Assembly (NCBI GenBank): GCA_902526535.1
Contig: CABZLG010000004.1
Location: forward strand, 1,815-65,814
Origin: an uncultured SAR86 cluster bacterium
GTDB taxonomy: Bacteria > Pseudomonadota > Gammaproteobacteria > Magnimaribacterales > TMED112
Reading direction: 5' to 3'
Length of the DNA stretch: 64,000 nucleotides
Shown here: positions 1 through 64,000 of the stretch, one piece after another
Position numbering within the stretch: the first letter of the stretch is position 1
How the letters are laid out: each line of letters opens with the position of its first letter
Notes under the pieces: model-generated
What the model saw: the letters and a program-made list of their open reading frames with translations, nothing else
Database searches by the model: none
What the model was told of the DNA's origin: nothing
Translations under genes and position numbers: made by a program

Positions 1-109
1 CATTTTTACCTTTGAATCTATATAAATAGGTATCAAGTTTTTCAAGAGAGAGTCTATCAAGAACGCTTTGGAATCGATTGTCTATTTTCTTTAATTTTTC
101 TTGATCCAT
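1..109 (-). CDS. hypothetical protein, N-terminal fragment running off the window start
   Basis: The ATG at 109..107 overlaps the stop of the upstream SDR gene (TAATG). The reverse frame stays open for 36 codons (MDQEKLKKIDNRFQSVLDRLSLEKLDTYLYRFKGKN...) to the window edge. No family recognised. Confidence 0.35.
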   Translation of the reverse strand, partial: MDQEKLKKIDNRFQSVLDRLSLEKLDTYLYRFKGKN

Positions 110-861
110 TATTGAGCTGACAAACCTCCGTCGATAACAAGTTCTGTGCCTGTAATCATCTTTGATTCATCAGATGCCAGAAATAAAATTCCATTAGCAA
201 CATCTATTGATTCTGCAAATTTTCTTATAGGTATTTGTTTTTCTAACTTTCCCAATAACTCCTCGCTAGCATTTTCAAAAAAAGCTTGCATCATTTCTGT
301 CTTAGCAAATACAGGGTGTATGCTGTTACACCTCACTAGATCAGTTGTTCTTGCGCAATGCAAAGCCACAGACTTTGATAAATGTCTTACACCTGCTTTA
401 GCACTGTTATAAGCAGCAAAATTATGACCAGCAACTATACCAGATATGGAGGAAATATTTATGATCGAGCCATTTCCTGATTTTCTCATTAATGGCAAGG
501 CATATTTACATCCTAAAAATACTGAATCTAAGTCTACTTTATGAACAAGCTCCCAATCTTCCTCACTTGTTGACTCAACATCAGATATAAAACCTATACC
601 AGCATTGTTGACTAAAATATTTAAATTGCCAGCTTTACTTTCAATTCCATTTATAACCTCCTCCCACCTTTTCGAATCAGTTACATCATGCTCAAAAAAA
701 TCTATATCTAATTCCTTAGCTACAGTCTTTCCACGTTCAGAATTTATATCACTTATAAAAATACTTGCGCCATGCTCTTTAAACAAACGAGCTGTTTCTT
801 TACCAAATCCAGAGGCTCCTCCCGTGATAAGTGCTACTTTATCTTTTAATCTCATTTCCAT
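109..861 (-). CDS. short-chain dehydrogenase/reductase (SDR) family oxidoreductase
   Basis: 250-aa ORF with Rossmann motif TGGASGFG, NNAG, and catalytic Y-x3-K (YNSAK). Confidence 0.85.
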   Translation of the reverse strand: MEMRLKDKVALITGGASGFGKETARLFKEHGASIFISDINSERGKTVAKELDIDFFEHDVTDSKRWEEVINGIESKAGNLNILVNNAGIGFISDVESTSEEDWELVHKVDLDSVFLGCKYALPLMRKSGNGSIINISSISGIVAGHNFAAYNSAKAGVRHLSKSVALHCARTTDLVRCNSIHPVFAKTEMMQAFFENASEELLGKLEKQIPIRKFAESIDVANGILFLASDESKMITGTELVIDGGLSAQ

Positions 862-1379
862 TATTCAACTATTGAAGCTTTTAAAATACGGATTGGTTCT
901 ACTGGCACATCTGAGTGTGGTGGAAAAACTCCTGTCTCAGTCATTGCTATTTTATCAACAACTTCCATTCCCTCTGAAACTTTTCCAAAAACTGCATACC
1001 CCCATCCCCTAGATGTTTCAGAAGTATGATTTAAAGTAAAATTATTTTGTAAATTTATAAAAAATTGTGATGAGGCTGAATGAGGTTCTGCAGTTCTAGC
1101 CATTGCAATAGTTCCTCTCTCATTTTTTAAGCCATTATTTGCTTCATTTTGAATAGGCTGAAGATCTCTATCTTTTATTGACATGTCTTCATTATGGCCA
1201 CCACCTTGAATTACAAAATTTTCTATTACTCTGTGAAAAATAGTTTGATCGTAAAAACCAGATTCAATATATTTAACAAAATTTTCAGTTGTAATAGGTG
1301 CTAACTCTTTATTTAGTTCTATTTTTATTTCTCCAAGAGAAGTAGTTAAAAGTACTGTAACAATTCCTTCTTTAATCAT
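861..1379 (-). CDS. ppiB: cyclophilin-type peptidyl-prolyl cis-trans isomerase (cytoplasmic form, no signal peptide)
   Basis: 172 aa with cyclophilin signatures FHRVIENFVIQGG and MARTAEPHSASSQFFINL. It overlaps the SDR start by 1 nt. Confidence 0.85.
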   Translation of the reverse strand: MIKEGIVTVLLTTSLGEIKIELNKELAPITTENFVKYIESGFYDQTIFHRVIENFVIQGGGHNEDMSIKDRDLQPIQNEANNGLKNERGTIAMARTAEPHSASSQFFINLQNNFTLNHTSETSRGWGYAVFGKVSEGMEVVDKIAMTETGVFPPHSDVPVEPIRILKASIVE

Positions 1380-1608
1380 CTTTGTTGCTCCTTCGTTTTT
1401 TTAAATAAATATAAATTGCCTCTGGAACCCCAAAAAGATTTACCAGTATAAAAAATACAAACCAGAATTTTTCACCTCGTCTAGCTGATATCCACAGTGC
1501 AAAAGCTTTTAATATAGTTGCTAAGATTATTATTGGAATATAGAGGTAAAAGAAATTTGGCATCTCAAATAATGTCTCTAGGTTTCGAACTGGACTATAT
1601 CCCATCAT
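1372..1608 (-). CDS. small two-TM membrane protein (PLDc_N/DUF5652-like)
   Basis: 78 aa with two hydrophobic helices and a basic C-terminal tail (YIYLKKRRSNK). 8-nt overlap with the ppiB start. Confidence 0.5.
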   Translation of the reverse strand: MMGYSPVRNLETLFEMPNFFYLYIPIIILATILKAFALWISARRGEKFWFVFFILVNLFGVPEAIYIYLKKRRSNKDD

Positions 1609-1642
1609 CTATTCATTTTACCATTTATTGATTTTTTAATAA

Positions 1643-2422
1643 TTAAAAATAAATCTCGCCTTGCAAATAAAGTTTTGCCTTACCAGTTATTTCTACATGA
1701 TTTTCTAAAACTTCACAGATTAACTCGCCTCCCCTTTTAGATGCTTGTCTCGCTTTCATTTTTTTTAAATTAAGAACATCGCTCCAATAAGTTGCCAGTA
1801 AAACATGTGCAGATCCAGTCACTGGATCTTCATCAACCCCTACATTTGGACTAAATACTCTTGAGGTAAAATCAGTAGCTATGCCTCTAGCAGAGACGAT
1901 TAAACCTCTCGAATCTAATTCCGCAATTTTTTCTATATTCGGATTAATTTTTTCAACAATTTTTTCATCTTTTACAATCGCAAGAAAATCATCAGTACCC
2001 CTAAAAACCTCAGTTACCTGACAATTTAGTGCATCAGAAATTCTCTCAGCAACATCTACCTTTTTTGGTTGATCTTTAGGTAGTGACATTACTAATGAAT
2101 CCTCTTTTTTGATTATCTTTAGTTCGCCTCTGTTAGAGTTAAAAATGGTGTCTGTTGCATTTTTATCTATAAAGTTGAAGAAAATAAATGCTGAAGCTAA
2201 AGTTGCATGTCCACATAAATCTACTTCTATTGTTGGACTATAAAATTTAACTTCATTTTCTTTGGCAGTATTTATAAATGCTGTTTCGGAAAGATTATTT
2301 TCAAATGCTATATTTTGCATTGTGTTTCCATCTATTTCACCTTGATGGAAAACAACACCAGCGGCATTCCCTGAAAAAGTTTTTTCAGTAAATGTGTCTA
2401 CAAAATATATTGTTTGATTCAT
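1643..2422 (-). CDS. PhzF-family isomerase/epimerase-like protein
   Basis: The ORF-track entry 1643..2515 is trimmed to the internal ATG at 2422 (MNQTIYFVDTFTEKTFSGNAAGVV...) because residues 1-31 translate tRNA-Ala. It has the PhzF-like N-terminal FxGNxAxV motif and the right length (259 aa). Confidence 0.8.
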   Translation of the reverse strand: MNQTIYFVDTFTEKTFSGNAAGVVFHQGEIDGNTMQNIAFENNLSETAFINTAKENEVKFYSPTIEVDLCGHATLASAFIFFNFIDKNATDTIFNSNRGELKIIKKEDSLVMSLPKDQPKKVDVAERISDALNCQVTEVFRGTDDFLAIVKDEKIVEKINPNIEKIAELDSRGLIVSARGIATDFTSRVFSPNVGVDEDPVTGSAHVLLATYWSDVLNLKKMKARQASKRGGELICEVLENHVEITGKAKLYLQGEIYF

Positions 2423-2429
2423 TTTAAAA

Positions 2430-2505
2430 TGGTGGAGCTGAGGAGAATCGAACTCCTGACCCCCTGCGTGCAAAGCAGGTGCTCTCCCAGCTGAGCTACA
2501 GCCCC
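2430..2505 (-). tRNA. tRNA-Ala (anticodon UGC)
   Basis: The reverse complement reads GGGGCTGTAGCTCAGCTGGGAGAGCACCTGCTTTGCACGCAGGGGGTCAGGAGTTCGATTCTCCTCAGCTCCACCA. It forms a cloverleaf with anticodon loop TTTGCAC, a G3:U70-type Ala acceptor stem, and an encoded CCA. Confidence 0.95.
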
Positions 2506-2575
2506 ACAAGAACACAAATAATATATAGCATTCTTGTTAATTACAACATCCTAGAGTTAAAATGCTTAATCTGTT

Positions 2576-4159
2576 ATGTCTAAATTACTTGAAATAAAAA
2601 ACTTGTCTGTAGATTTTAAGTTACGAGAAAATATTTTTAGAGCAGTAGATAATATTTCGTTTGAGATTAATAGAAATCAAACATTAGCGTTAGTTGGCGA
2701 ATCAGGTTCTGGAAAATCTGTAACAGCTATGTCAATTCTAAAACTTCTTCCTTATCCAAAGGCAATGCATCCAAAGAATTCAAAAATAATATTTGAGGGG
2801 AAAAATATTTTAGAATTCGACAACAAAAGCCTAAGGCAAGTAAGGGGGAATATTGTATCAATGATTTTTCAAGAGCCTATGACATCATTAAATCCATTTC
2901 ATCGAGTTGGTGATCAAATTATTGAAGCTATTATCACTCATAGTAAAACCTCTAAAAAGGAGGCAAAGAATAATGCATTTGAATTATTAGATCTTGTTGA
3001 AATCCCCGATCTCTCAAGAAGATTTAAATCTTTTCCTCATGAACTTTCAGGAGGTCAAAGACAAAGAGTTATGATTGCTATGGCTTTAGTAAATAATCCG
3101 AAACTACTTATTGCAGATGAACCTACAACTGCGTTAGATGTAACAATTCAAGCACAAATACTAGACTTAATGTCTAAACTTCAAAAAGAACTTGGTATGT
3201 CAATTCTTTTCATTACTCATGACCTTGGTCTTGTTGATAAATTTTCTGACAAAGTAGCAGTAATGAAGGAGGGAAAGATTGTTGAAATAGGTGAAACAAA
3301 AAGAGTTTTTGCTAATCCTAAAGAGGGATACACTAAACTTCTCCTTGCATCAATTCCAAAAGAAAAAACTAAAATTAAATCAGAACTCAAACCTTTAGTT
3401 GAAATAAATGATCTTGATGTTTTTTATAGAATCGAGTCTCAAAATATTTTTAAAGAAAATTATTTTCATGCAGTAAAAAATGTAAATCTTAAAATAAACA
3501 AAAAAACCACTATTGGTCTTGTTGGAGAGTCAGGTTCGGGCAAATCTACACTTGGAAGGGCTATTGCCAATTTACTTCCTTATAAAGGTTCAGTTATTTT
3601 TGATGGAAAGGAAATTTCATCTATTAAAGATCGAAGCGTCAGAAAAGATATCCAAATTATTTTTCAAGACCCTTATGGATCACTTTCCCCAAGACTTACT
3701 GTAGGAGATATTATCGGAGAAGGTTTAGATATTCATATGAATCTGAGTAAAAAAGAACGAAATGGTTTGATAGAACAAACCATGAGGGAGGTTGAGCTTG
3801 ATCCAAAATATAGATTCAAATATCCACATGAGTTTTCAGGAGGTCAGCGACAAAGAATAGCTATAGCTAGATCAATAATACTTAAACCTAAATTTATTAT
3901 TTTAGATGAGCCAACTTCTGCGCTGGATAGGTCTATTCAGATTCAAATTATTGATTTACTAAAATCACTTCAAGAGAAATACAGTTTGACTTATTTGTTT
4001 ATAAGTCATGATTTGAAAGTAATTAGAGCAATGTCTGACAGGATTCTTGTAATGCAAGACGGCGAAATGATTGAAGAAGGCAATGCCAAATCTATTTTTG
4101 AAAAACCCAAAGAAGAATATACTAGAGAGCTTTTATCTGCAGCAATCAAATATTCTTAA
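2576..4159 (+). CDS. peptide/opine-type ABC transporter ATP-binding protein with two fused ATPase domains (YejF-like)
   Basis: 527 aa with two Walker A motifs (GESGSGKS x2), two LSGGQRQR signatures and two Walker B motifs. Confidence 0.9.
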   Translation: MSKLLEIKNLSVDFKLRENIFRAVDNISFEINRNQTLALVGESGSGKSVTAMSILKLLPYPKAMHPKNSKIIFEGKNILEFDNKSLRQVRGNIVSMIFQEPMTSLNPFHRVGDQIIEAIITHSKTSKKEAKNNAFELLDLVEIPDLSRRFKSFPHELSGGQRQRVMIAMALVNNPKLLIADEPTTALDVTIQAQILDLMSKLQKELGMSILFITHDLGLVDKFSDKVAVMKEGKIVEIGETKRVFANPKEGYTKLLLASIPKEKTKIKSELKPLVEINDLDVFYRIESQNIFKENYFHAVKNVNLKINKKTTIGLVGESGSGKSTLGRAIANLLPYKGSVIFDGKEISSIKDRSVRKDIQIIFQDPYGSLSPRLTVGDIIGEGLDIHMNLSKKERNGLIEQTMREVELDPKYRFKYPHEFSGGQRQRIAIARSIILKPKFIILDEPTSALDRSIQIQIIDLLKSLQEKYSLTYLFISHDLKVIRAMSDRILVMQDGEMIEEGNAKSIFEKPKEEYTRELLSAAIKYS

Positions 4160-4167
4160 TCTGAATC

Positions 4168-5019
4168 CTAATCTGAAGAGGTTTTTGGATCTAAAGCATC
4201 TCTAAGGCCATCACCAAAAAAGTTTAGAGAAAATAATGTCATGGTGAAGGTAATTCCAGGAAAAACTAAAAGCCACCAGTATTCTTCCATAGATTCAACA
4301 CCATATCTTATTAGTGTTCCCCAGCTGCTCATTGGTGGTTGAATCCCTAACCCTAAGAAACTTAAAAAAGCTTCTAGAAGCATTACTTGTGGAATAGTTA
4401 AAGTAGCATAGACTGCAATTGGTCCTAGAACATTTGGGAAAATATGTCTTCTAAACATATAAAAATTTGATACTCCCATTGCTTTTGCTGAGAGAACATA
4501 TTCTTGGTTTTTTATACTCAACACCTGCCCCCTTATTATTCTTGCCATTGTTAACCATTCAACTGCTCCAATAGCACCAAAAAGAAGCCAGATGTTTCTA
4601 CCAAATACAACCATTAATAAAATGATGAAAATTATGAAAGGTAAGCCATATAAAATATCTACTATTCTCATCATTACAGCATCTACTTTCCCTCCGTAGT
4701 AGCCAGAAACAATCCCCCAAGTAACACCTATAACTAAAGCTACAGCTGTTGCTACAAAACCAACCATTAGAGATACTCTAGAACCATAAAGAAGCCTGCT
4801 AAGAAGATCTCTTCCTAAAGTATCAGTACCCAATAAATGTGCGCTTGAAGGAGCTGATGCTCCAAGTTCTAAATTTTGGTAATCATATGTATATGGAGAT
4901 ATAACTGGAGCTAAAATAGCTAAAATAATCAGAGATACAAGAATAAATACCCCAAACATTGCTGCTCTGTTTTTCAAAAGCTTCCTTAAAGCATCAGACC
5001 ATAAAGATGAATTGCTCAT
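4168..5019 (-). CDS. ABC peptide transporter permease (OppC/DppC/YejE-like)
   Basis: 283 aa, polytopic, with a binding-protein-dependent transport EAA-type loop (AKAMGVSNFYMFRRHIFPN). 4-nt overlap with the upstream permease. Confidence 0.85.
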   Translation of the reverse strand: MSNSSLWSDALRKLLKNRAAMFGVFILVSLIILAILAPVISPYTYDYQNLELGASAPSSAHLLGTDTLGRDLLSRLLYGSRVSLMVGFVATAVALVIGVTWGIVSGYYGGKVDAVMMRIVDILYGLPFIIFIILLMVVFGRNIWLLFGAIGAVEWLTMARIIRGQVLSIKNQEYVLSAKAMGVSNFYMFRRHIFPNVLGPIAVYATLTIPQVMLLEAFLSFLGLGIQPPMSSWGTLIRYGVESMEEYWWLLVFPGITFTMTLFSLNFFGDGLRDALDPKTSSD

Positions 5020-5936
5020 GAATCTCTTGCCCTAGGATTCAAAATTAAAACTAATATATCTGAAACTAAATTAAAAAATATAATCATTGCAGAGAAAAAT
5101 ATTGTTGTACCCAATATCATTGTGTAATCTCGATTGAAAGCTGCTTCTACATAAAATTTCCCTAAACCAGGAATTTGGAAAATTGTTTCTACTACAAAAG
5201 AACCAGCTAAAAGACCTGCAATAGCTGGTCCTAAAAAAGATACAACAGGTAAAATGCCGCCCTGCAAAGCATGGTTAATTACAACCTGTCTTTCAGTAAG
5301 TCCTTTAGCTCTTGCTGTTCTAATAAAGTCTTGGCCTAATATTTCTATCATTCCTCCTCTTCCTAATCTGGCAATATATGCTGCATAAGCAGCACCTAAA
5401 GTAATTGAAGGAAGAACCTTGTCTCCAGGGAGGGTATCCCAACCTGATACTGGAAGAAGTTCAAAATTAATTCCAAAAATAAGAACTAAGAAAGGACCTA
5501 ATAGGAACGTAGGCACGCATATTCCAAGCATGGCAACAGCCATTGGAAAATAATCAAGGAAGGTATTTCTTTTTAAAGCAGCAATTGTTCCAGACAAAAG
5601 ACCAATAAAAAGCGCAAATAAAATTGCATAGAAAGCTAACTCAAAAGTCACAGGTAGTCCTGTGGAAATCATTTCAGTTACTGTTCTTCCTGGGTATCTA
5701 AAAGATGGACCAAAATCACCAACCAGTATATTGGAAAAGTAATCAAAGAATTGCTCATATAGAGGTGCATTAAGGTTATAGACTTCATTAAGATTATCAA
5801 TTACTTCTTGGGGAAGTTTTTTTTCTGCATCAAATGGCCCTCCTGGAGCCAGTCTTGTTAGAAAGAAAGTTATACTCGCGACAATTATTAATACTGGAAT
5901 TGCAATTAGAATTCTTCTAAGAATTATTCCAATCAT
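5016..5936 (-). CDS. ABC peptide transporter permease (OppB/DppB/YejB-like)
   Basis: 306 aa, polytopic, with EAA loop TARAKGLTERQVVINHALQ. Confidence 0.85.
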   Translation of the reverse strand: MIGIILRRILIAIPVLIIVASITFFLTRLAPGGPFDAEKKLPQEVIDNLNEVYNLNAPLYEQFFDYFSNILVGDFGPSFRYPGRTVTEMISTGLPVTFELAFYAILFALFIGLLSGTIAALKRNTFLDYFPMAVAMLGICVPTFLLGPFLVLIFGINFELLPVSGWDTLPGDKVLPSITLGAAYAAYIARLGRGGMIEILGQDFIRTARAKGLTERQVVINHALQGGILPVVSFLGPAIAGLLAGSFVVETIFQIPGLGKFYVEAAFNRDYTMILGTTIFFSAMIIFFNLVSDILVLILNPRARDS

Positions 5937-5940
5937 TAAA

Positions 5941-7554
5941 TTAGTCTCTCTCTAAATAAACAAACTTTGGATGATGATGATCAAGAATATTAGCATCCCA
6001 ACCTTTTACATCAGGATGAATTTGAAATTGCTTGACATAGGTATAGATTGGAATGATTGGCATCTCATTAATTAATATTCGCTCTGCCTCCATCAACTTT
6101 TTATATCTATCTTCTTGATCAGAAGTTCTATTAGCCTCTGCAACTAATTTTTCATATTCATAGTTTGTCCAACCTGTTTGATTATTCCCTCTTCCTGGTC
6201 TCATTATTTCAAGAAATGTATTTGGATCTTGATAGTCTCCTATCCATCCAGCTCTTGAAATTTGATAGTCTAAATTATCTTGTCTGCTTAAATAAACTTT
6301 CCAATCAGTATTGTAAATTTCAACATTTATACCTAAATTAACCTTCCACATTTGTTGGATTACTTCAGCTATCTTTCTATGGCCCTCCTGAGTGTTAAAT
6401 AGAATTTCAATTGTTGGAAATCCCTCTCCATTTGGATATCCTGCTTCTGTTAATAATTGTTTAGCCATCTCAGGATTAAATTCAACTACTGTATCAGGGT
6501 AGTATTCTGATGTTCCTGGAGGAGTAAAAGAGTATGCAGTTTTTTGCCCACATTTAGATACTTTTTCAACAATTAATTTCCTGTTAATACCCATTGCTAA
6601 TGCTTTTCTTACTCTCGAATCTGATAAATGAGGCAAAGTCGTATTCACTCTGTAATAATAAGTACCCATATAAGGATCAATTCTTAAGGAAGGGTTTTTA
6701 TTTTCGAGATAAACAGGACATTTCTCTTGTGGCACTACATTTGTGACGTGTAGAGCACCTGCCCTAAACATTCTATCTTCTGTAGATTCATTTTGAATTG
6801 GGTAGTAATGAATTTCATTTAGTTTAACTCTATTTGCATCCCAGTAAAATTCATTTTTCTCTACAACAATCTTTTTATTTAGCTCCCAACTTTTTAACTT
6901 CATTGGACCATTACAAACATGATTTCCAGGCCTTGTCCATTTCATACTCCTATCATCCATTTCACCAAATTTCAAAACCGTTTCTTTATGTACTGGCCAT
7001 GTCGAGTAATGAGCAAGTAGACCTACAAAAAATGGTGTTTGGTTTTCAAGTTCGACTTCGAGTTTGTAATCTGAAATTGCTTTCACACCAACTTCAGAAA
7101 AGTCACTAATTTCGCCATCATAAAATTCTTTTGCATTTTTCACATAAAAAAGCATTTCTGAATATTGTGATCCAAGTGTTGGAGTTAATGCTCTTTGCCA
7201 AGACCAAACAAAATCTTCAGGTGTGACGCGATCTCCATTTGACCATCTAGCATTTGGATTGAAATTAAAAACATATGTTTTTTGATCTTCTTTGAGAGTC
7301 CAACTTTCTGCAACCCCAGGCAGGTTATCTCTTCCACCTTTAGGATCAGTTATTGTAAGGCCCTCACAAACACCAATTAAAATATGATGTTCCGGTACAC
7401 CTGTAACAATATGTGGGTCAATACCTTGTGGTTCACTACCGTTTCCCCAATGTAAAATTTGACTTTCAAGTCCCTCTTCAACTGGAGTTTTTCCGCTTGA
7501 GCAACTTACTATTATGAATATGGATAATATAGAGATGAAATTTTTCATAAACAA
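5941..7554 (-). CDS. ABC transporter substrate-binding lipoprotein, family 5 (peptide/oligopeptide)
   Basis: 537 aa. The signal peptide has a lipobox (IIVSC). The length and sequence are typical of OppA/DppA/YejA-type binding proteins. It heads the permease genes. Confidence 0.8.
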   Translation of the reverse strand: MFMKNFISILSIFIIVSCSSGKTPVEEGLESQILHWGNGSEPQGIDPHIVTGVPEHHILIGVCEGLTITDPKGGRDNLPGVAESWTLKEDQKTYVFNFNPNARWSNGDRVTPEDFVWSWQRALTPTLGSQYSEMLFYVKNAKEFYDGEISDFSEVGVKAISDYKLEVELENQTPFFVGLLAHYSTWPVHKETVLKFGEMDDRSMKWTRPGNHVCNGPMKLKSWELNKKIVVEKNEFYWDANRVKLNEIHYYPIQNESTEDRMFRAGALHVTNVVPQEKCPVYLENKNPSLRIDPYMGTYYYRVNTTLPHLSDSRVRKALAMGINRKLIVEKVSKCGQKTAYSFTPPGTSEYYPDTVVEFNPEMAKQLLTEAGYPNGEGFPTIEILFNTQEGHRKIAEVIQQMWKVNLGINVEIYNTDWKVYLSRQDNLDYQISRAGWIGDYQDPNTFLEIMRPGRGNNQTGWTNYEYEKLVAEANRTSDQEDRYKKLMEAERILINEMPIIPIYTYVKQFQIHPDVKGWDANILDHHHPKFVYLERD

Positions 7555-7579
7555 AGGTTAAACCCTTATTATATTAGTA

Positions 7580-7984
7580 TCAATCTACGAAATGCTTTTC
7601 TTTTTCTTCGTTTATTGATTTTACTTCTGCACAAAATTCCGCTGTTGGCCTAGAAATAAGTCTCTCCAAGCCTATAGGATCACCAGTCTCTAAACAGTAG
7701 CCATAATCACCAGCTTTTATTCTAAGAAGGGCTTTATCGATTTTAGGCAGAAGTTTAGACTCACGTTCAACTATTCTGAGAAATAACATAGAATCTATTT
7801 CATGTTGTGCACGATCCACTTCATCGCTGCAAGCAGGCGGATTACTAAGTCTATCTTTAGCGTCTTTTATATGTTTTAAAGTCTCTTTTTTAAGTTCGTT
7901 AAGCTGACTTTTGAAAAAGGACAACTGTTCTTTATCCATATAATTTTTCTTAGCAGCTCTTAAAATTTTTTCTTTTGTAAGCAT
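7580..7984 (-). CDS. dksA: DksA-family RNA polymerase-binding transcription factor, two-Cys (zinc-independent type) variant
   Basis: 134 aa with a coiled-coil N-terminal half carrying acidic tip residues (DEVDRA). The C-terminal motif is YGYCLETGDPIGLERLISRPTAEFCAEV, i.e. CxxT-x17-CxxV instead of CxxC-x17-CxxC. Confidence 0.8.
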   Translation of the reverse strand: MLTKEKILRAAKKNYMDKEQLSFFKSQLNELKKETLKHIKDAKDRLSNPPACSDEVDRAQHEIDSMLFLRIVERESKLLPKIDKALLRIKAGDYGYCLETGDPIGLERLISRPTAEFCAEVKSINEEKEKHFVD

Positions 7985-8042
7985 AATGTGAACGGATATT
8001 TTATGTTTGAATTTAAAAATTTCAACTAATTCTTAAGATTAA

Positions 8043-9284
8043 TTACTTAGATTTCACAACACTGACACTTTTAGAAATACCGAAACCAAGATACATAAGA
8101 TAAATTCCAAGAGGGACAATGGCTAGTGGAGCTATATAGGCAACCATCCCTAAAGAAAACAACATATTAAAAAGCAGACCTCCTGAGGCATCACCAAATC
8201 TATTAGTGAATGTATCAATGAAAACTGTAGATTTATATTTTTCTTTTGAATTAAGTGTGGTGTAGACAGCTTCACGAGCTGGTTTATTTAACGCATACTC
8301 AAATGGTCGCATCACTCCTTGCAAGATTAGAAAAATAAGTACCCCAGAAGATGCCAATAAGTAATCAGATAAATATCCTGAAACAGCGAGGAAAGCCAAA
8401 GAAAATATCAAACCATAGATAGTAAGGACAAATTTTATCCCAAGAAAATTGGATCTAAGAATTAAAGCGGTAAGAAATACTTGAACGAATAAAGTGATTA
8501 AAGGAACAATTGAGTCTGCTCTTCCAAATATCCTAGTTTTTTCAGCTGAATCGTTTGTGTAGTTGTTGATAATTTCAAGTTGAAAAAACCAAAGTGCTGT
8601 TGATAGACACGTCCAAACGAACGCGTAAATAACAAACTGCCTGATCAAAGGATTCGTTCTTATTTGTGAAAACTGCTCAAGTGTGCTCGATAGAGTATTA
8701 TCTCCTGATGTGTTTAAAACAATCTCCTCTCTTTGAACACGAGATGAAAAGAAAATTGCAAGTAATAAGGACGAAACTGCTATTAGGAGGGAAAGATTCT
8801 CCTTATCGTAAAGAAACCCATCAACTAAAGCACCTCCGCACGAAGCACCTAAAGAGCCAAATCCACTAATAATTCCAAAGAATTTTTTTCCATCTTCAAT
8901 ATCAAAAGAGTTAACAGTCATTGCCCAAAAAATAGCTACTACAAAAAAATTAAATACGTTGTACCAAACATAGAAAAATGTTTTAACAGCAAGAATTTCT
9001 GGAAAATAGTTATAAGTTAAGAAGAAACCACACAAACATAAAATAAAGAAACCATAAATAGATGGCACAAGTTTTGTAAGACGAACTTTAGAAACTATCA
9101 ATGAATAAATTGGGTTTACTAGCAACATAACAATAACAATTATTAGCAAATAAAATGGCAGATCACTAGTTCCAATATTAGCTGCTATTGTGTTTCTAAA
9201 TGGTCTTAGCACGAATAATGAAAAAAGAACGAAAAAGAAAAATAAACCCGAGAAAATAGTGTTCTTAGAAAAAAATGAAGTCAT
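8043..9284 (-). CDS. MFS-type transporter resembling the ATP:ADP antiporter (TLC/Npt1-Npt2) family
   Basis: About 12 TM helices. The N-terminal pattern FVLRPFRNTIAANIG...LPFYLL resembles the TLC/Npt-like family, judged from memory rather than a search. The start is set at the ATG at 9284; the ORF-track start at 9317 is a TTG that overlaps phoA. Confidence 0.5.
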   Translation of the reverse strand: MTSFFSKNTIFSGLFFFFVLFSLFVLRPFRNTIAANIGTSDLPFYLLIIVIVMLLVNPIYSLIVSKVRLTKLVPSIYGFFILCLCGFFLTYNYFPEILAVKTFFYVWYNVFNFFVVAIFWAMTVNSFDIEDGKKFFGIISGFGSLGASCGGALVDGFLYDKENLSLLIAVSSLLLAIFFSSRVQREEIVLNTSGDNTLSSTLEQFSQIRTNPLIRQFVIYAFVWTCLSTALWFFQLEIINNYTNDSAEKTRIFGRADSIVPLITLFVQVFLTALILRSNFLGIKFVLTIYGLIFSLAFLAVSGYLSDYLLASSGVLIFLILQGVMRPFEYALNKPAREAVYTTLNSKEKYKSTVFIDTFTNRFGDASGGLLFNMLFSLGMVAYIAPLAIVPLGIYLMYLGFGISKSVSVVKSK

Positions 9285-9294
9285 TATGAAATGC

Positions 9295-10548
9295 CTATTT
9301 GCACTGATAGTCCTCAAGATTATCTAACCCTAATGCCTTTTTTATTGCAAAAAATACATCTGTATTATCCATTACACCAGAGAAGTTTTCTGCTCCCGGC
9401 CCTTGGGCAAATACCGGAATCATAATTCCAGTATGAGTACCCCTACCTATGGCTGTATTCCATGAAATTTTCATTTTTCCTGTCTCCCTATAGCGTGCAT
9501 CATCTTGTTCAATAAGAAGCCCTCCCGTTTCATGATCTGCTGTGACTATTACAAGAGTATCATTATTTTCTTTAGCAAAATTGAGAGCTTTCTCGACTGT
9601 TTTTTCAAATTCCTGCATTTCTTTTAAATAATATTCGTAATCATTATCATGTGATGCCCAATCTATCTTTGAACCCTCAGCCATTATAAAAAATCCTTTA
9701 CATCCGTCTTCAAGCATCCTTTTAGATTCTTTAATAGAAAAATCTAACATTTCTAATAAATTTGGTTCAAATTCTGTTCTTTCTAAATCATCTTCAGCAA
9801 ACAAACCAAATATTCTTTTTCTATCAATGTAATTAAAATTGTCTATGTCTTTTTTTGTTTCAAGATAATGGAAATTCTTTTTTATTTTTTTAACAAAATT
9901 TATCCCGTCCTCTCTTGTCCCTCCTTCCTCAATTGGAAGAAAATAGTCTGTCCCACCGCCAAGTACTATATGATTTTTTGAGTTGTAAATATGTTCGGCT
10001 ATCTCTTCTTTTTTATATCTTGAACTTACATGAGAGGCAAAGGCTGCTGGTGTTGCATGAGTAATTTCTGAAGTAGAAATTATTGTATTTACAAAGCCCT
10101 TTATAAATAGCATTTCAGTTATATTTTTAATGGGTTTTTTATTGTGATCCACACCTACATATCTATTTATAGTTTTGATACCCGTACTGAATGCTGTCGC
10201 AGAAGCGGCTGAGTCTGTAACCAAAGAATTATAAGCATGAGTTTTTACGAATCCTGAAAAATCAAATTTATCAAAAGATAGCTTATGGTTAGGTCCTCCA
10301 AGAATATTCCTATAAACTGAAATATGTGTTGGCCCCATTCCATCACCTATAAGTAAGATTATATTTCTAGCTTTAACGTCAACCTGTTTCAATTCTTTTG
10401 GATTTATATCTTTTTTAAAATCTATAGGAAGTATTTTTTTATCTTTTTCAGGCACCTCTATCAATAAGGGCGCATATTCATTAATTATCAAAAAAGTAAT
10501 TATTGATGAAATAATAGCTACCAAAAGATACTTAAAAAAATTATTCAT
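9295..10548 (-). CDS. phoA: alkaline phosphatase, PhoA family (Zn2/Mg enzyme), membrane-anchored or secreted
   Basis: 417 aa with an N-terminal hydrophobic anchor. Metal and active-site motifs are GDGMG, TDSAASATAF (nucleophilic Ser), VTADHETGG and GTHTG. Confidence 0.9.
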   Translation of the reverse strand: MNNFFKYLLVAIISSIITFLIINEYAPLLIEVPEKDKKILPIDFKKDINPKELKQVDVKARNIILLIGDGMGPTHISVYRNILGGPNHKLSFDKFDFSGFVKTHAYNSLVTDSAASATAFSTGIKTINRYVGVDHNKKPIKNITEMLFIKGFVNTIISTSEITHATPAAFASHVSSRYKKEEIAEHIYNSKNHIVLGGGTDYFLPIEEGGTREDGINFVKKIKKNFHYLETKKDIDNFNYIDRKRIFGLFAEDDLERTEFEPNLLEMLDFSIKESKRMLEDGCKGFFIMAEGSKIDWASHDNDYEYYLKEMQEFEKTVEKALNFAKENNDTLVIVTADHETGGLLIEQDDARYRETGKMKISWNTAIGRGTHTGIMIPVFAQGPGAENFSGVMDNTDVFFAIKKALGLDNLEDYQCK

Positions 10549-11368
10549 TTTTTAAATCTAAAGCATCAAGCTTTTGCTTTATTTGATCGTTTTCAGATTG
10601 TTCATAATCAAAATCAATCACAGAACCTTCCCAGTCGCCATACGTTGGATTTGCAATCATAAACCATACAAAACCCCAGAAGGAGTCTGTTTGCTCTACT
10701 ATAGAATTTCGAAATTTAGATGATTTCTTATTTTGTTGACCATCGATAAAATCTCCAAGATTATCTCCAATTATTTGTAGGATTCTGTAATTTTCTGCAA
10801 TAAGAGCTACTCGCGAGGATTTATTTCTATCCCATGATGGTTTCTCATATCTAGTTAAGATTTGATCTATATCATCTGATAAATCAAACCCTTCTTTAAC
10901 AAGATTATTTCTTGTGGCTGGTTCTAATTCATTGAGTCTATTTGTTACAAAAAAGATTTCAACGCCAAGTTCTTTTGCTGTTTTCATGTAGGATAAAGCT
11001 CCTGGTAAAAAAGTGGCTTTCTCTTCTTTTACCCACTCTATCCACCCATCTGGATAATTAGTATTATTTACTATTAAACGAGCTTGATATGCACTGTTAC
11101 TAAAGACCGTTTCATCAATATCCAGAATGATTGCAGGTGGCTTATCAAAAAAATTCTTCTCTCCGTTCATTTGATCAATTGAGGCTGAAATTTCCTTTTG
11201 TTTCAGAAGAAATGGAATTGTAGCTTCGGCAGTTTTAAAAGTTGTTCTAATGTGAGCTTTATACTCTGCAGATTCTTGTATATAAAGAGTTGCCATTAGA
11301 GATTCATGTTCCCTATCGTCAGCCAGAGAAATAAAACTTAATAGCAGAAGAGCTAATAAATTTTTCAT
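10541..11368 (-). CDS. secreted HAD-superfamily class B acid phosphatase / 5'-nucleotidase of the e(P4) family
   Basis: 275 aa with a signal peptide. DDDD-type motifs are ILDIDETVFSN, FFVTNR and IGDNLGDF. 8-nt overlap with the phoA start. Confidence 0.8.
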   Translation of the reverse strand: MKNLLALLLLSFISLADDREHESLMATLYIQESAEYKAHIRTTFKTAEATIPFLLKQKEISASIDQMNGEKNFFDKPPAIILDIDETVFSNSAYQARLIVNNTNYPDGWIEWVKEEKATFLPGALSYMKTAKELGVEIFFVTNRLNELEPATRNNLVKEGFDLSDDIDQILTRYEKPSWDRNKSSRVALIAENYRILQIIGDNLGDFIDGQQNKKSSKFRNSIVEQTDSFWGFVWFMIANPTYGDWEGSVIDFDYEQSENDQIKQKLDALDLKNE

Positions 11369-11410
11369 TGGTAAATAATATACTATTTTGTTGTTACAAA
11401 AATGTGAAAA

Positions 11411-13984
11411 TTAATTGTCGAATATTAGTTGAAAATTCACCCTTATCATTCTTCCTCTTGGATCATGTAAGCGTGAGTCCCAACTAAAATCTGGTGCATT
11501 GTATAGTCTTGGAGCCTTTTCATCGAAAAGATTTATTATTCCAATAGAAGTCTTTAAATCATAATCACCAGAATTATTATTAATTTGTAGATATTGTGAA
11601 ATTGGTAGTTCTAATGAAATGTCAAAAATTAAACTTGAATCAACTTTATTTTTATAGCCAAGTGATAAAGCTTTAGATGAAATTGTTCGGTTATTTATGT
11701 ATCCATCTAGATACCTTGCAATTAGCGAATACTTTGATTTATTTTTTTTGAAATTTATAAAAGTATTTATTCTATTTTTTGGCAATGAATGAGTATGTGC
11801 ATCAAAATTATGCTTGCCAACACGGTTAATCATAGTGATGCCATTTTCATTCTGCTCTGGTGTTAAAAATTCAATCAAGTTTGTTCCTTGTAGAATGAGT
11901 TCAATTTCGCCATTAAAAAAGTTCTTAACTGTACTTAATCCATAATCGATGCCACTTAGAACTGTTGATTCTTCGTTAAAATAAGTTGTTGTGACACCTA
12001 TTAAATCTCCTAATTCATTTCTTGTTATTGATGGGCCAAAAGGATCTTCGCTTAATAAAGCTTGGGCACTTTGTCCTTCAATCCTATTTTCAAAGTCTAT
12101 TTCCCAATAATCAAAACTAATTCTATTTCCATTATTACCATAAATTAAACCAAGATTAGTATTTGTTGATTCTGCTGGTTTAAGATCTGCATTACCTATT
12201 TGTGCCTGTCTTACAAAAACTGAACTTTCAATATCTCTTACACTGCCCAATTTAATATCACTTGAAAACATTTGTCCCATAGAAGGCATAGTAAAAGAAG
12301 TGCCAGATGAAATTCTGAAAGAAAAATTTTCAAAAAACTTATATTTAAAAGATAACTTTGGGTCGAAGGAAGAGAAATTTTCAGATTTTTCAAACCTCCC
12401 AGAAAAACGATAATCAAAATTTGGAAGGAATGAGCTATCTAATTCGAAATATAAAGAATACTTATTGCGACTCTCATTTACATTTTTTCCTCCTCCAAGG
12501 AAAAATAGATCTGCTGTTTTAATAATCTTGCCATCTGAGTCAAATTCAGCTCGTGAGATTTCATTAAAGTCTATATCTAAGTTTTCCACACTAGCTTGAG
12601 TTCCAAAAGCTAGATTTATATTTCCATATGAAGTTTGGGTAAGAATATCAAAAGTTGTGAGATCACCGATTTTGTCTGATATCTCTGCGCCTTTAATATG
12701 CTCTACAAGTTCGATTGAGTTTTGAGATGGATCAAAAATATTCCATTGTAAATCTCCTGATTCACCTCCATTTCCATAGAGTGCTGATAAAAATCTAGAA
12801 TCTACAATATCAGGTCTATTATGAAAGTTTTCGTGCTGACTATTAGTGACGGAAGTTTCTAAACTAAAATTTTCAAAATCTATAAGAAAACTGTAATTAA
12901 AATGATATTGAGAAATATCTTTTGGAGATTCTCTCCAAGGATACCTGCCCCCTAATGGCCTTCCATACCATCTTACAGGAACATTGAAGGGACTACCTCC
13001 TACTCCTGGCTCAATATCTCTAGCAAGAAATGGAAGTGCAGGATACGATGGGGATTGAGGATTATCGTTTACCTTTACATTCGAAAAAATTAATGAAAAA
13101 TCGTGATTTCTATTACTTAATCTTGTGTAGAACTTTTCGTGTGACTCATCATTTACAATATTAAAACCCCTTCCATAAGCAAAACGACAACGTCCATCTA
13201 ATATTCCTCCATTTTCGATGCAATTTGGATCAGGAATTGTTTGACCATTTGAATATTCACCAGCATACAATCCACTTTCAATTACGTCATCACCTAAAAT
13301 TTTAAAAGAGTTACCTAAACCACTCACGCTCAATTCTGAAATTTGATCAATTTCATAGGCTTTAAGTGGGGTTCTTTCCATTCTTTCAAAACTAAACACC
13401 AAATTAAAATTCTCAAAATCTTTTCCATAAAGAAAACCAAAACCAATGTCATTTTGGTTGTAATTTGTAGAGTATTGGCTATCTAAATCTAATTTATAGC
13501 CGCTAAATTTTTTTACAGTTATAAAATTTATAACTCCTGCAACAGCATCAGAACCATATATCGAAGTAGCTCCCTCTTTAAGAACTTCCATTTTTGTAAG
13601 AGCAATTTTTGGAATAATATTTGCATCTACATAGCCCTCTCCGTTGTATGAAGGAGTGCCAGTAAATGTTTGTCTCTTTGAATTTATAAGAAGCAATGTA
13701 GAAGCATGATCAAGACCTCTGAGAGTAATAGCGGACATTCCCTGATCTACTCCATCCATTGTATTTGTTTGAAAATGTGAACCAGAGGATGCAGATAAAT
13801 ATTTACTTATTTCAGCAATAGTTGAAACACCAATTTCATCGAATTTCTCTGCTGTAATTATTTCTACAGGGGAGAACTTTGATTTAGATTCTTTAAGAAG
13901 AGTGCCAGTAGTGATAACCTCCTCTATTTCCTCATTTGAGAAAATAGAAAAGGATATCAATATTAGCAGGAATAATTTGATCAT
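11411..13984 (-). CDS. TonB-dependent outer-membrane receptor
   Basis: 857 aa with a signal peptide and plug-domain motifs (EEVITTG..., VLKEGATSIYGSDAVAGVINFIT). The C-terminal part is long and rich in beta-strands. Confidence 0.85.
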   Translation of the reverse strand: MIKLFLLILISFSIFSNEEIEEVITTGTLLKESKSKFSPVEIITAEKFDEIGVSTIAEISKYLSASSGSHFQTNTMDGVDQGMSAITLRGLDHASTLLLINSKRQTFTGTPSYNGEGYVDANIIPKIALTKMEVLKEGATSIYGSDAVAGVINFITVKKFSGYKLDLDSQYSTNYNQNDIGFGFLYGKDFENFNLVFSFERMERTPLKAYEIDQISELSVSGLGNSFKILGDDVIESGLYAGEYSNGQTIPDPNCIENGGILDGRCRFAYGRGFNIVNDESHEKFYTRLSNRNHDFSLIFSNVKVNDNPQSPSYPALPFLARDIEPGVGGSPFNVPVRWYGRPLGGRYPWRESPKDISQYHFNYSFLIDFENFSLETSVTNSQHENFHNRPDIVDSRFLSALYGNGGESGDLQWNIFDPSQNSIELVEHIKGAEISDKIGDLTTFDILTQTSYGNINLAFGTQASVENLDIDFNEISRAEFDSDGKIIKTADLFFLGGGKNVNESRNKYSLYFELDSSFLPNFDYRFSGRFEKSENFSSFDPKLSFKYKFFENFSFRISSGTSFTMPSMGQMFSSDIKLGSVRDIESSVFVRQAQIGNADLKPAESTNTNLGLIYGNNGNRISFDYWEIDFENRIEGQSAQALLSEDPFGPSITRNELGDLIGVTTTYFNEESTVLSGIDYGLSTVKNFFNGEIELILQGTNLIEFLTPEQNENGITMINRVGKHNFDAHTHSLPKNRINTFINFKKNKSKYSLIARYLDGYINNRTISSKALSLGYKNKVDSSLIFDISLELPISQYLQINNNSGDYDLKTSIGIINLFDEKAPRLYNAPDFSWDSRLHDPRGRMIRVNFQLIFDN

Positions 13985-14027
13985 TAATTCCTAATATATG
14001 GACGAGTTTTAATAACCCATCAATATA

Positions 14028-16301
14028 TTAGAAATTTAATTTCAACCTAACTCCTACGTTCCTTCCTGGTAAAGGAACTTCGTTTTTAACAAAAGACGTA
14101 TGGTTTCTTGCTACCTCATCAAGAATGTTATTAGCAAAAACAGAAACTGATATTTCTGAACCAGCTGCGAAATCAAATGTTTTCATTGCTTTCAAATCTA
14201 ACATTCGAAACCCACTTGTAACTGTTTCGTCTTTACCTATGTCATCTTGTTTCCCGACATCTTTGAGAGTAACTTTCAATTCATAAGCATCATTATTTGC
14301 ATACTTTACAGAATAGATATTTCTAGCCGGCACTACTCTTGATACTTTTGTACCATCAGCGAATTTTCCATTCACTGCGTCTCTTCCAAAACTTAAATCT
14401 AAATAACCATTTGCAAGATCAATTTTTCTTCCAAATTGGAATTCATATCCGTTAAATTTTGCATCTTTCTGCATGTATTCTGCTCTTTGAAGTCCACCAT
14501 GATCATCGTGTTCGTCTTCATGTTCATCTTCATCATGACCGTCTTCATCATGATCATCTTCATCATGATGTTCTTCCACATCTTGAAGATATAAGAATTT
14601 ATTTATATCATTCCTAAAGACTGCCATCGATCCATAATAATCACCATTTCTATAATCAAAAGTAACATCAATATTATTTGAATTTTCAACATCTAGATCT
14701 GGATCACCAACTTCAAATCTTCCTCTCGCTAAGTGAGGTCCATTCATGAAAAGTTCCATGGCACCAGGCGCTCTAGCAACAGACGCAAAATTAATACTTG
14801 CTCCAAGATTATCAGTGAATTCTCTACCTAGACTGAATGAATAACTATATTCATTAAAATCAAGATCATAGTAGTCAATCTCTTCTTCATGCTCTTCTTC
14901 TTCACCATGATCATCTTCCTCATGATGTTCCTCCTCATGATGAATAATGCCGCCTTCTCTATTTATTTTGTCAAATCTAAATCCAAATTTAACGTCATAA
15001 ACATCGAAGTTTGTACCAGTGTAATAACCTAGCATAAACATTTCAGATGTCACTGGAGCCATATGTGCTTCTGATCCAACAACAGCCATATCGCTATTAA
15101 TTGAAGACATCATTAGCTTTCTTGAAACTACATCATTCCCAAAATCGAAAACTGTAGAAAACTCAGTTGCATCATTTAGAAAACTTGTAGGTCCTCCATG
15201 GCCACCATGTTCATCATGCTCTTCCTCATCCTCATGTTCATCATGGTCTTCTTCCATCTCCATATGTTGCTCGGTATGGATATAATCAGTATCTCTAAAA
15301 TTGAACATAATTTTTTTCAAGACTTCACCTTTAACCATGTAGGCACCCTGAATATCAAAAGCTTCTGAATTTGTTGATGAAAAAATTCGTTCTTCTCCAT
15401 GCTCATCATGATCGTCTTCATCACCGTGCTCATCTCCATGTTCATCACCGTGCGCTCCGGGTGGTTCAACGTGGTATGGAAGTCCAAAAAGGCTTTCTTG
15501 ATCTCTGAAACCAACACCAAAGTACCCCCAGTCACCTGTTTTAGAGATACCAATCCTTTGAGCAGTTTTTGCAGCATCAGAATTTGCTAGAAAACTTGTT
15601 TCTTCATCTTCATGATGATCTTCCTCATGGTCTTCATCATGGTCTTCATCTTCATGATGTTCTTCCTCCATATGAATTACAGCTCCATCAGGAATGTCGT
15701 AATTGCCAAAACTTGAATCCTTGAAAGCAAGACTTACATTAAATCCAGCAATATTATTCTTGTAAGAGAAACTCTGTGAATCTCCTTCACTTACGCTTTG
15801 TGTTTCAAGTCCAAGGTTAATTTCCTGTTCATTAAAATCCTTCTTAGCTATTAAATCATCAACAATATTAATAATTCCTCCAACAGTACCTTTTGCATAA
15901 AGCAAAGATGAGGGTCCTCTTACTATCTCAACTTGTTTAATATCATTAAAGTCAATTTCATTAGTATGGTCACCGCCCATTCCAGATACATCCTGAACTA
16001 CAAAACCATTGTTAAGAATCTTTACCCTTGTGCCTGTCATACCTCTTATTACAGGTCTACCGACAGCAGCTCCGTAATCTTGAGATGAGACTCCCAGAAG
16101 ATCATCTAAAGTTTCACCAAGACTTTGTGTAGCAGAACTGTCGATATCATCACCTTCAACAACGTGTAAAGGATCTTCTATATCTGCTAAAGCTGAAGAT
16201 GTAAGTGATGAAGTAACAACTACTTCTTCTACGTCTTCTTGTGCATGTAAGCTATTTACTATAAAAACACTCATTAAAAGTGTAAAAAAATAATTTTTCA
16301 T
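14028..16301 (-). CDS. TonB-dependent outer-membrane receptor with five His/Asp/Glu-rich insertions (ZnuD-like metal receptor candidate)
   Basis: 757 aa with a signal peptide (..SLHA) and plug motifs (EEVVVTSS, IEIVRGPSSLLYAKGTVGGIINIV). The terminal barrel strand ends in F (VRLKLNF). Five tracts of the type HEDEDHDEDHEEDHHEDEE are present. Confidence 0.85.
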   Translation of the reverse strand: MKNYFFTLLMSVFIVNSLHAQEDVEEVVVTSSLTSSALADIEDPLHVVEGDDIDSSATQSLGETLDDLLGVSSQDYGAAVGRPVIRGMTGTRVKILNNGFVVQDVSGMGGDHTNEIDFNDIKQVEIVRGPSSLLYAKGTVGGIINIVDDLIAKKDFNEQEINLGLETQSVSEGDSQSFSYKNNIAGFNVSLAFKDSSFGNYDIPDGAVIHMEEEHHEDEDHDEDHEEDHHEDEETSFLANSDAAKTAQRIGISKTGDWGYFGVGFRDQESLFGLPYHVEPPGAHGDEHGDEHGDEDDHDEHGEERIFSSTNSEAFDIQGAYMVKGEVLKKIMFNFRDTDYIHTEQHMEMEEDHDEHEDEEEHDEHGGHGGPTSFLNDATEFSTVFDFGNDVVSRKLMMSSINSDMAVVGSEAHMAPVTSEMFMLGYYTGTNFDVYDVKFGFRFDKINREGGIIHHEEEHHEEDDHGEEEEHEEEIDYYDLDFNEYSYSFSLGREFTDNLGASINFASVARAPGAMELFMNGPHLARGRFEVGDPDLDVENSNNIDVTFDYRNGDYYGSMAVFRNDINKFLYLQDVEEHHDEDDHDEDGHDEDEHEDEHDDHGGLQRAEYMQKDAKFNGYEFQFGRKIDLANGYLDLSFGRDAVNGKFADGTKVSRVVPARNIYSVKYANNDAYELKVTLKDVGKQDDIGKDETVTSGFRMLDLKAMKTFDFAAGSEISVSVFANNILDEVARNHTSFVKNEVPLPGRNVGVRLKLNF

Positions 16302-16343
16302 TTTACCTCCTTTAAAAAATTAAAATTTAAATAATTGGGATCT

Positions 16344-16613
16344 TTATTTTTGTGGTGGGGCTCTTGTAAGAAAGTTATTGAAATCGATAGCTAGAAGATA
16401 TTCTCCAAGATCAAGTTCAATAAAATAAAGTTTAGTGATTAATTTTTCTACTTCAACAGAAGCGGTAGCCTCAATTTCGGTATGACAAACATAACACTCA
16501 ACTTCTTCATGATGATCAATATAATCATCTGCATGGCTAAGTGAGTCAAATGTAATGGTTGCTACAAAAATCATTGCAGCTAATGATATGAATGAAAAAC
16601 TCTTCTTAGACAT
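16344..16613 (-). CDS. small exported protein with His-rich segment and CXXCH motif, unknown function
   Basis: 89 aa with an N-terminal signal/anchor, followed by HADDYIDHHEEVECYVCH. It lies 42 nt upstream of the His-rich TonB-dependent receptor on the same strand. Confidence 0.5.
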   Translation of the reverse strand: MSKKSFSFISLAAMIFVATITFDSLSHADDYIDHHEEVECYVCHTEIEATASVEVEKLITKLYFIELDLGEYLLAIDFNNFLTRAPPQK

Positions 16614-16662
16614 ATCGAAATAGTATCTTATTATTCAAAAATTAAAAGTGTTTGAGTAAAAA

Positions 16663-16739
<77 letters not shown>

Positions 16740-16798
16740 GAGGAAAGACATTATATGGTTTTTGATCGTATTTAGGTAGAGTAAAATAATTTAATCTC

Positions 16799-18622
16799 AT
16801 GAATCTTAAATTTGGTTTGATAGCACTATTAATTTCATCTTTTCTTGCTTCTATTGTGCAGTTCAATTTTGGTAAAACAGAAATTACGCTGGAGAAACTA
16901 GATACAGGCAAAGGCCAATATATTTATTACGATCTATATAAACCTAAGATAGCCTCTGAGAAGAATAAAGTCCCCTTCATAGCTATTATTCCTGGCTTCC
17001 AAAGATCGAAAGAAGCACTTTCTAACATCGCAATAGAGCTTTCTCGAAGAGGTTATGTTGTGGGTTTAATAGATCCATATGCGCAAGGACTTTCAAGTTC
17101 TTCAAGGAGTAGGATTGCAGCAACAACACAAGGCTATGGTATGTTCGCTTTAATAGAACATGTGAATGAAAGCTCTGACTTTAATTTCATCAATAAAGAA
17201 CTTTTAGGCTCAACTGGACACTCTATGGGAGGGAATGCAGCAATTAGAGGTGCAAATTATTTTGGAAAGAAAGCAGACGAACAAAATAAGAAGAGTCTTC
17301 TGCATTCTGTTTACGTTTCCGGCTATGTTTTAACACTTCGAGATGATGTCCTAAAAGATGTTAGATCAAATGTGGGGGTCAGTTACGCATTGTACGATGA
17401 GGGCTCATTTAGGAATGAGTTAAAAAATTGGGATGCGGCAAATATGAAAATCGCTCCAGAATCTTTACGGACAGTTAACAGCGGTTTAAAGAAGGAAGAG
17501 CATATTTCTGAAGTTGAATTAGGGAAATATTATGGTGACTTGGAGTCAAATACACTCAGAGTAATTTTTAATGAAGAATTACTTCATCCATTTCAACCCT
17601 ACAATGCGGAAGCAACTGCTAACCAATTAGCTTATTTTGAGAATGTATTTGGTGCCCCAATAAAACTCGATACATATGATCAAATCTGGCAATGGAAAGA
17701 GTTCTTTACTTTATTAAATATGATTATTTCCTTTTGGCTTTTAATTCCCTTAACAAGAACACTATTAAAAATTAATTTCTTTAAGACACTGGTTAAACCT
17801 ATACCTGAAGCTTTACCAGTTCAAAATAGAGTAGGAAAAACTATATTTTGGTCAGTCTTTTTTATTAGTGCTGCAATAGCATGTGTAACTTTTATTCCTC
17901 TTGTTGAAGTAGCAAAAATACTATTTCCAGAAGCTGCCACAAGACAACTTACTTGGTTTTTTCCACAAAGAATGAATAACTCAGTTATGCTCTGGGCGCT
18001 CTTGAACGGCTCAATTGGAATATTGCTTTTCTTTTTTTCATACTATTTTTTTGGAAAGAAACATGGAGTAAAAATTAATTCATGGGGCTTAGAGCTCTCT
18101 TTCAAGGACATATACAAAACCATCTTACTGGGTTTAATTATTTTTATTGTGTATTTCTCTTTACTCTTTTTAATTTACTTCTTGTTTCACATTGATTATA
18201 GATTTTGGTTTATGGGTGTAAGGATTTTTCAACCTGAAATGCTTTTAGTCTTAGCAATTTACTTCCCTTTCTTTTTTGTCTTTTTCTTTTCAAATTCTTT
18301 AAGAGTAAATGGTGGTATGAGATTTAAAAATCAGCCCGAATGGCTATCAAGGTTAATTGCAGGATTTGCTAATTCTGGCGGATTAATTTTAATAATAGTT
18401 ATTCAATATATTACTTATGGTTTTACAGGTGAAGTTTTTTGGACTACAAATTGGCTAAGTGTGAATTTATTATTTGGTATCGTTCCGATAATGTTTATTT
18501 TGCCTTATTTCAATAGGATCTTTTTTTACATGACTGGTAGATCTTTGCTTGGCCCTATAGTTACGTGTCTAATTTTTATAATGATCCTCTCAACAAATAC
18601 GGTGGTGTATTTACCAATTTAA
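16799..18622 (+). CDS. fusion protein: N-terminal alpha/beta-hydrolase domain plus C-terminal polytopic membrane domain, unknown function
   Basis: 607 aa with an N-terminal signal/anchor and a GHSMGG nucleophile elbow at about aa 140-150. The C-terminal ~300 aa contain about 8-9 hydrophobic helices with no motif I recognise. Confidence 0.6.
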   Translation: MNLKFGLIALLISSFLASIVQFNFGKTEITLEKLDTGKGQYIYYDLYKPKIASEKNKVPFIAIIPGFQRSKEALSNIAIELSRRGYVVGLIDPYAQGLSSSSRSRIAATTQGYGMFALIEHVNESSDFNFINKELLGSTGHSMGGNAAIRGANYFGKKADEQNKKSLLHSVYVSGYVLTLRDDVLKDVRSNVGVSYALYDEGSFRNELKNWDAANMKIAPESLRTVNSGLKKEEHISEVELGKYYGDLESNTLRVIFNEELLHPFQPYNAEATANQLAYFENVFGAPIKLDTYDQIWQWKEFFTLLNMIISFWLLIPLTRTLLKINFFKTLVKPIPEALPVQNRVGKTIFWSVFFISAAIACVTFIPLVEVAKILFPEAATRQLTWFFPQRMNNSVMLWALLNGSIGILLFFFSYYFFGKKHGVKINSWGLELSFKDIYKTILLGLIIFIVYFSLLFLIYFLFHIDYRFWFMGVRIFQPEMLLVLAIYFPFFFVFFFSNSLRVNGGMRFKNQPEWLSRLIAGFANSGGLILIIVIQYITYGFTGEVFWTTNWLSVNLLFGIVPIMFILPYFNRIFFYMTGRSLLGPIVTCLIFIMILSTNTVVYLPI

Positions 18623-18660
18623 GGCCTTTAATTATTATTTTTTAATAATATTTAAGAGTT

Positions 18661-18921
18661 ATGAAAAAAATAATTTTAATTTTACTTTCTATGTTTTCAT
18701 TCTATATTTCTGCAGATGAAGCAAAAGATACAAAGATCAGCGACATAACTGTTGAGCAATTAACAGATATCGTCAGACAGATTGTTCAAGAGACAATTGA
18801 AAAATGTATTGTTACAGGAGATATGGAAGGAAGGGCAAAACTAAATCTTGCAGTTGAAGGTGAAGTTGTTGCTCAAATGGTTTGTAAATTTGAGGAAGAA
18901 GAACAGCAAGAAACTGAATAA
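18661..18921 (+). CDS. small secreted acidic protein, unknown function
   Basis: 86 aa with a signal peptide (..FYISADE) and an acidic C-terminus (EEEEQQETE). Same strand as, and 38 nt after, the hydrolase-membrane fusion gene. Confidence 0.45.
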   Translation: MKKIILILLSMFSFYISADEAKDTKISDITVEQLTDIVRQIVQETIEKCIVTGDMEGRAKLNLAVEGEVVAQMVCKFEEEEQQETE

Positions 18922-18928
18922 ATAATTT

Positions 18929-20083
18929 TTAGTCGACTTCAGTAAAAGTCATTACATTTTTAGCTTCTAACCTCTCAATCAATTTAGCACCAAATGCTGG
19001 TGCAGTCGTATATATTCCTCCCTCAAGATCTGAACAATGATTTAATAAACAAAGTGCTGATTCTGTTATCATTTTTGAAGTAGAAGAATAACCAGGATCG
19101 CCCTGACCTTTGACTGATACTTTTAATTTAATTTCATTATCTTTAAGGCCTAGAAATAACATCTCATAATATCCTGAATCTCTTACTTCTTTTGAAGGTC
19201 CCTCTCCAGGCTTTGGCGCATTTCCAAGTGGATTATGTGAGGCTATAGCTTTAGCAACTTTTTCACCTTCATCACCCTTGCCTGCTGGAATCATTTCTTC
19301 ATAAATAAATTCTTCGCCATATGGGAAATTCAACATTAAATTTGATCTATGCACATTTTTTGTATTTATGGGAGCCATAAAAAAAGGAGCGACCCATTCT
19401 TCAGTAATCTCATCAAAGTAGGGTTTATTTCCATGTGGCTGATCAGCACCTTTAAATCCCTCACATAATGCAAAAGGATTTATCAATACTTGAAATAAAT
19501 CAGGATTTGTCTTCAATTTAGACATTGTCGCTTTTAAAGAAGCTAATGTACCTCCTGAAAATTCTCCTTTTAGAGATACAACTCTACATTTAATCTCTTT
19601 CAAGCTCACACCAAACTTTTCTTGAGCTAGATTTTGCGTGTAAAAAACGCCTAAATCGGATGGAATGGAATCATAGCCGCAGCTGTGTACTATTCTTGAA
19701 CCACTTTTTTTAGTTTCAGGAATAAATTTCTGCATTTCATACATCCATCCAGGCTCACCGCATAGATCGACATAATCCACTCCAAGTTTAGCGCACATTT
19801 CAATTAATAAATTTCCATACAACTGGTAGGGTCCAACAGTTGTAATAACTAATTTAGTTTTAGATAAAGCATTTTGAATATCATTTTGTGATTCTGAATC
19901 AATAATTAATATTGGTGTATCACAGGATAACTGTTCTTTAACTGCTTCAAGTTTATCTTTACTTCTACCTGCTAAAGCCCAGCTTATATTATCCTTGTAA
20001 TTATTATCTAAATACTCCACAACTAGCTTTCCTGTAAAACTGGTTGCGCCAAAAACAATTAGGTCAAAATCTTTGTTACTCAT
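18929..20083 (-). CDS. saccharopine dehydrogenase-like NAD(P)-binding oxidoreductase
   Basis: 384 aa with N-terminal Rossmann motif FGATSFTGKLV. The overall pattern is typical of the saccharopine dehydrogenase / trans-acting enoyl reductase-like family. Confidence 0.7.
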   Translation of the reverse strand: MSNKDFDLIVFGATSFTGKLVVEYLDNNYKDNISWALAGRSKDKLEAVKEQLSCDTPILIIDSESQNDIQNALSKTKLVITTVGPYQLYGNLLIEMCAKLGVDYVDLCGEPGWMYEMQKFIPETKKSGSRIVHSCGYDSIPSDLGVFYTQNLAQEKFGVSLKEIKCRVVSLKGEFSGGTLASLKATMSKLKTNPDLFQVLINPFALCEGFKGADQPHGNKPYFDEITEEWVAPFFMAPINTKNVHRSNLMLNFPYGEEFIYEEMIPAGKGDEGEKVAKAIASHNPLGNAPKPGEGPSKEVRDSGYYEMLFLGLKDNEIKLKVSVKGQGDPGYSSTSKMITESALCLLNHCSDLEGGIYTTAPAFGAKLIERLEAKNVMTFTEVD

Positions 20084-20084
20084 A

Positions 20085-21287
20085 TCAATGTTTTTTTAAA
20101 GTTAAATATATAAATTTTTTCTTTCCTATTTGAACTAATTTTTTTTCATCTAAACCAAAATCATAATCTTTCGATTCAATTTTCTGCTGATCAATTTTTA
20201 CTGCTCCTTGATTTATTAATCTTAAAGCCTCAGATGTGCTTGATACCATATCAATATCTTTGAGAATATTTGCTAGTGGAATAGCCTCTTTAGTCTTAAG
20301 AATTTTCTCTGGAATATTATCTGGTATTTCATTTTTTGAAAATTTCTTTAAAAAGTTTTCCTTTGCATTCTGGGCACTCTCTTTACTTGAAAATCTCTCT
20401 GTAAGTTCAAGAGCAAGAAGAATTTTTATGTCTCTTGGATTATCGCCTTTAGAGATTGCTTTTTTTAAAGCAGCTATTTCATCTAAAGGTTTTAAACTAA
20501 GTAAGTCAAACCACTTAAACATTATCTGATCTGGAATTGACATTGTTTTGCCAAAAATTTCATCAGGATCTTCAGCAATACCAATGTAATTATCTTCACT
20601 TTTTGACATTTTCTTTACTCCATCTAAGCCCTCAAGTAAGGGTAAGGTAATTACAGTTTGAGGCTCTTGTTGTGCATTTTTTTGTAAGTCTCTTCCTACT
20701 AAAAGATTAAATTTTTGATCAGTTCCACCTAGTTCTACATCAGTTTTTAAAAAAACAGAATCATATCCTTGCATAAGAGGGTACAGAAATTCATGTATTG
20801 ATATTGGCTGATTATTTTTATAACGTTTTGAAAAATCATCCCTCTCAATCATCCTTGCAACAGTTGACTGTGCTGCGAGAGTTATCATCTCAGTAGCAGT
20901 GAGTTTATTGCCCCAACGTGAATTAAAATCAACAATTGTTTTTTTGTCATCTAAAACTTTAAATACCTGAGATTTATAAGTTTCTGCGTTATTTTTTATT
21001 TCTTTTTCTGATAATGGAGGTCTAGTTTTATTCTTACCACTTGGATCGCCAATTTTTCCAGTAAAATCACCAATTAAAAAAACTACATTATGACCGAGGT
21101 CTTGGAATTGCCTCATTTTTCTAAGAATTACAGTATGTCCCAAATGCAAATCAGGTGCAGTGGGATCAAAGCCAACTTTAATATTAAGTTTTTTTCCTTT
21201 CTTTAATTTTGCTATTAATTCTTTTTCACCAATAATCTCATCGATGCCTTGTTTAATAATTTGAAGTTGTTCTTTGTAATTATTCAT
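20085..21287 (-). CDS. tyrS: tyrosine--tRNA ligase
   Basis: 400 aa with class I signatures HLGH and KMSKS, plus a C-terminal S4-like domain. Confidence 0.95.
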
Positions 21288-21313
21288 AGTGCTTTATATA
21301 TAATATCAACATC

Positions 21314-22543
21314 ATGAATATTGATTATCGCTTAAAGTTTGCATTGTTTCTAATTATGGCAGCAATTGTTTTTTTTATGTTCAAAGCAAACAACATTTTT
21401 GAAAACAAAATTGTTACCCACCAAAGCAAGAGTATAACTTTCAAGGATGATACAAAGCCAATTCAAATAGGTTTTACTGACGAGACAACATATAAAATTA
21501 AAAAGGGGGATACTTTTTACTCACTTTTAAAACAATTAAAAATTAATCCTTTGCTAATAAATAAAATAGTAAACGATGAGAACTTAAATTCTTTTAAAAC
21601 TCTTTTGCCAGGCAATGAAATAATATTTTCAAATATCGGTAAAAAAATATTCTTGAAAAAATTTGATGGAAAATCGGCAGTAGATCTAATAGAGATTTCT
21701 GGAGATGAATTTAAATTAAAAAAATTAACAAACCTCAATTCTTACCTTGCTTTTAAAGAATACAAAATTGAAAGATCATTGTATGAATCTGCTTTAAAAG
21801 CAGAGGTTCCAAATAATATTATTGATGAATTAATGATAGTTTTTGGATGGGATATAGATTTTGTTTTTGATGTAAGGGTTGGTGACAAAGTTAAGGTTTT
21901 ATATACAGAATTTTATCTTGAGGGAAGACTTCTTGGGAATTCAGATATTTTAGCTGCGACATTTATAAATAATGGAAAAGAATTCTCTGTTTTTAGATTT
22001 TCCCAACAAGGAATAAAAGACTACTTCTCTGCGGATGGTAAAAGTGTGAAAAAATCTTTCTTGAAAACTCCTATTGAATTTGCCGCTATTACATCGCCTT
22101 ACAATTTAAAAAGGAAACATCCAATCTTGAATACAATAAGACCACACACTGGGACAGATTACAGAGGAAAAACTGGGACCCCAGTAAAGGTTACAGGAGA
22201 TGGAATTGTAATCAGAGCAAACTTTTCAAACTCATATGGAAATACTATTGATGTTAAACACTTCAATAAATATTTAACAAGATATGCACATTTAAATAAT
22301 TTTGAAAGAAGTATCAAAGTTGGATCAAGAGTGAAGCAAGGACAAGTAATTGGTTATGTGGGTTCTACTGGATTAGCTACTGGACCACATTTACATTATG
22401 AATTTCGAATTAATGGAAAGCATACTAATCCAGTAAATGTGTCTATGCCCGATGCTCAGCCTATAAACCAATACAATAAAGCTGCATTTAATAAAGTAAC
22501 TAAGGGGAGAATAGATTTAATTAATAATCTTTCATCAATCTAA
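21314..22543 (+). CDS. M23-family murein endopeptidase with N-terminal anchor and LysM/OapA-like region (MepM-like)
   Basis: 409 aa with M23 motifs HTGTDY and GSTGLATGPHLHYEF. Its position between tyrS and anmK matches Pseudomonas. Confidence 0.85.
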   Translation: MNIDYRLKFALFLIMAAIVFFMFKANNIFENKIVTHQSKSITFKDDTKPIQIGFTDETTYKIKKGDTFYSLLKQLKINPLLINKIVNDENLNSFKTLLPGNEIIFSNIGKKIFLKKFDGKSAVDLIEISGDEFKLKKLTNLNSYLAFKEYKIERSLYESALKAEVPNNIIDELMIVFGWDIDFVFDVRVGDKVKVLYTEFYLEGRLLGNSDILAATFINNGKEFSVFRFSQQGIKDYFSADGKSVKKSFLKTPIEFAAITSPYNLKRKHPILNTIRPHTGTDYRGKTGTPVKVTGDGIVIRANFSNSYGNTIDVKHFNKYLTRYAHLNNFERSIKVGSRVKQGQVIGYVGSTGLATGPHLHYEFRINGKHTNPVNVSMPDAQPINQYNKAAFNKVTKGRIDLINNLSSI

Positions 22544-23535
22544 TGGGAAATAATTCAGCCTTTATTGGAATAATGTCTGGTACAAGTAAGGATGCTTTAG
22601 ACGGTGGGCTTTATGTTTTTGAAGAAGAAAAAAAATCATTCAAATTTCATCATTTGCAAAGCATAAATTTTTCAAAACAGTATAAAAATTTGCAGAGTAC
22701 TGAATTAATAAATGAGGAAATAACCAATAAATCCATTAAGCTTGTCGAGAAAATACTTGAACAAGTTAAATATACCCCAGATGGAATTGCTTTTAGTGGA
22801 CAAACAATTAAACATACAGATTCAAAAAGTTTACAAGCCGGAAATCCACAATTAATTGCAAACTCTACAGGAATAAAAGTTTATTCAGATTTTAGAAATT
22901 GGGATATCAAAAATGGTGGAAAAGGAGCACCATTAATACCTGCTTTTCATGAGTTTATATTTTCAGAGGGTTCTGAAACAAAGCTAATTATCAATGTTGG
23001 TGGAATTGCAAATGGCACACATCTTGTTGATACAGGTATTAACATTGCTTCCGATATAGGGCCGGGAAATTGTCTATTAGATTATGCAGCATCTAAAATT
23101 GTAAATATTGATTTCGATAAAGACGGCAAAATTGCATCAAGAGGAAAAATCAACAAAAAATTATTTGAGGAATTAATCAATAATTTTCCTGAAAACATAT
23201 ATCCCAGGGCAGATGATCTTAAGGTCTACACAGATTATTTTTTTAAAAATTTTGAAAATTTTAAGAAATTACCTCAAAACGATGTTTTTAGAACGCTTAC
23301 AGAAATAACTGCTGAAATGATATTTAAATTTTTTGTATTTTGTAAAAAGCCTGAAAAAATAATATTACATGGAGGTGGAACTCTGAACAGTTTTCTTATG
23401 AAAAGAATAGAACAGAAAATTGAAAAGAAGATACATACAACAGATGATTTCGGAGTTCCTTCAAAATATGTTGAATCAGCTGGTTTTGCCTACTTAGCTT
23501 ATAAAAAAAGGTCTGAGATTTTTTTCCCTAAATAG
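22543..23535 (+). CDS. anmK: anhydro-N-acetylmuramic acid kinase
   Basis: 330 aa with N-terminal IGIMSGTSKDALD (the GxMSGTSxDGxD motif). M23-anmK-erpA synteny supports the call. Confidence 0.85.
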   Translation: MGNNSAFIGIMSGTSKDALDGGLYVFEEEKKSFKFHHLQSINFSKQYKNLQSTELINEEITNKSIKLVEKILEQVKYTPDGIAFSGQTIKHTDSKSLQAGNPQLIANSTGIKVYSDFRNWDIKNGGKGAPLIPAFHEFIFSEGSETKLIINVGGIANGTHLVDTGINIASDIGPGNCLLDYAASKIVNIDFDKDGKIASRGKINKKLFEELINNFPENIYPRADDLKVYTDYFFKNFENFKKLPQNDVFRTLTEITAEMIFKFFVFCKKPEKIILHGGGTLNSFLMKRIEQKIEKKIHTTDDFGVPSKYVESAGFAYLAYKKRSEIFFPK

Positions 23536-23875
23536 AGAAAGACGCTCCGCATCCACAGGTTGATTTAGCATTTGGATTTTCCACTGTAAATTTCGCACCC
23601 ATTAAATCTTCTTTATAATCGACTATAGATCCAGCAATATACGGATATGAAAGTTCATCAAGAAGAATTGAAAGCTCATTATCAAATTTTAAGATATGGT
23701 CTTCATCTGTATCTAGATCATCAAATTTAAAACCGTATTGAAATCCTGAACAGCCTCCACCAGTAACATATACTCTAAAGAGTTTCTTATCTTCATTTGT
23801 TTGAAGGCTTAAGATTTTCTTCTTAGCACTGTCCGAAAGGGCAAATGGTGTTGCTTTATTTGATTTTACTTCCAT
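23528..23875 (-). CDS. erpA: iron-sulfur cluster insertion protein (A-type carrier)
   Basis: 115 aa with GGGCSGFQY and a C-terminal CGCGASF motif. Confidence 0.9.
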   Translation of the reverse strand: MEVKSNKATPFALSDSAKKKILSLQTNEDKKLFRVYVTGGGCSGFQYGFKFDDLDTDEDHILKFDNELSILLDELSYPYIAGSIVDYKEDLMGAKFTVENPNAKSTCGCGASFSI

Positions 23876-23938
23876 AAATAAATATTAACTTTGCATAATT
23901 CTAACAAAAAAAATTAATGAACTATAATTCAGAAAGAC

Positions 23939-24460
23939 ATGTCAAAAAAAATACTTTTAATACACTCTAGTGTTGATGGTCACACAGTCAAAATTCTTGA
24001 TGAAATATCTTCTCTGATTGGGAAAAAAAGAAATATAACAAAGAAATGCATTTCAGATGTAAGTAGAGGCTTAATCAAGCAAAGTGATTCTATAATTATA
24101 GGGGCTAGCATAAGGTATGGAGATCATCGAAAAAACCTTTATGATTTTGTCGATCAAAATAAGGATCTGCTTGATGAAAAAGATAATGCATTCTTCAGTG
24201 TGAATGCAGTTGCAAGAAAAGATGATAAGAATACCGCAATCACAAATCCATATATTGCAAAATTTTTACGTAAATCAAAGTGGAAACCAAAAAAAATTGA
24301 GGTATTTGCTGGGAAAATTGATTATCCAAAATACAATGCTTTCGATAAGTACATGATTAGATTAATTATGTGGATTACGAGTGGCCCTACAAATATGGAT
24401 GAAAGTTATGAGTTTACAAACTGGAATCAGGTTAAAAAGTTTGCACAAGAGATTTGTTAA
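23939..24460 (+). CDS. hemG: menaquinone-dependent protoporphyrinogen IX dehydrogenase (flavodoxin-like)
   Basis: 173 aa, collinear with E. coli HemG (IGASIRYG, FSVNAVARK, YPKYNAFDKYMIRLIM). Confidence 0.85.
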   Translation: MSKKILLIHSSVDGHTVKILDEISSLIGKKRNITKKCISDVSRGLIKQSDSIIIGASIRYGDHRKNLYDFVDQNKDLLDEKDNAFFSVNAVARKDDKNTAITNPYIAKFLRKSKWKPKKIEVFAGKIDYPKYNAFDKYMIRLIMWITSGPTNMDESYEFTNWNQVKKFAQEIC

Positions 24461-25092
24461 AAATGTTAAAAAATATTCAATCTGGTATATACGCAATAAC
24501 TCCTACATACCTAAGAGCTGATGAGCTTTTAAATGCTGTAGAAGATACGCTTTCATCTGGTATTGAAGTCATACAGTACCGCTTTGATGATTCCATAAAT
24601 TTTGATGAAAGATTGAAAACTGCGACAAAATTAAAAAAAATATGTATAGAAAATAATACCTGCTTTATTATCAATAATGACTACTTACTTGCAGAATATT
24701 TAGGTACGGGGTTACATGTAGGACCAGATCTCAAAGACTTAAGTTTTCTGCTAAAAAGTGAAAATATTGAGCTTACTGGTCTTAGTTGTAAGTCTGATAT
24801 TTCAGCTCAAAAAAATGATTTAAATAATATCTTCTCTTATTATTCTTTTGGGCCTACTTTTTATTCACAAACAAAAATGAGTGAAAGAGGTGAGATTGAT
24901 TTAAAATACGTATCAAAAAATATGGATGAGAACTCAATAAATATTGCTATTGGAGGAATCAATAACACAAATCTCTCACAAATTAAAAAATGTGGTTTTC
25001 AAATGGCTGCAATTTGCGAAGGCATTTACTCGGATAAATTACGGATTAAGGAAAGAAGTAAACAATTATTAGAAATTTGGAATGAAAACTAA
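24454..25092 (+). CDS. thiE: thiamine-phosphate synthase
   Basis: 212 aa with a ThiE-like N-terminus (IYAITP...GIEVIQYRFDD). The thiE-hemL adjacency matches Pseudomonas. Confidence 0.7.
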   Translation: MLKMLKNIQSGIYAITPTYLRADELLNAVEDTLSSGIEVIQYRFDDSINFDERLKTATKLKKICIENNTCFIINNDYLLAEYLGTGLHVGPDLKDLSFLLKSENIELTGLSCKSDISAQKNDLNNIFSYYSFGPTFYSQTKMSERGEIDLKYVSKNMDENSINIAIGGINNTNLSQIKKCGFQMAAICEGIYSDKLRIKERSKQLLEIWNEN

Positions 25093-26374
25093 AAACTCCA
25101 AGGAACTATTTAAAAAATCTAAAGAACATATTGCAGGAGGTGTAAACTCCCCTGTTAGAGCTTTTAAAAGTGTTGGTGGAACGCCTATTTTTTTTAAAAA
25201 ATCTAGAGGTTGTTATCTTTATGATGAGGATGGCAATAAATATTTAGACTTCGTTGGCTCTTGGGGGCCAATGGTTTTAGGGCATTCAAATAAAGCAATT
25301 GTAAGTGCGATAAAAAAACAAACTTCAAAAGCAATTAGTTTTGGTGCCCCAACAAAAAATGAATTAGAAATTGCAAAAATAATAAAGAGCTATATTCCTA
25401 GCATAGAAAAACTTCGTATGGTTAATTCAGGCACAGAAGCTACTATGAGTTGTATAAGATTAGCCAGAGGTACAACTGGTAGAAAAAAAATCATTAAATT
25501 TATAGGTTGCTACCATGGGCATGTAGATTCATTACTTGTAAAAGCTGGCTCAGGTGCTGCAACACTTGGTGTACCAGACTCACCAGGAATACCAGAAGAA
25601 CTATCTAAATTAACAATTACACTTGAATACAATAATACCTATGAACTTAAGAAGGCTTTCACTAAATTTGGAGAGGATATTGCAGCAGTGATAGTTGAAC
25701 CAATTGCAGGAAATATGGGGTTTATTGAACCTGAAGGAAACTTTCTTAAAACTTTAAGAAGTCTTTGCACCAAAAATAAATCAATTTTAATTTTTGATGA
25801 AGTAATGACAGGCTTTAGAGTTGCCAGAGGTGGGGTTCAAGAACTTTTTAATATAAAGCCAGATCTAACTGCACTTGGAAAAATAGTTGGAGGAGGATTG
25901 CCAGTTGGAGTGTATGGAGGAAAGGCCAAAATAATGAATAATATTTCTCCTGATGGACCTGTTTATCAAGCAGGTACATTGTCTGGTAACCCTGTAGCTG
26001 TAAGTGCTGGAACAGCACTGCTGAAACAATTAAAAAATAAAAAAATGTTTAGTGAATTAGAAAAAAAGGGTGAAATATTCCTAAAAGGTCTTAAAAATGA
26101 GGCAAAAAAAAATGGCATACCATTTAGCTATAACATAAGAGGAGGTATGTTTGGTTTCTTTTTTTCTGATAAACTTCCCAGAAATTTTCAAGAAGTTTCT
26201 GATTCAAATATAAGTATGTTCAATAAATTTTTCCGACTGATGTTAGAGCAAAGTGTATATTTACCTCCTTCAGCTTTTGAAAGTTGTTTTTTATCTACTG
26301 AACATACACAAGATCAATTAATGAAAACTGTTAAGCTATCGTCTAAAGTTTTCAAAAATCTAAGTAATGGATAA
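25082..26374 (+). CDS. hemL: glutamate-1-semialdehyde 2,1-aminomutase
   Basis: 430 aa with GGVNSPVRAF, class III aminotransferase motifs and the PLP lysine context (LGKIVGGGLPVG). Confidence 0.95.
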   Translation: MKTKNSKELFKKSKEHIAGGVNSPVRAFKSVGGTPIFFKKSRGCYLYDEDGNKYLDFVGSWGPMVLGHSNKAIVSAIKKQTSKAISFGAPTKNELEIAKIIKSYIPSIEKLRMVNSGTEATMSCIRLARGTTGRKKIIKFIGCYHGHVDSLLVKAGSGAATLGVPDSPGIPEELSKLTITLEYNNTYELKKAFTKFGEDIAAVIVEPIAGNMGFIEPEGNFLKTLRSLCTKNKSILIFDEVMTGFRVARGGVQELFNIKPDLTALGKIVGGGLPVGVYGGKAKIMNNISPDGPVYQAGTLSGNPVAVSAGTALLKQLKNKKMFSELEKKGEIFLKGLKNEAKKNGIPFSYNIRGGMFGFFFSDKLPRNFQEVSDSNISMFNKFFRLMLEQSVYLPPSAFESCFLSTEHTQDQLMKTVKLSSKVFKNLSNG

Positions 26375-27350
26375 TTTAGATATTCTTGGTGTAGGCAATG
26401 CTCTTGTTGATGAAACTTTTTATATCGAAGAGGATTTAGTTAGGAAAACAAATTTAAATTTCAATCAGTTCAAACAAATAAGTTACTCTGAACAAAAAAA
26501 AATAAAATCATTAATAGGAAATCAGGATCCTGAAATAGTTTGCGGTGGATCAACAACAAATAGCCTTGTAGCAGCTTCTAATTTTGGCTCTAAATGTGGA
26601 CATATATGCCAACTGGGAAGAGATTCATTGGGTAATTTGTACGAAGATAACTTAAAGGAAAATAATATTGAAGTTATTAACTCCTTGAGACTAGATAAAA
26701 TAAATACCGGTAGATGCTTGGTTTTAATTTCACCAAATAGCGAAAGAACAATGGGCACTTATTTAGGCGCGTCCGAAAATTTACAATTTAATAAAGATTT
26801 TTTGGTTGCTCTGGAAAAATCACAAATTTTGTTTTCTGAAGGATATCAATTTACTTCAAATCAGAACTATGATGTTTTTTTACAGATTATAAAAATGGCA
26901 AATCATGAGATTGATTTTGCTCTAAGTCTTTCAGATCCAAATGTAGTAAATATTTTTAAAGATCGTTTTTTAGAGGTCCTTAAAATCAAACATGCTAGAT
27001 ACTTATTTTGTAATAAAGATGAAGCAATTGCCCTTGCTGGCGAAAATTTTAAGAATGAATTGCCAAAGTATGCTCAAAATTTTGTTGTCACAGATGGTGC
27101 AAATGAGTCCTTCATATTCGAAAATGGCCAGTCATCTAATATAAAAGCATTTAAAGTTGATGCTGTTGATTCAAATGGTGCGGGTGACATCTTTGCTGGT
27201 AGTTGTTTACATGCAATTGTATCTGGTGAAGATTTTCATGAATCCTGTAAGTTTGGTAATTATGCTTCGTCTAAAATAGTTCAAGAAAGAAGTCCAAGAC
27301 TTTCACAAGAAGGATATGTAAAGCTTAAGGAAAGTTATCTAGAATTATGA
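26367..27350 (+). CDS. PfkB-family carbohydrate/nucleoside kinase (adenosine kinase-like)
   Basis: 327 aa with an N-terminal GxGNALVD motif and a C-terminal DSNGAGDIFAG (PfkB signature 2). Confidence 0.8.
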   Translation: MDNLDILGVGNALVDETFYIEEDLVRKTNLNFNQFKQISYSEQKKIKSLIGNQDPEIVCGGSTTNSLVAASNFGSKCGHICQLGRDSLGNLYEDNLKENNIEVINSLRLDKINTGRCLVLISPNSERTMGTYLGASENLQFNKDFLVALEKSQILFSEGYQFTSNQNYDVFLQIIKMANHEIDFALSLSDPNVVNIFKDRFLEVLKIKHARYLFCNKDEAIALAGENFKNELPKYAQNFVVTDGANESFIFENGQSSNIKAFKVDAVDSNGAGDIFAGSCLHAIVSGEDFHESCKFGNYASSKIVQERSPRLSQEGYVKLKESYLEL

Positions 27351-28570
27351 AACCTGCAGTTCTTAATCATAAAAGCTTTAATTTGAATACAAATTTAATT
27401 TCAAAAAACTGTTTATCAATTATCTCAAAACTACATAAAAAAGGTTACCAAGCATATATTGTGGGAGGGGGTGTTAGAGATTTGATTCAAAAACTTGACC
27501 CAAAAGACTTTGATATTGTTACAAATTGTGAGCCAACACAAATAAGAAAAATTTTTAAAAACTCAAGAATTATTGGACGTCGTTTTAAATTAGTTCATGT
27601 CACATTTTCAGATGAAATTGTAGAAACTACTACTTTTAGATCTGACTCTAAAGATAATGGGGAATCAATAGAAGTAAATGAAAAAGGAAGAATTCTCAGA
27701 GATAATAGCTGGGGAACTCAGGAAGAGGATGTTAAAAGAAGAGATTTTAAAATTAATTCGCTTTACTATGACCCATTTAAAGGAGAGATCATTGATTATT
27801 TTGGAGGAGTTAAAGATCTAGGGAGTAAAAATGTTACGTTTATTGGCGATCCTGAAAAAAGAATTTTAGAAGATCCTGTAAGAATACTAAGAGCAATAAG
27901 GTTCGCGGCAAAATTAAACTTTAATATCGAAAAGGGTGCAAAAAAAGTCATTCTTGAGCAAAAACATCATCTGTATGAAATTTCACCTGCAAGGATTTAC
28001 GAAGAAGTTATAAAATTATTTTTATCTGGACATGCCGAGAGATCCTATAAAATTCTTAATGAATACAAGGTATTTGAAATTCTTTTCCCTCACGTCTCAG
28101 ATGTTAAACATGAGTTTAAAAACTTTTTTTTAACAGCATTTAAAGAAACAGATAGGAGATATAAAGTAGGGAAAAAACTAAATCCTGGGTTTGTTTTTGC
28201 TCTTTTACTGTGGCCAAAAGTTTTTAAAAAGTCGAATATATCAAATCAGATAAATTTTAGAAATTTTTATCAAGCAATTTCAGAAGTCACAAGAAAACAG
28301 CAAATTATAACTTCGGTACCAAAAAGATTTACAAGCTTTATAAAGGATGTATGGATGCATCAACCAAGATTTCAAAGGACGGGTAGGAAAACACTTAGAT
28401 TCTCAAATAATTTGAGATTTAGAGCTGCATTTGATTTTTTTCTTCTCAGAGGTTCTATTGAACCAAATCTCAAAGATGATATTGAATGGTGGACAGAGTT
28501 TAGAACTGCAAATTATGATAAAAAAATAAAGCTTTTAAACTCAAGAGGAAGAAAATTTGTCAAAAATTAA
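27347..28570 (+). CDS. pcnB: poly(A) polymerase I
   Basis: 407 aa with the nucleotidyltransferase motif YIVGGGVRDL...DFDI and an RFAAKL segment. Confidence 0.85.
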   Translation: MKPAVLNHKSFNLNTNLISKNCLSIISKLHKKGYQAYIVGGGVRDLIQKLDPKDFDIVTNCEPTQIRKIFKNSRIIGRRFKLVHVTFSDEIVETTTFRSDSKDNGESIEVNEKGRILRDNSWGTQEEDVKRRDFKINSLYYDPFKGEIIDYFGGVKDLGSKNVTFIGDPEKRILEDPVRILRAIRFAAKLNFNIEKGAKKVILEQKHHLYEISPARIYEEVIKLFLSGHAERSYKILNEYKVFEILFPHVSDVKHEFKNFFLTAFKETDRRYKVGKKLNPGFVFALLLWPKVFKKSNISNQINFRNFYQAISEVTRKQQIITSVPKRFTSFIKDVWMHQPRFQRTGRKTLRFSNNLRFRAAFDFFLLRGSIEPNLKDDIEWWTEFRTANYDKKIKLLNSRGRKFVKN

Positions 28571-29210
28571 ATTACCAAGCTATATTGCGATAGAGGGACC
28601 TATAGGTGTTGGAAAAACCTCACTGGCACAAAAAATTGCCAAAGAGTATGATTATGACCTCTGTCTTGAAAAACCAGATGATAATCCCTTTTTAGGATCT
28701 TTCTATAATGACCAGCAGAAATATGCTTTTTCCACTCAAATGTTTTTTGTTATGCAAAGATCACAACAAATTAATCAATTCTTTTCTGAAGATTTATTGA
28801 AAAAAAATATTATTTCCGATTTTATCTTTCAGAAAGAGTCGCTTTTTGCAGAAGTAAATCTTTCTGATGAAGAATTAAAAATTTTTGAACAAGTTAAATC
28901 TAAATTTTACGAAAAATATCCTAAACCAGATCTTTTAATATATTTACAAGCATCTCCCAAAAGAATTTTTGACCAAGTCAAAATGAGGGGAAAAGAATAT
29001 GAAGAAAGAATTAATTTGGAGTATTTGGAGAAGATATGTTCCAAATACTCTGAGTTCTTTTTCAGTTACTCTGAATCTCCCCTATTGGTATTAAATGTAG
29101 ATGATGTTGATTTTGTCTCAAATCAAATGGACTTCAACCTAATAATAGACTGTGTCAAAAAAAATATTATAGGTCGTGAATTCATAAACTTATCTCCAAG
29201 TTTCTTCTAG
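28557..29210 (+). CDS. deoxynucleoside kinase family protein
   Basis: 217 aa with P-loop EGPIGVGKTSLA. The dNK-like layout resembles the dCK/dGK family. Confidence 0.75.
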   Translation: MSKIKLPSYIAIEGPIGVGKTSLAQKIAKEYDYDLCLEKPDDNPFLGSFYNDQQKYAFSTQMFFVMQRSQQINQFFSEDLLKKNIISDFIFQKESLFAEVNLSDEELKIFEQVKSKFYEKYPKPDLLIYLQASPKRIFDQVKMRGKEYEERINLEYLEKICSKYSEFFFSYSESPLLVLNVDDVDFVSNQMDFNLIIDCVKKNIIGREFINLSPSFF

Positions 29211-29671
29211 TGTTAATAGATATTACTGAAATAGAAAAGACAAAAAAAATTGCAGCAAATTTTGCAAATCTTATCAAGTGTAATAAGACTTTCTTTGCTT
29301 TTTATTTGAACGGCAATTTAGGGGCGGGCAAAACAACATTTGTAAGATTCTGTTTAGAGGCTTTAGGGTGGCAAGGCAAAGTAAAGAGTCCAACTTTTGG
29401 TTTGATTGAAGAATATCAAGTGCAATCAATTAAATTAATTCATACAGATCTTTATAGGTTGAACTCTCCAGATGAATTTGATTATTTTGGAGTAGATTTA
29501 GATTTTCAATTGCATGGGGCTATATTCATTGAGTGGCCAGAAAAAATAGAAAAGTTTGATTGCAAAAATGAAATAGATTTTCAATTTGAAAACTCAAAAT
29601 TGAAAAGGGTAGTCAAGATCACTTCAAATAATAGTGAAATATCAAGTCACATTAATAGGATCGACGTCTAG
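29210..29671 (+). CDS. tsaE: tRNA t6A37 biosynthesis ATPase TsaE
   Basis: 153 aa with a GTG start overlapping the upstream stop. P-loop GNLGAGKTTF followed by SPTF and HTDLYRL motifs. Confidence 0.85.
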   Translation: MLIDITEIEKTKKIAANFANLIKCNKTFFAFYLNGNLGAGKTTFVRFCLEALGWQGKVKSPTFGLIEEYQVQSIKLIHTDLYRLNSPDEFDYFGVDLDFQLHGAIFIEWPEKIEKFDCKNEIDFQFENSKLKRVVKITSNNSEISSHINRIDV

Positions 29672-31612
29672 TACCCAATGTGAGATAGTTCTTTTTTCTT
29701 TATCCAATGCATTAATTAATCCTAAAGCAGAATTATGTAAGTCTTTATCATTGCTAGATTGAATAATACAAAACATTCGATATTTATATCCAACCTTACT
29801 GACCGGTCCTTCAAATGGTCCATAAACCTCAACATTATTTTTCGAAAGCTTATCTTTTGCTCTAATTAGAAATTCATTTATCTTTTTCAAGTTACTATCT
29901 TCAGCCTTCAGATAAATAAGTTTTGTGAAAGGAAATAAATTTAATTTTTCTCTTTCGTTGAGGATATCTTCAGAAATTAGTTCATAGCTACCAGTTCTAA
30001 TTTTTTTAAAAAGAGGGTGATGTGCAATTCTTGACTGTAAAATAACTTCACTCTTGATGCCTGATCTACCTGCCCTTCCAGCTGCTTGAATGAGCAGTTG
30101 GACTGTTTGCTCTTGTAAATGGACATCTGCACCAAATAAACCAAAATCTAAATTTAACATTATTATTAAAGAAATTTTTTGAAAATCGTGCCCTTTGGCC
30201 AAAAGTTGAGTGCCAATTAAGATTTTAGGATTTTTATCTTCAATTTTTTCTAGAGTACTTTCTCTTCGCAATTTACCAGAAACTGAATCACTATCTATTC
30301 TCAAAATATCGATATTTGGAAATGTCTGTTTAAGATTTGATTCTACTTGTTGAGTTCCAACACCCTTTACCTCAAAATCATTTTTATTACATTCAGGACA
30401 ATTCTTTGGCAATCCCCATGAACTTTGACATCTATGGCATTTAAGTCGCCTTTCTTCCCTATGGTAAACTAAAGATGTATCACAGCAATTACTCTTTGCT
30501 ACCCAACCACAAGAATTGCATAGGAATACAGGAGCATAGCCTCTCCTGTTTATTAAAATTAGACTTTGGTTTCCAGCTTTATGATTTAAATTAATTTTGT
30601 TTATTAATGTCTCAGAAATGCCACCAACTAATTGTGCTTTATTAACTGATTCAATAAAAATATCTGGTGTTGGAGATTCTCCTATTCTTTTAAATAAGGT
30701 GGAGACATCAATTTCCTTATCTTTGGCTTTTTTTAACAATTTAAATGAAGGTGTTGCAGATGAATATATTATTTTTGAATTCTGATAAAGCTCTTTAACT
30801 AGTGTTTTTGCATCATATCTGAGTTTATCCTGTTGTTTAAATGATTGATCATGTTCCTCATCAAACACAATAATATTTGTATTTTTTGGCATTAAGAAGA
30901 GTGCTGATCGTGTTCCAACAATAATTTTTGGAGAATTTTTTTGGCAGTTAAGCCAAATTTTATATCTCTGCAATTCTGTAAGATTTGAATGGTATAAAAA
31001 TACATTTCCCCCAAAACTTTCTTTTAATTCCTCAAAAACTTTCGGGGCCAAGAAAATTTCTGGAACAAGAACAATTGCAGAATTATTTTTCTTAAATTCG
31101 TTATAAATAAGATGTTTATAAACTTCTGTTTTACCTGAAGAAGTTACTCCAAAAATTAGATGTTCTTGTTTATTAGATTTTTGAATATTTTTAACGACTA
31201 ATTTCTGCTCTTTTGTAAGCTTTTTAAAATGTTTATTAGTAATTGCAAACTGAGTATCATCAATTTTATATTTTTGTAATTCATCTGATTTCTTTGGTCT
31301 TCTTATAAGGTTTGGAATGAATAGAGTTAGCAACTCTCCCATTGGAAAAAAGAATTTTTGTGAAATTTCAACAATTCTTTTCAAGAAATTACTCTCGAAT
31401 AGGGGAGCTTCATCTAATACAGAAATTATTTGTTTGATTTTGAATTCTTCATCAATATGGCTGCACATTTGAACAACTACACCAACGATTTTTTTTCTGT
31501 GGAACTCAATGAAAACTCTTTTTCCTACAATATTTTTATTAGGAAGTAAGTTTTTATATGTAAAAGTTTTTCTAAGTGGGCGAGCAAGTGCTACTTTTAC
31601 AAATTTCATCAA
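29642..31612 (-). CDS. priA: primosomal replication restart helicase PriA
   Basis: 656 aa with helicase motifs (GVTSSGKTEVY, DEEHD) and the Cys-rich zinc-binding insertion (CNSCGW...CHRCQ...CPECN). Confidence 0.95.
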   Translation of the reverse strand: MMKFVKVALARPLRKTFTYKNLLPNKNIVGKRVFIEFHRKKIVGVVVQMCSHIDEEFKIKQIISVLDEAPLFESNFLKRIVEISQKFFFPMGELLTLFIPNLIRRPKKSDELQKYKIDDTQFAITNKHFKKLTKEQKLVVKNIQKSNKQEHLIFGVTSSGKTEVYKHLIYNEFKKNNSAIVLVPEIFLAPKVFEELKESFGGNVFLYHSNLTELQRYKIWLNCQKNSPKIIVGTRSALFLMPKNTNIIVFDEEHDQSFKQQDKLRYDAKTLVKELYQNSKIIYSSATPSFKLLKKAKDKEIDVSTLFKRIGESPTPDIFIESVNKAQLVGGISETLINKINLNHKAGNQSLILINRRGYAPVFLCNSCGWVAKSNCCDTSLVYHREERRLKCHRCQSSWGLPKNCPECNKNDFEVKGVGTQQVESNLKQTFPNIDILRIDSDSVSGKLRRESTLEKIEDKNPKILIGTQLLAKGHDFQKISLIIMLNLDFGLFGADVHLQEQTVQLLIQAAGRAGRSGIKSEVILQSRIAHHPLFKKIRTGSYELISEDILNEREKLNLFPFTKLIYLKAEDSNLKKINEFLIRAKDKLSKNNVEVYGPFEGPVSKVGYKYRMFCIIQSSNDKDLHNSALGLINALDKEKRTISHWVLDVDPINVT

Positions 31613-31664
31613 TTTATTGTAATAGAAAATTTATTTGATATTATTTCCTTCACAATTTTGTTAT

Positions 31665-31916
31665 ATGAAAAAAGATATACATCCAGAATATAGAGAGGTT
31701 TTATTTCATGATACCAGCGTGGATAAATATTTCCTTATTCGATCAACACTTAAAACGACCCAGACTAAAGAATGGGAGGACGGAAAAACATATCCTTACT
31801 ATGCTATTGAAACATCTTCAGCATCTCACCCCTTTTATACTGGTCAACAGAAAATTCTTGATACAGGTGGCAGAGTTCAAAGGTTCGAGAAAAAATTTGG
31901 AAAAAAATCTAACTAA
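31665..31916 (+). CDS. rpmE: 50S ribosomal protein L31, type B (Cys-less, zinc-independent form)
   Basis: Trimmed to the ATG at 31665 ([12 protein letters not shown]...HPFYTG...[12 protein letters not shown]), giving 83 aa with no cysteine. It is divergent from priA, as rpmE is in E. coli. Confidence 0.9.
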
Positions 31917-32361
31917 TTCCAGTGCTGCCAAATCCCTTACCACCTCGATCTGATAAGTTAAATTCCTCAACTTGCTCTAGTTGAACTTGATTAACTCTTA
32001 TTACCACAAGTTGAGCTACACGATCCCCAGGAGTTATCTCTATATCTTCGTTTGATCTATTCCATAATGAAATCCCAAGAGGACCTTGATAGTCGGAATC
32101 AATTAAACCTGTAAGGTTTCCACAAACTAATCCTTTTTTTGCGCCAAGTCCTGACCTTGGTATGATTATGCCAGCAAATTCTGGATCCTCTATATGAATT
32201 GAAATTCCAGACTGAATAATAATAGAATCGTGTGGTCTGAGTACGAGCTTTTCCTCATTGCAAGCAATTAAATCCATTCCAGCTGAACCAGTAGTTTGAT
32301 ATTTTGGCATATCAAATTCTGTTCCAATTCTTTGGTCTAAAATCTTAAATTTGAGCTTCAT
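31909..32361 (-). CDS. dut: dUTP diphosphatase
   Basis: 150 aa with dUTPase motifs [20 protein letters not shown] and [10 protein letters not shown]. Confidence 0.95.
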
Positions 32362-32416
32362 CGATAAATGTAAATTATTGCATAAAATAGATTACTATTT
32401 TATCATTTGCGTTCTT

Positions 32417-32653
32417 ATGAGTAAGGTTTGTCAAATTACAGGGAAAAAAGCAATGGTAGGGAATCATGTCTCTCACGCAAAAAACCGTGTAAAAAGATTA
32501 TTTAAACCAAACCTTCACAAACATAAATTTTGGGTCGAGTCAGAAAAAAAATTCATCACCTTAACGGTATCAGCAAAAGGAATGAGAATTATTGATAAAA
32601 ATGGCATTGATACTGTTCTTAAAGATCTAAGATCTAAAGGTATTAAAATCTAA
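32417..32653 (+). CDS. rpmB: 50S ribosomal protein L28
   Basis: Trimmed to the ATG at 32417 ([33 protein letters not shown]...), giving 78 aa. Confidence 0.95.
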
Positions 32654-32655
32654 TA

Positions 32656-33228
32656 GTGCTACTGCTTGCTTCTGCATCAGCTAGAAGAACAGAGCTTCTT
32701 GATTTGATTAACATTAAACATAAAGTAGTCAAACAAGACTTTGATGAATCTTCAATAATTGAAAATGACCCAATTGAATGCTCTAAACTAATTGTAAAAG
32801 GGAAGAATCAAAGTGCCAGGTCTCTATTAAATGACAAAGATTTAGAGTATCCAGTTTTAACAGCAGATACGCTTGTATTTTCTACTGATAAAAAAATATA
32901 TGGAAAACCAAAAAATTATGAAGCAAATATAGCTATGCTTAAAGAATTTTCAGGAAAAGAGCATAGTGTTTTTACATCAGTAATGATTACAACTAAAGAA
33001 AAAATAGTTACGAAGACTTGTGAAACAAGGGTAGCTTTCTGTGAAATGTCAGAAGAAGAAATAAATGATTATGTTTATTCTGATGATGGCTTAGAAAAGG
33101 CTGGAGGTTACGGAATACACGGACCTGCAGGAAAATTTATAGCGAAAATAAATGGAAGTTATACCAATGTAGTTGGACTTCCAGTTTATGAAACTTATGA
33201 GCTAATTAAAGGAATACAAAGAAGTTAA
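32656..33228 (+). CDS. maf: Maf-family nucleoside triphosphate pyrophosphatase
   Basis: 190 aa with a GTG start. Motifs are LLASASARR..LL, TADTLV and KAGGYGIHG. Confidence 0.85.
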   Translation: MLLLASASARRTELLDLINIKHKVVKQDFDESSIIENDPIECSKLIVKGKNQSARSLLNDKDLEYPVLTADTLVFSTDKKIYGKPKNYEANIAMLKEFSGKEHSVFTSVMITTKEKIVTKTCETRVAFCEMSEEEINDYVYSDDGLEKAGGYGIHGPAGKFIAKINGSYTNVVGLPVYETYELIKGIQRS

Positions 33229-34316
33229 TTCTTATTAGCAAACTCAATAATCTTATTCTTAATTTTTGGAGTACTATCTAAAAATTTCATTCCACTATCA
33301 AGTAAAATTTTCATAAAACCTCTAGAATTTGAAAACATTGCATATAGTGATTGAATAATCCATGTCATCTGGATATTTTTTTGAGTTCTAATATTTGAAT
33401 AAGCTGATATGGCATCATCTTCTAAAGCTATAATTTCTTTAAGATTTTTCTCAATCTCAATAATATCTCCTATACCAAGGTTCAAGCCTTGGCCTGCCAT
33501 AGGATGAAATGAATTTGCAGCATCACCACATAGAAAAACTCCATCCTTATATAATTTTTTTGCCCTTGAATGGCTTAATTCTGCAGAATTTTTTAGCGAA
33601 ATATTACTGAGATTGAGTTTAATTTGAAAATTCTTAAAAATTTTTTTTAGTTCAGTTTCAGGATTTTCTTTTGAATTGGTGCAAAAAATTACTGAATAAT
33701 ATTTCTTTTTACCAAGGTTAATTGGCAAGAAAGCCAAAGTACCTGTTTCAAGAAAATATTGTTTGGCCTCGAAGTTGTGGCTTGCCTCTATTAAGAAAGT
33801 ATATGCCTTTTGATCATAGAACCATTTTTCAATATCAAAATTTATTAATTCACGAACTTTTGAATTACTGCCGTCAGTTGCAAAAACAACATCAGCAATA
33901 ATATTTTTTGTCCCAGTTATTTCAATTTTGTTTTCCTTAGAGTCTATTTGTTGAATTTCATTGTTCCAAATAATATCGTCTTTAAGTTCATCTATTAAAT
34001 TTTTATTTAGCCAGTCAAGAAGACATATGCTTGTGAGCTTATCTATCTCATCAGATTTTAATATCAGATTCTTTTTTGACTCATGAAATAAAGACATCTT
34101 ACTTACAGGAGTTGAACATTTATTTATATCTATATCAGGAAATAGTTTATTTAACAGAATTATTGACTGCTTGGTTAATGCTACAGTTCGATCTCCTTTT
34201 TTTTGATATTTAGGTGACCTTTCAAGAATTTTGAATGGGATGCTATTATTTTTTAATATTTTCCCTAATAAGCATCCAATTACACCCGCGCCTACTACTA
34301 CTACCTGCTTATGCAT
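33225..34316 (-). CDS. FAD-dependent ubiquinone-biosynthesis hydroxylase (UbiH/UbiF/VisC family)
   Basis: 363 aa with the GAGVIG dinucleotide-binding motif and GDAANSFHPMAGQGLNLG. It lies immediately downstream of pepP, as in the E. coli pepP-ubiH-visC operon. Confidence 0.8.
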   Translation of the reverse strand: MHKQVVVVGAGVIGCLLGKILKNNSIPFKILERSPKYQKKGDRTVALTKQSIILLNKLFPDIDINKCSTPVSKMSLFHESKKNLILKSDEIDKLTSICLLDWLNKNLIDELKDDIIWNNEIQQIDSKENKIEITGTKNIIADVVFATDGSNSKVRELINFDIEKWFYDQKAYTFLIEASHNFEAKQYFLETGTLAFLPINLGKKKYYSVIFCTNSKENPETELKKIFKNFQIKLNLSNISLKNSAELSHSRAKKLYKDGVFLCGDAANSFHPMAGQGLNLGIGDIIEIEKNLKEIIALEDDAISAYSNIRTQKNIQMTWIIQSLYAMFSNSRGFMKILLDSGMKFLDSTPKIKNKIIEFANKN

Positions 34317-34318
34317 TT

Positions 34319-35620
34319 TTAAGCCATTAATTTTTCGATTTCATCTGGAGAAGACGGCGCTTCATCAGTTAAATTAACAGGTCCTTTGTCTGTTGACAGA
34401 ATATCGTCTTCAATTCTGATTCCAATACCTTTCCACTTTGAATCTACAGGTGCTGACTCATTAATATATATGCCTGGCTCAATTGTCATAATCATATTCT
34501 CCTTAAATTTAATTTCTTCATTTTTAAATGTGTAAGGACTATCGTCATGGACATCTAGCCCAATCCAATGACCGATTTTATGATAATAAAATTCCCTAAA
34601 TAATTTCTTTTCAAGAATTTCTTCTAGTGGCTCTTTTAAAAAACCAAGATCCTTTAATCCTTGTGAAATTACTTCTTCTGAGGTTTTTTGGGGATTCATA
34701 CATGAATTTCCTACAACAATAGCTTCAGTAGATTTCTTATGTGCTTCTAAAACAACTTCATAAATTGCTTTTTGCTCTGCTGAAAATTTTCCACTAATAG
34801 GAAATGTTCTTGTTATGTCAGAAGCGTAGTAATTATATTCACAACCTGCATCTACTAAAACTAGATCAGATTCCTTAATAGTTTGATTGTTTTCAATGTA
34901 ATGAAGAATGCATGCATTACTTCCACCTGCAACAATTGGGGTATACGAAGGAAAACTCGAGCCCCCTTCCCTAAAATGATTTAAATATAAACTTTCTATT
35001 TCAAATTCTGACATACCTTTCTTTACACTCATCAAGACCTTTTTATGCGCTTTTGCAGCAATTTCACAAGATTTTCTCATCAAACTTAATTCATGTTCAT
35101 CTTTTATAAGTCTCATCATCCCAAGTTCATTTGAGAAATTTTTTATGTCAATATTTGCCTGATGTCTCTCGAGATTATTTGCCTTATTTACCCATGAGCT
35201 AACAGAAGCATCAAAGTTTTTATCTTTACCAATTAAACAATAAAGATTTGTTTTTCCCTTAATCATTTCAGGAATCAAATTTTCTTTTTCTGTAATATCA
35301 AAACATTCGTCAAATCCAAAGGTTTTTTTCGCACCATCAACCCCATGCATAAACCCGTCCCATTTTTCTAATTCAAGATTTCTTTCTCTACAAAAGAGCG
35401 TTGATTTGCCATTATTTTCTATCATTATTAACGAATCAGGCTCAACAAAGCCAGATAAATAAAAAAAGTTACTATCTTGTCGAAAAAAATAACTGGAATC
35501 ATTGTTTCTAAATTTGAGATTTGCGGAGTTAATTAAAAAGCATGAGTTGCTTTCCATAAGTTTTGAAATCTCTTTTCTTCTTTTTACGTATGTTTTATTG
35601 TTAAAATCATCCATTAGCAC
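34319..35620 (-). CDS. pepP: Xaa-Pro aminopeptidase
   Basis: 433 aa with M24B metal-ligand motifs (DAGCEY..YASDITRT, HWIGLDVHD, EPGIY, IRIEDD). Confidence 0.9.
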   Translation of the reverse strand: MLMDDFNNKTYVKRRKEISKLMESNSCFLINSANLKFRNNDSSYFFRQDSNFFYLSGFVEPDSLIMIENNGKSTLFCRERNLELEKWDGFMHGVDGAKKTFGFDECFDITEKENLIPEMIKGKTNLYCLIGKDKNFDASVSSWVNKANNLERHQANIDIKNFSNELGMMRLIKDEHELSLMRKSCEIAAKAHKKVLMSVKKGMSEFEIESLYLNHFREGGSSFPSYTPIVAGGSNACILHYIENNQTIKESDLVLVDAGCEYNYYASDITRTFPISGKFSAEQKAIYEVVLEAHKKSTEAIVVGNSCMNPQKTSEEVISQGLKDLGFLKEPLEEILEKKLFREFYYHKIGHWIGLDVHDDSPYTFKNEEIKFKENMIMTIEPGIYINESAPVDSKWKGIGIRIEDDILSTDKGPVNLTDEAPSSPDEIEKLMA

Positions 35621-35628
35621 GTAATATT

Positions 35629-35808
35629 ATGCATGAAAAAATCAAAAATTTATCAGAACTTGTAGATAAACTCATAGAGCTTAACTTCAAGGTAAAAACA
35701 GAAAATAAATCGCTCGAGGGGAAAATAACTGAACTAGAACAAAAAATTTCTAATTTAGTTAAGGAAAATCAACTATTAGTAATAGATTCAAAAGATAAGA
35801 ATGAGTGA
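35629..35808 (+). CDS. small coiled-coil protein (59 aa; possible TIGR02449/ZapB-like), below the ORF-track length cutoff
   Basis: Hand translation gives MHEKIKNLSELVDKLIELNFKVKTENKSLEGKITELEQKISNLVKENQLLVIDSKDKNE. It is heptad-like and divergent from pepP, where Pseudomonas carries a small coiled-coil gene next to zapA/6S RNA. The stop overlaps the next gene's start (ATGAGTGA). Confidence 0.4.
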   Translation: MHEKIKNLSELVDKLIELNFKVKTENKSLEGKITELEQKISNLVKENQLLVIDSKDKNE

Positions 35809-36835
35809 GCAATTTTCTGGAACTAAAGAAGTATCAGAGAAGCTGGCATTTAATCTTGAAGATTTAAATATTTATTTAGAAAAAAAAGATATTAATATTG
35901 GAAACATATTAAGATATGAACAATTTAAGGGTGGTCAATCTAACCCAACATATCTTTTAATCACAGAAAATAACAATTATGTTTTAAGAAGAAAGCCACC
36001 AGGTAAGCTACTTAAATCTGCACATGCTGTTGATAGAGAATATAAAGTCTTAACATCACTTCAAAATACAGAAGTACCTACTCCTAAAACAATTCATCTT
36101 TGTGAAGATGAATCAGTAATAGGAACAATTTTTTACATAATGGAATTTTGTGATGGGAATATTTTTTGGGATCCATTTGCATCTGAAATTGATAAGGGAA
36201 GAAGGTCACTTGTCTTTGATCAACTTAATCAAGGAATATCTCTTTTACACATTCAAGATATTAAAACTTTAGAGCTTGAAGATTTTGGAAAAACTGGAAA
36301 TTATATTGAACGTCAAGTCTCTAGATGGACAAAACAATATTTTGATTCAGAGACAGAGAAAATTGAGTCAATGCATAAGCTAATTGAATGGCTACCTAAA
36401 AGAATTCCTAAACAAAAATATGTTTCCATTGTCCATGGTGATTATCGATTAGATAATGTGGTTTTTGATAATAATGACAATAATATTGCCATTTTAGACT
36501 GGGAGCTTTCGACACTTGGAGATCCTCTTGCTGACTTTGGCTATCATTGTCTGTTGTGGCATATAGGAAAGATTGATAATGATGTTGCCAAAGGGTTAGG
36601 AATACCAAATGAGGATGAATACCTGAAAAAATATCTTTCCAGAACGAAAATGCAGCTTGATAGTGATTGGGAATTCTATATTATTTTCTCACTTTTCAAA
36701 GTAGCTGGTATATGTCAAGGAATCCTTGGAAGAGTAAGGGATGGAACTGCTGCAAGTGAATTTGCCATACAAATGGGGAAAAGAGCTATAGAATATGCTA
36801 ACTTGGGCTGGGAAAAAGCAAAAAATATAAGTTGA
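35801..36835 (+). CDS. aminoglycoside-phosphotransferase-fold kinase family protein (APH/ChoK-like)
   Basis: 344 aa with the catalytic-loop motif HGDYRLDN, followed by ILDWELSTLGDP. Confidence 0.8.
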   Translation: MSEQFSGTKEVSEKLAFNLEDLNIYLEKKDINIGNILRYEQFKGGQSNPTYLLITENNNYVLRRKPPGKLLKSAHAVDREYKVLTSLQNTEVPTPKTIHLCEDESVIGTIFYIMEFCDGNIFWDPFASEIDKGRRSLVFDQLNQGISLLHIQDIKTLELEDFGKTGNYIERQVSRWTKQYFDSETEKIESMHKLIEWLPKRIPKQKYVSIVHGDYRLDNVVFDNNDNNIAILDWELSTLGDPLADFGYHCLLWHIGKIDNDVAKGLGIPNEDEYLKKYLSRTKMQLDSDWEFYIIFSLFKVAGICQGILGRVRDGTAASEFAIQMGKRAIEYANLGWEKAKNIS

Positions 36836-37617
36836 TGGATATTGAATTACTCTTAGACAAAATGTGGAAAATGTATACAAGCTATACTCCTTCAGCAAAT
36901 CAAATCTCAAAATTATTTAATGAAGAAATTACAAATGATCATATAGCTTTCCGAACTTTTAATACCGAGCATCTCAGTATAAACAGACAAGCAAAATTTC
37001 TTGAACAATATGGTTATTATCATGGAGGTGACTATGACTTTAAAGTTAAAAAACTTAAGGCAATTCATCTTGAAAATGATGACGAGAATAGACCTAAAAT
37101 ATTCTTATCCGAGCTCTTATGTGAAGAATTTTCTAATGAACTGCAAAATGTAGTAGATGAAATTTCAGAAAAAACTAAGGATTTATCTCCAGAAGAACTT
37201 TTGCTTGGCGGAAGAAAGTGGAATATTGATTTAGATGCATATAATAATTTAGCTAAAGAGTCAGAATATGCTTCTTGGCTGTATATTTGGGGCTTTTGTC
37301 CAAACCATTTTACCATTTCAGTTAATCATCTAGAAAATTTCTCCAGTTTGGTTGAAGTAAACAATCTTCTTAAAAAAAATAATTTCAAATTAAATACATC
37401 AGGAGGGGAAATAAAAGGATCAAAAGAGGAGCTTCTTGAACAATCATCAATACTCGCAGATGAGATGCCAGTATTTTTTGGAAACTCTAAACAAATTCTT
37501 CCAAGTTGTTATTATGAATTTGCAAAAAGGTATCCTGGTAAAGATGGCAAAACCTATCAAGGGTTTGTTGCAAAGTCAGCTGATAAAATTTTTGAAAGTA
37601 CGAATAAAAAAAATTAG
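36835..37617 (+). CDS. DUF1338-family (HglS/YdcJ-like) metal-dependent dioxygenase/decarboxylase candidate
   Basis: 260 aa. The ATG at 36835 overlaps the upstream stop (TGATG). Motifs NDHIAFRTF and NHFTISVNHL resemble the conserved His-containing DUF1338 strands, judged from memory. Confidence 0.55.
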   Translation: MDIELLLDKMWKMYTSYTPSANQISKLFNEEITNDHIAFRTFNTEHLSINRQAKFLEQYGYYHGGDYDFKVKKLKAIHLENDDENRPKIFLSELLCEEFSNELQNVVDEISEKTKDLSPEELLLGGRKWNIDLDAYNNLAKESEYASWLYIWGFCPNHFTISVNHLENFSSLVEVNNLLKKNNFKLNTSGGEIKGSKEELLEQSSILADEMPVFFGNSKQILPSCYYEFAKRYPGKDGKTYQGFVAKSADKIFESTNKKN

Positions 37618-38015
37618 TCTTTTATCTCTGAATAAGGAATTTTAATAAAATCATGCTTTTTTATATCTGGGTCGGGCATTTGATACCCTTCAATTATGGC
37701 TTCTTCACTGTTCCAATCAATAATATCTAAATCTAGAGTTCTAGGTGTAAATTTATTATTGGGATCTCTTATCCTTCCGCAATTTAACTCTATTTCTTTT
37801 AATTCAGAAAGAGTTTCTCTAAATGATAATTTAGTTTTGCATTTGAGCACCATATTTATAAATCTATTTCCGTCCATTCCAACCGGATCAGAATGATACT
37901 CTTTGCTCATTGACTCAATTTCAATAATATTTGAGTTATGAATCAAATCGATTCCTTTCTCAATATTTATTTGTGGCTTGATATTTGAACCAACTAATAC
38001 ATAAAACTTATTCAT
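37614..38015 (-). CDS. folK: 2-amino-4-hydroxy-6-hydroxymethyldihydropteridine diphosphokinase
   Basis: 133 aa with an HPPK-like N-terminus (YVLVGSNI), PRTLDLDII, and folB-folK adjacency. Confidence 0.8.
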   Translation of the reverse strand: MNKFYVLVGSNIKPQINIEKGIDLIHNSNIIEIESMSKEYHSDPVGMDGNRFINMVLKCKTKLSFRETLSELKEIELNCGRIRDPNNKFTPRTLDLDIIDWNSEEAIIEGYQMPDPDIKKHDFIKIPYSEIKD

Positions 38016-38370
38016 ATGATTTAGAGTTTCTCTCTATAATCACTCCGACATCTTTTGAAAATCTTAATGCACCAGGTTTTGAAACTCTTAGCTTAATCCA
38101 TTTAACTTTATATTCTTTAATGACCATCTCTGCTATTTTTTCAGCAAAAGTTTCAACAAGTTCAAATTTATTCTCTTCGACAAAAGAAATAATAGCTTTA
38201 GTTATAGATTTATAATCAGTGGCGGCTTCAATAGTATCTTTTTTAGCAGCAGCTGAGTTATCTTGGTTTATTTCATAGGAGATGCTAATTTTTTGTTTGA
38301 TTTTTTTCTCCCAATCAAAAATTCCAATTGTGCCCATTACTTCAAGGTCTTTTACGTAAATTTTATCCAT
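38008..38370 (-). CDS. folB: dihydroneopterin aldolase
   Basis: The start is set at the ATG at 38370 (MDKIYVKDLEVMGTIGIFDWEK...), which is preceded by a GGAGG Shine-Dalgarno. The ORF-track start at 38397 would overlap tsaD by 22 nt. FolB-like GxxxxE motif; 8-nt overlap with folK. Confidence 0.8.
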   Translation of the reverse strand: MDKIYVKDLEVMGTIGIFDWEKKIKQKISISYEINQDNSAAAKKDTIEAATDYKSITKAIISFVEENKFELVETFAEKIAEMVIKEYKVKWIKLRVSKPGALRFSKDVGVIIERNSKSYE

Positions 38371-38375
38371 GGTTA

Positions 38376-39374
38376 TTAAATTTCCTCCACTGCCCATCTT
38401 GGCCTAGGAAAAATATTCTTCTCAATTGATAGATTATATTTCTTTCTTATAAAACCTGCATATGCAATCATTGCAGCGTTATCGGTGCAATATTCGAATT
38501 TTGGATAAAACACTTCAATACCCTCCTCATCTGCAATTTGTTTTAAAACTTTTCTAAGGTTTTTATTTGCAGCAACACCCCCAGAGCAGATAATTTTTTT
38601 TATTCCTGTTTGCTTCGATGCTTTAAAAAGTTTAAAAGCTAAAATATCTATAACTGCTTCTTGAAATGATGCAGCTACATCAGGGTAATCACTAACCTGT
38701 AATTCTTCTAGTTGATATAAGACCGAAGTTTTTAAACCACTAAAGCTAAAATCCAGATTGTTTTCAGATTTTAAAGCTCTTGGAAAGTTAAACTTTTTTG
38801 AATCTCCATTTTCAGCAAGTTTTGAAACTTTTGGACCGCCTGGATACTCTAAACCAAGTAACTTGCCTACTTTATCAAATGCCTCTCCACATGCATCATC
38901 AATTGTTTCACCAATAACCTTATATGTCCCAAAATTTTCACAGACAATAATTTGTGTATGCCCTCCTGAAACTAAAAGACAGATATATGGTGGTTTCAGT
39001 TCACTATATTCCATACATGGAGCAAGTATATGGCCCTCTAGATGGTTTATGGGAATTAGATCGACATCTAATAACTTCGACAATGTCTTTGCAACAGTAT
39101 CACCAATTAGAAGTGATCCAATTAATCCTGGCCCAGCAGTATATGAAATGAAATTTATATTTTTCAGCTTTTCACCAGACTCATTTAAGAGATTTTCTAA
39201 AAGTGGAATTATCTTTAAACTATGGTCTCTGGCAGCAATTTCAGGCACAACACCTCCATATTCCTTAAATAAATCTACTTGTGAATGTACACAATTAGCT
39301 ATAAGTCCATTTTCCTCTGAGTAAATAGCAAGTGCGGTTTCATCGCATGATGTTTCAATGCCTAATATATTCAT
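38376..39374 (-). CDS. tsaD: tRNA N6-adenosine threonylcarbamoyltransferase
   Basis: 332 aa with Kae1/TsaD motifs (LGIETSCDET, HLEGH, VSGGHT, GGVAAN). It is divergent from rpsU, as in E. coli. Confidence 0.95.
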   Translation of the reverse strand: MNILGIETSCDETALAIYSEENGLIANCVHSQVDLFKEYGGVVPEIAARDHSLKIIPLLENLLNESGEKLKNINFISYTAGPGLIGSLLIGDTVAKTLSKLLDVDLIPINHLEGHILAPCMEYSELKPPYICLLVSGGHTQIIVCENFGTYKVIGETIDDACGEAFDKVGKLLGLEYPGGPKVSKLAENGDSKKFNFPRALKSENNLDFSFSGLKTSVLYQLEELQVSDYPDVAASFQEAVIDILAFKLFKASKQTGIKKIICSGGVAANKNLRKVLKQIADEEGIEVFYPKFEYCTDNAAMIAYAGFIRKKYNLSIEKNIFPRPRWAVEEI

Positions 39375-39416
39375 TGTTGATTCTTATCAAATAACCCTTA
39401 AAATACTCTCTACATT

Positions 39417-39626
39417 ATGCCAAGTATAAAAATTAAAGAAACTGAATCATTTGATGTTGGTTTAAGAAAATTCAGAAGAGCTTGCGAAAGAGCGGGTGTC
39501 GTTAATGAAATAAGAAAAAGAGAATTCTATGAAAAGCCAACAGAAGAGAGAAAAAGAAAAGCAGCTGCGGCTTTAAAAAGAAACTATAAAAGAGTTATGA
39601 AAGACTCATTTTCTAAGCTTAAATAA
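39417..39626 (+). CDS. rpsU: 30S ribosomal protein S21
   Basis: 69 aa, starting [28 protein letters not shown]... Confidence 0.95.
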
Positions 39627-39627
39627 C

Positions 39628-40071
39628 TTGGAATCATTAAAAGATAAAATCAATTCAAAATTAAAAGAAGCAATGTTGGCAAAAGACGTTTTTGTCCGCG
39701 ACACACTTAGACTCATAACTTCTGAAATTAAAAGATTTGAAGTAGATAACAGATCTGAAGTAAAAGACGAAGATGTAGTCTCTATTCTAAAAAAAATGTC
39801 GAAGCAAAGAAAAGATTCAATAGAGCAATATTCAAAAGGAGGCAGACCAGACCTTGAAAAAATTGAGTCCGATGAATTAAAAATAATCGATGAATATTTG
39901 CCAGTGGCAGTTCAAGGTGAGGAACTTCAGGCAATCATAAAGGAAATTATTGCTGAAAAAGGTCTTGAAGGCATGCAAGGAATGGGTATCTTAATGAAAG
40001 AACTGAAAAACTTGCATCCCAATGCAGACATGTCCCAAGCAAGCAATTATGCCAAAGAGTTTTTATCTTGA
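39628..40071 (+). CDS. GatB/YqeY domain-containing protein
   Basis: 147 aa with a TTG start, YqeY-like throughout (KLKEAMLAKD, RDTLRLITSEIKR). It lies immediately after rpsU, as in many gammaproteobacteria. Confidence 0.8.
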   Translation: MESLKDKINSKLKEAMLAKDVFVRDTLRLITSEIKRFEVDNRSEVKDEDVVSILKKMSKQRKDSIEQYSKGGRPDLEKIESDELKIIDEYLPVAVQGEELQAIIKEIIAEKGLEGMQGMGILMKELKNLHPNADMSQASNYAKEFLS

Positions 40072-41319
40072 TCTATAAGAATTAGGTAATTCTTCTTCTT
40101 TTGTATATCTCTCAGTCAATTCATCATACCTATTAGATAAATCTTGTTTTGAGCCGTCTATAAAAACTTTTTCCACTTGTGTCATAAGTTCTAGTGGATC
40201 ATTATCCCAAATAGTCAAATCAGCATCATAACCAATTGCTATAACTCCAACATTTTTAATATCAAAAATTTCTGCAGGATTTGATGTTACTGATGCAAGT
40301 GCCTCATTATAATTAACTCCTAATGCAACTGCATTGCCAGCTGATTGTGTAGCTAAATATGCATTATGAGCACCTGATGATTGATCATAATAAAAAGCTA
40401 ATTTAACTCCAGCATTATGAAGGCGTGAAACATTTTCATAAGTAGCATTTAATGAATCAAATGTGCCGGGTATGTTATTTAAAGGATCCATAATTACAGG
40501 AACTTCTGCTTTCGAAATTTCTTCAGCTACCATGTGTCCCTCATTTGCTTCCCATAAGACAAGATTTATATTTTCTGATTTTGCCATTTCCAAAACTTTT
40601 AAAATATCTGTAGCTTTGTTAACTCGCACAACCAACGGCATCTCTTTATTAATAACTTTCTGAATTGCTTCTAAATCTCTTTTTGTAAATCTATATTCGT
40701 TATCAGTCCCATAAAAAAATTGGATTTGATCTGCTTTCATAGAGTCATATCCATTTCTTACATAGGAAAATAAATCTTTTATAAACATTAAATTTGCAGC
40801 TCTAGAATCATCGTATGACTGGCCGTAACTTGTAAGCAACCCAAGAGGTCCTTGTTTTTTTTGTTTGATGCCATTGTTAATTTTTGTATATGACAACAAT
40901 CCAGCAAAATATCCAGAAGCACTTGGTATATTTACAGTTGATGTCACGCCTTTTGATCTATTTAGTCTAATTCCTTGTGAAAAGGGATTGAACGCATCGC
41001 TTGGATCAAACCCAGCATTATATGTTTCAGAACGAGTATCAATAGTTTCTGGTAAAGCTCCTATTTCAATTAAACCTAATGCAGAAAAAACAATTAAACC
41101 AGGCGTAATATATTTACCGTCAGAATTTATTACATTTTCTGAAATGCTTGAATCGATTTCATCCTCAATGGAAATTATTAAACCCTCATCAACTAAGATA
41201 TCTTTTTTTACAAATCCTACGTTTGGTAGAAATACATTTCCTCCTTTTAATAGGTACATATCATCAGCATGAGGAAAAAGAAAAAACGAAAATAAAATTA
41301 ACAATTTTATTAATCTCAT
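40063..41319 (-). CDS. secreted amidohydrolase-superfamily protein
   Basis: The start is set at the ATG at 41319 (MRLIKLLILFSFFLFPHADD..., a signal peptide), which is preceded by GGAGG and overlaps the upstream stop (TAATG). It has the amidohydrolase fold pattern and a C-terminal ADLTIWDNDP motif. Confidence 0.7.
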   Translation of the reverse strand: MRLIKLLILFSFFLFPHADDMYLLKGGNVFLPNVGFVKKDILVDEGLIISIEDEIDSSISENVINSDGKYITPGLIVFSALGLIEIGALPETIDTRSETYNAGFDPSDAFNPFSQGIRLNRSKGVTSTVNIPSASGYFAGLLSYTKINNGIKQKKQGPLGLLTSYGQSYDDSRAANLMFIKDLFSYVRNGYDSMKADQIQFFYGTDNEYRFTKRDLEAIQKVINKEMPLVVRVNKATDILKVLEMAKSENINLVLWEANEGHMVAEEISKAEVPVIMDPLNNIPGTFDSLNATYENVSRLHNAGVKLAFYYDQSSGAHNAYLATQSAGNAVALGVNYNEALASVTSNPAEIFDIKNVGVIAIGYDADLTIWDNDPLELMTQVEKVFIDGSKQDLSNRYDELTERYTKEEELPNSYRSR

Positions 41320-42701
41320 TATTTTTCCTCCCATTCTTTTATTCCAATGTCAAAATCTGTATGTGGCATAAAGTTTGATGCTTTATCGAATGTTAAAGCT
41401 CCATCGATATATACTTGTTCGGCTTTTGTATAGACGCTAAATGGATTGCCGTCCCAAATTACTAAATCAGCATCTTTTCCTAAGTCCAAAGTTCCTGTCT
41501 TATCTAAAATTCCTAGTGATTTCGCAGGATTTTTTGTTAGCCAAGTCATTGCTCTAGCTTCTGAAATTTCAAACCCTGCTCTTCTTCCTGCCGCTAATGC
41601 TTTAGCAGCTTCCTGATTAAGTCTTTGTATTCCGCTCTCACTATCTGAGTGTACTATTGCACAGCCCGTACCACCTCGAGCTTGATCTACTATTGCTATA
41701 TTGGCAATAGTCATATCATATGCTTCATGTTTAAACCCCCACCAATCTGCCCAAAGGGCTGCACATATTCCCTCATCTGCAAGAAGATCAGCGATTTTAT
41801 ATGCTTCTACAGCATGATGAAAAGTTGAAACTTTGTATCCAAACTCTTGGGATATATTAATCATGGTAGCCATTTCGTCAGCTCTATAGCAGTGATTGTG
41901 AACAAGAATTTTTCCATCTAATACACCTACTAGAGTCTCGTTTTTTATATCTCTGTGTTCTGGATCTCTTTCTAAACGTTTTTTATGATTTTCTGCTCCT
42001 ATCCATGCTTTTCTATAACCAGCAACATTTCCCATTCTTGTTGAAGGCCCTCTTGATCTATAAACTCTTTTGGGGTTTTCTCCACATGCCATTTTAAGTG
42101 AATGAGGTGCATCAGGAAATTTCATATCAGGAACAGTATTTGCGGAAACATTTTTAAGAGTAACCCCTCTTCCACCAAATAAATTTGCTGAACCAGGCAA
42201 AACATGGAAAGTAGTTACTCCTCCAGCTAAAGCTAGTTTATATTGTGGATCTTGAGACCAAACACTGTGCTCTGCCCAGACTTCAGCTGTAACTGGATTG
42301 GTTGCTTCATTACCATCACTACTTGTTCTTACACTTGGAGCAGGATAAACACCCATATGCGAATGATTATCAACTATTCCTGGAGTTACATATTTGCCAG
42401 TTGCGTCAATCTCTCTCGCACCTTCAACCTCCAAATCAACGCCAAGGTTTTTAATTTTCCCATCAGAAAAATACACATCGTAATCAAGAAATTTGTTCCC
42501 ATTACCATCAAAAATTGTCGCATTTCTTATTATTATATTTTCAGGTTTAAGTGGGGTATATGTAGAAGCATATGTTCCATGAATATCATCTTCAAAATTT
42601 TTAGCTGAGCTCTCCATCTTAGATTTAAAAATTGATGGAGTATCGGAACCGCATCCAAATAAAATAAATATTGTAAGCAGTACAATTAATTTTTTTATCA
42701 T
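41319..42701 (-). CDS. amidohydrolase-superfamily lipoprotein (imidazolonepropionase/prolidase-like group)
   Basis: The start is set at the ATG at 42701 (MIKKLIVLLTIFILFGCGS, with a lipobox). Metal-binding DNHSHMG (HxH) is present, with a later HH and a C-terminal ADLVIWDGNP. Confidence 0.75.
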   Translation of the reverse strand: MIKKLIVLLTIFILFGCGSDTPSIFKSKMESSAKNFEDDIHGTYASTYTPLKPENIIIRNATIFDGNGNKFLDYDVYFSDGKIKNLGVDLEVEGAREIDATGKYVTPGIVDNHSHMGVYPAPSVRTSSDGNEATNPVTAEVWAEHSVWSQDPQYKLALAGGVTTFHVLPGSANLFGGRGVTLKNVSANTVPDMKFPDAPHSLKMACGENPKRVYRSRGPSTRMGNVAGYRKAWIGAENHKKRLERDPEHRDIKNETLVGVLDGKILVHNHCYRADEMATMINISQEFGYKVSTFHHAVEAYKIADLLADEGICAALWADWWGFKHEAYDMTIANIAIVDQARGGTGCAIVHSDSESGIQRLNQEAAKALAAGRRAGFEISEARAMTWLTKNPAKSLGILDKTGTLDLGKDADLVIWDGNPFSVYTKAEQVYIDGALTFDKASNFMPHTDFDIGIKEWEEK

Positions 42702-42745
42702 GACTTTTTTCCTTAGATGTATAATAGTAAACAACTATTACACCT

Positions 42746-43453
42746 ATGCAAAGAACTGATAAACGTAACTTTGATCAACTCAGAGAAATAAGCATAACTC
42801 CTACATTTAACATTCATGCAGAAGGTTCTGCTCTGACTAAATTTGGAAATACACATGTGATTTGTAATGCAACTATAGAAAAGGCAATTCCTAGATGGAT
42901 GACAGATGTGAAAACAGGATGGGTTACTGCTGAATATGGGATGTTACCGAGATCAACTAATGAAAGAATGAACAGAGAAGCACAGAGAGGCAGGCAGTCT
43001 GGAAGGACTCTTGAAATACAAAGACTAATAGGCAGATCTCTTAGGCAAGTAGTAGATTTAAAAAAACTTACGGGCTACACAATAACTGTAGATTGTGATG
43101 TTATTCAGGCAGATGGTGGAACTAGAACAGCTTCTATAACTGGCGGCACCGTTGCATTATGTCTTGCTCTTAAAAAAATAAATATGGAAGACGCAATAAA
43201 TAATTTAGTTGCAGCAGTAAGTGTTGGAGTAAATAACAAAACCTGCCTTCTAGATTTGAACTATGAGGAAGATAGCAGTGCGGATTCAGATATTAATATT
43301 GTCATGAATGAAAATCTTGATTTAATTGAAGTTCAAGGAACTGCTGAAGAAAAACCATTCTCTAAAGAAGAATTTAGTACTTTGATAAATTTAGCTGAAA
43401 ATGGGATTAAAGATCTCATTTCCCTTCAAAGGGAGATCATAGAGGATAAGTGA
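42746..43453 (+). CDS. rph: ribonuclease PH
   Basis: 235 aa with RxDGR-type N-terminus (RTDKRNFDQLR), GRQSGRTLEIQRLIGRSLR and DCDVIQADGGTRTASITG. Confidence 0.95.
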   Translation: MQRTDKRNFDQLREISITPTFNIHAEGSALTKFGNTHVICNATIEKAIPRWMTDVKTGWVTAEYGMLPRSTNERMNREAQRGRQSGRTLEIQRLIGRSLRQVVDLKKLTGYTITVDCDVIQADGGTRTASITGGTVALCLALKKINMEDAINNLVAAVSVGVNNKTCLLDLNYEEDSSADSDINIVMNENLDLIEVQGTAEEKPFSKEEFSTLINLAENGIKDLISLQREIIEDK

Positions 43454-44088
43454 AAAAATATCAGAAGAAATTCATCGAATTATCATTACAAGCAAAAGCA
43501 CTGAAATTCGGAGATTTTACGCTCAAATCTGGAAGACAAAGTCCGTACTTTTTTAATGCAGCATCATTAATTGAATACGGAGAATTATCAATATTAGCTA
43601 ATTGTTTAAAGACAAAGGTTAAAGAAGATGGCCTTAAATTTGATATGATTTTTGGACCTGCATATAAAGGTATTTTTTTAGCTACTCTACTAGCAAATAA
43701 AATGAGTGAGAAAAAAAGAATGCCAGTTTGCTTCAACAGAAAGGAGATTAAAGACCATGGAGAAGGTGGAATGCTCATTGGCGCAAAACCAAAGGGCAAG
43801 GTTTTAATTGTTGATGATGTCCTGTCATCAGGACTAGCAATAAGCGAGAGTGTAAATTTTCTTTCCTTCTATGATGTGGAGATAGTGGGTGCTTTGGTAA
43901 CCCTTAATAGACTTGAAAAAGGACTCAACACAGATAACACGGCCTCAGGCGAATTGGAGCTTAAAGGAATAAATATTTTCCAGATTATATCTTTGGATGA
44001 CTTATTAGAAGCAGATGACTTGATTAGTAAAGAAAATACAAAAAAAATGAAAGAATATAGAGAGAACTATAGAGGTAATAATGTTTAG
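43450..44088 (+). CDS. pyrE: orotate phosphoribosyltransferase
   Basis: 212 aa with FGDFTLKSGRQSPYFFN and PRPP-binding loop VLIVDDVLSSG. The rph-pyrE order matches E. coli (4-nt overlap here). Confidence 0.95.
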   Translation: MKKYQKKFIELSLQAKALKFGDFTLKSGRQSPYFFNAASLIEYGELSILANCLKTKVKEDGLKFDMIFGPAYKGIFLATLLANKMSEKKRMPVCFNRKEIKDHGEGGMLIGAKPKGKVLIVDDVLSSGLAISESVNFLSFYDVEIVGALVTLNRLEKGLNTDNTASGELELKGINIFQIISLDDLLEADDLISKENTKKMKEYRENYRGNNV

Positions 44089-44689
44089 TGGAATAGTTCA
44101 AACAGTAGGAAAGATTGAATCGATTAAGGATAAAAACCACATTAAAACAATAAGAATTGAAACACATGGCAATTATCCTGAAGATATTGCTATAGGGCAA
44201 AGTATGTCAGTTGATGGGGTTTGCCTGTCTTTAGTAAAAAAAAATAATGAATACTGCGAGTTTGAAGCAGTTGAAGAAACAATAGATAGGACGACTTTAG
44301 GAAGTTATAAGAAAGGCACAAAAGTAAATTTAGAGAAATCTCTTAAATTCGGTGATACTGTTGGTGGACATTTTGTTTCAGGACATATTCACACCAGAGG
44401 CAGGATAGTTGAAGTAGAGTTAGTTGGGGAATCTAAAAATATTCTTGTTGAAATCGAAGAAAAATGGATAAAGTATTTAACTGAAAAAGGTTACATTTCT
44501 GTTAACGGTGCCAGCATCACAATAGGAAAGGTTTCAAAAAACACCTTTTATATTCATCTTATTCCTGAAACATTAAAGACAACAAATCTTGATGAACTTA
44601 TTTACGACAATTATGTAAATTTAGAGTTTGATCAAACAACAATAGCTATTGTTGATACAACTGAGAGACTAATCAATCAAAAGAGATAA
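44081..44689 (+). CDS. ribE: riboflavin synthase (alpha chain)
   Basis: 202 aa starting MFSGIVQTVG. The internal duplication carries VDGVCLS and VNGASIT motifs. Confidence 0.9.
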   Translation: MFSGIVQTVGKIESIKDKNHIKTIRIETHGNYPEDIAIGQSMSVDGVCLSLVKKNNEYCEFEAVEETIDRTTLGSYKKGTKVNLEKSLKFGDTVGGHFVSGHIHTRGRIVEVELVGESKNILVEIEEKWIKYLTEKGYISVNGASITIGKVSKNTFYIHLIPETLKTTNLDELIYDNYVNLEFDQTTIAIVDTTERLINQKR

Positions 44690-45559
44690 GATTCCTGCTC
44701 TAATATAAAGACCATTTTCAACTTGATCCAAAATTATAGAATTATTTGAATTAGAAACAGATTTTGTTATTTCATAATCAAGGTTTACAGGGCCAGGATG
44801 CATAATCTTTCCATGGAAATTAGTAAATTCAAGAAACTTTTCATTTATTTGATAATTTTTTATGTAGTTTTGTAAGTCCAAATTTTCGTCTTCAAGAAAC
44901 CTTTCATTTTGAATTCTAAGCACATAAAGAAAGTCGAAGCCCTCAAGACAATTTTCAGTAATATCATTTTTCTGAGGTGTAAAATTTAATGGAATTAATT
45001 CTTTTGGACCGAAGAATTCTATTTTTTTGCAGTCCATTTTTTTAAGTCCTGAAAAAAGAGATGGAATTACTCTCGAATGTTTAACATCTCCTAATATTGC
45101 CACCTTAGAATCAGATATATTTTTCAATTTTGAAATTGTAAATGCATCAAGAAGTCCCTGTGTTGGATGCGCATGATTACCATCTCCAGCATTTATAAAA
45201 AAAACTTCTTTTGGTAATAATCTTGCTATTTGTTCTGATATTTTGTTTTCTGGATGTCTCATTACGATCCCATCAATCTTCAGAGATAACAAGGTATTTA
45301 CTGTGTCTTCTAATGATTCCCCTTTTTGAACTGATGAAAGTGATGGTGAAAAATCTAAAACATTAAAACCTAAAGCTTTAGCTACATGCTCAAAGGAAAG
45401 TTTTGTTCTTGTACTAGGCTCCCAAAAAAAGAGGCAAATTGTTTTATTTTCTCCAACTTTCTTTAAGTTTGGCCAAGCTTTTTCAATGTTTAAGGCCTCA
45501 GAAAAAAAACTTTCAATTTGTTTTTTATCGAGTTTTTCAACTGAGGTTAATTTTTTCAT
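44669..45559 (-). CDS. pyrB: aspartate carbamoyltransferase catalytic subunit
   Basis: 296 aa with motifs EPSTRTK, HPTQGLLD and HPGP. The start overlaps the spoT stop (ATGA). Confidence 0.9.
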   Translation of the reverse strand: MKKLTSVEKLDKKQIESFFSEALNIEKAWPNLKKVGENKTICLFFWEPSTRTKLSFEHVAKALGFNVLDFSPSLSSVQKGESLEDTVNTLLSLKIDGIVMRHPENKISEQIARLLPKEVFFINAGDGNHAHPTQGLLDAFTISKLKNISDSKVAILGDVKHSRVIPSLFSGLKKMDCKKIEFFGPKELIPLNFTPQKNDITENCLEGFDFLYVLRIQNERFLEDENLDLQNYIKNYQINEKFLEFTNFHGKIMHPGPVNLDYEITKSVSNSNNSIILDQVENGLYIRAGILSLLID

Positions 45560-47703
45560 GCCATTCTTCTCTTTACTTCAGTAACAGTTTTATTTTTTCT
45601 TAAAAGACTGGTAATTTTACTTAGATGTTTAATATTTTTCACAGTATATTTTATGTTGAGTTCAATAAAGTTCTCATCCAATTGCTGTGTTGCAACACCT
45701 TGAATATTTGAATCGTTCTGTGAAATAATTTTTGAAATCTCAGCAAGTACGCCTGGTTCATTCCTAAGAGTAAGTTTCAATGTTGACGTAAATTCTGCGT
45801 CTGGATCTTGTTCCCAAATAACTGCCGAACAACTTCCTTGTTTATTTATAAGAAATTTTAAATTTTTGCATCCATTTCGATGAACAGATATTCCTAATTC
45901 ATTATGTACGGCCAGGCATGGGTCTCCTGAGACTGGATAGCAACATTCTGGGAAGCTTATAGCGCCGTATTTTTTTGAGGAACCTATTTTTATTTTTGAT
46001 GTAATTTCTGCTTGCCTTTTAAATCCTCTCAAACCCTCTGCAAAACTTTGCAAAACAATATTACTTCTTCTTTTACCCGAACCAATATCAACCAAGAGTT
46101 GGTTAAGGTTTCTTACTCCTAAGACCTTAAAAACTCCTTTTAGACTTTCATCAGGGTATTCTTTTAATTCTATCCCAGCGTCTTCCAATGAATTTTCTAA
46201 TAAATCTTTTCCAAGAACTCTTAGATCAGCTAGCCGCATATTTTTTAACTGTCTTTTTATCGAATGAATTGCTTTTGGAGTAACTACATAGTTGAGCCAA
46301 TCAGGATTAACTGTCTTCTTCTTGCCCTTGATAATCTCAATTGTTTGTCCACTTTCAAGTATTGTTGTAACAGGTGAAAGTTTTTTGTCTATTTCGCAAG
46401 ACAAGCAGTAATTTCCCAGCTCATTATGTACTGCATAAGCAAAATCAATTGGGGTTGCACCTTGATTTAAGGAAAAGATCCTCCCATTTGGAGAGAAAAC
46501 ATAAACTTCTTTCCCCTTTAGATCTGTTTTTAAGTTTTGTAAAAATTCTTGAGACGAAGAACTACTCTTAGACATTTCTGTTAATCTCTGAACTAATTGT
46601 CTAGATTTTGCCTGTATTAAATCATCACTAACGTTAGTCTTGTAAAGCCCATGAGAGGCTATTCCATAATTTGCAAAAGTTTCCATTGCGGAACTTTGAA
46701 TTTGAACTTCCATAGGAACGCCATCAAAAGTCATCACTACAGTATGTAATGCCTGATATCCATTAGCTTTCGGTACTGCAACATAATCTTTAAATCTCCC
46801 AACTAATGGAGTAAAAATACTATGAATAAGACCCAATGATCTGTAACAATCCCCGGCATTTTTAACAACAACTCTAAAGGCAAAAACATCATAAATATCA
46901 GAAAAAGAAGTCTTTTTAGCTTTCATTTTTTGATAAATACTAAAAATTCTTTTTTCTCTTCCTGTAATCTTTACATCTATATTGTTTTCACGAAATTTTG
47001 TTTTTAAAACTTTCTTAACTTTTGAAATCATGCTCTTTCTACTTAAATCACTTTTCTTTAATGCATCTTTAATTAATTGGTATCTTATTGGATGTAAAGT
47101 TTTAAAAGATATATCTTCAAGATCTGTAGCCATTTTGTGCATTCCAATCTGGTGAGCTAAGGGTGCGTAAAGCTCTAAAGTTTCTTTTGATTTTTTTATT
47201 TGTTTATCTCTAGGTAAATGCTCGATTGTTTTTAAGTTATGCAATCTATCTGCTAATTTAATTATGACTACTCTTACATCTTCCGCAGTAGCTAAAGCCA
47301 TTTTTTGAAAATATTCTGCTTGTCCTTGATCAATTAATTTTTCATCTAGTTGGAGTAGCTTTGTAACCCCATTCACTAGATTGCTAACATTTTTACCAAA
47401 TAATTTTTTTACCTCTTTTAGAGATATTTCACAGTCCTCTACAACATCATGCAGAAGACCTGCAACAATTGTATCTCCATCCATTTTTAATCCTGCTAGA
47501 ATTATTCCAACATTTATAGGATGTATGAGAAACGGTTCTCCACTTTTCCTAAATTGGCCATCGTGAGCTTTATCAGCAAAATCAACTGCCTTTTGTATAT
47601 TTTTTCTTGCACTTGTTGCTAAATATTTTTTAGATATGTCGTCTAACTCATAGCTAAGTTTTGAGGTTTTAGGTTTTTTAAAGATATTTAAAGACTCAAG
47701 CAA
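45556..47703 (-). CDS. spoT: bifunctional (p)ppGpp synthetase/hydrolase (RelA/SpoT homologue)
   Basis: 715 aa with an HD hydrolase domain (HDVVED), a synthetase domain, and TGS and ACT-like C-terminal regions. It follows gmk-rpoZ. Confidence 0.9.
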   Translation of the reverse strand: MLESLNIFKKPKTSKLSYELDDISKKYLATSARKNIQKAVDFADKAHDGQFRKSGEPFLIHPINVGIILAGLKMDGDTIVAGLLHDVVEDCEISLKEVKKLFGKNVSNLVNGVTKLLQLDEKLIDQGQAEYFQKMALATAEDVRVVIIKLADRLHNLKTIEHLPRDKQIKKSKETLELYAPLAHQIGMHKMATDLEDISFKTLHPIRYQLIKDALKKSDLSRKSMISKVKKVLKTKFRENNIDVKITGREKRIFSIYQKMKAKKTSFSDIYDVFAFRVVVKNAGDCYRSLGLIHSIFTPLVGRFKDYVAVPKANGYQALHTVVMTFDGVPMEVQIQSSAMETFANYGIASHGLYKTNVSDDLIQAKSRQLVQRLTEMSKSSSSSQEFLQNLKTDLKGKEVYVFSPNGRIFSLNQGATPIDFAYAVHNELGNYCLSCEIDKKLSPVTTILESGQTIEIIKGKKKTVNPDWLNYVVTPKAIHSIKRQLKNMRLADLRVLGKDLLENSLEDAGIELKEYPDESLKGVFKVLGVRNLNQLLVDIGSGKRRSNIVLQSFAEGLRGFKRQAEITSKIKIGSSKKYGAISFPECCYPVSGDPCLAVHNELGISVHRNGCKNLKFLINKQGSCSAVIWEQDPDAEFTSTLKLTLRNEPGVLAEISKIISQNDSNIQGVATQQLDENFIELNIKYTVKNIKHLSKITSLLRKNKTVTEVKRRMA

Positions 47704-47712
47704 ACAAAACTC

Positions 47713-47964
47713 CTACTCATCATTTTCATTATCAAGAATTTCAGCTTCAGTGTCACTAACGTCTTCTGAAGAAATATTCTCCTGATCTAGCAACCCCTCT
47801 TCAATCTCTCTTAATGCAATGATAGTAGGCTTATCTTCTTCAGGGTCTACCAAAGGTTCAGAACTTGTTGAAATAAGATCTCGTGCTCTTTGCGCAGCTT
47901 TAAGAACAAGTTCGAATCTACTTTCAACTTGTTTTAGACAATCTTCTACTGTAACTCTAGCCAT
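47713..47964 (-). CDS. rpoZ: DNA-directed RNA polymerase subunit omega
   Basis: Trimmed to the ATG at 47964 ([10 protein letters not shown]...[13 protein letters not shown]), giving 83 aa. Confidence 0.9.
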
Positions 47965-47968
47965 GGTT

Positions 47969-48541
47969 TTATCTGAAGATGATATTAATAAGCTTTTTAG
48001 TAGCTGTGTCAAGGGAAAAGTTAATAATTTCGTGTTTGAAGTTTGTTTTTTGCGAAATTTCCTTTTCAGCTCCGCTGACTCTTTGGTTTATTACGTCCTC
48101 TGAATCTAATCCTCTATCTAGCAGTCTTTGTCTTAAATCTTCTATAGAAGGAGGTGATATAAAAACACTTTCAGCCTTTGGATAAGCTTCTAAAATTTTT
48201 AAAGCTCCTTGCCAATCTATTTCCATCAATACAACAAAATCATCTGCCAAAAAAGCATCAATAGAATCTTTTGGTGTGCCATATAAATTTCCATGAACCT
48301 CAGCATGTTCTACGTATACCTTATTGTTAATGTTTTCTTTAAATGTATTTTCGTCAATGAAACAATAATCAACACCATCTTTTTCTCCTTCTCTTGGTGT
48401 TCTGGTTGTATGTGAGAGTGTTAAATGAACTTTATATCCGTTACTCTGCGCATAACTTAAAACATTTTTAATTAAACTAGTCTTTCCAGCTCCAGATGGG
48501 GCAGTAATTATAAAGAGCTGATCTTGATTATCACTCAACAT
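47969..48541 (-). CDS. gmk: guanylate kinase
   Basis: Trimmed to the ATG at 48541 ([23 protein letters not shown]...). P-loop present, with TTRTPREGE, and gmk-rpoZ-spoT synteny. Confidence 0.9.
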
Positions 48542-49376
48542 TTTGTGCGTGCTCTTTAATTCTTTCAATATAACTTTTAAGCTCAACAGACTCGTTTTTA
48601 ATATCAGCAATTAATGCTTTCGATGACATTGTGTTTGCCTCTCTTAATAACTCTTGAGTATAGAAATCTAATTTTTTACCAATTGGTTGCTTCAAATGGA
48701 TTAATTCTTTTACTAAATCTAAGTGTGAAAAAAATCTAACAACTTCTTCATTAATATCTGACTTATTAATATTTGAAAAAACCTCTGAAAAGTTAATCTC
48801 TTTCCCCTCTGCATTTAACTCTTTTCTATATTGTTTAAATTTTTTAAAGATTTGTTTTGAATTTACTTTTTCTAATTTCTTCACCCTTTTTATAATTTTT
48901 TCCATCTCCCCGATAAGTTTTGCTAAATCATTTTTAATATTTTTTCCTTCTTTATCTCTTGTAATTTTCAAATTAAAAATTGCTTTTGAAACAAGATCTT
49001 TTAATCCAGATGGGCTTTCAGAAATTTGTCTTGATGAAAAATCTTGAATTTTTATTAATTGGGCTAAGGAAGAGGGACCAACATTTACTCCTTTCGATTT
49101 CAAATCTAGTTCACTATTCTTTATAAGTTTTATAAAACTTTTATCTAAGGAGAGGTTCTCTGTTTGTTTATTTGAGCTAATTATCTCAATTTCGATCTTC
49201 CCTCGAGAAAACTTATTATTTATTTTTTCTCTAATCCAACCCTCATTCTCTTTAAGCTCTGCTGGGAGTTTAATTGAAACCTCTAAAAACCTACTGTTAA
49301 GTGATTTAAGAATACACTTATATTCAATTTTGTCTTTAGTAAGTGTTTCAACACTAAATCCTGTCATGCTTTTCAT
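48531..49376 (-). CDS. yicC: YicC-family stress-induced protein (endoribonuclease family)
   Basis: 281 aa starting MKSMTGF..., with a C-terminal REANTMSSKA motif typical of YicC. It lies upstream of gmk. Confidence 0.85.
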   Translation of the reverse strand: MKSMTGFSVETLTKDKIEYKCILKSLNSRFLEVSIKLPAELKENEGWIREKINNKFSRGKIEIEIISSNKQTENLSLDKSFIKLIKNSELDLKSKGVNVGPSSLAQLIKIQDFSSRQISESPSGLKDLVSKAIFNLKITRDKEGKNIKNDLAKLIGEMEKIIKRVKKLEKVNSKQIFKKFKQYRKELNAEGKEINFSEVFSNINKSDINEEVVRFFSHLDLVKELIHLKQPIGKKLDFYTQELLREANTMSSKALIADIKNESVELKSYIERIKEHAQNVE

Positions 49377-49447
49377 ATATCAAACATTTTCAAAAATTAA
49401 AATTTTCTCCACTATTATATAAATATAAACATAATAATAAGTAGCAA

Positions 49448-51508
49448 ATGTCTGAAGGAAATAAAATAAATGCAACATCTTTGCCAATATCGTCTATAAA
49501 AGGGGTTGGTGAAAAACTTTCAAATTCTTTAATAAAACTTGGAATTAGAAACCTTGAAGACTTATTATTTCATTTTCCAATTGATTATTTAGATAGAACT
49601 AAGCTAGAACAAATAGCTGACTTAACTCCAGAGAAAGACTTTGTTATTAGGGGTGAAATAGAGAAGGTTTCACAAACTTTTGTTCCAAGAAAGATGTTAT
49701 TGGTAAAAGTCAAAGATTATAGTGGGCACATCTTTTTAAGATTTTTTTACTACTTCCCTAGTTTAAGAAATATATTTAAAGAGGGCGCAAATATCCAAGT
49801 TGCTGGAAAAAGTAGATTAGGGAGATATGGTTTAGAAACAATTCATCCTGATTATGAGATTTTAAATAATGAAAAGTTTATTCCAAAGATTCTTCCAAAG
49901 TACCGCTTAACAAAAGGGATAACACAACAAAAAATAAGAAAAATAATATCTCAAACATGTCAGCTTTTAAGAGATAAGAAAATTGAGATAGACGACTATA
50001 TTAAACATCCAGATTTTGAAACCCTTAACGATGCCGTTGTGGAGATTCATCAACCTGATCACAAAAATGATATTAATGACTATTTAATTGGAGGAGAATC
50101 AAAAGCAAGGCTGAGAATTGCTTTAGAAGAAATTATTGCAAATAAGATAAGTTACCTATCAATTAAAGAACAGAATAAAAATAGGCTTGCTGAAAAATTT
50201 GAAAACGGCACACTTGCAAAAAATATTAAAGAAGATTTACCTTTTTTTTTAACACCAGATCAAAAAAGGTGCTATCAAGAAATTGCTAAAGATATGGCAT
50301 CTGGATCGCCAATGTTAAGACTTCTACAGGGAGATGTCGGATCTGGTAAAACAATTGTCGCTGCGCTTATTGCTGCACATGTAGTAGAAGATCGAAAACA
50401 AGTAGTTATTCTTGCCCCTACAACCATTCTTGCAAACCAACATTATGAGAGTTTTCGTGAATGGTATGGGGATAATGTAAATATAGTTTTACTCACATCT
50501 AAACTTCCTGTTAAAGAAAAAAGAGAGATTTATAAAAAAATAAGGGATGGTGTTGTAAAAATAATAATTGGCACACACGCCGTATTTCAGGATGAGTTAA
50601 TTTATCAAAATTTATCGCTTGTAATATACGATGAGCAACATAGATTTGGTGTAAATCAAAGACTAAGGCTAAAAGAAAAAGCGAATGAAAATCCCCATCA
50701 ACTACTTCTTTCGGCAACACCAATACCAAGAACTATGGCAATGGGTGTTTTATCAGGTTTAGATATTTCTACAATCAGATCTCTTCCTCCTAATAGAATT
50801 CCAGTTACAACGTCAACCCTTTCTAATTCAAAAAGAAATGCATTAATAAAAAGAATTCAAAATGCTATTACAAATGATTCACAAGTTTACTGGGTTTGCC
50901 CATTAATTGAAGAAAGTGAAAATGAACTCACAGGTATAGAAGAGCTCAAAAAAATCTTAGAGAAAGAATTTTCAAAAACTGATTATGAAATTATCCATGG
51001 AAAAATGAGGGACGAAGAAAAGAAAGTAATTATAAAAAACTTTAAAGAATGTAAAACTAAAATTCTTCTTGCTACTACCGTGATAGAAGTTGGAATAGAT
51101 GTACCTGATGCAAACATAATGGTAATTGAAAATGCAGAGAGATTTGGGCTTTCGCAATTGCACCAATTAAGAGGAAGAGTAGGAAGAGGAACAAAAGAGA
51201 GTTTCTGTATATTAATGCATGATGAATCTCTTTCTGATATGTCAAAGGAGAGACTAAAAATTATTACAGAAACTTCAGATGGTTTTACAATCGCAGAGTC
51301 AGATCTTAAATTACGTGGCCCTGGTGATATATTGGGACTTTCTCAAACTGGATTACCTAGTTTTACTTTTTATGATCTATTAGCTAATAAAGAACTGAAG
51401 AACGAAGCAGATATATATGCAAAAGAAATTATTAAACTACCAGTTGAGTCACAAAGAAAAATTATCGAGAGGTGGTTCCCAGCTCATCTAGAGTTATCTG
51501 ATGTTTAG
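49448..51508 (+). CDS. recG: ATP-dependent DNA helicase RecG
   Basis: 686 aa with a wedge/OB N-terminal region and helicase motifs GDVGSGKT, DEQHRFG, SATPIPRT and QLHQLRGRVGRG. Confidence 0.95.
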   Translation: MSEGNKINATSLPISSIKGVGEKLSNSLIKLGIRNLEDLLFHFPIDYLDRTKLEQIADLTPEKDFVIRGEIEKVSQTFVPRKMLLVKVKDYSGHIFLRFFYYFPSLRNIFKEGANIQVAGKSRLGRYGLETIHPDYEILNNEKFIPKILPKYRLTKGITQQKIRKIISQTCQLLRDKKIEIDDYIKHPDFETLNDAVVEIHQPDHKNDINDYLIGGESKARLRIALEEIIANKISYLSIKEQNKNRLAEKFENGTLAKNIKEDLPFFLTPDQKRCYQEIAKDMASGSPMLRLLQGDVGSGKTIVAALIAAHVVEDRKQVVILAPTTILANQHYESFREWYGDNVNIVLLTSKLPVKEKREIYKKIRDGVVKIIIGTHAVFQDELIYQNLSLVIYDEQHRFGVNQRLRLKEKANENPHQLLLSATPIPRTMAMGVLSGLDISTIRSLPPNRIPVTTSTLSNSKRNALIKRIQNAITNDSQVYWVCPLIEESENELTGIEELKKILEKEFSKTDYEIIHGKMRDEEKKVIIKNFKECKTKILLATTVIEVGIDVPDANIMVIENAERFGLSQLHQLRGRVGRGTKESFCILMHDESLSDMSKERLKIITETSDGFTIAESDLKLRGPGDILGLSQTGLPSFTFYDLLANKELKNEADIYAKEIIKLPVESQRKIIERWFPAHLELSDV

Positions 51509-51708
51509 TTATGAGCAATTGAATAAATAGTAATAAATAAAATTCCTGTTCCAAGTGTTCCAAAAATTAAAATTAAATAATCTACAAGAGTTACTGCAAA
51601 CAATTTTTTCCAACTCTGGTCAGATTTCACTTTTTTAAATGCAGCTATTTTAAAAAAAGTGAAATTAAATAAAAATACAACAGCTCCAAGAATAAAAATA
51701 CTCGTCAT
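51505..51708 (-). CDS. small two-TM membrane protein, unknown function
   Basis: 67 aa with two hydrophobic helices. The ATG overlaps the hppA stop (TAATG). Confidence 0.45.
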   Translation of the reverse strand: MTSIFILGAVVFLFNFTFFKIAAFKKVKSDQSWKKLFAVTLVDYLILIFGTLGTGILFITIYSIAHN

Positions 51709-53717
51709 TAGAGTAACGGAGCTATCACTAGACTAACAATAGCCATAACATTGATTAGTATATTCATTGAAGGTCCTGAAGTATCTTTAAAAGGATCACC
51801 AACAGTATCACCTACAACGGTAGCTGAATGTGTATCTGTACCCTTCCCACCAAAGTTACCTTTCTCAACAAATTTCTTGGCATTGTCCCAAGCACCACCT
51901 GCATTTGCCATCATTAGTGCCATAAGAACACATCCTAATAATGCTCCAGCCAACATGCCACCAAGATGTATAGGTCCTAAAACAAAACCTACTAAAACAG
52001 GAGATAGGATTGCGATGGCACCAGGAAGTAACATCTTGTTAAGTGCAGCTTTAGTCGCGATGTCAACGCATTTAGCATTATCAGGCTCAGCTTTTCCTTC
52101 TAACAAACCTGGAATCTCTCTAAATTGTCTTCTAATTTCTTCAATCATTTCGAATGCTGCCTCACCGACTGCAGACATGGTTATTGAAGAAACAAGAAAT
52201 GGTATTGTTCCACCAATAAATATGCCCATAAGAACTCTTGGGTCATTTAATGATAAATATTCAATTCCTGTTGCTAACATATAAGCAGCAATAATTGCTA
52301 ATGCTGCCAACGCTGCAGCCCCAATAGCAAAACCTTTCCCAATGGCTGCTGTGGTATTTCCTAACTCATCCAATGAATCTGTTATTTCTCTGACTTCTTT
52401 TTTCATGCCACTCATTTCTGCAATGCCGCCAGCATTGTCTGCAACAGGACCATAGGCATCTATTGCCATTGTTATACCTACAGTAGCCAACATCCCAACA
52501 GCTGCGATGCCTACTCCGTAAAGACCTGAAAAATGAGTTGATATACCGATAATTGCTGCGATAACAAATAGAGGTAAAACAACTGACTGCATACCAACAC
52601 TTAAACCCGTTATCATGACAGTTGCTGGACCAGTTTCACCAGACTTTGCAATGCGACCGACAGGTGAATTCTCTGTTGATCCTCCTGTATAGTATTCCGT
52701 AATGAGGCCAATAAGCATTCCACCAACAGCACCTGTTAAAACTGAATAAAAAACTTCTATTTCTATTCCTGGTGAATATTTAATAAAAAAATATGCAATT
52801 ACTAAGAACAGTACTGGTGAAAAAAATGTACCCCATCTCAATGCAACAGCAGGAGAGCGCGATACTTGTGTTCGTACAATTCCTATTCCAATGAGTGAAC
52901 AAAATAGCCCAAATGTAGCTAGTGAAAGGGGTAGAAACATTAAGCTTTCATTTCCTAATGTTGCTGCAATTGCAATGGATGCAATCATTGCGCCACAGTA
53001 AGATTCAAAAATATCCGAGCCCATACCTGCGATATCACCAACATTATCCCCAACATTGTCGGCAATAACTCCCGGGTTTCTTGGGTCATCTTCGGGTATT
53101 CCAGCTTCTACTTTCCCAACTAAATCAGCACCAACATCTGCACTTTTTGTATAGATGCCTCCACCAACTCTAGAAAACAATGCAACTGCTGAAGCTCCAA
53201 CTCCAAAACCCTCTAAAGATTTTGCTATTTGGTCTGCATTAGATAAAGATTCAGTAAAATAAAAATACAATCCACCTAACCCCACTAAGCCCATAGAGGC
53301 AACACATAGACCCATAATAGAGCCACCGAAGAAAGAAATTGACAATGCTTGTTCTTTACCAGAATTTTCAGCTGCTGTTGCAGTTCTAACATTAGCTTTT
53401 GTAGCTGAATACATTCCTATAAAGCCAGCTATAGCCGAAGATAATGCTCCAACTCCAATGGCTAAGGCTGTATACCAACCTAAAGGTGAAAGACCACAGG
53501 CAATAATTAAAACTAAAACTACAGGGGCAAGAATTTTGTACTCAGTGAACATAAAGACTTTAGCTCCAAGATGTATTTGATCACCAATTTTAACAACTGA
53601 ACCCTTTCCAGCAGGATATCTCATAATCAAACCATAGAGAATAAAGGCAAAAAATAAGCCTATAAAACCAGTAATAAGCGGACTATAAGATGTCATTCCA
53701 ACAGAAAACTCAGTCAT
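51708..53717 (-). CDS. hppA: membrane-integral ion-translocating pyrophosphatase, K+-dependent subfamily signature
   Basis: 669 aa with motifs [28 protein letters not shown] and [19 protein letters not shown] has Ala rather than Lys at the K+-dependence position. Confidence 0.9.
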
Positions 53718-53718
53718 A

Positions 53719-54975
53719 TTATTTATTAAATATTTTTTCGTTTAATTCTTTTTCAGATTTAGCTACTATACATGAGACTGCTGCATCTCCGCAAACATTT
53801 ACTGCGGTTCTAATCATGTCTAAAATTCTGTCTACAGCTAAAATTAAACCAATTGCATCCAAAGGTAATCCTACTGATCCTAAAATGAGAGCAAGAGTCA
53901 CAGTTCCTGCCGATGGTACTGCCGCAGTACCAATTGAAGTAACCATTGCTAGCAATACTATTTGTCCATACTGAACAAGAGATAGATCTACTCCAACTGT
54001 GCTTGCAATAAACATTGTAGCGAGACCCTGCATTATTGCCGTTCCATCCATGTTTATAGTTGCTCCGACAGGCACAACAAAAGAGGCAACATCTTTTTTA
54101 ACACCTAAATCATCAGACACTGTTTTCAAAGTTACTGGAATTGTTGCAGCACTTGACGATGTTGAAAAGGCGAATAAAGCAACATTTCTCATTTTTCCAA
54201 AGAAAACAATTGGATTTAAATTTGCAAAAATTTTAAGAATTAATGAATAGGTAAAAAATAAATGAAAAAATAAAACAAACATTAAAATTAGAACATATTG
54301 AGCAAGATCTCCGAAAACATTTAGTCCTTTTGCCATTACGTAACTTCCGATTAAGCAAAATACCCCGAAAGGTGCAAAATTCATTATCAATAAAACAATT
54401 TTCAAAAAGACAATATTCATTTTTTCAAATGCTTTTGAAAGTCCTGAAGTCAAATCATCTGTGAGATTTAGTGCAATTCCAAATAATATACTTATGAAAA
54501 CAATACCCAACATATTATTCTCAACAAAGGCACCAAAAATATTGCTTGGAAAAATTCTTAGTACAGTTTGATAAAGATCTGCACTTCCTTGTACTGGTTC
54601 ATAAGATTCAACTTCTCCTTCGTAACCAGACAAATTAAATACCCATCCAAAAAATAATGCTAAAGAAACAGCTAATCCTGTAGTCAGTAAATACAAACCA
54701 ATTGTTTTTGTTGCTATAGAACCAAGCTTTACCATGTTTGAAAGAGAGGATATTCCCGATACCAGTGAGAAAAATACTAAAGGTACTACGATTAATAAGA
54801 GTAGATTCTTAAATACTTGTCCACCGAGGTTAAAAATATATTTCTCAACATTGTCGAAGAAAGCAACAGGTATTTGAGTTTGGAAATAGAAAAACATGGA
54901 AGCAATTAATACTCCAAGCGTCATTCCTAATAAGACATTTCTTGTTAAATTTTTTGGTGCATCTAATGTTTTCAT
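53719..54975 (-). CDS. dicarboxylate/amino acid:cation symporter (DAACS/SLC1 family)
   Basis: 418 aa, polytopic, with hairpin and binding motifs (SSSAATIPV, GATINMDGTA, VDRILDMIRTAVNVCGD). Confidence 0.85.
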   Translation of the reverse strand: MKTLDAPKNLTRNVLLGMTLGVLIASMFFYFQTQIPVAFFDNVEKYIFNLGGQVFKNLLLLIVVPLVFFSLVSGISSLSNMVKLGSIATKTIGLYLLTTGLAVSLALFFGWVFNLSGYEGEVESYEPVQGSADLYQTVLRIFPSNIFGAFVENNMLGIVFISILFGIALNLTDDLTSGLSKAFEKMNIVFLKIVLLIMNFAPFGVFCLIGSYVMAKGLNVFGDLAQYVLILMFVLFFHLFFTYSLILKIFANLNPIVFFGKMRNVALFAFSTSSSAATIPVTLKTVSDDLGVKKDVASFVVPVGATINMDGTAIMQGLATMFIASTVGVDLSLVQYGQIVLLAMVTSIGTAAVPSAGTVTLALILGSVGLPLDAIGLILAVDRILDMIRTAVNVCGDAAVSCIVAKSEKELNEKIFNK

Positions 54976-55142
54976 ATTTCTACCATATCAAAATCTTCTT
55001 TGCCTACCCCGCACTCTGGACAAACCCAGTCTTCAGGTACATCTTCCCATTTAGTTCCAGGTTGCAAACCATCCTCTGGATGTCCCTTTTCTTCATCATA
55101 CACCCAACCACATACAATGCATTCCCATTTTTTGAATTCCAT
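54972..55142 (-). CDS. rubredoxin
   Basis: Trimmed to the ATG at 55142 (MEFKKWECIVCGWVYDEEKG...WVCPECGVGKEDF), giving 56 aa with two CxxCG motifs. The stop overlaps the symporter start (ATGA). Confidence 0.9.
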   Translation of the reverse strand: MEFKKWECIVCGWVYDEEKGHPEDGLQPGTKWEDVPEDWVCPECGVGKEDFDMVEI

Positions 55143-55190
55143 AAATATCTCTTTTCTAAGGATGGTATTATAATCAATCCTCACATATTT

Positions 55191-55667
55191 ATGGCACCTT
55201 TAATTGAAACAAACTGGAAGCTTTTTGATGAAAAAAAGAATGTAGACTTTAAGCAAATGAACGGATGGGTAAGTGAAGATAAATCGCTTATTAATCGCCT
55301 TGAAAATAACTACGGAATAATAAATTTAGAGGTTCTTAGTGAGGAAGAGACTGAATTCTCAGATAGTGAATTAGACTTTGAAAAAGTAAAAGGAAACTTA
55401 AGAAAAGTTTTTCTCAGAGCACAAACAAATGTTGTTTATGCGGAATCTTTTTTTAGTTCAAGAGTTTTCAAGAAATTTCCTAAATTTAAGAGACTAGGTA
55501 GAGAACCATTAGGCAAATATCTTTTTGATAACCCTTTGATATCAAAAAAAGAAACTTATGTTGCAAAATATTCCTTAGAAAATAAAAGTTACTTAGGTAG
55601 AAAATGTATTTATGATTTAGATGGAGAAAAGTTTTTTGTAATAGAGGTTTTTTTATTTCATGAATAA
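55191..55667 (+). CDS. ubiC: chorismate pyruvate-lyase
   Basis: Trimmed to the ATG at 55191, because the upstream part of the ORF-track entry is antisense to rubredoxin. The C-terminal half aligns by eye with E. coli UbiC (LGREPLGKYLF; ...FFVIEVFLF). It lies directly upstream of ubiA. Confidence 0.7.
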   Translation: MAPLIETNWKLFDEKKNVDFKQMNGWVSEDKSLINRLENNYGIINLEVLSEEETEFSDSELDFEKVKGNLRKVFLRAQTNVVYAESFFSSRVFKKFPKFKRLGREPLGKYLFDNPLISKKETYVAKYSLENKSYLGRKCIYDLDGEKFFVIEVFLFHE

Positions 55668-56508
55668 ATTAAATGCATATTTGAATCTTATAAGATTTTA
55701 TAATCCAATTGGTTTTTGGTTATTGCTGTGGCCTGGCATGTGGGGCCTTTTTATGGCTGATAATTTTGAAATTAAGCACTTTGCTATAGTCATAGCAGGA
55801 GCTTTTCTAACGAGATCTTTAGGTTGTGCAATAAATGATTATTTTGACATTGGTTTTGATGGTCAGGTTAAAAGAACAAAGAACAGACCACTTGTAAATA
55901 AAACATTAACTAAAACTGAAGCCTTAATTTTTATTATTTTTTTGGGAATAGTATGTTTACTTCTTCTCTATTTAACAAATTTGTTTGTAATCTTATTTGT
56001 TCTATTTGTGGCTGCACCTTTAATAATTGTCTATCCACTTACAAAAAGATTTCTTCCTATACCTCAATTATTTTTGGGTTTAACATTCGGTTTATCTTTG
56101 CCAATTTCATATGCAATAGCAGAACAAAATATTTCTTTTGATATTCTATTGATATATTTTGCATGTGTTTGTTGGATTACTGCATATGACAGTCTCTATG
56201 CAATGAATGATATAGAGGACGACAAAAAAATTTCTATTAACTCACTTCCAATATTTTTTGGAAAAGATAAATACATTGTTATACAAGCTTTCTTTGGAAT
56301 CTTTTTGGTAATTATGTTTTTTATTTCGCTAAAGAATTCTTTTAGCATTTTATCGGTAGGTATTTTGTTCATCATTTACCAAATTTATTTTCAAGTTAAA
56401 TTGTCGAAATCTGGTCAACATATTGAAGCCTTTCAGTCTAACAGCCATATAGGTCTTGTTATTGCTGCTTTGATATTTTTAGAAAATCATCATGAATTAC
56501 TCTATTAA
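55660..56508 (+). CDS. ubiA: 4-hydroxybenzoate polyprenyltransferase
   Basis: 282 aa, polytopic, with UbiA Asp-rich motifs (NDYFDIGFD and YAMNDIEDD). Confidence 0.9.
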   Translation: MNKLNAYLNLIRFYNPIGFWLLLWPGMWGLFMADNFEIKHFAIVIAGAFLTRSLGCAINDYFDIGFDGQVKRTKNRPLVNKTLTKTEALIFIIFLGIVCLLLLYLTNLFVILFVLFVAAPLIIVYPLTKRFLPIPQLFLGLTFGLSLPISYAIAEQNISFDILLIYFACVCWITAYDSLYAMNDIEDDKKISINSLPIFFGKDKYIVIQAFFGIFLVIMFFISLKNSFSILSVGILFIIYQIYFQVKLSKSGQHIEAFQSNSHIGLVIAALIFLENHHELLY

Positions 56509-57589
56509 AAAAAATTGCAAAAAACTTAAAGCTGTCATCAGTCAGACCCAAAAGAAGGAGGACATTTTCTTTTCATATGAATTCTTAAGTGCCTTAGAGG
56601 AGTCAAACTGCTTAGATGAAGATTCAGGTTGGTCACCAAATTATTTAGTTCACGACACAAATACAATTATTCCATTTTACGAGAAAGAAAATAGTCATGG
56701 AGAATTTGTATTTGATTATGCTTGGGCGAATGCTTATTTCAGATATGGTCAAAGATATTATCCAAAACTTGTGATGAGTGTACCCTTCACACCAGTAGAT
56801 GGTAATAGAATTTTTTCTAAATCAAATGAAGATGGTAGAGCTGCCTTAGATAGTCTTGTTGATTATACAAGACAAAATGATTTCTCATCATTACATGCTT
56901 TATTTGTTGCAAAAGAACAAAGAGATATTTTTAGCTCTCAAGAATTTATAGAAAGGAATGATTGCAATTTTGTCTGGAAAAACAAATCTTATGATGATTT
57001 TGATGATTTTTTAGAGGCTCTCTCTTCCAGGCACAGGAAGAGCATTAAAAAAGAGAGAAAATTTATCAACTCTCTAGGAGTAGAGTTTGAGATTGTAAAA
57101 AATATTAAAAAGGAGGATTGGGATGATTTTTATCTTTTCTATGCACTGACATATGTTAAAAGAGGTCAAAAACCTTATTTGAATGAAGACTTTTTCTTAA
57201 AATTATCTAACCTTAAGCCTCAAATTATTTTTGCTCACAAAGGGGGCTATAGAATAGCAGCAGCCCTCTTCTTTAATAATAAAGATACTCTTTATGGAAG
57301 ATACTGGGGAGCTAAAGAAGAAATAAATTATCTACATTTTGAAATGTGTTACTACCAGGGAATTGAACTGGCTATTAAGCAAGAAAACCAAAGTTTTGAT
57401 CCAGGGATTCAAGGTCATCACAAACTTAAGAGAGGCTTTGAGCCGATAATAAATACGTCATTCCACTGGATAAAAAATTCAGAATTTCGTAAAGCAATAA
57501 GAAAATTCTGTGATGAAGAGTCAAGAAATATCTTTAAGTATTTTGAACAATCAAAAAAATTTTTACCTTTTAAAAATGCAGGAGTATGA
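56492..57589 (+). CDS. DUF482/FemAB-like GNAT-fold family protein
   Basis: 365 aa. The length and sequence pattern (YGRYWG, FEMCYYQGIE, GIQGHHKLKRGFEP) match the peptidoglycan-biosynthesis/recognition-type DUF482 family as I recall it. Confidence 0.6.
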   Translation: MNYSIKKNCKKLKAVISQTQKKEDIFFSYEFLSALEESNCLDEDSGWSPNYLVHDTNTIIPFYEKENSHGEFVFDYAWANAYFRYGQRYYPKLVMSVPFTPVDGNRIFSKSNEDGRAALDSLVDYTRQNDFSSLHALFVAKEQRDIFSSQEFIERNDCNFVWKNKSYDDFDDFLEALSSRHRKSIKKERKFINSLGVEFEIVKNIKKEDWDDFYLFYALTYVKRGQKPYLNEDFFLKLSNLKPQIIFAHKGGYRIAAALFFNNKDTLYGRYWGAKEEINYLHFEMCYYQGIELAIKQENQSFDPGIQGHHKLKRGFEPIINTSFHWIKNSEFRKAIRKFCDEESRNIFKYFEQSKKFLPFKNAGV

Positions 57590-57989
57590 GAAGACAAATC
57601 ATCATATTATAATTTGTTCAGCAAATTATCTTAGGTTAAAAAAAATTTTAAAAAATTTCTCCAAAACTAAGGTAGAGTTGAATAAAAAAGAAAAGAAAAG
57701 TAGATTTAAAGCGAAATTTTTATTAAAAAAATTATCAAAACATACGTCAGATTCAATTCTTGAGTTTTCAAATCTTGATTCATCCTTTTTAAACGTCTTC
57801 AATATTGGAATTAATATTTATCATGATGTTGAACTTGCAGAGGTCAAATCCCTTAACGGTTTTTATCCAAATAAATTTCCATTCCAGAGTGAAAGCATTC
57901 CTAAATCTGAAGATGAAAAATCTCAACAAAATAGATTTTTAACCGAGGTTCTTGATACCATCCTGACAGGAGATTTTTATGAAGAATAA
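57576..57989 (+). CDS. DUF1249 (YqiB-like) family protein
   Basis: Trimmed to the ATG at 57576, giving 137 aa. It aligns by eye with E. coli YqiB (NYLRLKKIL vs NFSQLRRLL; IYHDVELAEV vs LYHDAMVAEV; EDEKSQQNRFL vs RDEKHQINQFL). It is adjacent to yqiA. Confidence 0.65.
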   Translation: MQEYEKTNHHIIICSANYLRLKKILKNFSKTKVELNKKEKKSRFKAKFLLKKLSKHTSDSILEFSNLDSSFLNVFNIGINIYHDVELAEVKSLNGFYPNKFPFQSESIPKSEDEKSQQNRFLTEVLDTILTGDFYEE

Positions 57990-58554
57990 AAAACTAATTA
58001 TTTATGTACATGGTTGGAATTCGCATGAGAAAGCACGTAAGGCAGTTCTTATTGCAGAGGAGCTCAAATTAAATATTAATTATGAAGTAAGTTCTCTAAC
58101 TCTTCATCACCATCCTAGAGAGGCAATAAACCAACTTTCAGAAATTATAAAAACCGAGAAAAAAAATAGAGAGGTTTTTCTTATTGGGAGCTCCCTTGGA
58201 GGCTATTTTTCTGTTTACTTATCAGAAAAATACAATTTAAAAGCCGCAATGATTAATCCTGCAGTTTGGGCGTACAAAATTTTTAAAAATAATATGGGAA
58301 AAAACATTAATGGCAATACAGGTATAGAGTACATTGTTGATAATGAATGGGTTAATAGCCTTGAAGAAATATTTATAAAAAAAATTACTCATAAAAATTA
58401 TTTAGTCCTACTTCAAACCGGAGATGAGACCTTGAACTATAAGTTCGCTGAAAAATATTTTAAAGGTTCAAAAATAGAAATTGATAAAGGTGGTAATCAT
58501 AGTTTTGAAAATCTAGAATCAAAAATACCTATTATTCTTGAACATTTCTCATAA
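57979..58554 (+). CDS. yqiA: YqiA-type esterase (UPF0227 alpha/beta hydrolase)
   Basis: 191 aa with IIYVHGWNS, nucleophile elbow GSSLGG and a C-terminal GGNHSF. Confidence 0.8.
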   Translation: MKNKKLIIYVHGWNSHEKARKAVLIAEELKLNINYEVSSLTLHHHPREAINQLSEIIKTEKKNREVFLIGSSLGGYFSVYLSEKYNLKAAMINPAVWAYKIFKNNMGKNINGNTGIEYIVDNEWVNSLEEIFIKKITHKNYLVLLQTGDETLNYKFAEKYFKGSKIEIDKGGNHSFENLESKIPIILEHFS

Positions 58555-58676
58555 AAAGTTCTAATACTTAAATTCCCTTGCTTATAAAGACAAAAAGTTT
58601 TAAATTTAAATTGCATTTAGACTTTGCACCATTCTCCTTATAACTTAAGGAGCCCTATAGGGTAAAAGGTTAAAAT

Positions 58677-58725
58677 CGTTCATCTTCGAAAGAGGACGGA
58701 AGTAAGCGAAAGCTGAAGGAACGCG
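58677..58725 (+). promoter_or_regulatory. glutamine riboswitch (glnA RNA motif) in the 5' leader of glutamine synthetase
   Basis: The sequence is CGUUCAUCUUCGAAAGAGGACGGAAGUAAGCGAAAGCUGAAGGAACGCG. P1 is CGUUC/GAACG. The conserved GGACGGAAGUA and GAAGGAACGCG blocks are present. P2 is AGC-GAAA-GCU with a GNRA loop. It ends 77 nt upstream of the GS start codon. Confidence 0.8.
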
Positions 58726-58801
58726 GCGTTAAACCCGATCGAGTTTAACTTCATTACTCCTGCAGATAAAAATGCAAAAAATTTTATTTTAAGGAGACTT
58801 T

Positions 58802-59779
58802 ATGAGCGATATTAAAACTTATGAATACATTTGGCTTGATGGTTTTAAACCCGAGCCTTCTATGAGGAGTAAAATTAAGGCAACAACCGAAGATTCTGCT
58901 CCTGAATGGTCCTTTGATGGATCTTCTACAGAACAAGCAGAAGGGAGCAGTTCAGACTGTTTGCTTCTTCCAGTTCAGACTTACGATAATCCAACTTTTT
59001 CTGACAAGCTAGTAATGTGCCAGGTACATGCTGCAGATCATACTGTTCATCCCTCAAATACAAGGGCAGCAGCTGAGGCAGTTGTAAAGGACGATTGGTG
59101 GTTTGGCTTTGAGCAAGAATATTTTTTTACGAATAAAGACGGGTCACCTCTTGGCTGGGAAGAAGGTGAACCCAGACCACAAGGTGATTATTATTGTGGA
59201 GTAGGTGCTGACAATGTTTCAGGCAGAGAAGTATCTGAGGCGCATCTTGAAGCATGTCTAGATGCTGGAATTAGCTTGACTGGAACAAACGCAGAAGTTG
59301 CTCTAGGTCAGTGGGAATACCAATGCTTTGGGAAAGGCATCAAAGCAGCAGATGATCTTTGGGTATCTAGATATCTTCTATTTAAAGTTGCTGAAGAATA
59401 TGGAGTAGGAGTGAATATTCATCCGAAGCCAAAAAAAGGTGATTGGAATGGTTCGGGTATGCATACGAACTTCTCAAATGAAGAAATGAGATCAAAGGGT
59501 TCGGAAGAGCTATTCTCTTCAATATGTGAAAAGTTAGGAAAAGTGCATCAGGATGGTATTGCAGCTTATGGTTCTGATAATGATCAAAGACTAACAGGAC
59601 TGCACGAAACTCAAAAGATTACAGAGTTTTCATATGGTGTTAGTGACAGAGGGGCTAGTATACGTATCCCTGTGTATACAGTTGAGCATGACTGGAATGG
59701 ATACTTGGAAGACAGAAGACCAGCTTCAAATGCCGATCCATATAAAATTCTTGCTCACATAGTAGGAACTTTAACTTAG
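58802..59779 (+). CDS. glnII: glutamine synthetase, type II (eukaryote-like, short form)
   Basis: 325 aa with a GSII-type N-terminus (YEYIWLDG...MRSK...WSFDGSSTEQAEGSSSD) and catalytic-domain motifs (FGFEQEYFF, HPKP..GDWNGSGMHTNFS, RGASIRIP). A strong AAGGAG SD lies 6 nt upstream. Confidence 0.9.
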   Translation: MSDIKTYEYIWLDGFKPEPSMRSKIKATTEDSAPEWSFDGSSTEQAEGSSSDCLLLPVQTYDNPTFSDKLVMCQVHAADHTVHPSNTRAAAEAVVKDDWWFGFEQEYFFTNKDGSPLGWEEGEPRPQGDYYCGVGADNVSGREVSEAHLEACLDAGISLTGTNAEVALGQWEYQCFGKGIKAADDLWVSRYLLFKVAEEYGVGVNIHPKPKKGDWNGSGMHTNFSNEEMRSKGSEELFSSICEKLGKVHQDGIAAYGSDNDQRLTGLHETQKITEFSYGVSDRGASIRIPVYTVEHDWNGYLEDRRPASNADPYKILAHIVGTLT

Positions 59780-59789
59780 TAAACTTTTT

Positions 59790-59816
59790 AGCCTTCTACT
59801 TAACCAGTGGAAGGCT
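59790..59816 (+). terminator. rho-independent terminator candidate for glnII
   Basis: An 11-bp stem, AGCCTTCTACT / AGTGGAAGGCT (one G-U pair), closes loop TAACC and is followed by TTCTTCTT. It starts 11 nt after the glnII stop and overlaps the 3' end of the convergent rhodanese gene. Confidence 0.55.
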
Positions 59817-60200
59817 TTCTTCTTGCCAAGAAAGAAGACCATGTTTGAGAAGATAAACCTTTTCTATACCTAACTTTTTCAACTCAACCCCCGCACTGCC
59901 AGAATCAATACCATTTTCAGAAACCACAATAAGCGCATTTTCTTTTTTTAATAAATGTTCTTGCTGTATGAACGCATCTTTTAATATATTTAAAGATCCA
60001 CTGATATGGCCAGTTTCAAAATCTTCCTTCTTTCTAATGTCCAAAAATTTTGCTTCACCACTGTTTATAAGTAAAACAGCTTCTGCTGGAGAAATTTTCT
60101 TACCCCCTTTATTGCTTTCATAAACCCACCAGCTTATTAAAGTTGCAATAAGTGGAATTGAAAAATACCATCTAGAAATTAAGAAATCGAACAAATCCAT
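59796..60200 (-). CDS. membrane-anchored rhodanese-homology domain protein lacking the catalytic cysteine
   Basis: 134 aa with an N-terminal TM helix and the rhodanese pattern (FLDIRKKEDFETGHISGSLNI). The active-site loop position reads VVSENGIDSGS, and the protein has no Cys at all. Confidence 0.7.
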   Translation of the reverse strand: MDLFDFLISRWYFSIPLIATLISWWVYESNKGGKKISPAEAVLLINSGEAKFLDIRKKEDFETGHISGSLNILKDAFIQQEHLLKKENALIVVSENGIDSGSAGVELKKLGIEKVYLLKHGLLSWQEESLPLVK

Positions 60201-60245
60201 ATAAAATCAATCTTAAGCTTATACAATATATTTAAATATACTCAA

Positions 60246-60860
60246 ATGGAAACAAATTATCTTGTTCTTGTAAGGCACGGCCAAAGTGCCTGGAATCAAA
60301 AAAATTTATTCACTGGATGGAAAGATCCAGGGTTAACAGAATTAGGTAAAGAAGAAGCATTAAATGCTGGCCAACAAATTAAAAAACAGAACATTAAATT
60401 TAATTTAGTTTTCACTTCTGCTTTAAAAAGAGCACAAGATACAGCTTCGATAATTCTAGAAGTAATTGAAGAAAGTAATATAATTTTTTTTAAAAATGAG
60501 GCACTAAACGAACGTGATTATGGTGACCTTACTGGATTTAATAAAGATATGGCTAGAAAAGAATTTGGTAAAGAACAAGTACGAATTTGGCGCAGATCTT
60601 ACACAGATGGTCCACCAAATGGTGAAAGTCTTGAAGATACATATAACAGAGTTATTCCCTACTTTGAAAATAAGATTATGCCTGCTTTACAAAAAAATAA
60701 GAATGTCATTATTTCTGCTCACGGCAATTCATTGAGAGCTTTGGTAAAATTTATTGAAGAAATATCTGAAGAGGAAATAGTGAAGTTAGAAATTGCAACA
60801 GGCGAGCCGATTTTTTATGAATTCAGTGAAAATAAATTGCAAAGAAAGCTCAGTTGGTAA
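60246..60860 (+). CDS. gpmA: 2,3-bisphosphoglycerate-dependent phosphoglycerate mutase (short form)
   Basis: 204 aa with LVRHGQSAWN (catalytic His), RAQDT, and SAHGNSLRAL (second His). Confidence 0.85.
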   Translation: METNYLVLVRHGQSAWNQKNLFTGWKDPGLTELGKEEALNAGQQIKKQNIKFNLVFTSALKRAQDTASIILEVIEESNIIFFKNEALNERDYGDLTGFNKDMARKEFGKEQVRIWRRSYTDGPPNGESLEDTYNRVIPYFENKIMPALQKNKNVIISAHGNSLRALVKFIEEISEEEIVKLEIATGEPIFYEFSENKLQRKLSW

Positions 60861-61800
60861 GCAAATAACAAAATGGTATAGGGCAAAGGGTCGGAATAAT
60901 TTGCCTTGGCGAGAAAATATAACTCCTTACAGAGTATGGATTTCTGAAATTATGTTACAGCAGACACAGGCTAAAACTGTAGTAAAATATTTTGAAAAAT
61001 TTATCTCCCGTTATCCTACTTTTGAAGATTTTAAATCTGCTTCCGAAGAGGACGTGCTTTCTCTTTGGAAAGGTTTAGGTTTTTATAGAAGAGCCAGTAA
61101 TTTGCACAAAGCAAAAGAAATAATCCTCAAGAAATTTAATGGAAAGCTGCCAAATTCTTTTGAAAATTTAATTACTCTTCCGGGCATTGGTAAATCCACT
61201 GCTGGAGCTATACTTTCAATAGCCTACAAGCTTCCATATCCAATACTTGATGCTAACGTAAAAAGAGTTTTAACACGATTATTCTTCAAAACTGATAGTT
61301 ATGAAAAAGAACTCTGGAATCTTTCAAGTCAGATACTTGATAAAAAAAATGTTGATGATTTTCAGCAAGGAATAATGGATTTAGGAGCAACTATATGTAC
61401 ACCAAAAAATACCTTATGTAGAGAATGTCCATTGAAAAAACAGTGTATATCGTTTTCCAAGGGGGCGTTACCAACTGTAAACGTCAAAAAAATTAATAAA
61501 AAAAATGTATATCTTGAATTCGAAATATATGAAAAAGATCAAAAAATATTTTTAATTAAAAATAATCAACTTGGTTTTTGGGATGGTTTATGGATTATGC
61601 CTATCGCAGAGACAAAAAAACTTAAGACAGAGCTTATTCATAAACTTTCTCATAGAAATTTACATATTTCATTTGCTAATAGATCAAAAGATGAATTAAA
61701 GAGTGAAGGAAAGTGGTTTGATATTGCGCAGTTAAGTAAACTTCCCACACCAAAACCAATATCTGATAAATTATCTGTATATGTCCAAAATTTTTTGTAA
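60793..61800 (+). CDS. mutY: A/G-specific adenine DNA glycosylase
   Basis: HhH-GPD motifs are present (LPWRE, VWISEIMLQQT, LPGIGKSTAGAI), as is the 4Fe-4S cluster loop (C..CxxCPLxxxC). The start is uncertain (ATG at 60793 or 60817). Both overlap the gpmA 3' end, and no in-frame start exists after 60860. Confidence 0.85.
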   Translation: MQQASRFFMNSVKINCKESSVGKQITKWYRAKGRNNLPWRENITPYRVWISEIMLQQTQAKTVVKYFEKFISRYPTFEDFKSASEEDVLSLWKGLGFYRRASNLHKAKEIILKKFNGKLPNSFENLITLPGIGKSTAGAILSIAYKLPYPILDANVKRVLTRLFFKTDSYEKELWNLSSQILDKKNVDDFQQGIMDLGATICTPKNTLCRECPLKKQCISFSKGALPTVNVKKINKKNVYLEFEIYEKDQKIFLIKNNQLGFWDGLWIMPIAETKKLKTELIHKLSHRNLHISFANRSKDELKSEGKWFDIAQLSKLPTPKPISDKLSVYVQNFL

Positions 61801-62044
61801 AAAATATCAAAAAGAACTAGATGCTTTAGATATTGCTCCAGTTCCTGGTGAGAAAGGTCAATATATAAAAGATAACTACTCCGCAAAAGCATGGTCTGAT
61901 TGGTTAGATCTGCAGACTATGCTTATCAACGAAAATCAACTAGATTTGTCGAATAAAGAGAACAGAAAATGGCTGAATGCTCAAATGGAAGGGTATCTTA
62001 ATAATGCTGACTATCAAAAACCCTCAGGTTATATACCTGAATAG
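61781..62044 (+). CDS. yggX: oxidative-damage protection / Fe(2+)-trafficking protein YggX
   Basis: 87 aa starting MSKIFCKKYQKELDALD..., with ..AWSDWLDLQTMLINE. The mutY-yggX order matches E. coli. Confidence 0.85.
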   Translation: MSKIFCKKYQKELDALDIAPVPGEKGQYIKDNYSAKAWSDWLDLQTMLINENQLDLSNKENRKWLNAQMEGYLNNADYQKPSGYIPE

Positions 62045-63154
62045 TTAAGAATTTTCGGCAAGTCTTAATGATGTTGAAGATATGTCGTCTCTGAATATCT
62101 GCTCATCAAATCCTGTAAAACGTTCTTTTATAAACTCAGGTACATCAATATCGGCTAAAGTAATAAACTTTTCATTTAATTTCCTACCAAAAACTAAGAA
62201 CTTATTATTATTCTCATTAAATATACTAAATTCGCTGAGCATATCCTTACGGCTAGGATAAAATCTCTCATCTAACATTCTGGTTAAAGTATCTGCTCCA
62301 ATTACAAAAGTAGACCCTTTAAACATTTTGGCTTTGTCAGGAAATTTACCTGCTTTGGTTAAAACCCAGCGATCTTTGTCTGTGAATTGAGATAAGGTAT
62401 CTTTGATGTGGTGATAGCTTAAAGGTGGCTTATCTGCATTCTGAATACAAATTTCAAAATAGGCTTTATCTCCAGTTTTTTTCTCAGCTAATTCCTGCAT
62501 TTTTCTATGGCCTTCGTGAATAGGATTAAATGTTCCAGGAAATATTAAATTTGGCTTTTTGTTATTTGAAGAAACGAATATAGAATCATCACTCATAAGA
62601 TCTATCCATTCCTTTTTGCCCTCAACTTTTTCTGCTTCAAACTCCTCTGAAATTTTTGGATATGGATATTCAAGTGCAGAAGACTCCGCAAGTAGAGCTA
62701 TAACAAATTCAGTAACAAGTGCTTCCTCCTCCTCTCTTGTTCTTTCGCCTTTTTTCAAAACACATGAAATATTTTTTGAATATGTTTCAGTCTGCAAAGC
62801 AATATGGAATCTATGCTCTCCTTTTTTCTCATAAGTTGTTGATAATGTAGCTGTAATTGCTACCCCAAAAAGTTTACTAACATCAGAGTTAGGATCTATT
62901 TTTTTAGCAGCACTGTAAGCTCTTGCTGCCATACGCAAAGTAGTATCTTTAGAGCAGTAAAAATCTGGTTTTCTAAGAAGATAAAAATCCAATGATTCTT
63001 TAGCGTAAGGAATATATGCTTCAAGAACAGAATTACTAGCACCAGGAACTTTTAGTAAAGTGCCAACCGCATTGCTCCCGCCTCCACTTGAAACAATTAC
63101 AAATTTAAAATCTGTCTTATGCAGTTCTTGTATTATTTTTAGATTATCTTTCAT
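62045..63154 (-). CDS. two-domain protein: N-terminal CinA/PncC-like domain fused to a C-terminal NadD/NMNAT-like nucleotidyltransferase domain
   Basis: 369 aa. The N-terminal part (VSSGGGSNAVGTLLKVPGASNSVLEAYIPYAKE; GVAITATLST) follows the CinA C-terminal-domain pattern. The C-terminal part has FPGTFNPIHEGH ((H/T)xGH) and a terminal ISSTSLR (ISSTxxR) motif. Confidence 0.6.
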   Translation of the reverse strand: MKDNLKIIQELHKTDFKFVIVSSGGGSNAVGTLLKVPGASNSVLEAYIPYAKESLDFYLLRKPDFYCSKDTTLRMAARAYSAAKKIDPNSDVSKLFGVAITATLSTTYEKKGEHRFHIALQTETYSKNISCVLKKGERTREEEEALVTEFVIALLAESSALEYPYPKISEEFEAEKVEGKKEWIDLMSDDSIFVSSNNKKPNLIFPGTFNPIHEGHRKMQELAEKKTGDKAYFEICIQNADKPPLSYHHIKDTLSQFTDKDRWVLTKAGKFPDKAKMFKGSTFVIGADTLTRMLDERFYPSRKDMLSEFSIFNENNNKFLVFGRKLNEKFITLADIDVPEFIKERFTGFDEQIFRDDISSTSLRLAENS

Positions 63155-63227
63155 TTTTCTACATTCACATTTTATCAGGAAGTTGTATTATATTGAGCTT
63201 GTTAATTTTTTTAAATTAATTTGGTTT

Positions 63228-63303
63228 GCCCAGATAGCTCAGTTGGTAGAGCAAAGGACTGAAAATCCTTGTGTCGGTAGTTCGATTCTACCTCTGGGCA
63301 CCA
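63228..63303 (+). tRNA. tRNA-Phe (anticodon GAA)
   Basis: The sequence is GCCCAGATAGCTCAGTTGGTAGAGCAAAGGACTGAAAATCCTTGTGTCGGTAGTTCGATTCTACCTCTGGGCACCA. It forms a cloverleaf with anticodon loop CTGAAAA, is close to E. coli tRNA-Phe, and encodes CCA. Confidence 0.95.
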
Positions 63304-63337
63304 TTAATATTAAGTTTAATTAAAGAGTCTTCGATTT

Positions 63338-63640
63338 TTAAAGAATTCTATCAGTAGAATATTCTACTTTGAATTCATCACATAAATTTCTAAGGTCTTC
63401 AACTGTAAATTTTTCCTCAAAATTAAATGCTTTCCAAAAACAACAGATAATAAACTTCGCCACATGTTTTTGATGAACTGTCATAAAATATTCATATTCA
63501 TCAGCTCCCCAAAATTCTTTTACGCCCTCTCCCAGATCGTGTTCGCAAAAATGTAGGTTGCCCTGTTTATCAAAATCACAATGAACGTTATGATTTATTT
63601 TTCCTAAATTACATTTAAATACTTGCATATTTTCCTCCAT
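63338..63640 (-). CDS. hypothetical Cys/His-containing protein
   Basis: 100-aa ORF (MEENMQVFKCNLGKINHNVHCDFDKQGNLHFCEHDLG...) with no recognisable family. The only support is ORF length in an AT-rich context. Confidence 0.4.
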   Translation of the reverse strand: MEENMQVFKCNLGKINHNVHCDFDKQGNLHFCEHDLGEGVKEFWGADEYEYFMTVHQKHVAKFIICCFWKAFNFEEKFTVEDLRNLCDEFKVEYSTDRIL

Positions 63641-63877
63641 AAATTACATGCCCATAATTAGGCAAATTGATGTGAGTAATGGGATTTGAAATAAGGATAT
63701 ATTTCTATCGTTACACCTTAATATATAAGGGTTTTATTAAGAAATTCAATGTTATTAGATATAATAATCATGTATGAAAAAATTTAAAATTCATTTAGCT
63801 ACCTACGCATCAAAAATCCTAGTATTTATTATGAATATTTATATGAAACATAAAGCCAAAGCGAAATAAAACTATCT

Positions 63878-64000
63878 ATGAATTACATAAATAATCGTTT
63901 TTTACTACATAAAAGACCAACTGGAATGCCTGAAGATAATTGTTGGGTTATGGATTCGGAAAAAATTTCTGAACTAAAAAAACAAGAGATTCTTATTAAG
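63878..64000 (+). CDS. NADP-dependent oxidoreductase of the medium-chain reductase family (YncB/CurA-like), N-terminal fragment running off the window end
   Basis: Hand translation gives MNYINNRFLLHKRPTGMPEDNCWVMDSEKISELKKQEILIK. This matches the N-terminal pattern of the alkenal/one oxidoreductase-like family (N.....L..RP.G.P....F). Confidence 0.55.
   Translation, partial: MNYINNRFLLHKRPTGMPEDNCWVMDSEKISELKKQEILIK

Follow-up and report, generated by a model that had tools for sequence, protein, structure and literature searches.

A six-gene row in SAR86 may comprise two adjacent uptake modules, one with a candidate metal-sensing arrest peptide

Do six closely spaced genes for a small ORF, two TonB-dependent receptors, two phosphatases, and an inner membrane carrier make up one pathway? 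The question is raised by a locus of SAR86, an abundant ocean bacterium. The window, as we call the whole 64,000-nt stretch of DNA that was analyzed, comes from a SAR86 gammaproteobacterium with a GC content of 32%. All six ORFs lie on its minus strand where the first-pass annotation had placed them, and the intergenic distances along the row (42, 43, 42, −8, and 10 nt) agree with the gaps of 10 to 43 nt and the 8-nt overlap that it had described. It had joined the six into a single route for capturing and dismantling phosphoesters or nucleotides. That idea holds in part: a receptor, a periplasmic phosphatase, and the carrier are coconserved across many SAR86 species, but the six-gene unit is not. 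We lean toward a different reading, in which the genes form two adjacent uptake modules of a flexible SAR86 nutrient-acquisition island, each working as proposed below.

The modules emerge from a synteny comparison of 48 SAR86 species loci. A core of acid phosphatase, major facilitator superfamily (MFS) carrier, and dksA is conserved in 28/45 loci and in the window (29 of the 46 with visible flanks), and dksA follows the MFS gene in every one of the 29. TBDR2, the second receptor, is found in 24 of these core loci, TBDR1, the His-rich receptor, in 15, and PhoA in 12, while the full six-gene set is present in only 5/29. Other cargo lies within the same island, namely, a purple acid phosphatase (PAP) in 11 loci and a receptor with a PnuC-like and a kinase-like gene in 12; in L004, the latter unit is placed behind a TPP riboswitch. 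The upstream edge of the variable island is a tRNA-Ile(GAU) gene (positions 16663 to 16739, minus strand; ARAGORN and Rfam), 50 nt upstream of the start of the small ORF. The islands of L004, L024, and L041 are bordered by the same tRNA-Ile, and that of L005 also begins with a tRNA.

Module A consists of the 89-aa ORF and the ZnuD-like TBDR1. It is self-contained: a hairpin or terminator lies 3′ of TBDR1 in all loci examined, and the small ORF-TBDR1 pair is also present at a second genomic site unrelated to phosphatase genes. The window hairpin begins at the TBDR1 stop codon (positions 13992 to 14030, minus strand; −13.9 kcal/mol) and has no U-tract; the relatives have GC-rich hairpins, and a T-rich stretch follows in at least L005, L016, L018, and L041. 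Promoter and terminator scans gave signals not above chance. Module B is made up of TBDR2, a class C acid phosphatase, PhoA, and the MFS carrier, which may be cotranscribed.

The small ORF (positions 16344 to 16613, minus strand) belongs to a family of 284 proteins without a Pfam match or a name; it does not match DUF2946 even at E values of ≤10. It combines a hydrophobic export signal at about residues 5 to 26, SH/DHH histidines, a C40-Y-V-C43 motif (codons at 16485 to 16496, minus strand) of putative metal ligands, a variable linker, and, two residues before the stop, a putative arrest motif, R84-A-P-P87 (codons at 16353 to 16364, minus strand). Of 106 full-length family members, 105 share the hydrophobic N terminus and at least two His, 70 have CxxC, 33 have HxxC, and 102 have RAPP 1 to 5 residues from the C terminus; C43 is invariant in the family alignment. 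CxxC and RAPP are 40 aa apart in 57 members and 41 aa apart in 12, yet the linker is hardly conserved and the mean column identity over the whole alignment is 43%. No other frame among the 855 of ≥30 aa in the window ends in R[AG]PP, and a small ORF precedes every TBDR1 orthologue, including the one at the unrelated locus, with a spacer of about 35 to 50 nt. The first-pass annotation had described a small exported His/CXXCH protein; the export signal, the His residues, and CYVCH are indeed there in the window, but CXXCH occurs in only 20/106 family members. Because of the conserved C-terminal RAPP and the fixed spacing, the ORF most likely encodes a regulatory metal-sensing arrest peptide of the CruR/CutF type, to judge from its sequence, and not a structural exported His/heme protein. 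Arrest at RAPP has been shown experimentally for CruR and ApdA/ApdP (PMC9426467, PMC12992588, PMC10951233), and RAPP uORFs are known upstream of TonB receptors (PMC12992588).

TBDR1 (positions 14028 to 16301, minus strand; 757 aa) and TBDR2 both have Plug and TonB-dependent barrel domains by HMM search, as expected for the two receptors first proposed. The best NCBIfam match of TBDR1 is ZnuD (NF038289; 205 bits, below the cutoff of 950), and its best PDB match is also ZnuD (4RDR; E, 3e-34). Five runs are rich in His, Asp, and Glu, and the poly-His runs are kept in 15/15 orthologues. TBDR1 thus appears to be a putative importer of a divalent metal, most likely Zn, in line with the initial suggestion. 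Its GGAGG Shine-Dalgarno (SD) sequence (positions 16306 to 16310, minus strand) is unusually strong for this genome: of 29 window genes checked, TBDR1 alone has GGAGG within 20 nt of the start. In 9/13 related loci, CCUCC of the Pro-Pro codons is predicted to mask GGAGG by pairing, such that the SD is ≤3% unpaired in free mRNA and 14 to 72% unpaired with a ribosome on RAPP. The window has CCA CCA as Pro codons, and the predicted unpaired fraction goes from 0.29 to 0.38; masking is weak here and no better than that in shuffled sequences (51/100).

We propose that the 89-aa ORF acts as a leader peptide with no structural role. When the ribosome reaches RAPP, the export signal and the His/CxxC region, the latter 40 residues closer to the N terminus, would already be outside the ribosome, and translation would stall. 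In most relatives, the stalled ribosome would keep the CCUCC/GGAGG hairpin open, so that the receptor would be made throughout the stall. Once the nascent peptide had bound its cognate metal, the arrest would end and receptor synthesis would stop, for which CruR offers a copper precedent (PMC9426467). The poly-His and acidic loops of TBDR1 would serve to bind the divalent metal, with Zn as the likeliest candidate. The gene cluster of the window lacks an inner membrane metal transporter.

The closest parallel is the CruR (Bp2923, DUF2946)-BfrG operon of Bordetella pertussis (Roy et al. 2022, PMC9426467). There, too, the first ORF is small, carries an export signal, CxxC, and a C-terminal RAPP near the stop with constrained CxxC-RAPP spacing, and lies directly upstream of a TonB-dependent transporter, and metal is proposed to relieve arrest and turn the importer off. 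Unlike CruR, the SAR86 ORF lacks a DUF2946 match, has an extra His cluster, has no PepSY partner, and separates CxxC from RAPP by 40 to 41 aa rather than 45; its spacer is 35 to 50 nt, whereas cruR homologues generally have long intergenic distances, with Rho-dependent termination between cruR and bfrG; the receptor resembles ZnuD, not OprC/BfrG; and a metal other than Cu is probable. Further parallels are CutF-CutO of Rhodobacter capsulatus (PMC9973294) and SecM-SecA, with a cotranslationally exported leader that has a metal motif and a C-terminal Pro-rich stall, which opens an mRNA stem-loop hiding the downstream ribosome-binding site. In CutF, however, Cu prolongs the stall and turns a detoxifying oxidase on, whereas the SAR86 importer would be turned on by lack of metal, and the SAR86 SD-masking hairpin is predicted in 9/13 relatives and is weak in the window. 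Like ZnuD of Neisseria meningitidis (PDB 4RDR), TBDR1 is a TonB-dependent receptor with His/Asp-rich surface segments; their identity is low, the five runs of TBDR1 are far longer than the aligned ZnuD segments, and control is apparently by a leader peptide and not by a Zur box. Searches found neither a Zur box nor a Pho box, matching what the first-pass annotation had reported.

TBDR2 (positions 11411 to 13984, minus strand; 857 aa) has only partial matches of ≤59 bits to characterized families, against receptor-family cutoffs of ≥223, and its relatives at 55 to 60% identity are all marine proteins with no name or a generic one. In 24/29 loci, TBDR2 immediately precedes the acid phosphatase, whether or not a MerC-like gene is present, and it is a putative outer membrane importer of the phosphoester substrate. 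The acid phosphatase (positions 10541 to 11368, minus strand; 275 aa) matches PF03767 (E, 5e-37), PDB 2I33 (E, 7e-33), and e(P4) (PDB 3OCY; E, 7e-22). It had been called e(P4)/class B; membership in the e(P4) family stands (TIGR01533; E, 3e-51), but e(P4) is class C, a confusion that stems from the Pfam name Acid_phosphat_B/HAD IIIB. The motifs DIDET and GDNLGDF are the class C signature, and Y, W, and Y stand at the positions that align with F86, W91, and Y221 of e(P4). A signal peptide is present, and a lipobox is absent here and in all orthologues; by these features, the protein is predicted to be a soluble periplasmic class C nucleotidase-type enzyme. The alkaline phosphatase (positions 9295 to 10548, minus strand; 417 aa) was correctly recognized as PhoA (PF00245; E, 1e-78). 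It is compact and TAB5-like (PDB 2IUC; E, 7e-56), with an N-terminal hydrophobic anchor and the motifs DGMG, DSAASAT, THATPA, EGSKIDWASH, DHETGG, and GTHTG. Its gene overlaps that of the acid phosphatase by 8 nt, ends 10 nt before the MFS start, and is a lineage-specific insertion exactly between the two; among other sources, it is found in MAGs with Mediterranean or Black Sea names (L001, L002, L015, and L016).

The MFS carrier (413 aa, 12 helices) occupies positions 8043 to 9284 of the minus strand if it starts at the ATG used by relatives, which their alignment favors, or 8043 to 9317 from a TTG. The first-pass label, TLC/Npt-like, could not be recovered from the window protein alone, which matches MFS_1 weakly and PF03219 not even at E values of ≤10, but is borne out by the family profile and the predicted structure. 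PF03219 is matched by 45/61 relatives (about 28% identical); the family profile hits NTT1 of C. pneumoniae (E, 3.8e-24) and AtNTT1 (E, 4.9e-21), with the next MFS match at 1e-4. With an AF2 model of pLDDT 92.7, the top three Foldseek matches are NTTs (TM, 0.75 to 0.82, versus 0.67 to 0.71 for LacY). The carrier, therefore, groups with nucleotide carriers in both comparisons and, on profile and model, is a true but distant NTT/TLC homologue; many conserved Arg/Lys residues in the family suggest an anionic substrate. NTT/TLC proteins (TC 2.A.12; PDB 9J3L and 9J3N; profile E, 4e-24; predicted fold TM, about 0.8) share with it the motif blocks FW.F and EEK.K.K..ID, but they are about 500 aa long, and SAR86 has Thr in place of one Lys of the K-x-K-x-K block. 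The SAR86 carrier also differs in its free-living host and in its linkage to periplasmic phosphatases, and it is a transport candidate only. Phosphatase neighbors were not found for distant MFS relatives, and no role is known for the NTT homologues that occur in free-living bacteria (PMC5381601).

In module B, TBDR2 would bring in phosphorylated organics that are too big, or present at too low a concentration, for porins, most likely nucleotides or nucleotide-type cofactors. Phosphate would be removed in the periplasm by the soluble class C nucleotidase, joined in some lineages by the membrane-tethered Zn-dependent PhoA; the NTT-like carrier would import a product or an incompletely trimmed nucleotide-type substrate, and Pi would enter via transporters encoded elsewhere. 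Since the phosphatases would destroy the nucleotide substrate of an NTT-type carrier, this flow is not self-evident. The e(P4)/NadN/PnuC pathway of NAD-NMN utilization in Haemophilus influenzae (PDB 3OCY and 3ET4) likewise places a dedicated inner membrane carrier after a periplasmic class C enzyme that dephosphorylates an imported nucleotide-type nutrient, and the SAR86 enzyme keeps the DDDD motif and the aligned aromatics. The SAR86 enzyme is soluble, however, and not an outer membrane lipoprotein; entry would be by a TonB-dependent receptor instead of a porin, the carrier is NTT-like instead of PnuC, and NadN is absent. TonB-dependent importers also stand beside periplasmic phosphatases for organophosphate use in the phosphate starvation SusCD-like "Pus" loci of Bacteroidota and among the Pho-regulated TonB receptors of Caulobacter and Xanthomonas. 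The SAR86 locus belongs to another phylum than the "Pus" loci, lacks a SusD partner and a Pho box, and is coupled to an NTT-like carrier. The transport repertoire of SAR86 is poor in ABC importers and rich in TonB receptors (PMC3358033).

Could the six genes nevertheless be one integrated system, with TBDR1 importing Zn specifically for PhoA, TBDR2 importing the substrate, and the small ORF acting as an exported metal- or heme-binding accessory? PhoA-type enzymes require Zn, the genes share a strand with short gaps, and the small ORF and TBDR1 are present in 9/9 PhoA loci with visible flanks versus 6/16 loci without PhoA. The Zn supply for PhoA that was first suggested gains slight support from these counts, but the independent lineages behind them number only about 4, 3, and 2. 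The TBDR1 module also occurs without PhoA in those 6 loci and alone at another site, a hairpin or terminator separates TBDR1 from TBDR2, CXXCH is scarce in the small-ORF family, and the conserved RAPP with its fixed spacing points to regulation; we regard integration as improbable. We think it rather unlikely, too, that the cargo of TBDR1 is heme or a chelate of Cu, Ni, or Co instead of Zn. TonB-hemin is its second-best family (99 bits, full length), and it contains an ARAP...H...DPDL stretch like the FRAP/NPNL motif of heme receptors. The characterized CruR and CutF sensors detect Cu, and Ni/Co genes lie next to His-only CutF-like clusters (PMC9973294). The ZnuD score, however, is double that of the heme model, an OprC-type copper receptor model matches the plug only (32 bits), and Cu(I) or heme would be a poorer fit than Zn, Co, or Ni for poly-His/Asp/Glu loops with a His-plus-Cys sensor.

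For module B, plain Pho regulon-like phosphate scavenging, with the MFS protein as a Pi/anion carrier or an unrelated conserved neighbor, is rather unlikely as well. Two broad-specificity phosphatases, the PAP of 11 loci, PhoA in Mediterranean- and Black Sea-named MAGs among others, the conserved Arg/Lys of the MFS family, and a complement of only Pit in most SAR86 and Pst in a subset (PMC11582366) would all fit. The missing Pho box argues against it, as do a core that persists regardless of PhoA, a carrier that is specifically NTT-like and not PHS/GlpT-like, and the aromatics of the class C enzyme that align with those of e(P4). Salvage of a phosphorylated vitamin (NAD-NMN by an e(P4)/PnuC-like route as in Haemophilus, or TPP, PLP, or FMN), with the MFS protein importing the dephosphorylated form, seems a poor prospect. 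SAR86 lacks B1, B6, B7, B5, and B12 pathways, with transporters for most unidentified (PMC3358033), e(P4) is an NMN/NADP phosphatase by its PDB names, and the receptor/PnuC-like/kinase-like unit is in the island of 12 loci. That thiamine unit, however, has its own receptor and PnuC-type carrier and would not need the MFS protein; in the window and seven loci, neither TBDR2 nor the acid phosphatase was found to be preceded by a riboswitch; and all characterized NTTs have nucleotides as substrates. Least credible is adjacency as mere inherited gene order in a streamlined genome, with six functionally uncoupled genes. Intergenic spacers are short throughout the genome, the housekeeping and unrelated dksA is linked just as tightly, and the MFS gene lies in unrelated contexts in 17/45 other SAR86 species (four in all, e.g., acyl coenzyme A [acyl-CoA] synthetase-GST-Rieske oxygenase). 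Yet the region upstream of the acid phosphatase, though repeatedly rearranged, gains PAP, PhoA, TBDR1, TBDR2, and the thiamine receptor, and acid phosphatase, PhoA, and MFS are joined by an 8-nt overlap and a 10-nt gap. Nucleotides or cofactors are the most likely substrate of module B.

The dksA gene downstream of the carrier (positions 7580 to 7984, minus strand; TIGR02420; E, 5e-32) is of the Zn-independent DksA2 type: it has a CxxT...CxxV motif, and its best PDB match is DksA2 of P. aeruginosa (4IJJ; 1e-26, versus 1e-17 for E. coli DksA). A promoter-like site lies between MFS and dksA at positions 8025 to 7998, and dksA is probably a separate transcription unit.

All six ORFs described in the first-pass annotation were found on the minus strand of the window (GC content, ∼32%), with spacers of 42, 43, and 42 nt, an 8-nt overlap, and 10 nt, the last counted to the ATG at 9284, which is the MFS start used by relatives. 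In order, they encode an 89-aa small protein (16344-16613), a His-rich TonB-dependent receptor (14028-16301), a second receptor, TBDR2 (11411-13984), an acid phosphatase (10541-11368), the alkaline phosphatase PhoA (9295-10548), and an MFS carrier (8043-9284). Profile-HMM classification of the ORFs gave two Plug-plus-barrel receptors, a class C (e(P4)-type) acid phosphatase, PhoA, and a weak MFS_1 match, in agreement with that annotation apart from its class B label for the acid phosphatase. Close relatives all come from SAR86 MAGs and SAGs, the closest being MED-G79 (94% identity). We place slightly better than even confidence in a model in which the locus is best seen as two modules. Judged from sequence, module A, the small ORF with the His-rich receptor, is best described as a putative leader-peptide-controlled poly-His metal importer, and module B, TBDR2 with the acid phosphatase, PhoA, and the MFS carrier, as a putative receptor-phosphatase-NTT-like carrier pathway specific to SAR86.

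The window island spans ∼14 kb and is bracketed by stand-alone genes for tRNA-Ala(UGC) (2430-2505, minus strand) and tRNA-Ile(GAU) (16663-16739, minus strand, 50 nt upstream of the small ORF), a pair usual in rRNA spacers. tRNA genes, counted by presence and not by anticodon, border the island also in four of the other loci compared (L004, L005, L024, and L041). Island content differs strongly among SAR86 species, in receptors, three phosphatase types, and a thiamine module; the window carries opp genes.

To place the six genes in their genomic context, GTDB species representatives were scanned with the MFS alignment, yielding 49 loci, nearly all labeled SAR86 or unclassified marine Gammaproteobacteria and a few with other MAG labels; the window proteins and the proteins of two alternative MFS contexts were mapped onto them. 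Among the 46 loci (window included) with >1.5 kb of upstream flank visible, the MFS gene lies in an acid phosphatase(-PhoA)-MFS-dksA context in 29, in an acyl-CoA synthetase-GST-Rieske oxygenase-MFS context in 13, all from one genus, and in other contexts in 4. TBDR2 is present in 24 of the 29 loci of the acid phosphatase type, the His-rich receptor in 15, PhoA in 12, a thiamine-type receptor-PnuC-kinase unit in 12, a purple acid phosphatase in 11, and a MerC-like gene in 9; the full six-gene set occurs in only 5. The acid phosphatase-MFS-dksA core is constant, while the receptors and phosphatases of the island come and go repeatedly. The neighborhood comparison thus upholds the core and not the complete six-gene unit, and the single-pathway interpretation proposed at first survives in its gene identities and in the theme of module B but gives way, as one six-gene system, to two modules.

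Three variable or alternative neighborhoods were recorded. In locus L004 (1929-5403), a TPP riboswitch (55 bits, just over the gathering score) lies directly upstream of a 700-aa TonB receptor in a unit that also has a PnuC-like carrier and an APH/choline-kinase-like (ThiK-like) gene, making it a candidate thiamine salvage unit; within the island, 12 species have this receptor-PnuC-kinase unit, several of them with a gene for a purple acid phosphatase immediately before it. A gene lacking from the window separates the receptor and acid phosphatase genes in L003, L004 (8726-9109), L006, L011, L017, and L019 to L022; its product, a 127-aa membrane protein of the MerC family, could serve the island as an inner-membrane metal carrier. 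In L027 (6576-12095) and 12 related loci of one SAR86 genus, the MFS gene is the last in the apparent acyl-CoA synthetase-GST-Rieske oxygenase-MFS unit, which is convergent with genes for a TauD-family dioxygenase and a DUF885 protein, a context unrelated to phosphatases.

The His-rich receptor of module A has Plug and barrel domains in an HMM scan. Its best NCBIfam family is the ZnuD model NF038289, at 205 bits and below the cutoff of 950, and its best PDB match is ZnuD itself (4RDR, 3e-34); a copper-receptor model matches the plug only. Five His/Asp/Glu runs are present in the window receptor, and every full-length orthologue has three to five long ones, which may form putative metal-capturing surface loops. 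These matches support the earlier view that this protein looks like a divalent-metal importer; the metal is most likely Zn, with Co, Ni, or Cu possible. A hairpin follows the receptor stop codon at every locus examined. In relatives it is GC-rich, and at least four loci have a T-rich stretch after it; the window hairpin is AT-rich (−13.9 kcal/mol) and lacks a U-tract. In another SAR86-like genome (L054, L055), the small ORF and a 48% identical receptor, poly-His too, stand alone beside an Fe-ADH gene. Because of the hairpin and this lone pair, we regard module A as self-contained.

Each His-rich receptor orthologue has, 35 to 50 nt before it, an ORF of 86 to 92 aa; this holds for 13 loci and for L055, L056, and L058. 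These ORFs share a hydrophobic N terminus, followed by an invariant His and an acidic His-rich stretch; an E-C-x-x-C motif (H-x-x-C in one lineage), followed by a hardly conserved linker; and an S/T-R-A-P-P end, 1 to 3 residues from the stop. A profile search returned 284 homologues, and none of those listed has a Pfam domain or name. Among 106 full-length cluster representatives, RAPP lies 1 to 5 residues from the C-terminal end in 102; CxxC is present in 70 and HxxC in 33; at least two His residues precede the Cys motif in 105; a hydrophobic N-terminal segment is found in 105, and K or R occurs among the first 8 residues in 103. The CxxC-to-RAPP spacing is 40 aa in 57 members and 41 aa in 12, with no other spacing found. 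In the 89-aa window protein, the metal motif is CYVC, and RAPP occupies residues 84 to 87; this ORF is the sole R[AG]PP-ending frame among 855 window frames of at least 30 aa. RDPP replaces RAPP in L024 and L035. A reading of CYVCH as a c-type heme motif was rejected because its His is not conserved.

The small ORF was initially taken for an exported His/CXXCH protein; with CxxCH in only 20 of the 106 relatives, that label fails, and the features are instead those of CruR, the Bordetella DUF2946 uORF, and CutF, whose defining features the SAR86 small ORF has in common. In CruR, copper binding via CxxC is proposed to relieve arrest at RAPP, turning off a downstream TonB-dependent transporter (PMC9426467), and CutF is a metal-sensing leader peptide with the same features (PMC9973294); a 2025 survey found RAPP/RGPP uORFs ahead of TonB receptor genes across the Gram-negative bacteria and showed the arrest by CruR in vitro (PMC12992588). 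None of nine small-ORF members matched Pfam DUF2946 at an E value of ≤10, and the spacing between CxxC and RAPP is 45 aa in CruR (PMC9426467) versus 40 to 41 aa here; the SAR86 proteins were therefore classed as CruR/CutF-like by architecture and not as DUF2946 members. They are best described as a new, unannotated branch of CruR/CutF-like candidate arrest peptides.

RNA folding suggests how such a peptide might act on the receptor gene, which alone of the 29 window genes checked has a GGAGG Shine-Dalgarno (SD) sequence. At 9 of 13 loci, CCUCC stands at the Pro-Pro codons and is predicted to pair with the receptor SD, which would be ≤3% unpaired in the free mRNA versus 14 to 72% with a ribosome on RAPP, modeled as a 28-nt footprint. 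A stall at RAPP would thus expose the receptor ribosome-binding site by opening the CCUCC-GGAGG pairing, which is the logic of SecM and CutF. Since an importer is expected to be switched on by shortage of its metal, the stall should end once metal binds: the cognate metal, bound by the nascent His/CxxC motif, would release it as in CruR. With the ribosome at RAPP, the metal motif is ∼40 residues from the peptidyl-transferase center, which is about the tunnel exit. The window is an exception: its Pro codons are CCA CCA, and the predicted SD masking is weak (0.29 to 0.38 unpaired), with 51 of 100 shuffles as low. The window lineage may use another readout, or weaker pairing with ACUUUCUU just upstream. 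A bias toward CCU as the codon for the first of the two RAPP prolines (11/16; P ∼ 0.03, uncorrected for relatedness) was too weak to count.

In module B, TBDR2 does not group with any characterized receptor; its homologues are only unnamed or generically named marine proteins, and its PDB matches are limited to the plug domain. The acid phosphatase passes Pfam PF03767 (128 versus 27 bits), scores 174.3 bits against TIGR01533 (lipo_e_P4), below the cutoff of 216, and aligns with the class C enzymes of Bacillus anthracis (2I33, 7e-33) and Haemophilus influenzae (3OCY, 7e-22). The residues aligned to F86, W91, and Y221 of e(P4), which we take to be an aromatic nucleobase clamp, are Y, W, and Y, and the orthologues checked keep YP.GW and NP.YG.WE. 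It carries DIDET at residue 83 and GDNLGDF, and the class C definition calls for DxDET and GDxxxDF, with four Asp (PMC6438641); all SAR86 orthologues checked outside the lineage of the window, L001, and L002 have DVDQT (most) or DIDQT in place of DxDET. Neither the window enzyme nor 27 orthologues have a lipobox, and because the signal peptide lacks a lipobox Cys, the protein is probably soluble and periplasmic, unlike e(P4), which is an outer-membrane lipoprotein. In one coastal metagenome of a soil and marine survey, a class C phosphatase from SAR86 was dominant (PMC6438641). PhoA passes PF00245 (265.7 bits), is compact and TAB5-like (best PDB match, TAB5 AP 2IUC, 7e-56), has an N-terminal hydrophobic anchor, and retains all catalytic and metal motifs (DSAASAT, DGMG, EGSKIDWASH, DHETGG, and GTHTG).

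The window MFS protein alone gives only a weak MFS_1 match and none to PF03219 (TLC) at an E value of ≤10, and 1 of 13 SAR86 relatives matches that model (E value, 0.24). Its family is more informative. A profile search of 1.8 billion representatives collected 4,707 proteins at an E value of ≤0.001; among 61 sampled members, ∼28% identical to the window protein, 45 match PF03219 (best, 1e-17) and 44 match TIGR00769. The family profile matches the NTT1 structures of Chlamydia (E value, 3.8e-24) and Arabidopsis (4.9e-21), with the next MFS match at 1e-4, and in Foldseek the three best hits of an AlphaFold model (pLDDT, 92.7) are all NTT structures (TM scores of 0.75 to 0.82 versus 0.67 to 0.71 for LacY). 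On the strength of the profile and Foldseek matches we consider the carrier an NTT homologue; the original TLC/Npt-like label is right at the level of homology. The SAR86 proteins have Thr in place of the third Lys of the K-x-K-x-K block. Free-living bacteria widely encode NTT homologues, for which no role is known there (PMC5381601). The distant relatives P0124, P0125, P0127, and P0129 are on short contigs or in a Tol-Pal neighborhood, and their context was uninformative.

Within module B, the tight spacing of the acid phosphatase, PhoA, and MFS genes, the insertion of PhoA exactly between the other two, and the recruitment of receptors and phosphatases upstream again and again point to a shared theme of TonB-dependent capture and periplasmic dephosphorylation. 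A possible link between the two modules is that the His-rich receptor supplies Zn for PhoA: module A is present in all 9 PhoA loci with visible flanks versus 6 of 16 loci without PhoA. Yet when counted as independent lineages, these loci come down to about 4, 3, and 2, and module A occurs without PhoA, also elsewhere in the genome. As for what module B handles, nucleotides or cofactors of the nucleotide type are the likeliest substrates, given the pairing of a class C nucleotidase with an NTT-like carrier. The coupling is nonetheless weakened by the other neighbors that the MFS gene has in 17 other species and by the phosphatases themselves, which would destroy a nucleotide substrate, and plain Pi scavenging and vitamin salvage are serious rivals.

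A more specific joint reading, which we consider improbable, would make the small-ORF family (unannotated proteins of 85 to 96 aa) new nascent-peptide sensors of Zn (or Co/Ni) without likeness to DUF2946, gating the poly-His importer by RAPP stalling and SD unmasking, and would at the same time have the NTT-like carrier import nucleotides or dinucleotides, whole or partly trimmed, that TBDR2 would capture from seawater. An example would be NAD uptake after trimming of NADP to NAD by the class C enzyme. If true, it would give the first physiological role of an NTT homologue in a free-living bacterium.

Searches for regulatory elements were largely negative. Reading all four spacers and the 50 nt that precede the small ORF revealed no convincing Pho, Zur, or Fur box, which bears out the absence of Pho and Zur boxes reported initially, and the window shows no regulator gene. 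A promoter and terminator scan of 7400 to 17000 gave counts at or below those of shuffles. Rfam detected no riboswitch or RNA family in the six-gene region except for the flanking tRNA-Ile, nor did it find one ahead of the TBDR2 or acid phosphatase gene at seven loci. An AT-rich near-palindrome, AAATAGTATATTATTT (11373-11389, minus strand), lies upstream of the acid phosphatase, with an inverted near-copy (16617-16633, plus strand) upstream of the small ORF; with three matches in the window and 25 of 100 shuffles reaching three, it is not significant. Five distant loci, and no others, have an exact copy of AAAATAGTWTAWWATTA upstream of the acid phosphatase gene.

In the surface ocean, SAR86 bacteria rank with the most abundant heterotrophs. 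Their genomes encode few ABC importers and many TonB-dependent receptors (PMC3358033), few of which have a known substrate. Neither SAR86 genome paper mentions a phosphatase, and we found no description of the six-gene locus in the SAR86 literature and no literature link between SAR86 and ATP:ADP antiporters. Each part of the locus varies something known; what is new is the combination and the free-living context of the NTT-like carrier. If the two-module model holds, roles would be assigned to two SAR86 TonB-dependent receptors, trace-metal uptake in a streamlined genome would be run by a self-contained leader peptide, and NTT-type carriers of free-living bacteria would gain a testable function, a question left open by Major et al. 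(2017). Variation of PhoA and the metal module between species would make the island a marker of how these bacteria adapt to phosphorus and trace-metal supply.

The dksA gene (7580-7984, minus strand), which follows the MFS gene in all 29 loci of the acid phosphatase type (81 to 96% identity), is probably a separate transcription unit. It encodes a DksA2-type protein that keeps only two zinc-finger Cys out of four (CxxT...CxxV), and the PDB entry that matches best is Pseudomonas aeruginosa DksA2 (4IJJ, 1e-26 versus 1e-17 for Escherichia coli DksA). A Zn-sparing lifestyle would fit this adjacent, Zn-independent type, and if this is the sole DksA, the SAR86 stringent-response factor would be Zn independent. 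Elsewhere in the window, a glutamine riboswitch (glnA RNA, 66 bits; 58675-58727, plus strand) precedes a short 325-aa glutamine-synthetase-like ORF (58802-59779). Another ORF (16799-18622, plus strand), divergently transcribed, encodes a 607-aa protein, 97% conserved in L001, with an N-terminal PETase/dienelactone-hydrolase-like alpha/beta-hydrolase domain fused to a long C-terminal region in which many hydrophobic segments can be seen by eye.

Follow-up and report, generated by a model that had tools for sequence, protein, structure and literature searches.

The locus examined here raises the question of which substrate is taken up by a TonB-dependent receptor (TBDR) carrying five separate tracts rich in His, Asp and Glu, and of how the synthesis of such a receptor is controlled. 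It lies in a stretch of 64,000 nucleotides from an uncultured SAR86 cluster bacterium (hereafter the window), in which an earlier note had described a TonB-dependent receptor of 757 residues and had read its five tracts as a crown of metal-chelating loops. All five of the peptides quoted there were found in the open reading frame (ORF) of the receptor, and the coordinates that had been given for them were off by 0-4 nucleotides at most. The positions of all features discussed below are collected in Table 1.

Architecture of the receptor and of its five tracts

The receptor comprises a signal peptide (residues 1-20), a TonB box (VEEVVVTSS, residues 24-32), a plug (residues 40-143) and a barrel (residues 160-757), and its C-terminal residue is Phe. 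Searches against Pfam yielded matches to Plug (PF07715; E 2.9e-19, 70 bits, cutoff 23.9) and to TonB_dep_Rec_b-barrel (PF00593; E 4.6e-18, 66.7 bits, cutoff 27), and the AlphaFold model displays 22 strands between residues 160 and 756, with periplasmic turns that are all 2-7 residues long. With a plug, a 22-strand barrel, a TonB box and a terminal aromatic residue, the protein is a member of the TonB-dependent receptor superfamily. It contains no Cys.

By a sliding-window criterion, the tracts make up 138 of the 757 residues and contain 31 of the 39 His residues as well as 77 Asp and Glu residues, Lys and Arg accounting for 0.65% of tract residues. Successive His residues in the tracts are separated by 3-5 residues in 83% of cases. 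Tracts of this kind occur in only one of the 79 long reading frames of the window, that of the receptor, and when the receptor's own residues were shuffled 2000 times, at most three tracts were obtained and five were never reached. The DNA of tract 5 consists in part of imperfect 15- and 30-nt tandem repeats.

In the AlphaFold model, the tracts correspond to the disordered links b3-b4, b5-b6, b7-b8, b11-b12 and b15-b16, to which the extracellular loop numbers L2, L3, L4, L6 and L8 were assigned by standard TBDR topology. Around tract 1, for example, pLDDT is below 50 over residues 201-240, which are flanked by strands 187-199 and 243-256. All five tracts are accordingly modelled as disordered extracellular loops, in keeping with the placement assumed in the earlier note, and belong neither to the plug nor to the short periplasmic turns. 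The description of the tracts as evenly spaced holds only approximately, because they occupy loops 2, 3, 4, 6 and 8. Invariant residues are found at the base of tract 1 (H210), at the base of tract 2 (H277, aligned to His241 of ZnuD) and at the end of tract 5 (H601), while tract 3 is preceded by the motif E344-Q-H346-x-E348, in which E344, H346 and E348 are invariant and Q345 is almost so.

Table 1. Positions of the features of the receptor cassette in the window
Feature	Residues	Position	Strand	Remarks
TonB-dependent receptor gene		14028..16301	(-)	ORF of 757 aa
Plug apex, D111-H112		15966..15971	(-)	invariant; aligned to ZnuD Asp99-His100
Tract 1 HMEEEHHEDEDHDEDHEEDHHEDEE	aa 210-234	15600..15674	(-)	loop L2
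Tract 2 HGDEHGDEHGDEDDHDEHGEE	aa 284-304	15390..15452	(-)	loop L3
Tract 3 HMEMEEDHDEHEDEEEHDEHGGHGG	aa 346-370	15192..15266	(-)	loop L4
Tract 4 HHEEEHHEEDDHGEEEEHEEE	aa 454-474	14880..14942	(-)	loop L6
Loop L7 segment ARAPGAMELFMNGPHLARGRFEVGDPDL	aa 509-536	14694..14777	(-)	like haem-receptor FRAP/NPNL boxes
H523 in loop L7	aa 523	14733-14735		invariant; aligned to ZnuD zinc ligand His499
Tract 5 EEHHDEDDHDEDGHDEDEHEDEHDDHGG	aa 576-603	14493..14576	(-)	loop L8
Spacer, upstream ORF (uORF) stop to receptor ATG		16302..16343	(-)	42 nt
Shine-Dalgarno AGGAGG in spacer		16306-16311	(-)	
uORF, read as a CruR-like arrest-peptide leader		16344..16613	(-)	89 aa; 42 nt upstream of receptor
uORF export segment, hydrophobic	aa 3-26		(-)	AlphaFold helix aa 3-26
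uORF His-rich sensor HADDYIDHHEEVECYVCH (CxxC segment)	aa 27-44	16482-16535	(-)	
uORF RAPP arrest motif	aa 84-87	16353-16364	(-)	after 40-residue linker; then QK-stop

Relation to ZnuD and conservation of the receptor family

Among characterised homologues, both sequence and fold place the receptor nearest to ZnuD, the zinc receptor of Neisseria meningitidis (PDB IDs: 4RDR, 4RDT and 4RVW), likewise a 22-strand TonB-dependent receptor, and no homologue with a non-metal substrate, which the earlier note had named as a finding that would speak against its metal reading, was found among the characterised ones. ZnuD was the top NCBIfam family (NF038289), matched over the full length at 205.1 bits, far below the curated cutoff of 950 bits, and the top match in the PDB both by sequence (E 3e-34 for the single protein, 2e-55 for a profile) and by fold (E 7e-35, TM 0.7-0.87), at an identity of only about 20%.

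The zinc ligands of ZnuD include Asp99, His100 and His499 (PMC4557270). Three of its four ligands are matched in the receptor by the invariant residues D111, H112 and H523, invariance being judged across 68 sequences; at the fourth, Glu340, the HMMER alignment of profile against PDB omits the central barrel. The triad E344, H346 and E348, located at the top of strand 7, provides candidates for a counterpart of Glu340. In loop L7, H523 is framed by the motif ARAP...H523...DPDL, and boxes like the FRAP/NPNL boxes of haem receptors are common to the receptor and ZnuD.

Loop 3 of ZnuD contains two His/Asp/Glu clusters that bind Cd/Zn and have been called a 'fishing net' (PMC4557270). Tract 2 is located in this same loop, and H277 corresponds to a residue of cluster 1. 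However, ZnuD has two short clusters in a single loop, whereas tracts of 20-30 residues are distributed here over five loops and amount to about 138 residues; ZnuD is moreover Zur-controlled and found in pathogens, which face nutritional immunity, whereas the present host is free-living and marine and no Zur box was found. The ZnuA-type periplasmic proteins also possess a disordered stretch of His and acidic residues, 12-50 residues long, and the His-rich loop of ZnuA has a micromolar affinity for Zn and is thought to supply the high-affinity site (PMC4542158). These proteins are soluble and periplasmic with one loop each, whereas the receptor is predicted to present five loops to seawater from an outer-membrane barrel.

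Five tracts at the same positions were found in 118 of 120 homologues at approximately 50% identity, so that tract number is not random, and the homologues with five tracts come from several orders, encompassing SAR86, SAR92/Porticoccaceae, PS1 and OCS116. The possibility of low-complexity slippage raised earlier thus applies to the length of the tracts, which drifts, and not to their number, which is stable: in three pairwise comparisons between relatives, 32 of 34 indel columns fell inside tracts, the DNA of which carries imperfect 12-30-nt tandem repeats. Tract composition and His periodicity are kept despite this drift in sequence. Wider relatives have 0-5 tracts (3-4 tracts in 29 of 126), and five tracts therefore represent the upper end of a continuum and no unique feature. 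When 185,579 species-representative genomes were scanned with a pattern, 399 stretches were found to encode a relative, and hundreds of members belong to each of several sequence clusters; the cassette described below is close to universal in the SAR86 and SAR92 clades and abundant in marine metagenomes. A search of plasmids gave two weak matches in uninformative context, and literature searches on the marine receptor family returned nothing specific to it.

The upstream reading frame and proposed control of the receptor

An ORF immediately upstream of the receptor had not been noticed in the earlier note. It is probably a small leader-peptide gene, previously unlisted, and the likely on/off switch of the receptor. 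For the peptide, AlphaFold predicts the N-terminal helix alone, the remainder being disordered. At 76 of 86 loci, the receptor is immediately preceded, on its own strand, by a small ORF ending in RAPP or RGPP, with a CxxC in 63 of these and the first Cys alone in the other 13; the variants of the Porticoccaceae are among those in which the second Cys has been lost. Across these loci, the CxxC-to-RAPP spacing is 40-43 residues, the tail following RAPP is 2 residues long in 52 loci and 3 in 16 (68 of 76 together), and 40-46 nt typically separate the uORF from the receptor ATG. The sensor segment has medians of 3 His and 7 Asp/Glu residues, whereas the median His count of the linker is 0, and the hydrophobic 15-mer has a median hydropathy of 2.27, with a value of at least 1.6 in 67 of 73 peptides. 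No Pfam domain was detected in any of 94 database clusters of the family. DUF2946 (PF11162) gave no match to the peptide of the window and was undetected in most family members; two Porticoccaceae variants matched it weakly, with E 0.004 (18.2 bits, the family's best) and 0.11 against a gathering score of 23.7.

Leader peptides of the CruR type, with CXXC and RAPP, control TonB receptors in response to metal (PMC9426467), and an enrichment of RAPP/RGPP uORFs ahead of TonB receptors has been reported, as has arrest with the P and A sites occupied by the two Pro codons (PMC12992588). The uORF shares with CruR (DUF2946, Bp2923) of the CruR-BfrG system of Bordetella pertussis the layout of a small exported leader with CXXC, fixed spacing, a C-terminal RAPP and 2-3 residues between RAPP and the stop, encoded by the first gene before a TonB-dependent receptor; disorder is predicted for either peptide. 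By analogy, the uORF peptide is a putative RAPP-dependent, metal-sensing arrest peptide. However, CruR is 145 residues long and has a CxxC-to-RAPP distance of 45 residues, both greater than here; the present peptide has a His/acid-rich stretch before the CxxC, RGPP or a lone Cys is found in some of its variants, the Pfam threshold for DUF2946 is unreached, no PepSY gene follows, and CruR senses copper, not zinc. The intergenic gap is 162 nt in CruR but about 40 nt here, and this short spacer suggests translational control by masking of the Shine-Dalgarno (SD) sequence, not Rho-dependent termination.

The spacer is predicted to pair with the Ala-Pro-Pro codons of RAPP, from which sequestration of the SD would follow. 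At the level of the family, the receptor SD is predicted to be paired with a median probability of 0.83-0.89, compared with 0.49-0.71 in control genes. Covariation of the SD with the arrest codons was observed, GGAGT occurring with GCTCC at 11 of 11 loci and GGAGG with CCTCC at 19 of 35, the loci not being phylogenetically independent. In the window alone, the hairpin (-5.5 kcal/mol, z -0.03) is no more stable than shuffles, and a synonymous-codon test for anti-SD selection at RAPP gave a weak result (median p 0.36, 12 of 72 loci below 0.1). A similar arrangement is known from SecM-secA, in which the ribosome halts on an exported arrest peptide and, once halted, is proposed to unfold an mRNA hairpin that hides the downstream SD. 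Release is brought about by Sec pulling in that system, whereas metal binding would be the releasing event here, and the anti-SD here appears to be formed by the arrest codons themselves.

When 982 flanking ORFs from about 83 loci were clustered, the uORF alone recurred everywhere. A second TBDR recurs near the cassette in 28 loci, and the further recurring neighbours are housekeeping genes (RNase II/R, LpxC, SpoU, MsrA, amidohydrolase and ADH); znuABC, PepSY, cop or other metal genes were not seen as conserved neighbours at these loci. The core pattern of the Zur box was unmatched in the window, and the regions upstream of 73 uORFs contained no better top matches to the Zur and Fur consensus than random segments did. 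An Rfam scan of positions 13900-17000 identified tRNA only, with no riboswitch or known leader, and the matches of a promoter and terminator scan did not exceed those in shuffles in frequency.

Nature of the substrate and meaning for marine bacteria

The explanation that we favour, and to which we would give an even chance, is that the receptor is a ZnuD-like importer of a labile metal cation, most likely Zn2+ with copper as the main rival, and that a metal-sensing arrest peptide gates its synthesis. The locus would then be a two-gene cassette of a uORF switch and a receptor. The five disordered loops, with about 30 His spaced every 3-5 residues, about 77 Asp/Glu and hardly any Lys or Arg, would form a metal 'fishing net' over the mouth of the barrel, with a capture of presumably low affinity and high capacity. 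Captured ions may travel past H210, H277, H346 and H601, the invariant His at the bases of the loops, to a putative buried site made up of D111 and H112 at the plug apex and H523 of loop 7, and TonB-driven movement of the plug would free them into the periplasm. In the leader, the nascent chain would stall the ribosome at RAPP, and the stalled ribosome would mask the Ala-Pro-Pro codons otherwise able to pair with the receptor SD, allowing the receptor to be translated. Metal bound to the nascent His-rich/CxxC segment would lift the arrest, with termination 2-3 codons on, after which the hairpin would re-form and receptor synthesis would drop. Against this explanation stand the low score and identity to ZnuD, the unplaced counterpart of Glu340, the lack of enriched Zur or Fur boxes and of conserved neighbouring metal genes, the copper sensing of CruR, the weak hairpin in the window and the weak synonymous-codon test; in seawater, moreover, Mg/Ca would occupy most of the tract carboxylates.

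The earlier reading of the loops as putative chelators of Zn, Co or Ni is supported, none of the outcomes that the earlier note had set against it having been obtained, but its list left out copper, which the CruR-like upstream ORF makes a serious rival to zinc. The cassette would in that case be a marine version of CruR-BfrG, in which the leader CxxC senses copper and the loops capture Cu(II) for cuproenzymes. His is a strong binder of Cu(II), the uORF has the defining layout of CruR at the head of a TonB receptor gene, two of its variants match DUF2946 weakly, and operons headed by DUF2946 are linked mostly to copper. OprC, moreover, is among the next-best fold matches of the receptor; the OprC/NosA receptors likewise take a free metal ion as their TonB-dependent substrate, and DUF2946 uORFs stand at the head of some of the OprC type. 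However, ZnuD is clearly the best match, the OprC/NosA model (TIGR01778) reached 32.2 bits against a cutoff of 472 with a match to the plug only, and the partner genes PepSY, CopC, YcnI and PCuAC are not present. OprC has a Cys-Met-His-Met copper site, whereas the receptor lacks Cys and therefore lacks an OprC-type Cys/Met/His site, which argues against copper(I); the His/acid-rich sensor and the loss of the second Cys in the Porticoccaceae variants also point away from a Cu(I) site. We consider copper import unlikely, though it deserves to be kept in view. Import of another cation (Co, Ni, Cd, Mn or Fe(II)), or broad scavenging of borderline metals, appears rather improbable. Tracts of His, Asp and Glu have little chemical selectivity, Ni, Co and Zn being bound by Hpn, HypB, UreE and ZnuA-type loops, and relatives are publicly annotated under the generic label 'iron complex outermembrane receptor protein'; on the other side, neither Ni, Co or Fe utilisation genes nor a Fur box accompany the cassette, the conserved D-H/H site corresponds to the zinc site of ZnuD, and the BtuB cobalamin models (TIGR01779 and NF007926) gave 61.8 and 56.7 bits against cutoffs of 599.7 and 836, in the plug region only.

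The tracts could also be tolerated low-complexity expansions without a role in ligand binding, or an anionic shield (for example against phage or grazers), the real substrate being unrelated to them. The tandem repeats, the concentration of indels in the tracts and the range of 0-5 tracts in the wider superfamily are consistent with this, but five tracts in fixed loops are kept at about 50% identity over several orders, their composition and His periodicity persist while the sequence drifts, the sensor of the uORF shares their chemistry, and His would be a nitrogen-costly residue for a streamlined genome; this makes the reading very improbable in our view. Slighter still is the likelihood of a haem receptor in which the His of the plug and that of loop 7 clamp haem iron, as in HasR, ShuA and PhuR, and the loops bind haem or haemoproteins. 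TonB-hemin (TIGR01785) was the second-best NCBIfam family at 98.9 bits, the fold matches include PhuR, ChuA and ShuA, and the L7 motif is of the haem-receptor kind. Nevertheless, that score is under the cutoff of 316.85, haem utilisation genes are not adjacent, haem systems are not known to have a CxxC/RAPP metal-type leader, and ZnuD, which shares both His and the motifs, does not bind haem (PMC4557270).

In the surface ocean, where concentrations of Zn, Co, Cd and Cu are picomolar to nanomolar and organic ligands bind most of these metals, the streamlined cells of SAR86 and SAR92 count among the most abundant heterotrophs. On the favoured reading of a ZnuD-like importer, as on that of a copper importer, the receptor would provide a concrete gene marker of metal limitation for metatranscriptomes and a natural case of a transporter with disordered, multivalent loops for capture. 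The uORF peptide would widen the newly recognised RAPP/CruR class to a family absent from Pfam. A more far-reaching proposal, which we put forward tentatively and regard as possible but doubtful, is that the streamlined pelagic bacteria SAR86, SAR92, PS1 and OCS116 share a self-contained trace-metal module operating without a transcription factor, in which a nascent leader with a His-rich/CxxC sensor, stalling on RAPP/RGPP and with its Ala-Pro-Pro codons as anti-SD, governs a receptor harvesting free Zn2+ (or another cation) at picomolar levels in seawater by five disordered poly-His/acidic loops. If true for zinc, this module would include the first zinc-sensing arrest peptide and would be a so far overlooked but major way for zinc to enter marine heterotrophs.

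Receptor and tract composition

All five His/Asp/Glu-rich peptides quoted in the earlier note for the 757-aa TonB-dependent receptor were found in the ORF reading, its coordinates being off by 0-4 nt. Using a sliding-window criterion, the tracts comprise 138 residues with 31 of 39 His and 77 Asp+Glu; no comparable tract was found in any other long reading frame of the window, and 2000 shuffles of the receptor composition yielded at most three tracts, five never being reached. The receptor contains a signal peptide, a TonB box (VEEVVVTSS), Pfam matches to the Plug domain and the TonB-dependent barrel, and a terminal Phe. The interval 14001-16000 has the most negative + strand GC skew of the window (-0.283) and a GC content of 0.36 versus ~0.32, because the tract coding strand is rich in GAA/GAT/CAT.

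Features at the receptor locus (window coordinates)
Feature	Position	Strand	Remarks
Fused double ATPase of Opp/Dpp/Nik-type ABC system	2576-4159	+	opposite strand to the other components
Opp/Dpp/Nik-type ABC system	4168-7554	-	SBP_bac_5 binding protein, two permeases
DksA gene	7580-7984		C4 zinc finger
HAD acid phosphatase, PhoA-type alkaline phosphatase, MFS transporter	8043-11368	-	after second receptor
Second TonB-dependent receptor	11411-13984	-	857 aa; start 44 nt downstream of tract-bearing receptor
Tract-bearing receptor ORF	14028-16301	-	757 aa
Tract 5	14493-14576	-	aa 576-603
Tract 4	14880-14942	-	aa 454-474
Tract 3	15192-15266	-	aa 346-370
Tract 2	15390-15452	-	aa 284-304
Tract 1	15600-15674	-	aa 210-234
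Upstream ORF (uORF)	16344-16613	-	89 aa; stop 42 nt ahead of receptor ATG
tRNA-Ile(GAT), stand-alone	16663-16739	-	49 nt upstream of uORF, same strand
607-aa protein, divergently transcribed	16799-18622	+	N-terminal alpha/beta-hydrolase domain, polytopic membrane domain of ~300 aa

Relationship to ZnuD, loop topology and conservation

ZnuD was the top NCBIfam match to the receptor and the strongest among full-length matches (205 bits versus a curated cutoff of 950), followed by haem-receptor subfamilies, while the OprC (copper) and BtuB (cobalamin) models matched the plug only. ZnuD was also the closest solved structure by sequence (E 3e-34 with the single protein as query, 2e-55 with a 68-sequence profile) and the closest fold (Foldseek E 7e-35, TM 0.7-0.87), with PhuR and OprC ranking lower. 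The buried zinc of ZnuD is liganded by Asp99, His100, Glu340 and His499 (PMC4557270). After correction of the PDB chain numbering for a 14-residue offset, Asp99 and His100 aligned with D111-H112 of the receptor and His499 with H523, all three being invariant in the 68-sequence alignment; a counterpart of Glu340 was not placed, the central barrel having been left unaligned by HMMER and only ZnuD fragments being obtained otherwise. Among the ZnuD-like metal receptors it represents an extreme variant and a new subfamily; it is no ZnuD equivalog.

An AlphaFold2 model calculated from the 68-sequence alignment (mean pLDDT 70, pTM 0.75) has a barrel of 22 strands, in which the five tracts form connections of pLDDT<50 between strands 3-4, 5-6, 7-8, 11-12 and 15-16. 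In the established topology of TonB-dependent receptors, strand 1 runs upward from the periplasm, which places tracts 1-5 in the predicted extracellular loops L2, L3, L4, L6 and L8, as the earlier note had envisaged, and not in periplasmic turns, all of which are modelled with 2-7 residues. L5 has 4 residues in the model, and L7 holds H523 within an FRAP/NPNL-like segment. Tract 2 shares loop L3 with the two His/Asp/Glu clusters of ZnuD, which bind Cd/Zn in crystals and have been compared to a fishing net (PMC4557270); His241 of ZnuD cluster 1 aligns with H277, an invariant residue at the tract 2 base, and further invariant His residues lie at the loop bases of L2 (H210), L4 (H346) and L8 (H601).

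The window is SAR86 DNA, and the nearest genome at the locus is MED-G79 (91% identity). The best 120 database homologues are full length (715-783 aa, 44-91% identity), and 118 of them share five tracts in corresponding places; tract number therefore does not vary randomly, as the earlier note had allowed it might, and slippage affects length. In a pattern scan of species-representative genomes, 399 stretches coded for a relative; they belong to SAR86, Porticoccaceae/SAR92/HTCC2207, Woeseia and, among the Alphaproteobacteria, PS1 and OCS116. Tract composition is held despite sequence drift (~20% His, 55-60% Asp+Glu, 0.65% Lys+Arg), with a His-to-His spacing of 3-5 positions in 83% of cases. In comparisons with three relatives (91%, 80% and 50% identical), the tracts accounted for 32 of the 34 indel columns, and their DNA carries imperfect 12-30-nt repeats; tract length therefore changes by slippage, with number, position and chemistry under selection. 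The view that the tracts are purely neutral low-complexity sequence is contradicted by this conservation pattern. Among 126 more distant cluster representatives, 0, 1, 2, 3, 4 and 5 tracts were counted in 30, 30, 35, 21, 8 and 2, respectively, so that five tract loops are the top end of a continuum among ZnuD-like receptors and no separate invention.

A putative leader peptide upstream of the receptor

A similar ORF of 81-113 aa occupies the place of the uORF in homologous loci whose other neighbours are unrelated; it was detected by HMM in 69 of 85 loci, one per locus and always directly upstream of the receptor, and by motif search in 76 of 86. The encoded peptide consists of an N-terminal hydrophobic segment (in the window peptide, AlphaFold gives a helix at 3-26 and disorder elsewhere), a putative sensor segment (medians: 3 His, 7 Asp/Glu) closing with E-C-x-x-C, a linker usually without His, and R-A-P-P, replaced in one large subfamily by R-G-P-P, with 2-3 more residues before the stop. 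RGPP is reportedly the strongest arrest motif; leaders of this subfamily (P0272-P0310) have runs like HDHHKHHDH just ahead of CxxC, echoing the receptor-loop chemistry. The CxxC-to-RAPP distance is 40-43 residues in 63 of 63 loci with CxxC, and the remaining 13, mostly Porticoccaceae, have the first Cys only, after an HxHxDH stretch. Single-Cys Porticoccaceae leaders (usually C-S-V-S after HxHxDH) occur at loci L016, L019 and L055 and, with an additional Cys 3 residues before RAPP (8 of 11), at L011, L025, L032, L034, L040, L041, L043 and L045; receptor Shine-Dalgarno (SD) sequences there are weak or atypical (e.g. AGGAAC).

The same architecture of export segment, CxxC, C-terminal RAPP and following TonB receptor is found in CruR (DUF2946) of Bordetella pertussis, an exported leader peptide that senses copper by its CXXC and, through a RAPP 45 residues further on, three residues short of the C-terminus, stalls the ribosome and regulates the TonB receptor BfrG (PMC9426467). 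Small ORFs with RAPP/RGPP are enriched upstream of TonB receptors, and at arrest the P and A sites are occupied by the two Pro codons (PMC12992588). The leader-peptide family lies outside Pfam and NCBIfam coverage: the window peptide matched neither, the top DUF2946 score within the family was 18.2 bits versus a cutoff of 23.7, and all 94 of its database clusters are unnamed and domain-free. The cassette of uORF and receptor is also present in loci of genomes labelled alphaproteobacterial (PS1, OCS116, Rhodobiaceae, Hyphomicrobiales: L033, L042, L054, L062, L068, L070, L078, L082), indicating horizontal transfer between pelagic lineages or contaminated single-cell assemblies.

CruR works via Rho over a 162-nt spacer, whereas the uORF-receptor spacer is typically 40-46 nt. 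When the stretch starting 60 nt ahead of the Arg codon and ending at the receptor start was folded, the predicted pairing probability of the receptor SD had a median of 0.82, its most common partner being the Ala-Pro-Pro codons; medians were 0.83-0.89 for receptors versus 0.49-0.71 for other genes of the same, phylogenetically non-independent loci (Mann-Whitney p 3e-4, 5e-8). The SD and the arrest codons change together and in register, GCUCC occurring in 11 of 11 GGAGU loci versus 6 of 35 GGAGG loci (Fisher 9e-7) and CCUCC in 19 of 35 GGAGG loci versus 7 of 37 others (p 0.003); leader peptides of the GGAGU loci differ strongly in sequence. A synonymous-codon test on the hairpin gave a weak result, and the window hairpin (GCC CCA CCA, -5.5 kcal/mol) was not better than shuffles. 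An SD-masking hairpin switch is only moderately supported: with the ribosome stalled at RAPP, the Ala-Pro-Pro codons would be occupied and the receptor SD free, and on release the hairpin would re-form over it.

Gene neighbourhood and candidate substrate

No convincing promoter was found between tRNA-Ile and the uORF; cassette and tRNA may share one transcript, or a very short promoter region may serve the cassette. The second receptor, without His/acid tracts, is paired with the tract receptor in 28 loci; with the phosphatase and transporter genes that follow, it looks like an organophosphate-scavenging cluster adjoining a putative zinc importer, PhoA-type alkaline phosphatase being a zinc enzyme. 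The Opp/Dpp/Nik family includes nickel and metallophore importers. The 607-aa protein, a hydrolase-membrane fusion of unusual architecture, has a Pfam PETase-like match barely over the gathering cutoff (E 4.5e-07, 30 bits versus 28) and a weak NCBIfam BHET-hydrolase match.

We infer the identity of the metal, its binding and the regulatory mechanism, and zinc is the best-supported candidate substrate, given the ZnuD relationship, the conserved Asp-His/His site, the tract chemistry common to ZnuD loop 3 and the His-rich loop of ZnuA, and a receptor that has no Cys at all and no Cys/Met copper site. The putative uORF sensor, His/carboxylate-rich and at times lacking the second Cys, would likewise suit tetrahedral zinc better than Cu(I). 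Copper is the main rival, since CruR, the sole characterised relative of the leader peptide, is copper-sensing and DUF2946 operons are mostly copper-linked. Haem is an unlikely substrate for the same reasons as hold for ZnuD (PMC4557270). No Zur/Fur boxes were found in the window or upstream of homologous loci, no conserved metal genes among the flanking genes of these loci, no riboswitch at the window locus and no literature on this receptor family.

The reading proposed in the earlier note, metal-chelating extracellular loops forming a crown on a ZnuD-type receptor, agrees with each of its suggested tests that was run here (model topology, tract survey, ZnuD as closest family). Interest in the receptor is raised by its coupling to a CruR-like putative arrest-peptide leader absent from family lists, and by the near-universal occurrence of the cassette in highly abundant ocean bacteria.

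Follow-up and report, generated by a model that had tools for sequence, protein, structure and literature searches.

A glutamine-I riboswitch family member before the type II glutamine synthetase gene of a SAR86 bacterium, with a leader layout that suggests repression by glutamine

The window, by which we mean the whole stretch of 64,000 nucleotides that was analysed, contains the gene glnII (58802–59779, + strand), encoding a type II glutamine synthetase (GSII) of 325 aa. The product matched the NCBIfam GlnII model NF041605 with 379 bits over positions 5–328 of 333, the strict equivalog cut-off of this model being 500, and reached 51.6 bits only with the type I (GSI) model. Both Pfam domains, Gln-synt_N and Gln-synt_C, were also matched, and the best PDB match was 4bax, a GSII, with 321 bits. 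The matches after it are named merely 'glutamine synthetase', and several of these further structures are presumably eukaryotic GSII enzymes. The full-length GlnII match and the best structure confirmed the GSII that an earlier note, made from the letters of this DNA, had placed here. In the window's own genome, which is 71% complete, a single GSII copy was found and no GSI at E ≤ 1e-20, so that glnII is the sole glutamine synthetase (GS) found there. A terminator-like hairpin (59790–59816, +), reported by a terminator scan 3' of glnII, is common to this gene and a convergent rhodanese-like gene. The evidence places the host, whose AT-rich genome measures about 1 Mb, among the gammaproteobacteria of the SAR86 order, in agreement with the gammaproteobacterial context recognised before. 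The G+C content of glnII (0.411) is the highest among the 37 larger ORFs of the window that were checked, with 0.324 for the window and 0.395 for the second-highest ORF, an H+-pyrophosphatase gene; the impression that glnII is less AT-rich than its neighbours was therefore correct. The horizontal origin hinted at from that impression was rejected, because GSII occurs at 543 SAR86-type loci, because the GSII tree, a phylogeny that the same note had proposed, is SAR86-wide, and because the raised G+C content is shared with the conserved pyrophosphatase gene.

Upstream of glnII lies a glutamine-I (glnA motif) aptamer at 58675–58727 (+). The search with Rfam RF01739 proposed in the earlier note was done with cmscan and gave 66.4 bits against a gathering score of 35, with an E-value of 1.6e-12 (7.4e-15 for the local stretch by itself). 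The alignment spanned model positions 1–53 of 53 and each upper-case consensus position agreed. The claimed glnA RNA motif was thus borne out, and all the sequence features that had been named were found where they had been placed. The three helices P1 (58677–58681 with 58719–58723), P2 (58683–58687 with 58692–58696) and P3 (58705–58707 with 58712–58714), all on the + strand, are present around the conserved junctions CGUUCA, ACGGAAGUA and GAAGGAACGC, and J2/3 is CGGAAGUA (58697–58704, +). Among 54 distinct homologous leaders P1 was invariant and P2 and P3 were 97–99% paired, with compensatory changes at five pairs in P2/P3, a count that ignores kinship between these A+U-rich sequences. C58724 stands directly 3' of GGAACG, and G58698 and G58699 stand within J2/3. 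A ligand-dependent pair, the 'linchpin', has been described between the C 3' of P1 and a G of J2/3 (PMC11477058); C58724 would be the expected 'linchpin' C, its structural role being taken from that work. From the aptamer end to the glnII start there are 74 nt on the same strand, with no ORF or terminator between. These data support that the element truly belongs to the glnA/glutamine-I riboswitch family and that it stands directly before a GSII gene; judging from its sequence, this copy of the aptamer probably binds glutamine.

The 5' part of the leader also contains conserved elements. A putative sigma-70-type promoter (58578–58606, +) is formed by TTGCTT (58578–58583) and TAAATT (58601–58606) with a 17-nt spacer, and from it a transcript would start near 58612 and have a leader of about 190 nt. 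The pattern TTGCYW-17-TAMATT was read by eye at equal upstream distance in related leaders. The consensus scan did not report the promoter at 58578–58606, and since it is too weak for that scan it is proposed from its conservation only. A conserved 5' leader element (58623–58674, +), recognised by conservation, has in the window a hairpin of CUCCUUA (58634–58640) and UAAGGAG (58646–58652), followed by CCC/GGG (58653–58662) and then by GUUAAA (58669–58674). In relatives it reads CCAUACUCCAUGG-UUAAAAA-GGAG and is able to fold as an H-type pseudoknot, for which the pairing of the loop with GGAG (98.8% paired, two both-sided changes) gives weak support. The exact sequence CCATACTCCATGG occurs in the genus solely just upstream of glutamine aptamers, and no Rfam family was found for the flanking conserved elements at E ≤ 10.

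The region between the aptamer and the start codon was compared in a set of 54 distinct related leaders. It opens with the hairpin H1 (58728–58749, +; 7 bp), made up of GUUAAAC (58728–58734), the loop CCGAUCGA and GUUUAAC (58743–58749). This hairpin, already noticed from the letters, was 100% paired in the set, with changes only from U-A to U-G and from G-C to G-U. The 3' strand of H1 belongs to a switching segment, GUUUAACUUC (58743–58752, +), invariant or wobble-only in the 54 leaders, whose partners can be GUUAAAC of H1, the aptamer 3' half GAAG-GAAC (58715–58722) or, via CUUC, the GGAG of the Shine-Dalgarno sequence. The CUUC (58749–58752) is itself invariant and is complementary to GAAG of the aptamer (58715–58718) or to GGAG (58793–58796) within the Shine-Dalgarno AGGAG (58792–58796, +), which precedes the start codon AUG (58802–58804). 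Direct reading of the sequence revealed a second anti-Shine-Dalgarno segment, CUCCU (58757–58761, +), in the sublineage of the window; its UCCU is complementary to AGGA, either of the aptamer or of the Shine-Dalgarno, and UUACUCC (58754–58760) is also complementary to the aptamer core GGAAGUAA (58698–58705). At this site relatives with CUUCA have (C)UCCUGCAG, and relatives with CUUCUA are without the element. The pairing of CUCCU with AGGAG (58757–58761/58792–58796), tentatively suggested in the earlier note, holds for this sublineage, but what is conserved lies elsewhere: relatives have UCCU or none, and it is CUUC with its extension that is retained. Between the anti-Shine-Dalgarno and the Shine-Dalgarno there is a conserved UGCA-N8-UGCA (58761–58776, +), kept as UGCA-N7-9-UGCA in nearly all related leaders, which may be a spacer hairpin.

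Covariation was observed between the extension of CUUC and the nucleotides immediately 5' of the Shine-Dalgarno. CUUC and its extension were 89.6% paired with the Shine-Dalgarno region, versus 82.5 ± 0.9% in shuffled sets (0 of 500) and 42–66% when the helix was slid, and four pairs change on both sides, these statistics being calculated on A+U-rich sequences and ignoring kinship. Moreover, duplexes formed within their own lineage averaged −7.14 kcal/mol, versus −5.98 kcal/mol across lineages (0 of 5000 permutations).

The platform thus holds an anti-Shine-Dalgarno segment able to pair with the Shine-Dalgarno or with part of the aptamer, as is characteristic of translational OFF riboswitches, and the complementarity in series of aptamer GAAG, CUUC and GGAG gives it an OFF-switch layout. 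As had been suspected, this expression platform is unlike the characterised cyanobacterial one, and its architecture fits an OFF switch. This conserved read-out region suggests that the gene is turned off when glutamine is plentiful. Our main reading is that the glnII leader carries a functional type-1 aptamer which represses translation at high glutamine; we give it a probability of about 0.5, and we infer both the direction of regulation and translation as the step controlled. At low glutamine the aptamer would be loose and its purine-rich 3' half GAAGGAAC (58715–58722), which resembles a Shine-Dalgarno, would pair with the platform segment GUUUAACUUC, while the linker would pair with the hairpin loop. 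In this way the pyrimidine-rich segments that can mask the Shine-Dalgarno, CUUC and in this lineage also CUCCU, would be occupied, and ribosomes could load. At high glutamine the ligand would lock P1, J2/3 and C58724, H1 would form, and the freed CUUC and CUCCU would mask the Shine-Dalgarno and the start region.

Folding predictions were made for the same leaders. The anti-aptamer fold was the predicted minimum-energy fold for most of the 54 and was favoured without ligand by about 2.5 kcal/mol on average. The anti-aptamer helix has no covariation support because its columns are invariant. In this alternative fold the H1 loop and the linker (58724–58728) pair mutually with mixed support in the 54 leaders, and the covariation between them, considered as proof of the fold, was set aside as ambiguous given its mixed pairs. 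The predicted accessibility of the Shine-Dalgarno and AUG showed no consistent one-way shift over the 54 leaders, the mean unpaired probability of the Shine-Dalgarno being 0.28 in the bound-like versus 0.31 in the free-like state, with a sign that varies by lineage. For the window's own leader, nearest-neighbour folding gave the CUCCU/AGGAG hairpin in both states, with an unpaired probability of the Shine-Dalgarno of 0.20 when P1 was enforced versus 0.13 when the anti-aptamer was enforced. Occupation of CUUC's neighbour CUCCU by the aptamer core GGAAGUAA in the unbound state is a possible fold, and it was discarded as 3.9 kcal/mol worse than the Shine-Dalgarno hairpin.

Because the predictions have the Shine-Dalgarno largely paired whichever state is imposed, the structural switch may be read out in some other way. 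The aptamer could act chiefly on the transcript, by Rho-dependent termination or RNase-dependent decay through the choice between H1 and the anti-aptamer, with Shine-Dalgarno masking being secondary; the length of the leader, its conserved 5' structures and the conserved UGCA-N-UGCA element would also be in keeping with this. However, the covariation indicates a helix that includes the Shine-Dalgarno, and the leader is without a terminator-like hairpin and U-tract, H1 being a weak A+U-rich stem with no proper U-tract, so that we consider action on the transcript unlikely. Within the leader the terminator scan gave no terminator-like site; transcription attenuation was accordingly rejected as a candidate of its own and survives only within this transcript-level explanation.

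The opposite direction was also considered. In an ON switch, the P1 5' strand AUCGUUCAU (58675–58683) would block the start region AUGAGCGAU (58802–58810) in the absence of glutamine, and glutamine would free the AUG. The two segments are complementary over 9 bp in the window (−10.7 kcal/mol), which would predict a direction opposite to OFF, and the helix lies within the unconstrained minimum-energy fold of many leaders. The contiguous 9-bp duplex was found in 12 of 16 distinct riboswitch-led glnII starts (AUG AGY GAU / AUG GGU GAU) and in 0 of 48 riboswitch-less starts (AUG UCA/GCA/ACA GAU). In addition, the characterised cyanobacterial member is ON (PMC6212724). However, AUG and the ancestral GAU codon supply six of the nine pairs in any case, the middle codon has a chance pairing of about 1 in 8, and the aptamer strand is invariant, hence covariation is untestable. 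The start pairing is also missing from the GSI, TonB-receptor, L016 and L105 leaders, which have the same platform. An ON switch would leave the conserved CUUC and H1 module unexplained, and it is physiologically implausible that glutamine should induce a GS, a nutrient receptor and, by analogy, an ammonium transporter. Pairing of the P1 5' strand with the AUG was consequently downgraded as the main mechanism, the complementarity being mostly free and missing in other leaders with the same platform, and we hold the ON switch to be quite improbable.

Outside SAR86, about 397 gammaproteobacterial genomes were sampled, and none of them yielded the aptamer. Its position is fixed at 73–89 nt before the GS start over dozens of lineages, its score is near the family maximum, P2 and P3 show compensatory changes and the platform covaries with the Shine-Dalgarno region. 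A relic in decay, or a small RNA of its own without control over glnII, is thus a very improbable explanation of the aptamer, even if the fact that no promoter passed the consensus scan would agree with it. The leader with the long platform is also present before a type I GS, which has taken the place of GSII at the same locus, and before a TonB-receptor gene, and repression at nitrogen sufficiency is what would be expected for the GS, GSI and TonB-receptor genes behind it. The genome carries a second copy of the aptamer, ahead of a Gcw_chp porin-like gene and amtB. In the same clade a short platform of the cyanobacterial type, GGAACG-CAUCUUUUU...AAAAGGAGAUG, precedes small basic peptides; this type has been reported to be ON in Synechocystis (PMC6212724), and its presence beside the long one therefore implies that two logics would coexist in one clade.

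A close comparison is the leader of Synechocystis gifB (IF17), where a type-1 glutamine riboswitch turns ON an inhibitor of GS, a few nucleotides right after P1 masking the ribosome-binding site (Klahn et al., 2018, PMC6212724). Both leaders share the aptamer, with its three-way junction, the CGGAAGUA junction and the GAAGGAACGC 3' half, and both place it in the 5' UTR of a gene of nitrogen metabolism whose translation is probably controlled. In contrast to gifB, the SAR86 aptamer precedes GS itself, its host is a heterotrophic gammaproteobacterium and not a cyanobacterium, and next to it comes a conserved stretch of about 75 nt (hairpin, invariant GAGUUUAACUUC and anti-Shine-Dalgarno segments) whose layout fits OFF. 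Aptamers of the glnA motif have been described upstream of glnA in marine metagenome reads, often in tandem (Weinberg, 2010; Ames & Breaker, 2011, as cited in PMC6212724), and in the account given in PMC6212724 neither their hosts nor their direction had been established. Which organisms carry the ocean glnA aptamers, and how glutamine binding affects GS expression, were points left open by Klahn et al. (2018, PMC6212724), and RF01739 in SAR86 MAGs has so far been listed merely in passing (PMC12379486). The SAR86 elements are probably the same population as those of the metagenome reads; here, unlike in the reads, the host has a name, the GS belongs to type II, and a description can be given of the genomic background and of the platform. 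Metagenomes had already revealed this aptamer class and its association with GS genes; the new findings are the identity of the host, the loss of the regulators and the read-out module. The locus names as carrier SAR86, which is among the most abundant groups of marine heterotrophs, the compact conserved read-out module offers specific nucleotides for mutation, and whether one aptamer class works both as an ON and as an OFF switch in one clade, as proposed, becomes directly testable.

Classical control of GS in enterobacteria and pseudomonads combines the GlnD-PII-NtrBC-sigma-54 cascade with adenylylation by GlnE. The search for these genes, which had also been suggested, had a clear outcome. 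RpoN (sigma-54), full-length NtrC, PII, GlnD and GlnE were each found in 0 of 30 genomes of the host genus, and GSI was missing from 26 of the 30, the window's own genome among them; because this genome is just 71% complete, the absence of the regulators rests on the genus, in which two single-contig assemblies are rated 93–95% complete. In the rest of the order PII was found in 30 of 31 genomes, NtrC over the cut-off in 26, GlnD in 20 and full-length RpoN in 20, and sister SAR86 families retain most of these regulators. Upstream of aptamer-less SAR86 glnII genes, TGGCAY-N5-TTGCA was found at 11 of 62 loci and NtrC-like palindromes at 14 of 62, versus 0 of 14 for each at aptamer-bearing loci; some aptamer-less glnII genes thus carry sigma-54/NtrC-like sequence sites in place of the aptamer. 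As in the classical system, which other SAR86 families still carry, the signal would be glutamine and the target GS, with the ammonium transporter elsewhere in the genome; unlike it, sensing would be done by RNA in cis, the genus encoding none of these proteins.

A similar loss is known in 'Candidatus Pelagibacter ubique', a streamlined marine heterotroph without glnB, glnD, glnK and ntrBC (Smith et al., 2013, PMC3870248). Under nitrogen limitation its GlnA and AmtB proteins go up, the change in mRNA not being statistically supported, and riboswitch-like control was suspected, with no glutamine aptamer assigned to glnA (PMC3870248). Pelagibacter differs from the SAR86 genus in belonging to another class, having a type I GS and keeping NtrXY, and in SAR86 the sensor RNA can be named. 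As the genus is without PII, GlnD, NtrBC and sigma-54, the RNA may be its sole glutamine sensor for GS and ammonium uptake, which would offer a clean case of a cis-acting RNA in place of protein regulators during genome streamlining. A broader reading, which we put forward tentatively, is that a genus-wide, portable glutamine cassette has replaced the entire GlnD-PII-NtrBC-sigma-54 job and is the first natural OFF-type glutamine riboswitch. Such a cassette would comprise the promoter, the 5' pseudoknot, one or two aptamers and the GAGUUUAACUUC inverter module. Its OFF action would come from the conserved GAAGGAA of the aptamer acting as a Shine-Dalgarno mimic, and it would be portable because the same leader drives GSII, the in-situ replacement GSI and the TonB receptor. 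Finally, the distribution of the leader on the GSII tree requires at least four gains or losses, and in genome G043, from a different family, NtrC, RpoN and GlnD have likewise been lost and the same glnII leader is present.

A search of the window against Rfam gave a match to RF01739, the glutamine riboswitch aptamer, at positions 58675-58727 of the forward strand. All 53 positions of the model aligned, and the score was 66.4 bits, the gathering score being 35 (E 1.6e-12 for the full window); when the local stretch was searched, no other family came near its own threshold. Membership of RF01739 is clear and the element is almost certainly a genuine riboswitch. The earlier note had read a glutamine aptamer (glnA motif) at this place, and the match bore it out; the hairpin H1 (GUUAAAC 58728-58734, GUUUAAC 58743-58749), CUCCU at 58757-58761, AGGAG at 58792-58796 and the ATG at 58802 were likewise found where it had put them. 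The open reading frame at 58802-59779 (forward strand, 325 aa) encodes, as proposed, a type II glutamine synthetase (GSII): both GS Pfam domains were matched, NCBIfam GlnII scored 379 bits over its full length versus 51.6 bits for the GSI model, and the GSII entry 4bax was the top solved relative. We estimate at about 0.8 the probability that the riboswitch controls this gene, glnII.

The motif is named after the glutamine synthetase genes that it accompanies in marine metagenomes. For the marine metagenome copies, hosts and the effect of glutamine were unknown as of PMC6212724, and a 2025 survey (PMC12379486) includes a passing mention of RF01739 for SAR86 MAGs. What is new here is that the host of an aptamer-led GS leader is named, that the protein nitrogen network is lost genus-wide, that a conserved and undescribed read-out module is common to GSII, GSI and receptor genes, and that the leader is spread patchily over the GSII tree.

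The loss of classical GS control, for which the earlier note had suggested a search, was studied in 61 genomes, 30 belonging to the window's SAR86 genus and 31 to three further families of the order. Full-length RpoN, NtrC over the cut-off, PII, GlnD and GlnE were each found in 0/30 genus genomes (for NtrC, receiver-domain matches only), two of which, assembled as single contigs, are rated 93-95% complete; the corresponding counts in the rest of the order were 20, 26, 30, 20 and 0 of 31. These counts evidenced that classical control is missing in the genus. The aptamer was over the cut-off in 27/30 genus genomes and in 1/11, 7/10 and 4/10 genomes of the other families, and when 401 evenly sampled gammaproteobacterial genomes were searched, all RF01739 matches fell within the SAR86 order. 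In addition, the canonical TGGCAY-N5-TTGCA was present at 11/62 aptamer-less glnII loci and NtrC-like palindromes at 14/62, and neither was detected at the 14 aptamer-bearing ones (0/14 each). Taken with the regulator counts, this indicates that the riboswitch occupies the place of the protein-dependent sites of other lineages. NtrC, RpoN and GlnD are also lost in one genome of another family (G043), in which four aptamers and the same glnII leader as in the window were found. The closest organismal parallel is SAR11, which also lacks PII and NtrBC (PMC3870248); there, GlnA and AmtB protein rose under nitrogen limitation, and no mRNA change had statistical support (PMC3870248). As separate observations, full-length NtrC was present in most genomes of family f4 (G032-G059), but full-length RpoN and GlnD in none. 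In genus g11 an NtrC-like protein of 258 aa is missing its AAA+ centre, and gltB is preceded by a glutamine aptamer at a distance of 33-35 nt.

In alignment A1, the 54 distinct leaders that were collected, both genomic and metagenomic, had a common organization. Some 75 nt before the first aptamer, a promoter-like pair TTGCYW-17-TAMATT was read in related leaders; that of the window (58578-58606) is too weak to be reached by a consensus promoter scan. In many relatives the leader begins with CTGCAT-N5-TTGCA, similar to a dead sigma-54 promoter. The 5' element follows the plan UUUGCACCAUACUCCAUGG-UUAAAAA-GGAG-hairpin-AGUUAAA, and within the genus the exact 13-mer CCATACTCCATGG adjoins aptamers only. 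Its loop CUCC could form a small pseudoknot with GGAG, with 2 both-sided changes and a score equalled or beaten by 8/500 shuffles, a weak candidate; in the window the element has been reshaped to a simple hairpin at 58634-58652 (CUCCUUA/UAAGGAG). One or two aptamers follow, and then GCG-N1-3-CGUUAAAC-loop-GAGUUUAACUUC, an anti-Shine-Dalgarno (CUUCUA..., or (C)UCCUGCAG 5-7 nt further downstream), UGCA-N7-9-UGCA in nearly all leaders (58761-58776 in the window), the Shine-Dalgarno and the start codon. According to the pair counts, P2 (58683-58687/58692-58696) and P3 (58705-58707/58712-58714) have compensatory changes at five pairs, and P1 (58677-58681/58719-58723) and H1 (58728-58749) are 100% paired, with invariant or wobble-only columns.

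The GS-type platform, the read-out region between aptamer and start codon, was found upstream of three kinds of genes: GSII, GSI and, behind tandem aptamers, a TonB-dependent receptor (about 775 aa, Plug domain present; loci L121, L123, L138 and L190). GSI was encoded in four genus members (loci L134, L142, L005, L007 and L011) at the locus equivalent to window 57979-60860, behind the same leader, with tandem aptamers. No GSII was found in these four genomes, and the femAB-like, yqiA-like, rhodanese-like and gpmA neighbours are common to both versions; GSI has replaced GSII in situ. A short cyanobacterial-type platform, GGAACG-CAUCUUUUU...AAAAGGAGAUG, was located behind tandem aptamers and upstream of 45-54-aa basic peptides (L186, L187, L188, L189 and L191), in PII/NtrC-keeping SAR86 families and in GSI-bearing genus members. 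These peptides, one with a weak DUF4278 match, may be counterparts of cyanobacterial GS-inactivating factors. In another SAR86 family (L023 and L027), the gene behind a single aptamer encodes a protein of 477 aa (MGVTFRVY...REWPLDL...).

As reported for the aptamer, glutamine binding orders J2/3 (58697-58704 in the window), stabilises P1 and captures the C just 3' of P1 in a linchpin pair (PMC11477058); in Synechocystis gifB, binding is proposed to open a short helix that covers the ribosome-binding site, turning expression ON (PMC6212724). By complementarity, GUUUAACUUC of the SAR86 GS leaders has three possible partners: GUUAAAC, giving H1; GAAG-GAAC in the aptamer 3' half, giving an anti-aptamer lengthened by linker:loop pairs; and, via CUUC and the following bases, the Shine-Dalgarno. 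In most leaders the fold of lowest predicted energy is the anti-aptamer, whose mean advantage over the P1 fold in the absence of ligand is about 2.5 kcal/mol; its helix lies in invariant columns and the linker:loop part is ambiguous. The helix of CUUC and its extension with the Shine-Dalgarno region (e.g., GCUUCUAAA/UUUUAGGAGC, CUUCUAUAG/CUAUAGGAG and CUUCUAA/UUAGGAG) has both-sided changes at four pairs and was 89.6% paired, versus 82.5 +/- 0.9 in shuffles (0/500) and 42-66% in slid controls, and duplex energies were -7.14 kcal/mol within lineages versus -5.98 across them (0/5000 permutations), shuffles and permutations both ignoring relatedness among leaders. This is real comparative support for a putative helix. 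CUUCA lineages, the window included, have instead (C)UCCU a few bases downstream, which in the window is the CUCCU already pointed out. Both types of anti-Shine-Dalgarno have a decoy partner in the Shine-Dalgarno-like, invariant GAAGGAA of the aptamer. High glutamine would lock the aptamer, release the anti-Shine-Dalgarno and mask the ribosome-binding site. This serial complementarity, from aptamer through anti-Shine-Dalgarno to Shine-Dalgarno, amounts to an OFF-switch layout; as the specific mechanism, the competition is given a roughly even chance at best.

Predicted folding energies do not decide between OFF and ON. The CUCCU/AGGAG hairpin of the window was predicted in both states, and the Shine-Dalgarno had an unpaired probability of 0.20 when P1 was enforced and of 0.13 when the anti-aptamer was. 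UUCAU (58750-58754) was also predicted to pair with AUGAG in the bound-like fold, a fold freeing the Shine-Dalgarno (UUACUCC:aptamer core) was 3.9 kcal/mol worse, and the sign of the accessibility change varied among lineages. An ON switch could be built if the P1 5' strand AUCGUUCAU paired with the start region AUGAGCGAU, as their complementarity extends over 9 bp and is contiguous in 12/16 riboswitch-led starts versus 0/48 riboswitch-less ones. However, AUG and the ancestral GAU already give 6/9 pairs, the middle codon would pair by chance at about 1/8, and the pairing is missing in GSI, receptor and two GSII lineages with the same platform, so this possibility is rated lower. We lean towards the OFF direction for glnII because of the layout, because GS and a nutrient receptor, both expected to be repressed at sufficient nitrogen, lie behind the platform, and because the same clade uses the short platform before peptides whose logic, if they inhibit GS, should differ from that of GS.

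The window's assembly (771 kb, 71% complete, about 32% G+C) has two glutamine aptamers, that of glnII and another of 66.4 bits on the reverse strand (G000:C2:16515-16566; locus L002 1501-1552). Behind this second aptamer lie a Gcw_chp porin-like gene and amtB, and gltB is transcribed divergently from it. The platform there is unlike that of glnII, the ammonium-transporter operon having its own, different from the GS-type one, and a CCAUACUCCAUGG...GGAG motif occurs twice upstream. The closest public GSII loci belong to SAR86 cluster bacteria (identity up to 98%) and include CP097968.1, a complete 1.0-Mb SAR86 chromosome. On the GSII tree, at least 4 gains or losses are required to account for the leader distribution. 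Some GSII genes labelled Neomarinimicrobiota or Pelagibacteraceae (L101, L104, L107; L062-L089) are nested within the SAR86 GSII tree, with 78-83% identity to the window's protein, which suggests either gene transfer or records that were mislabelled or misbinned. In a single-contig relative (G017:C1:1001889-1002862), glnII is split near residue 106-110 into two overlapping frames, the cause being a frameshift or else an error in assembly.
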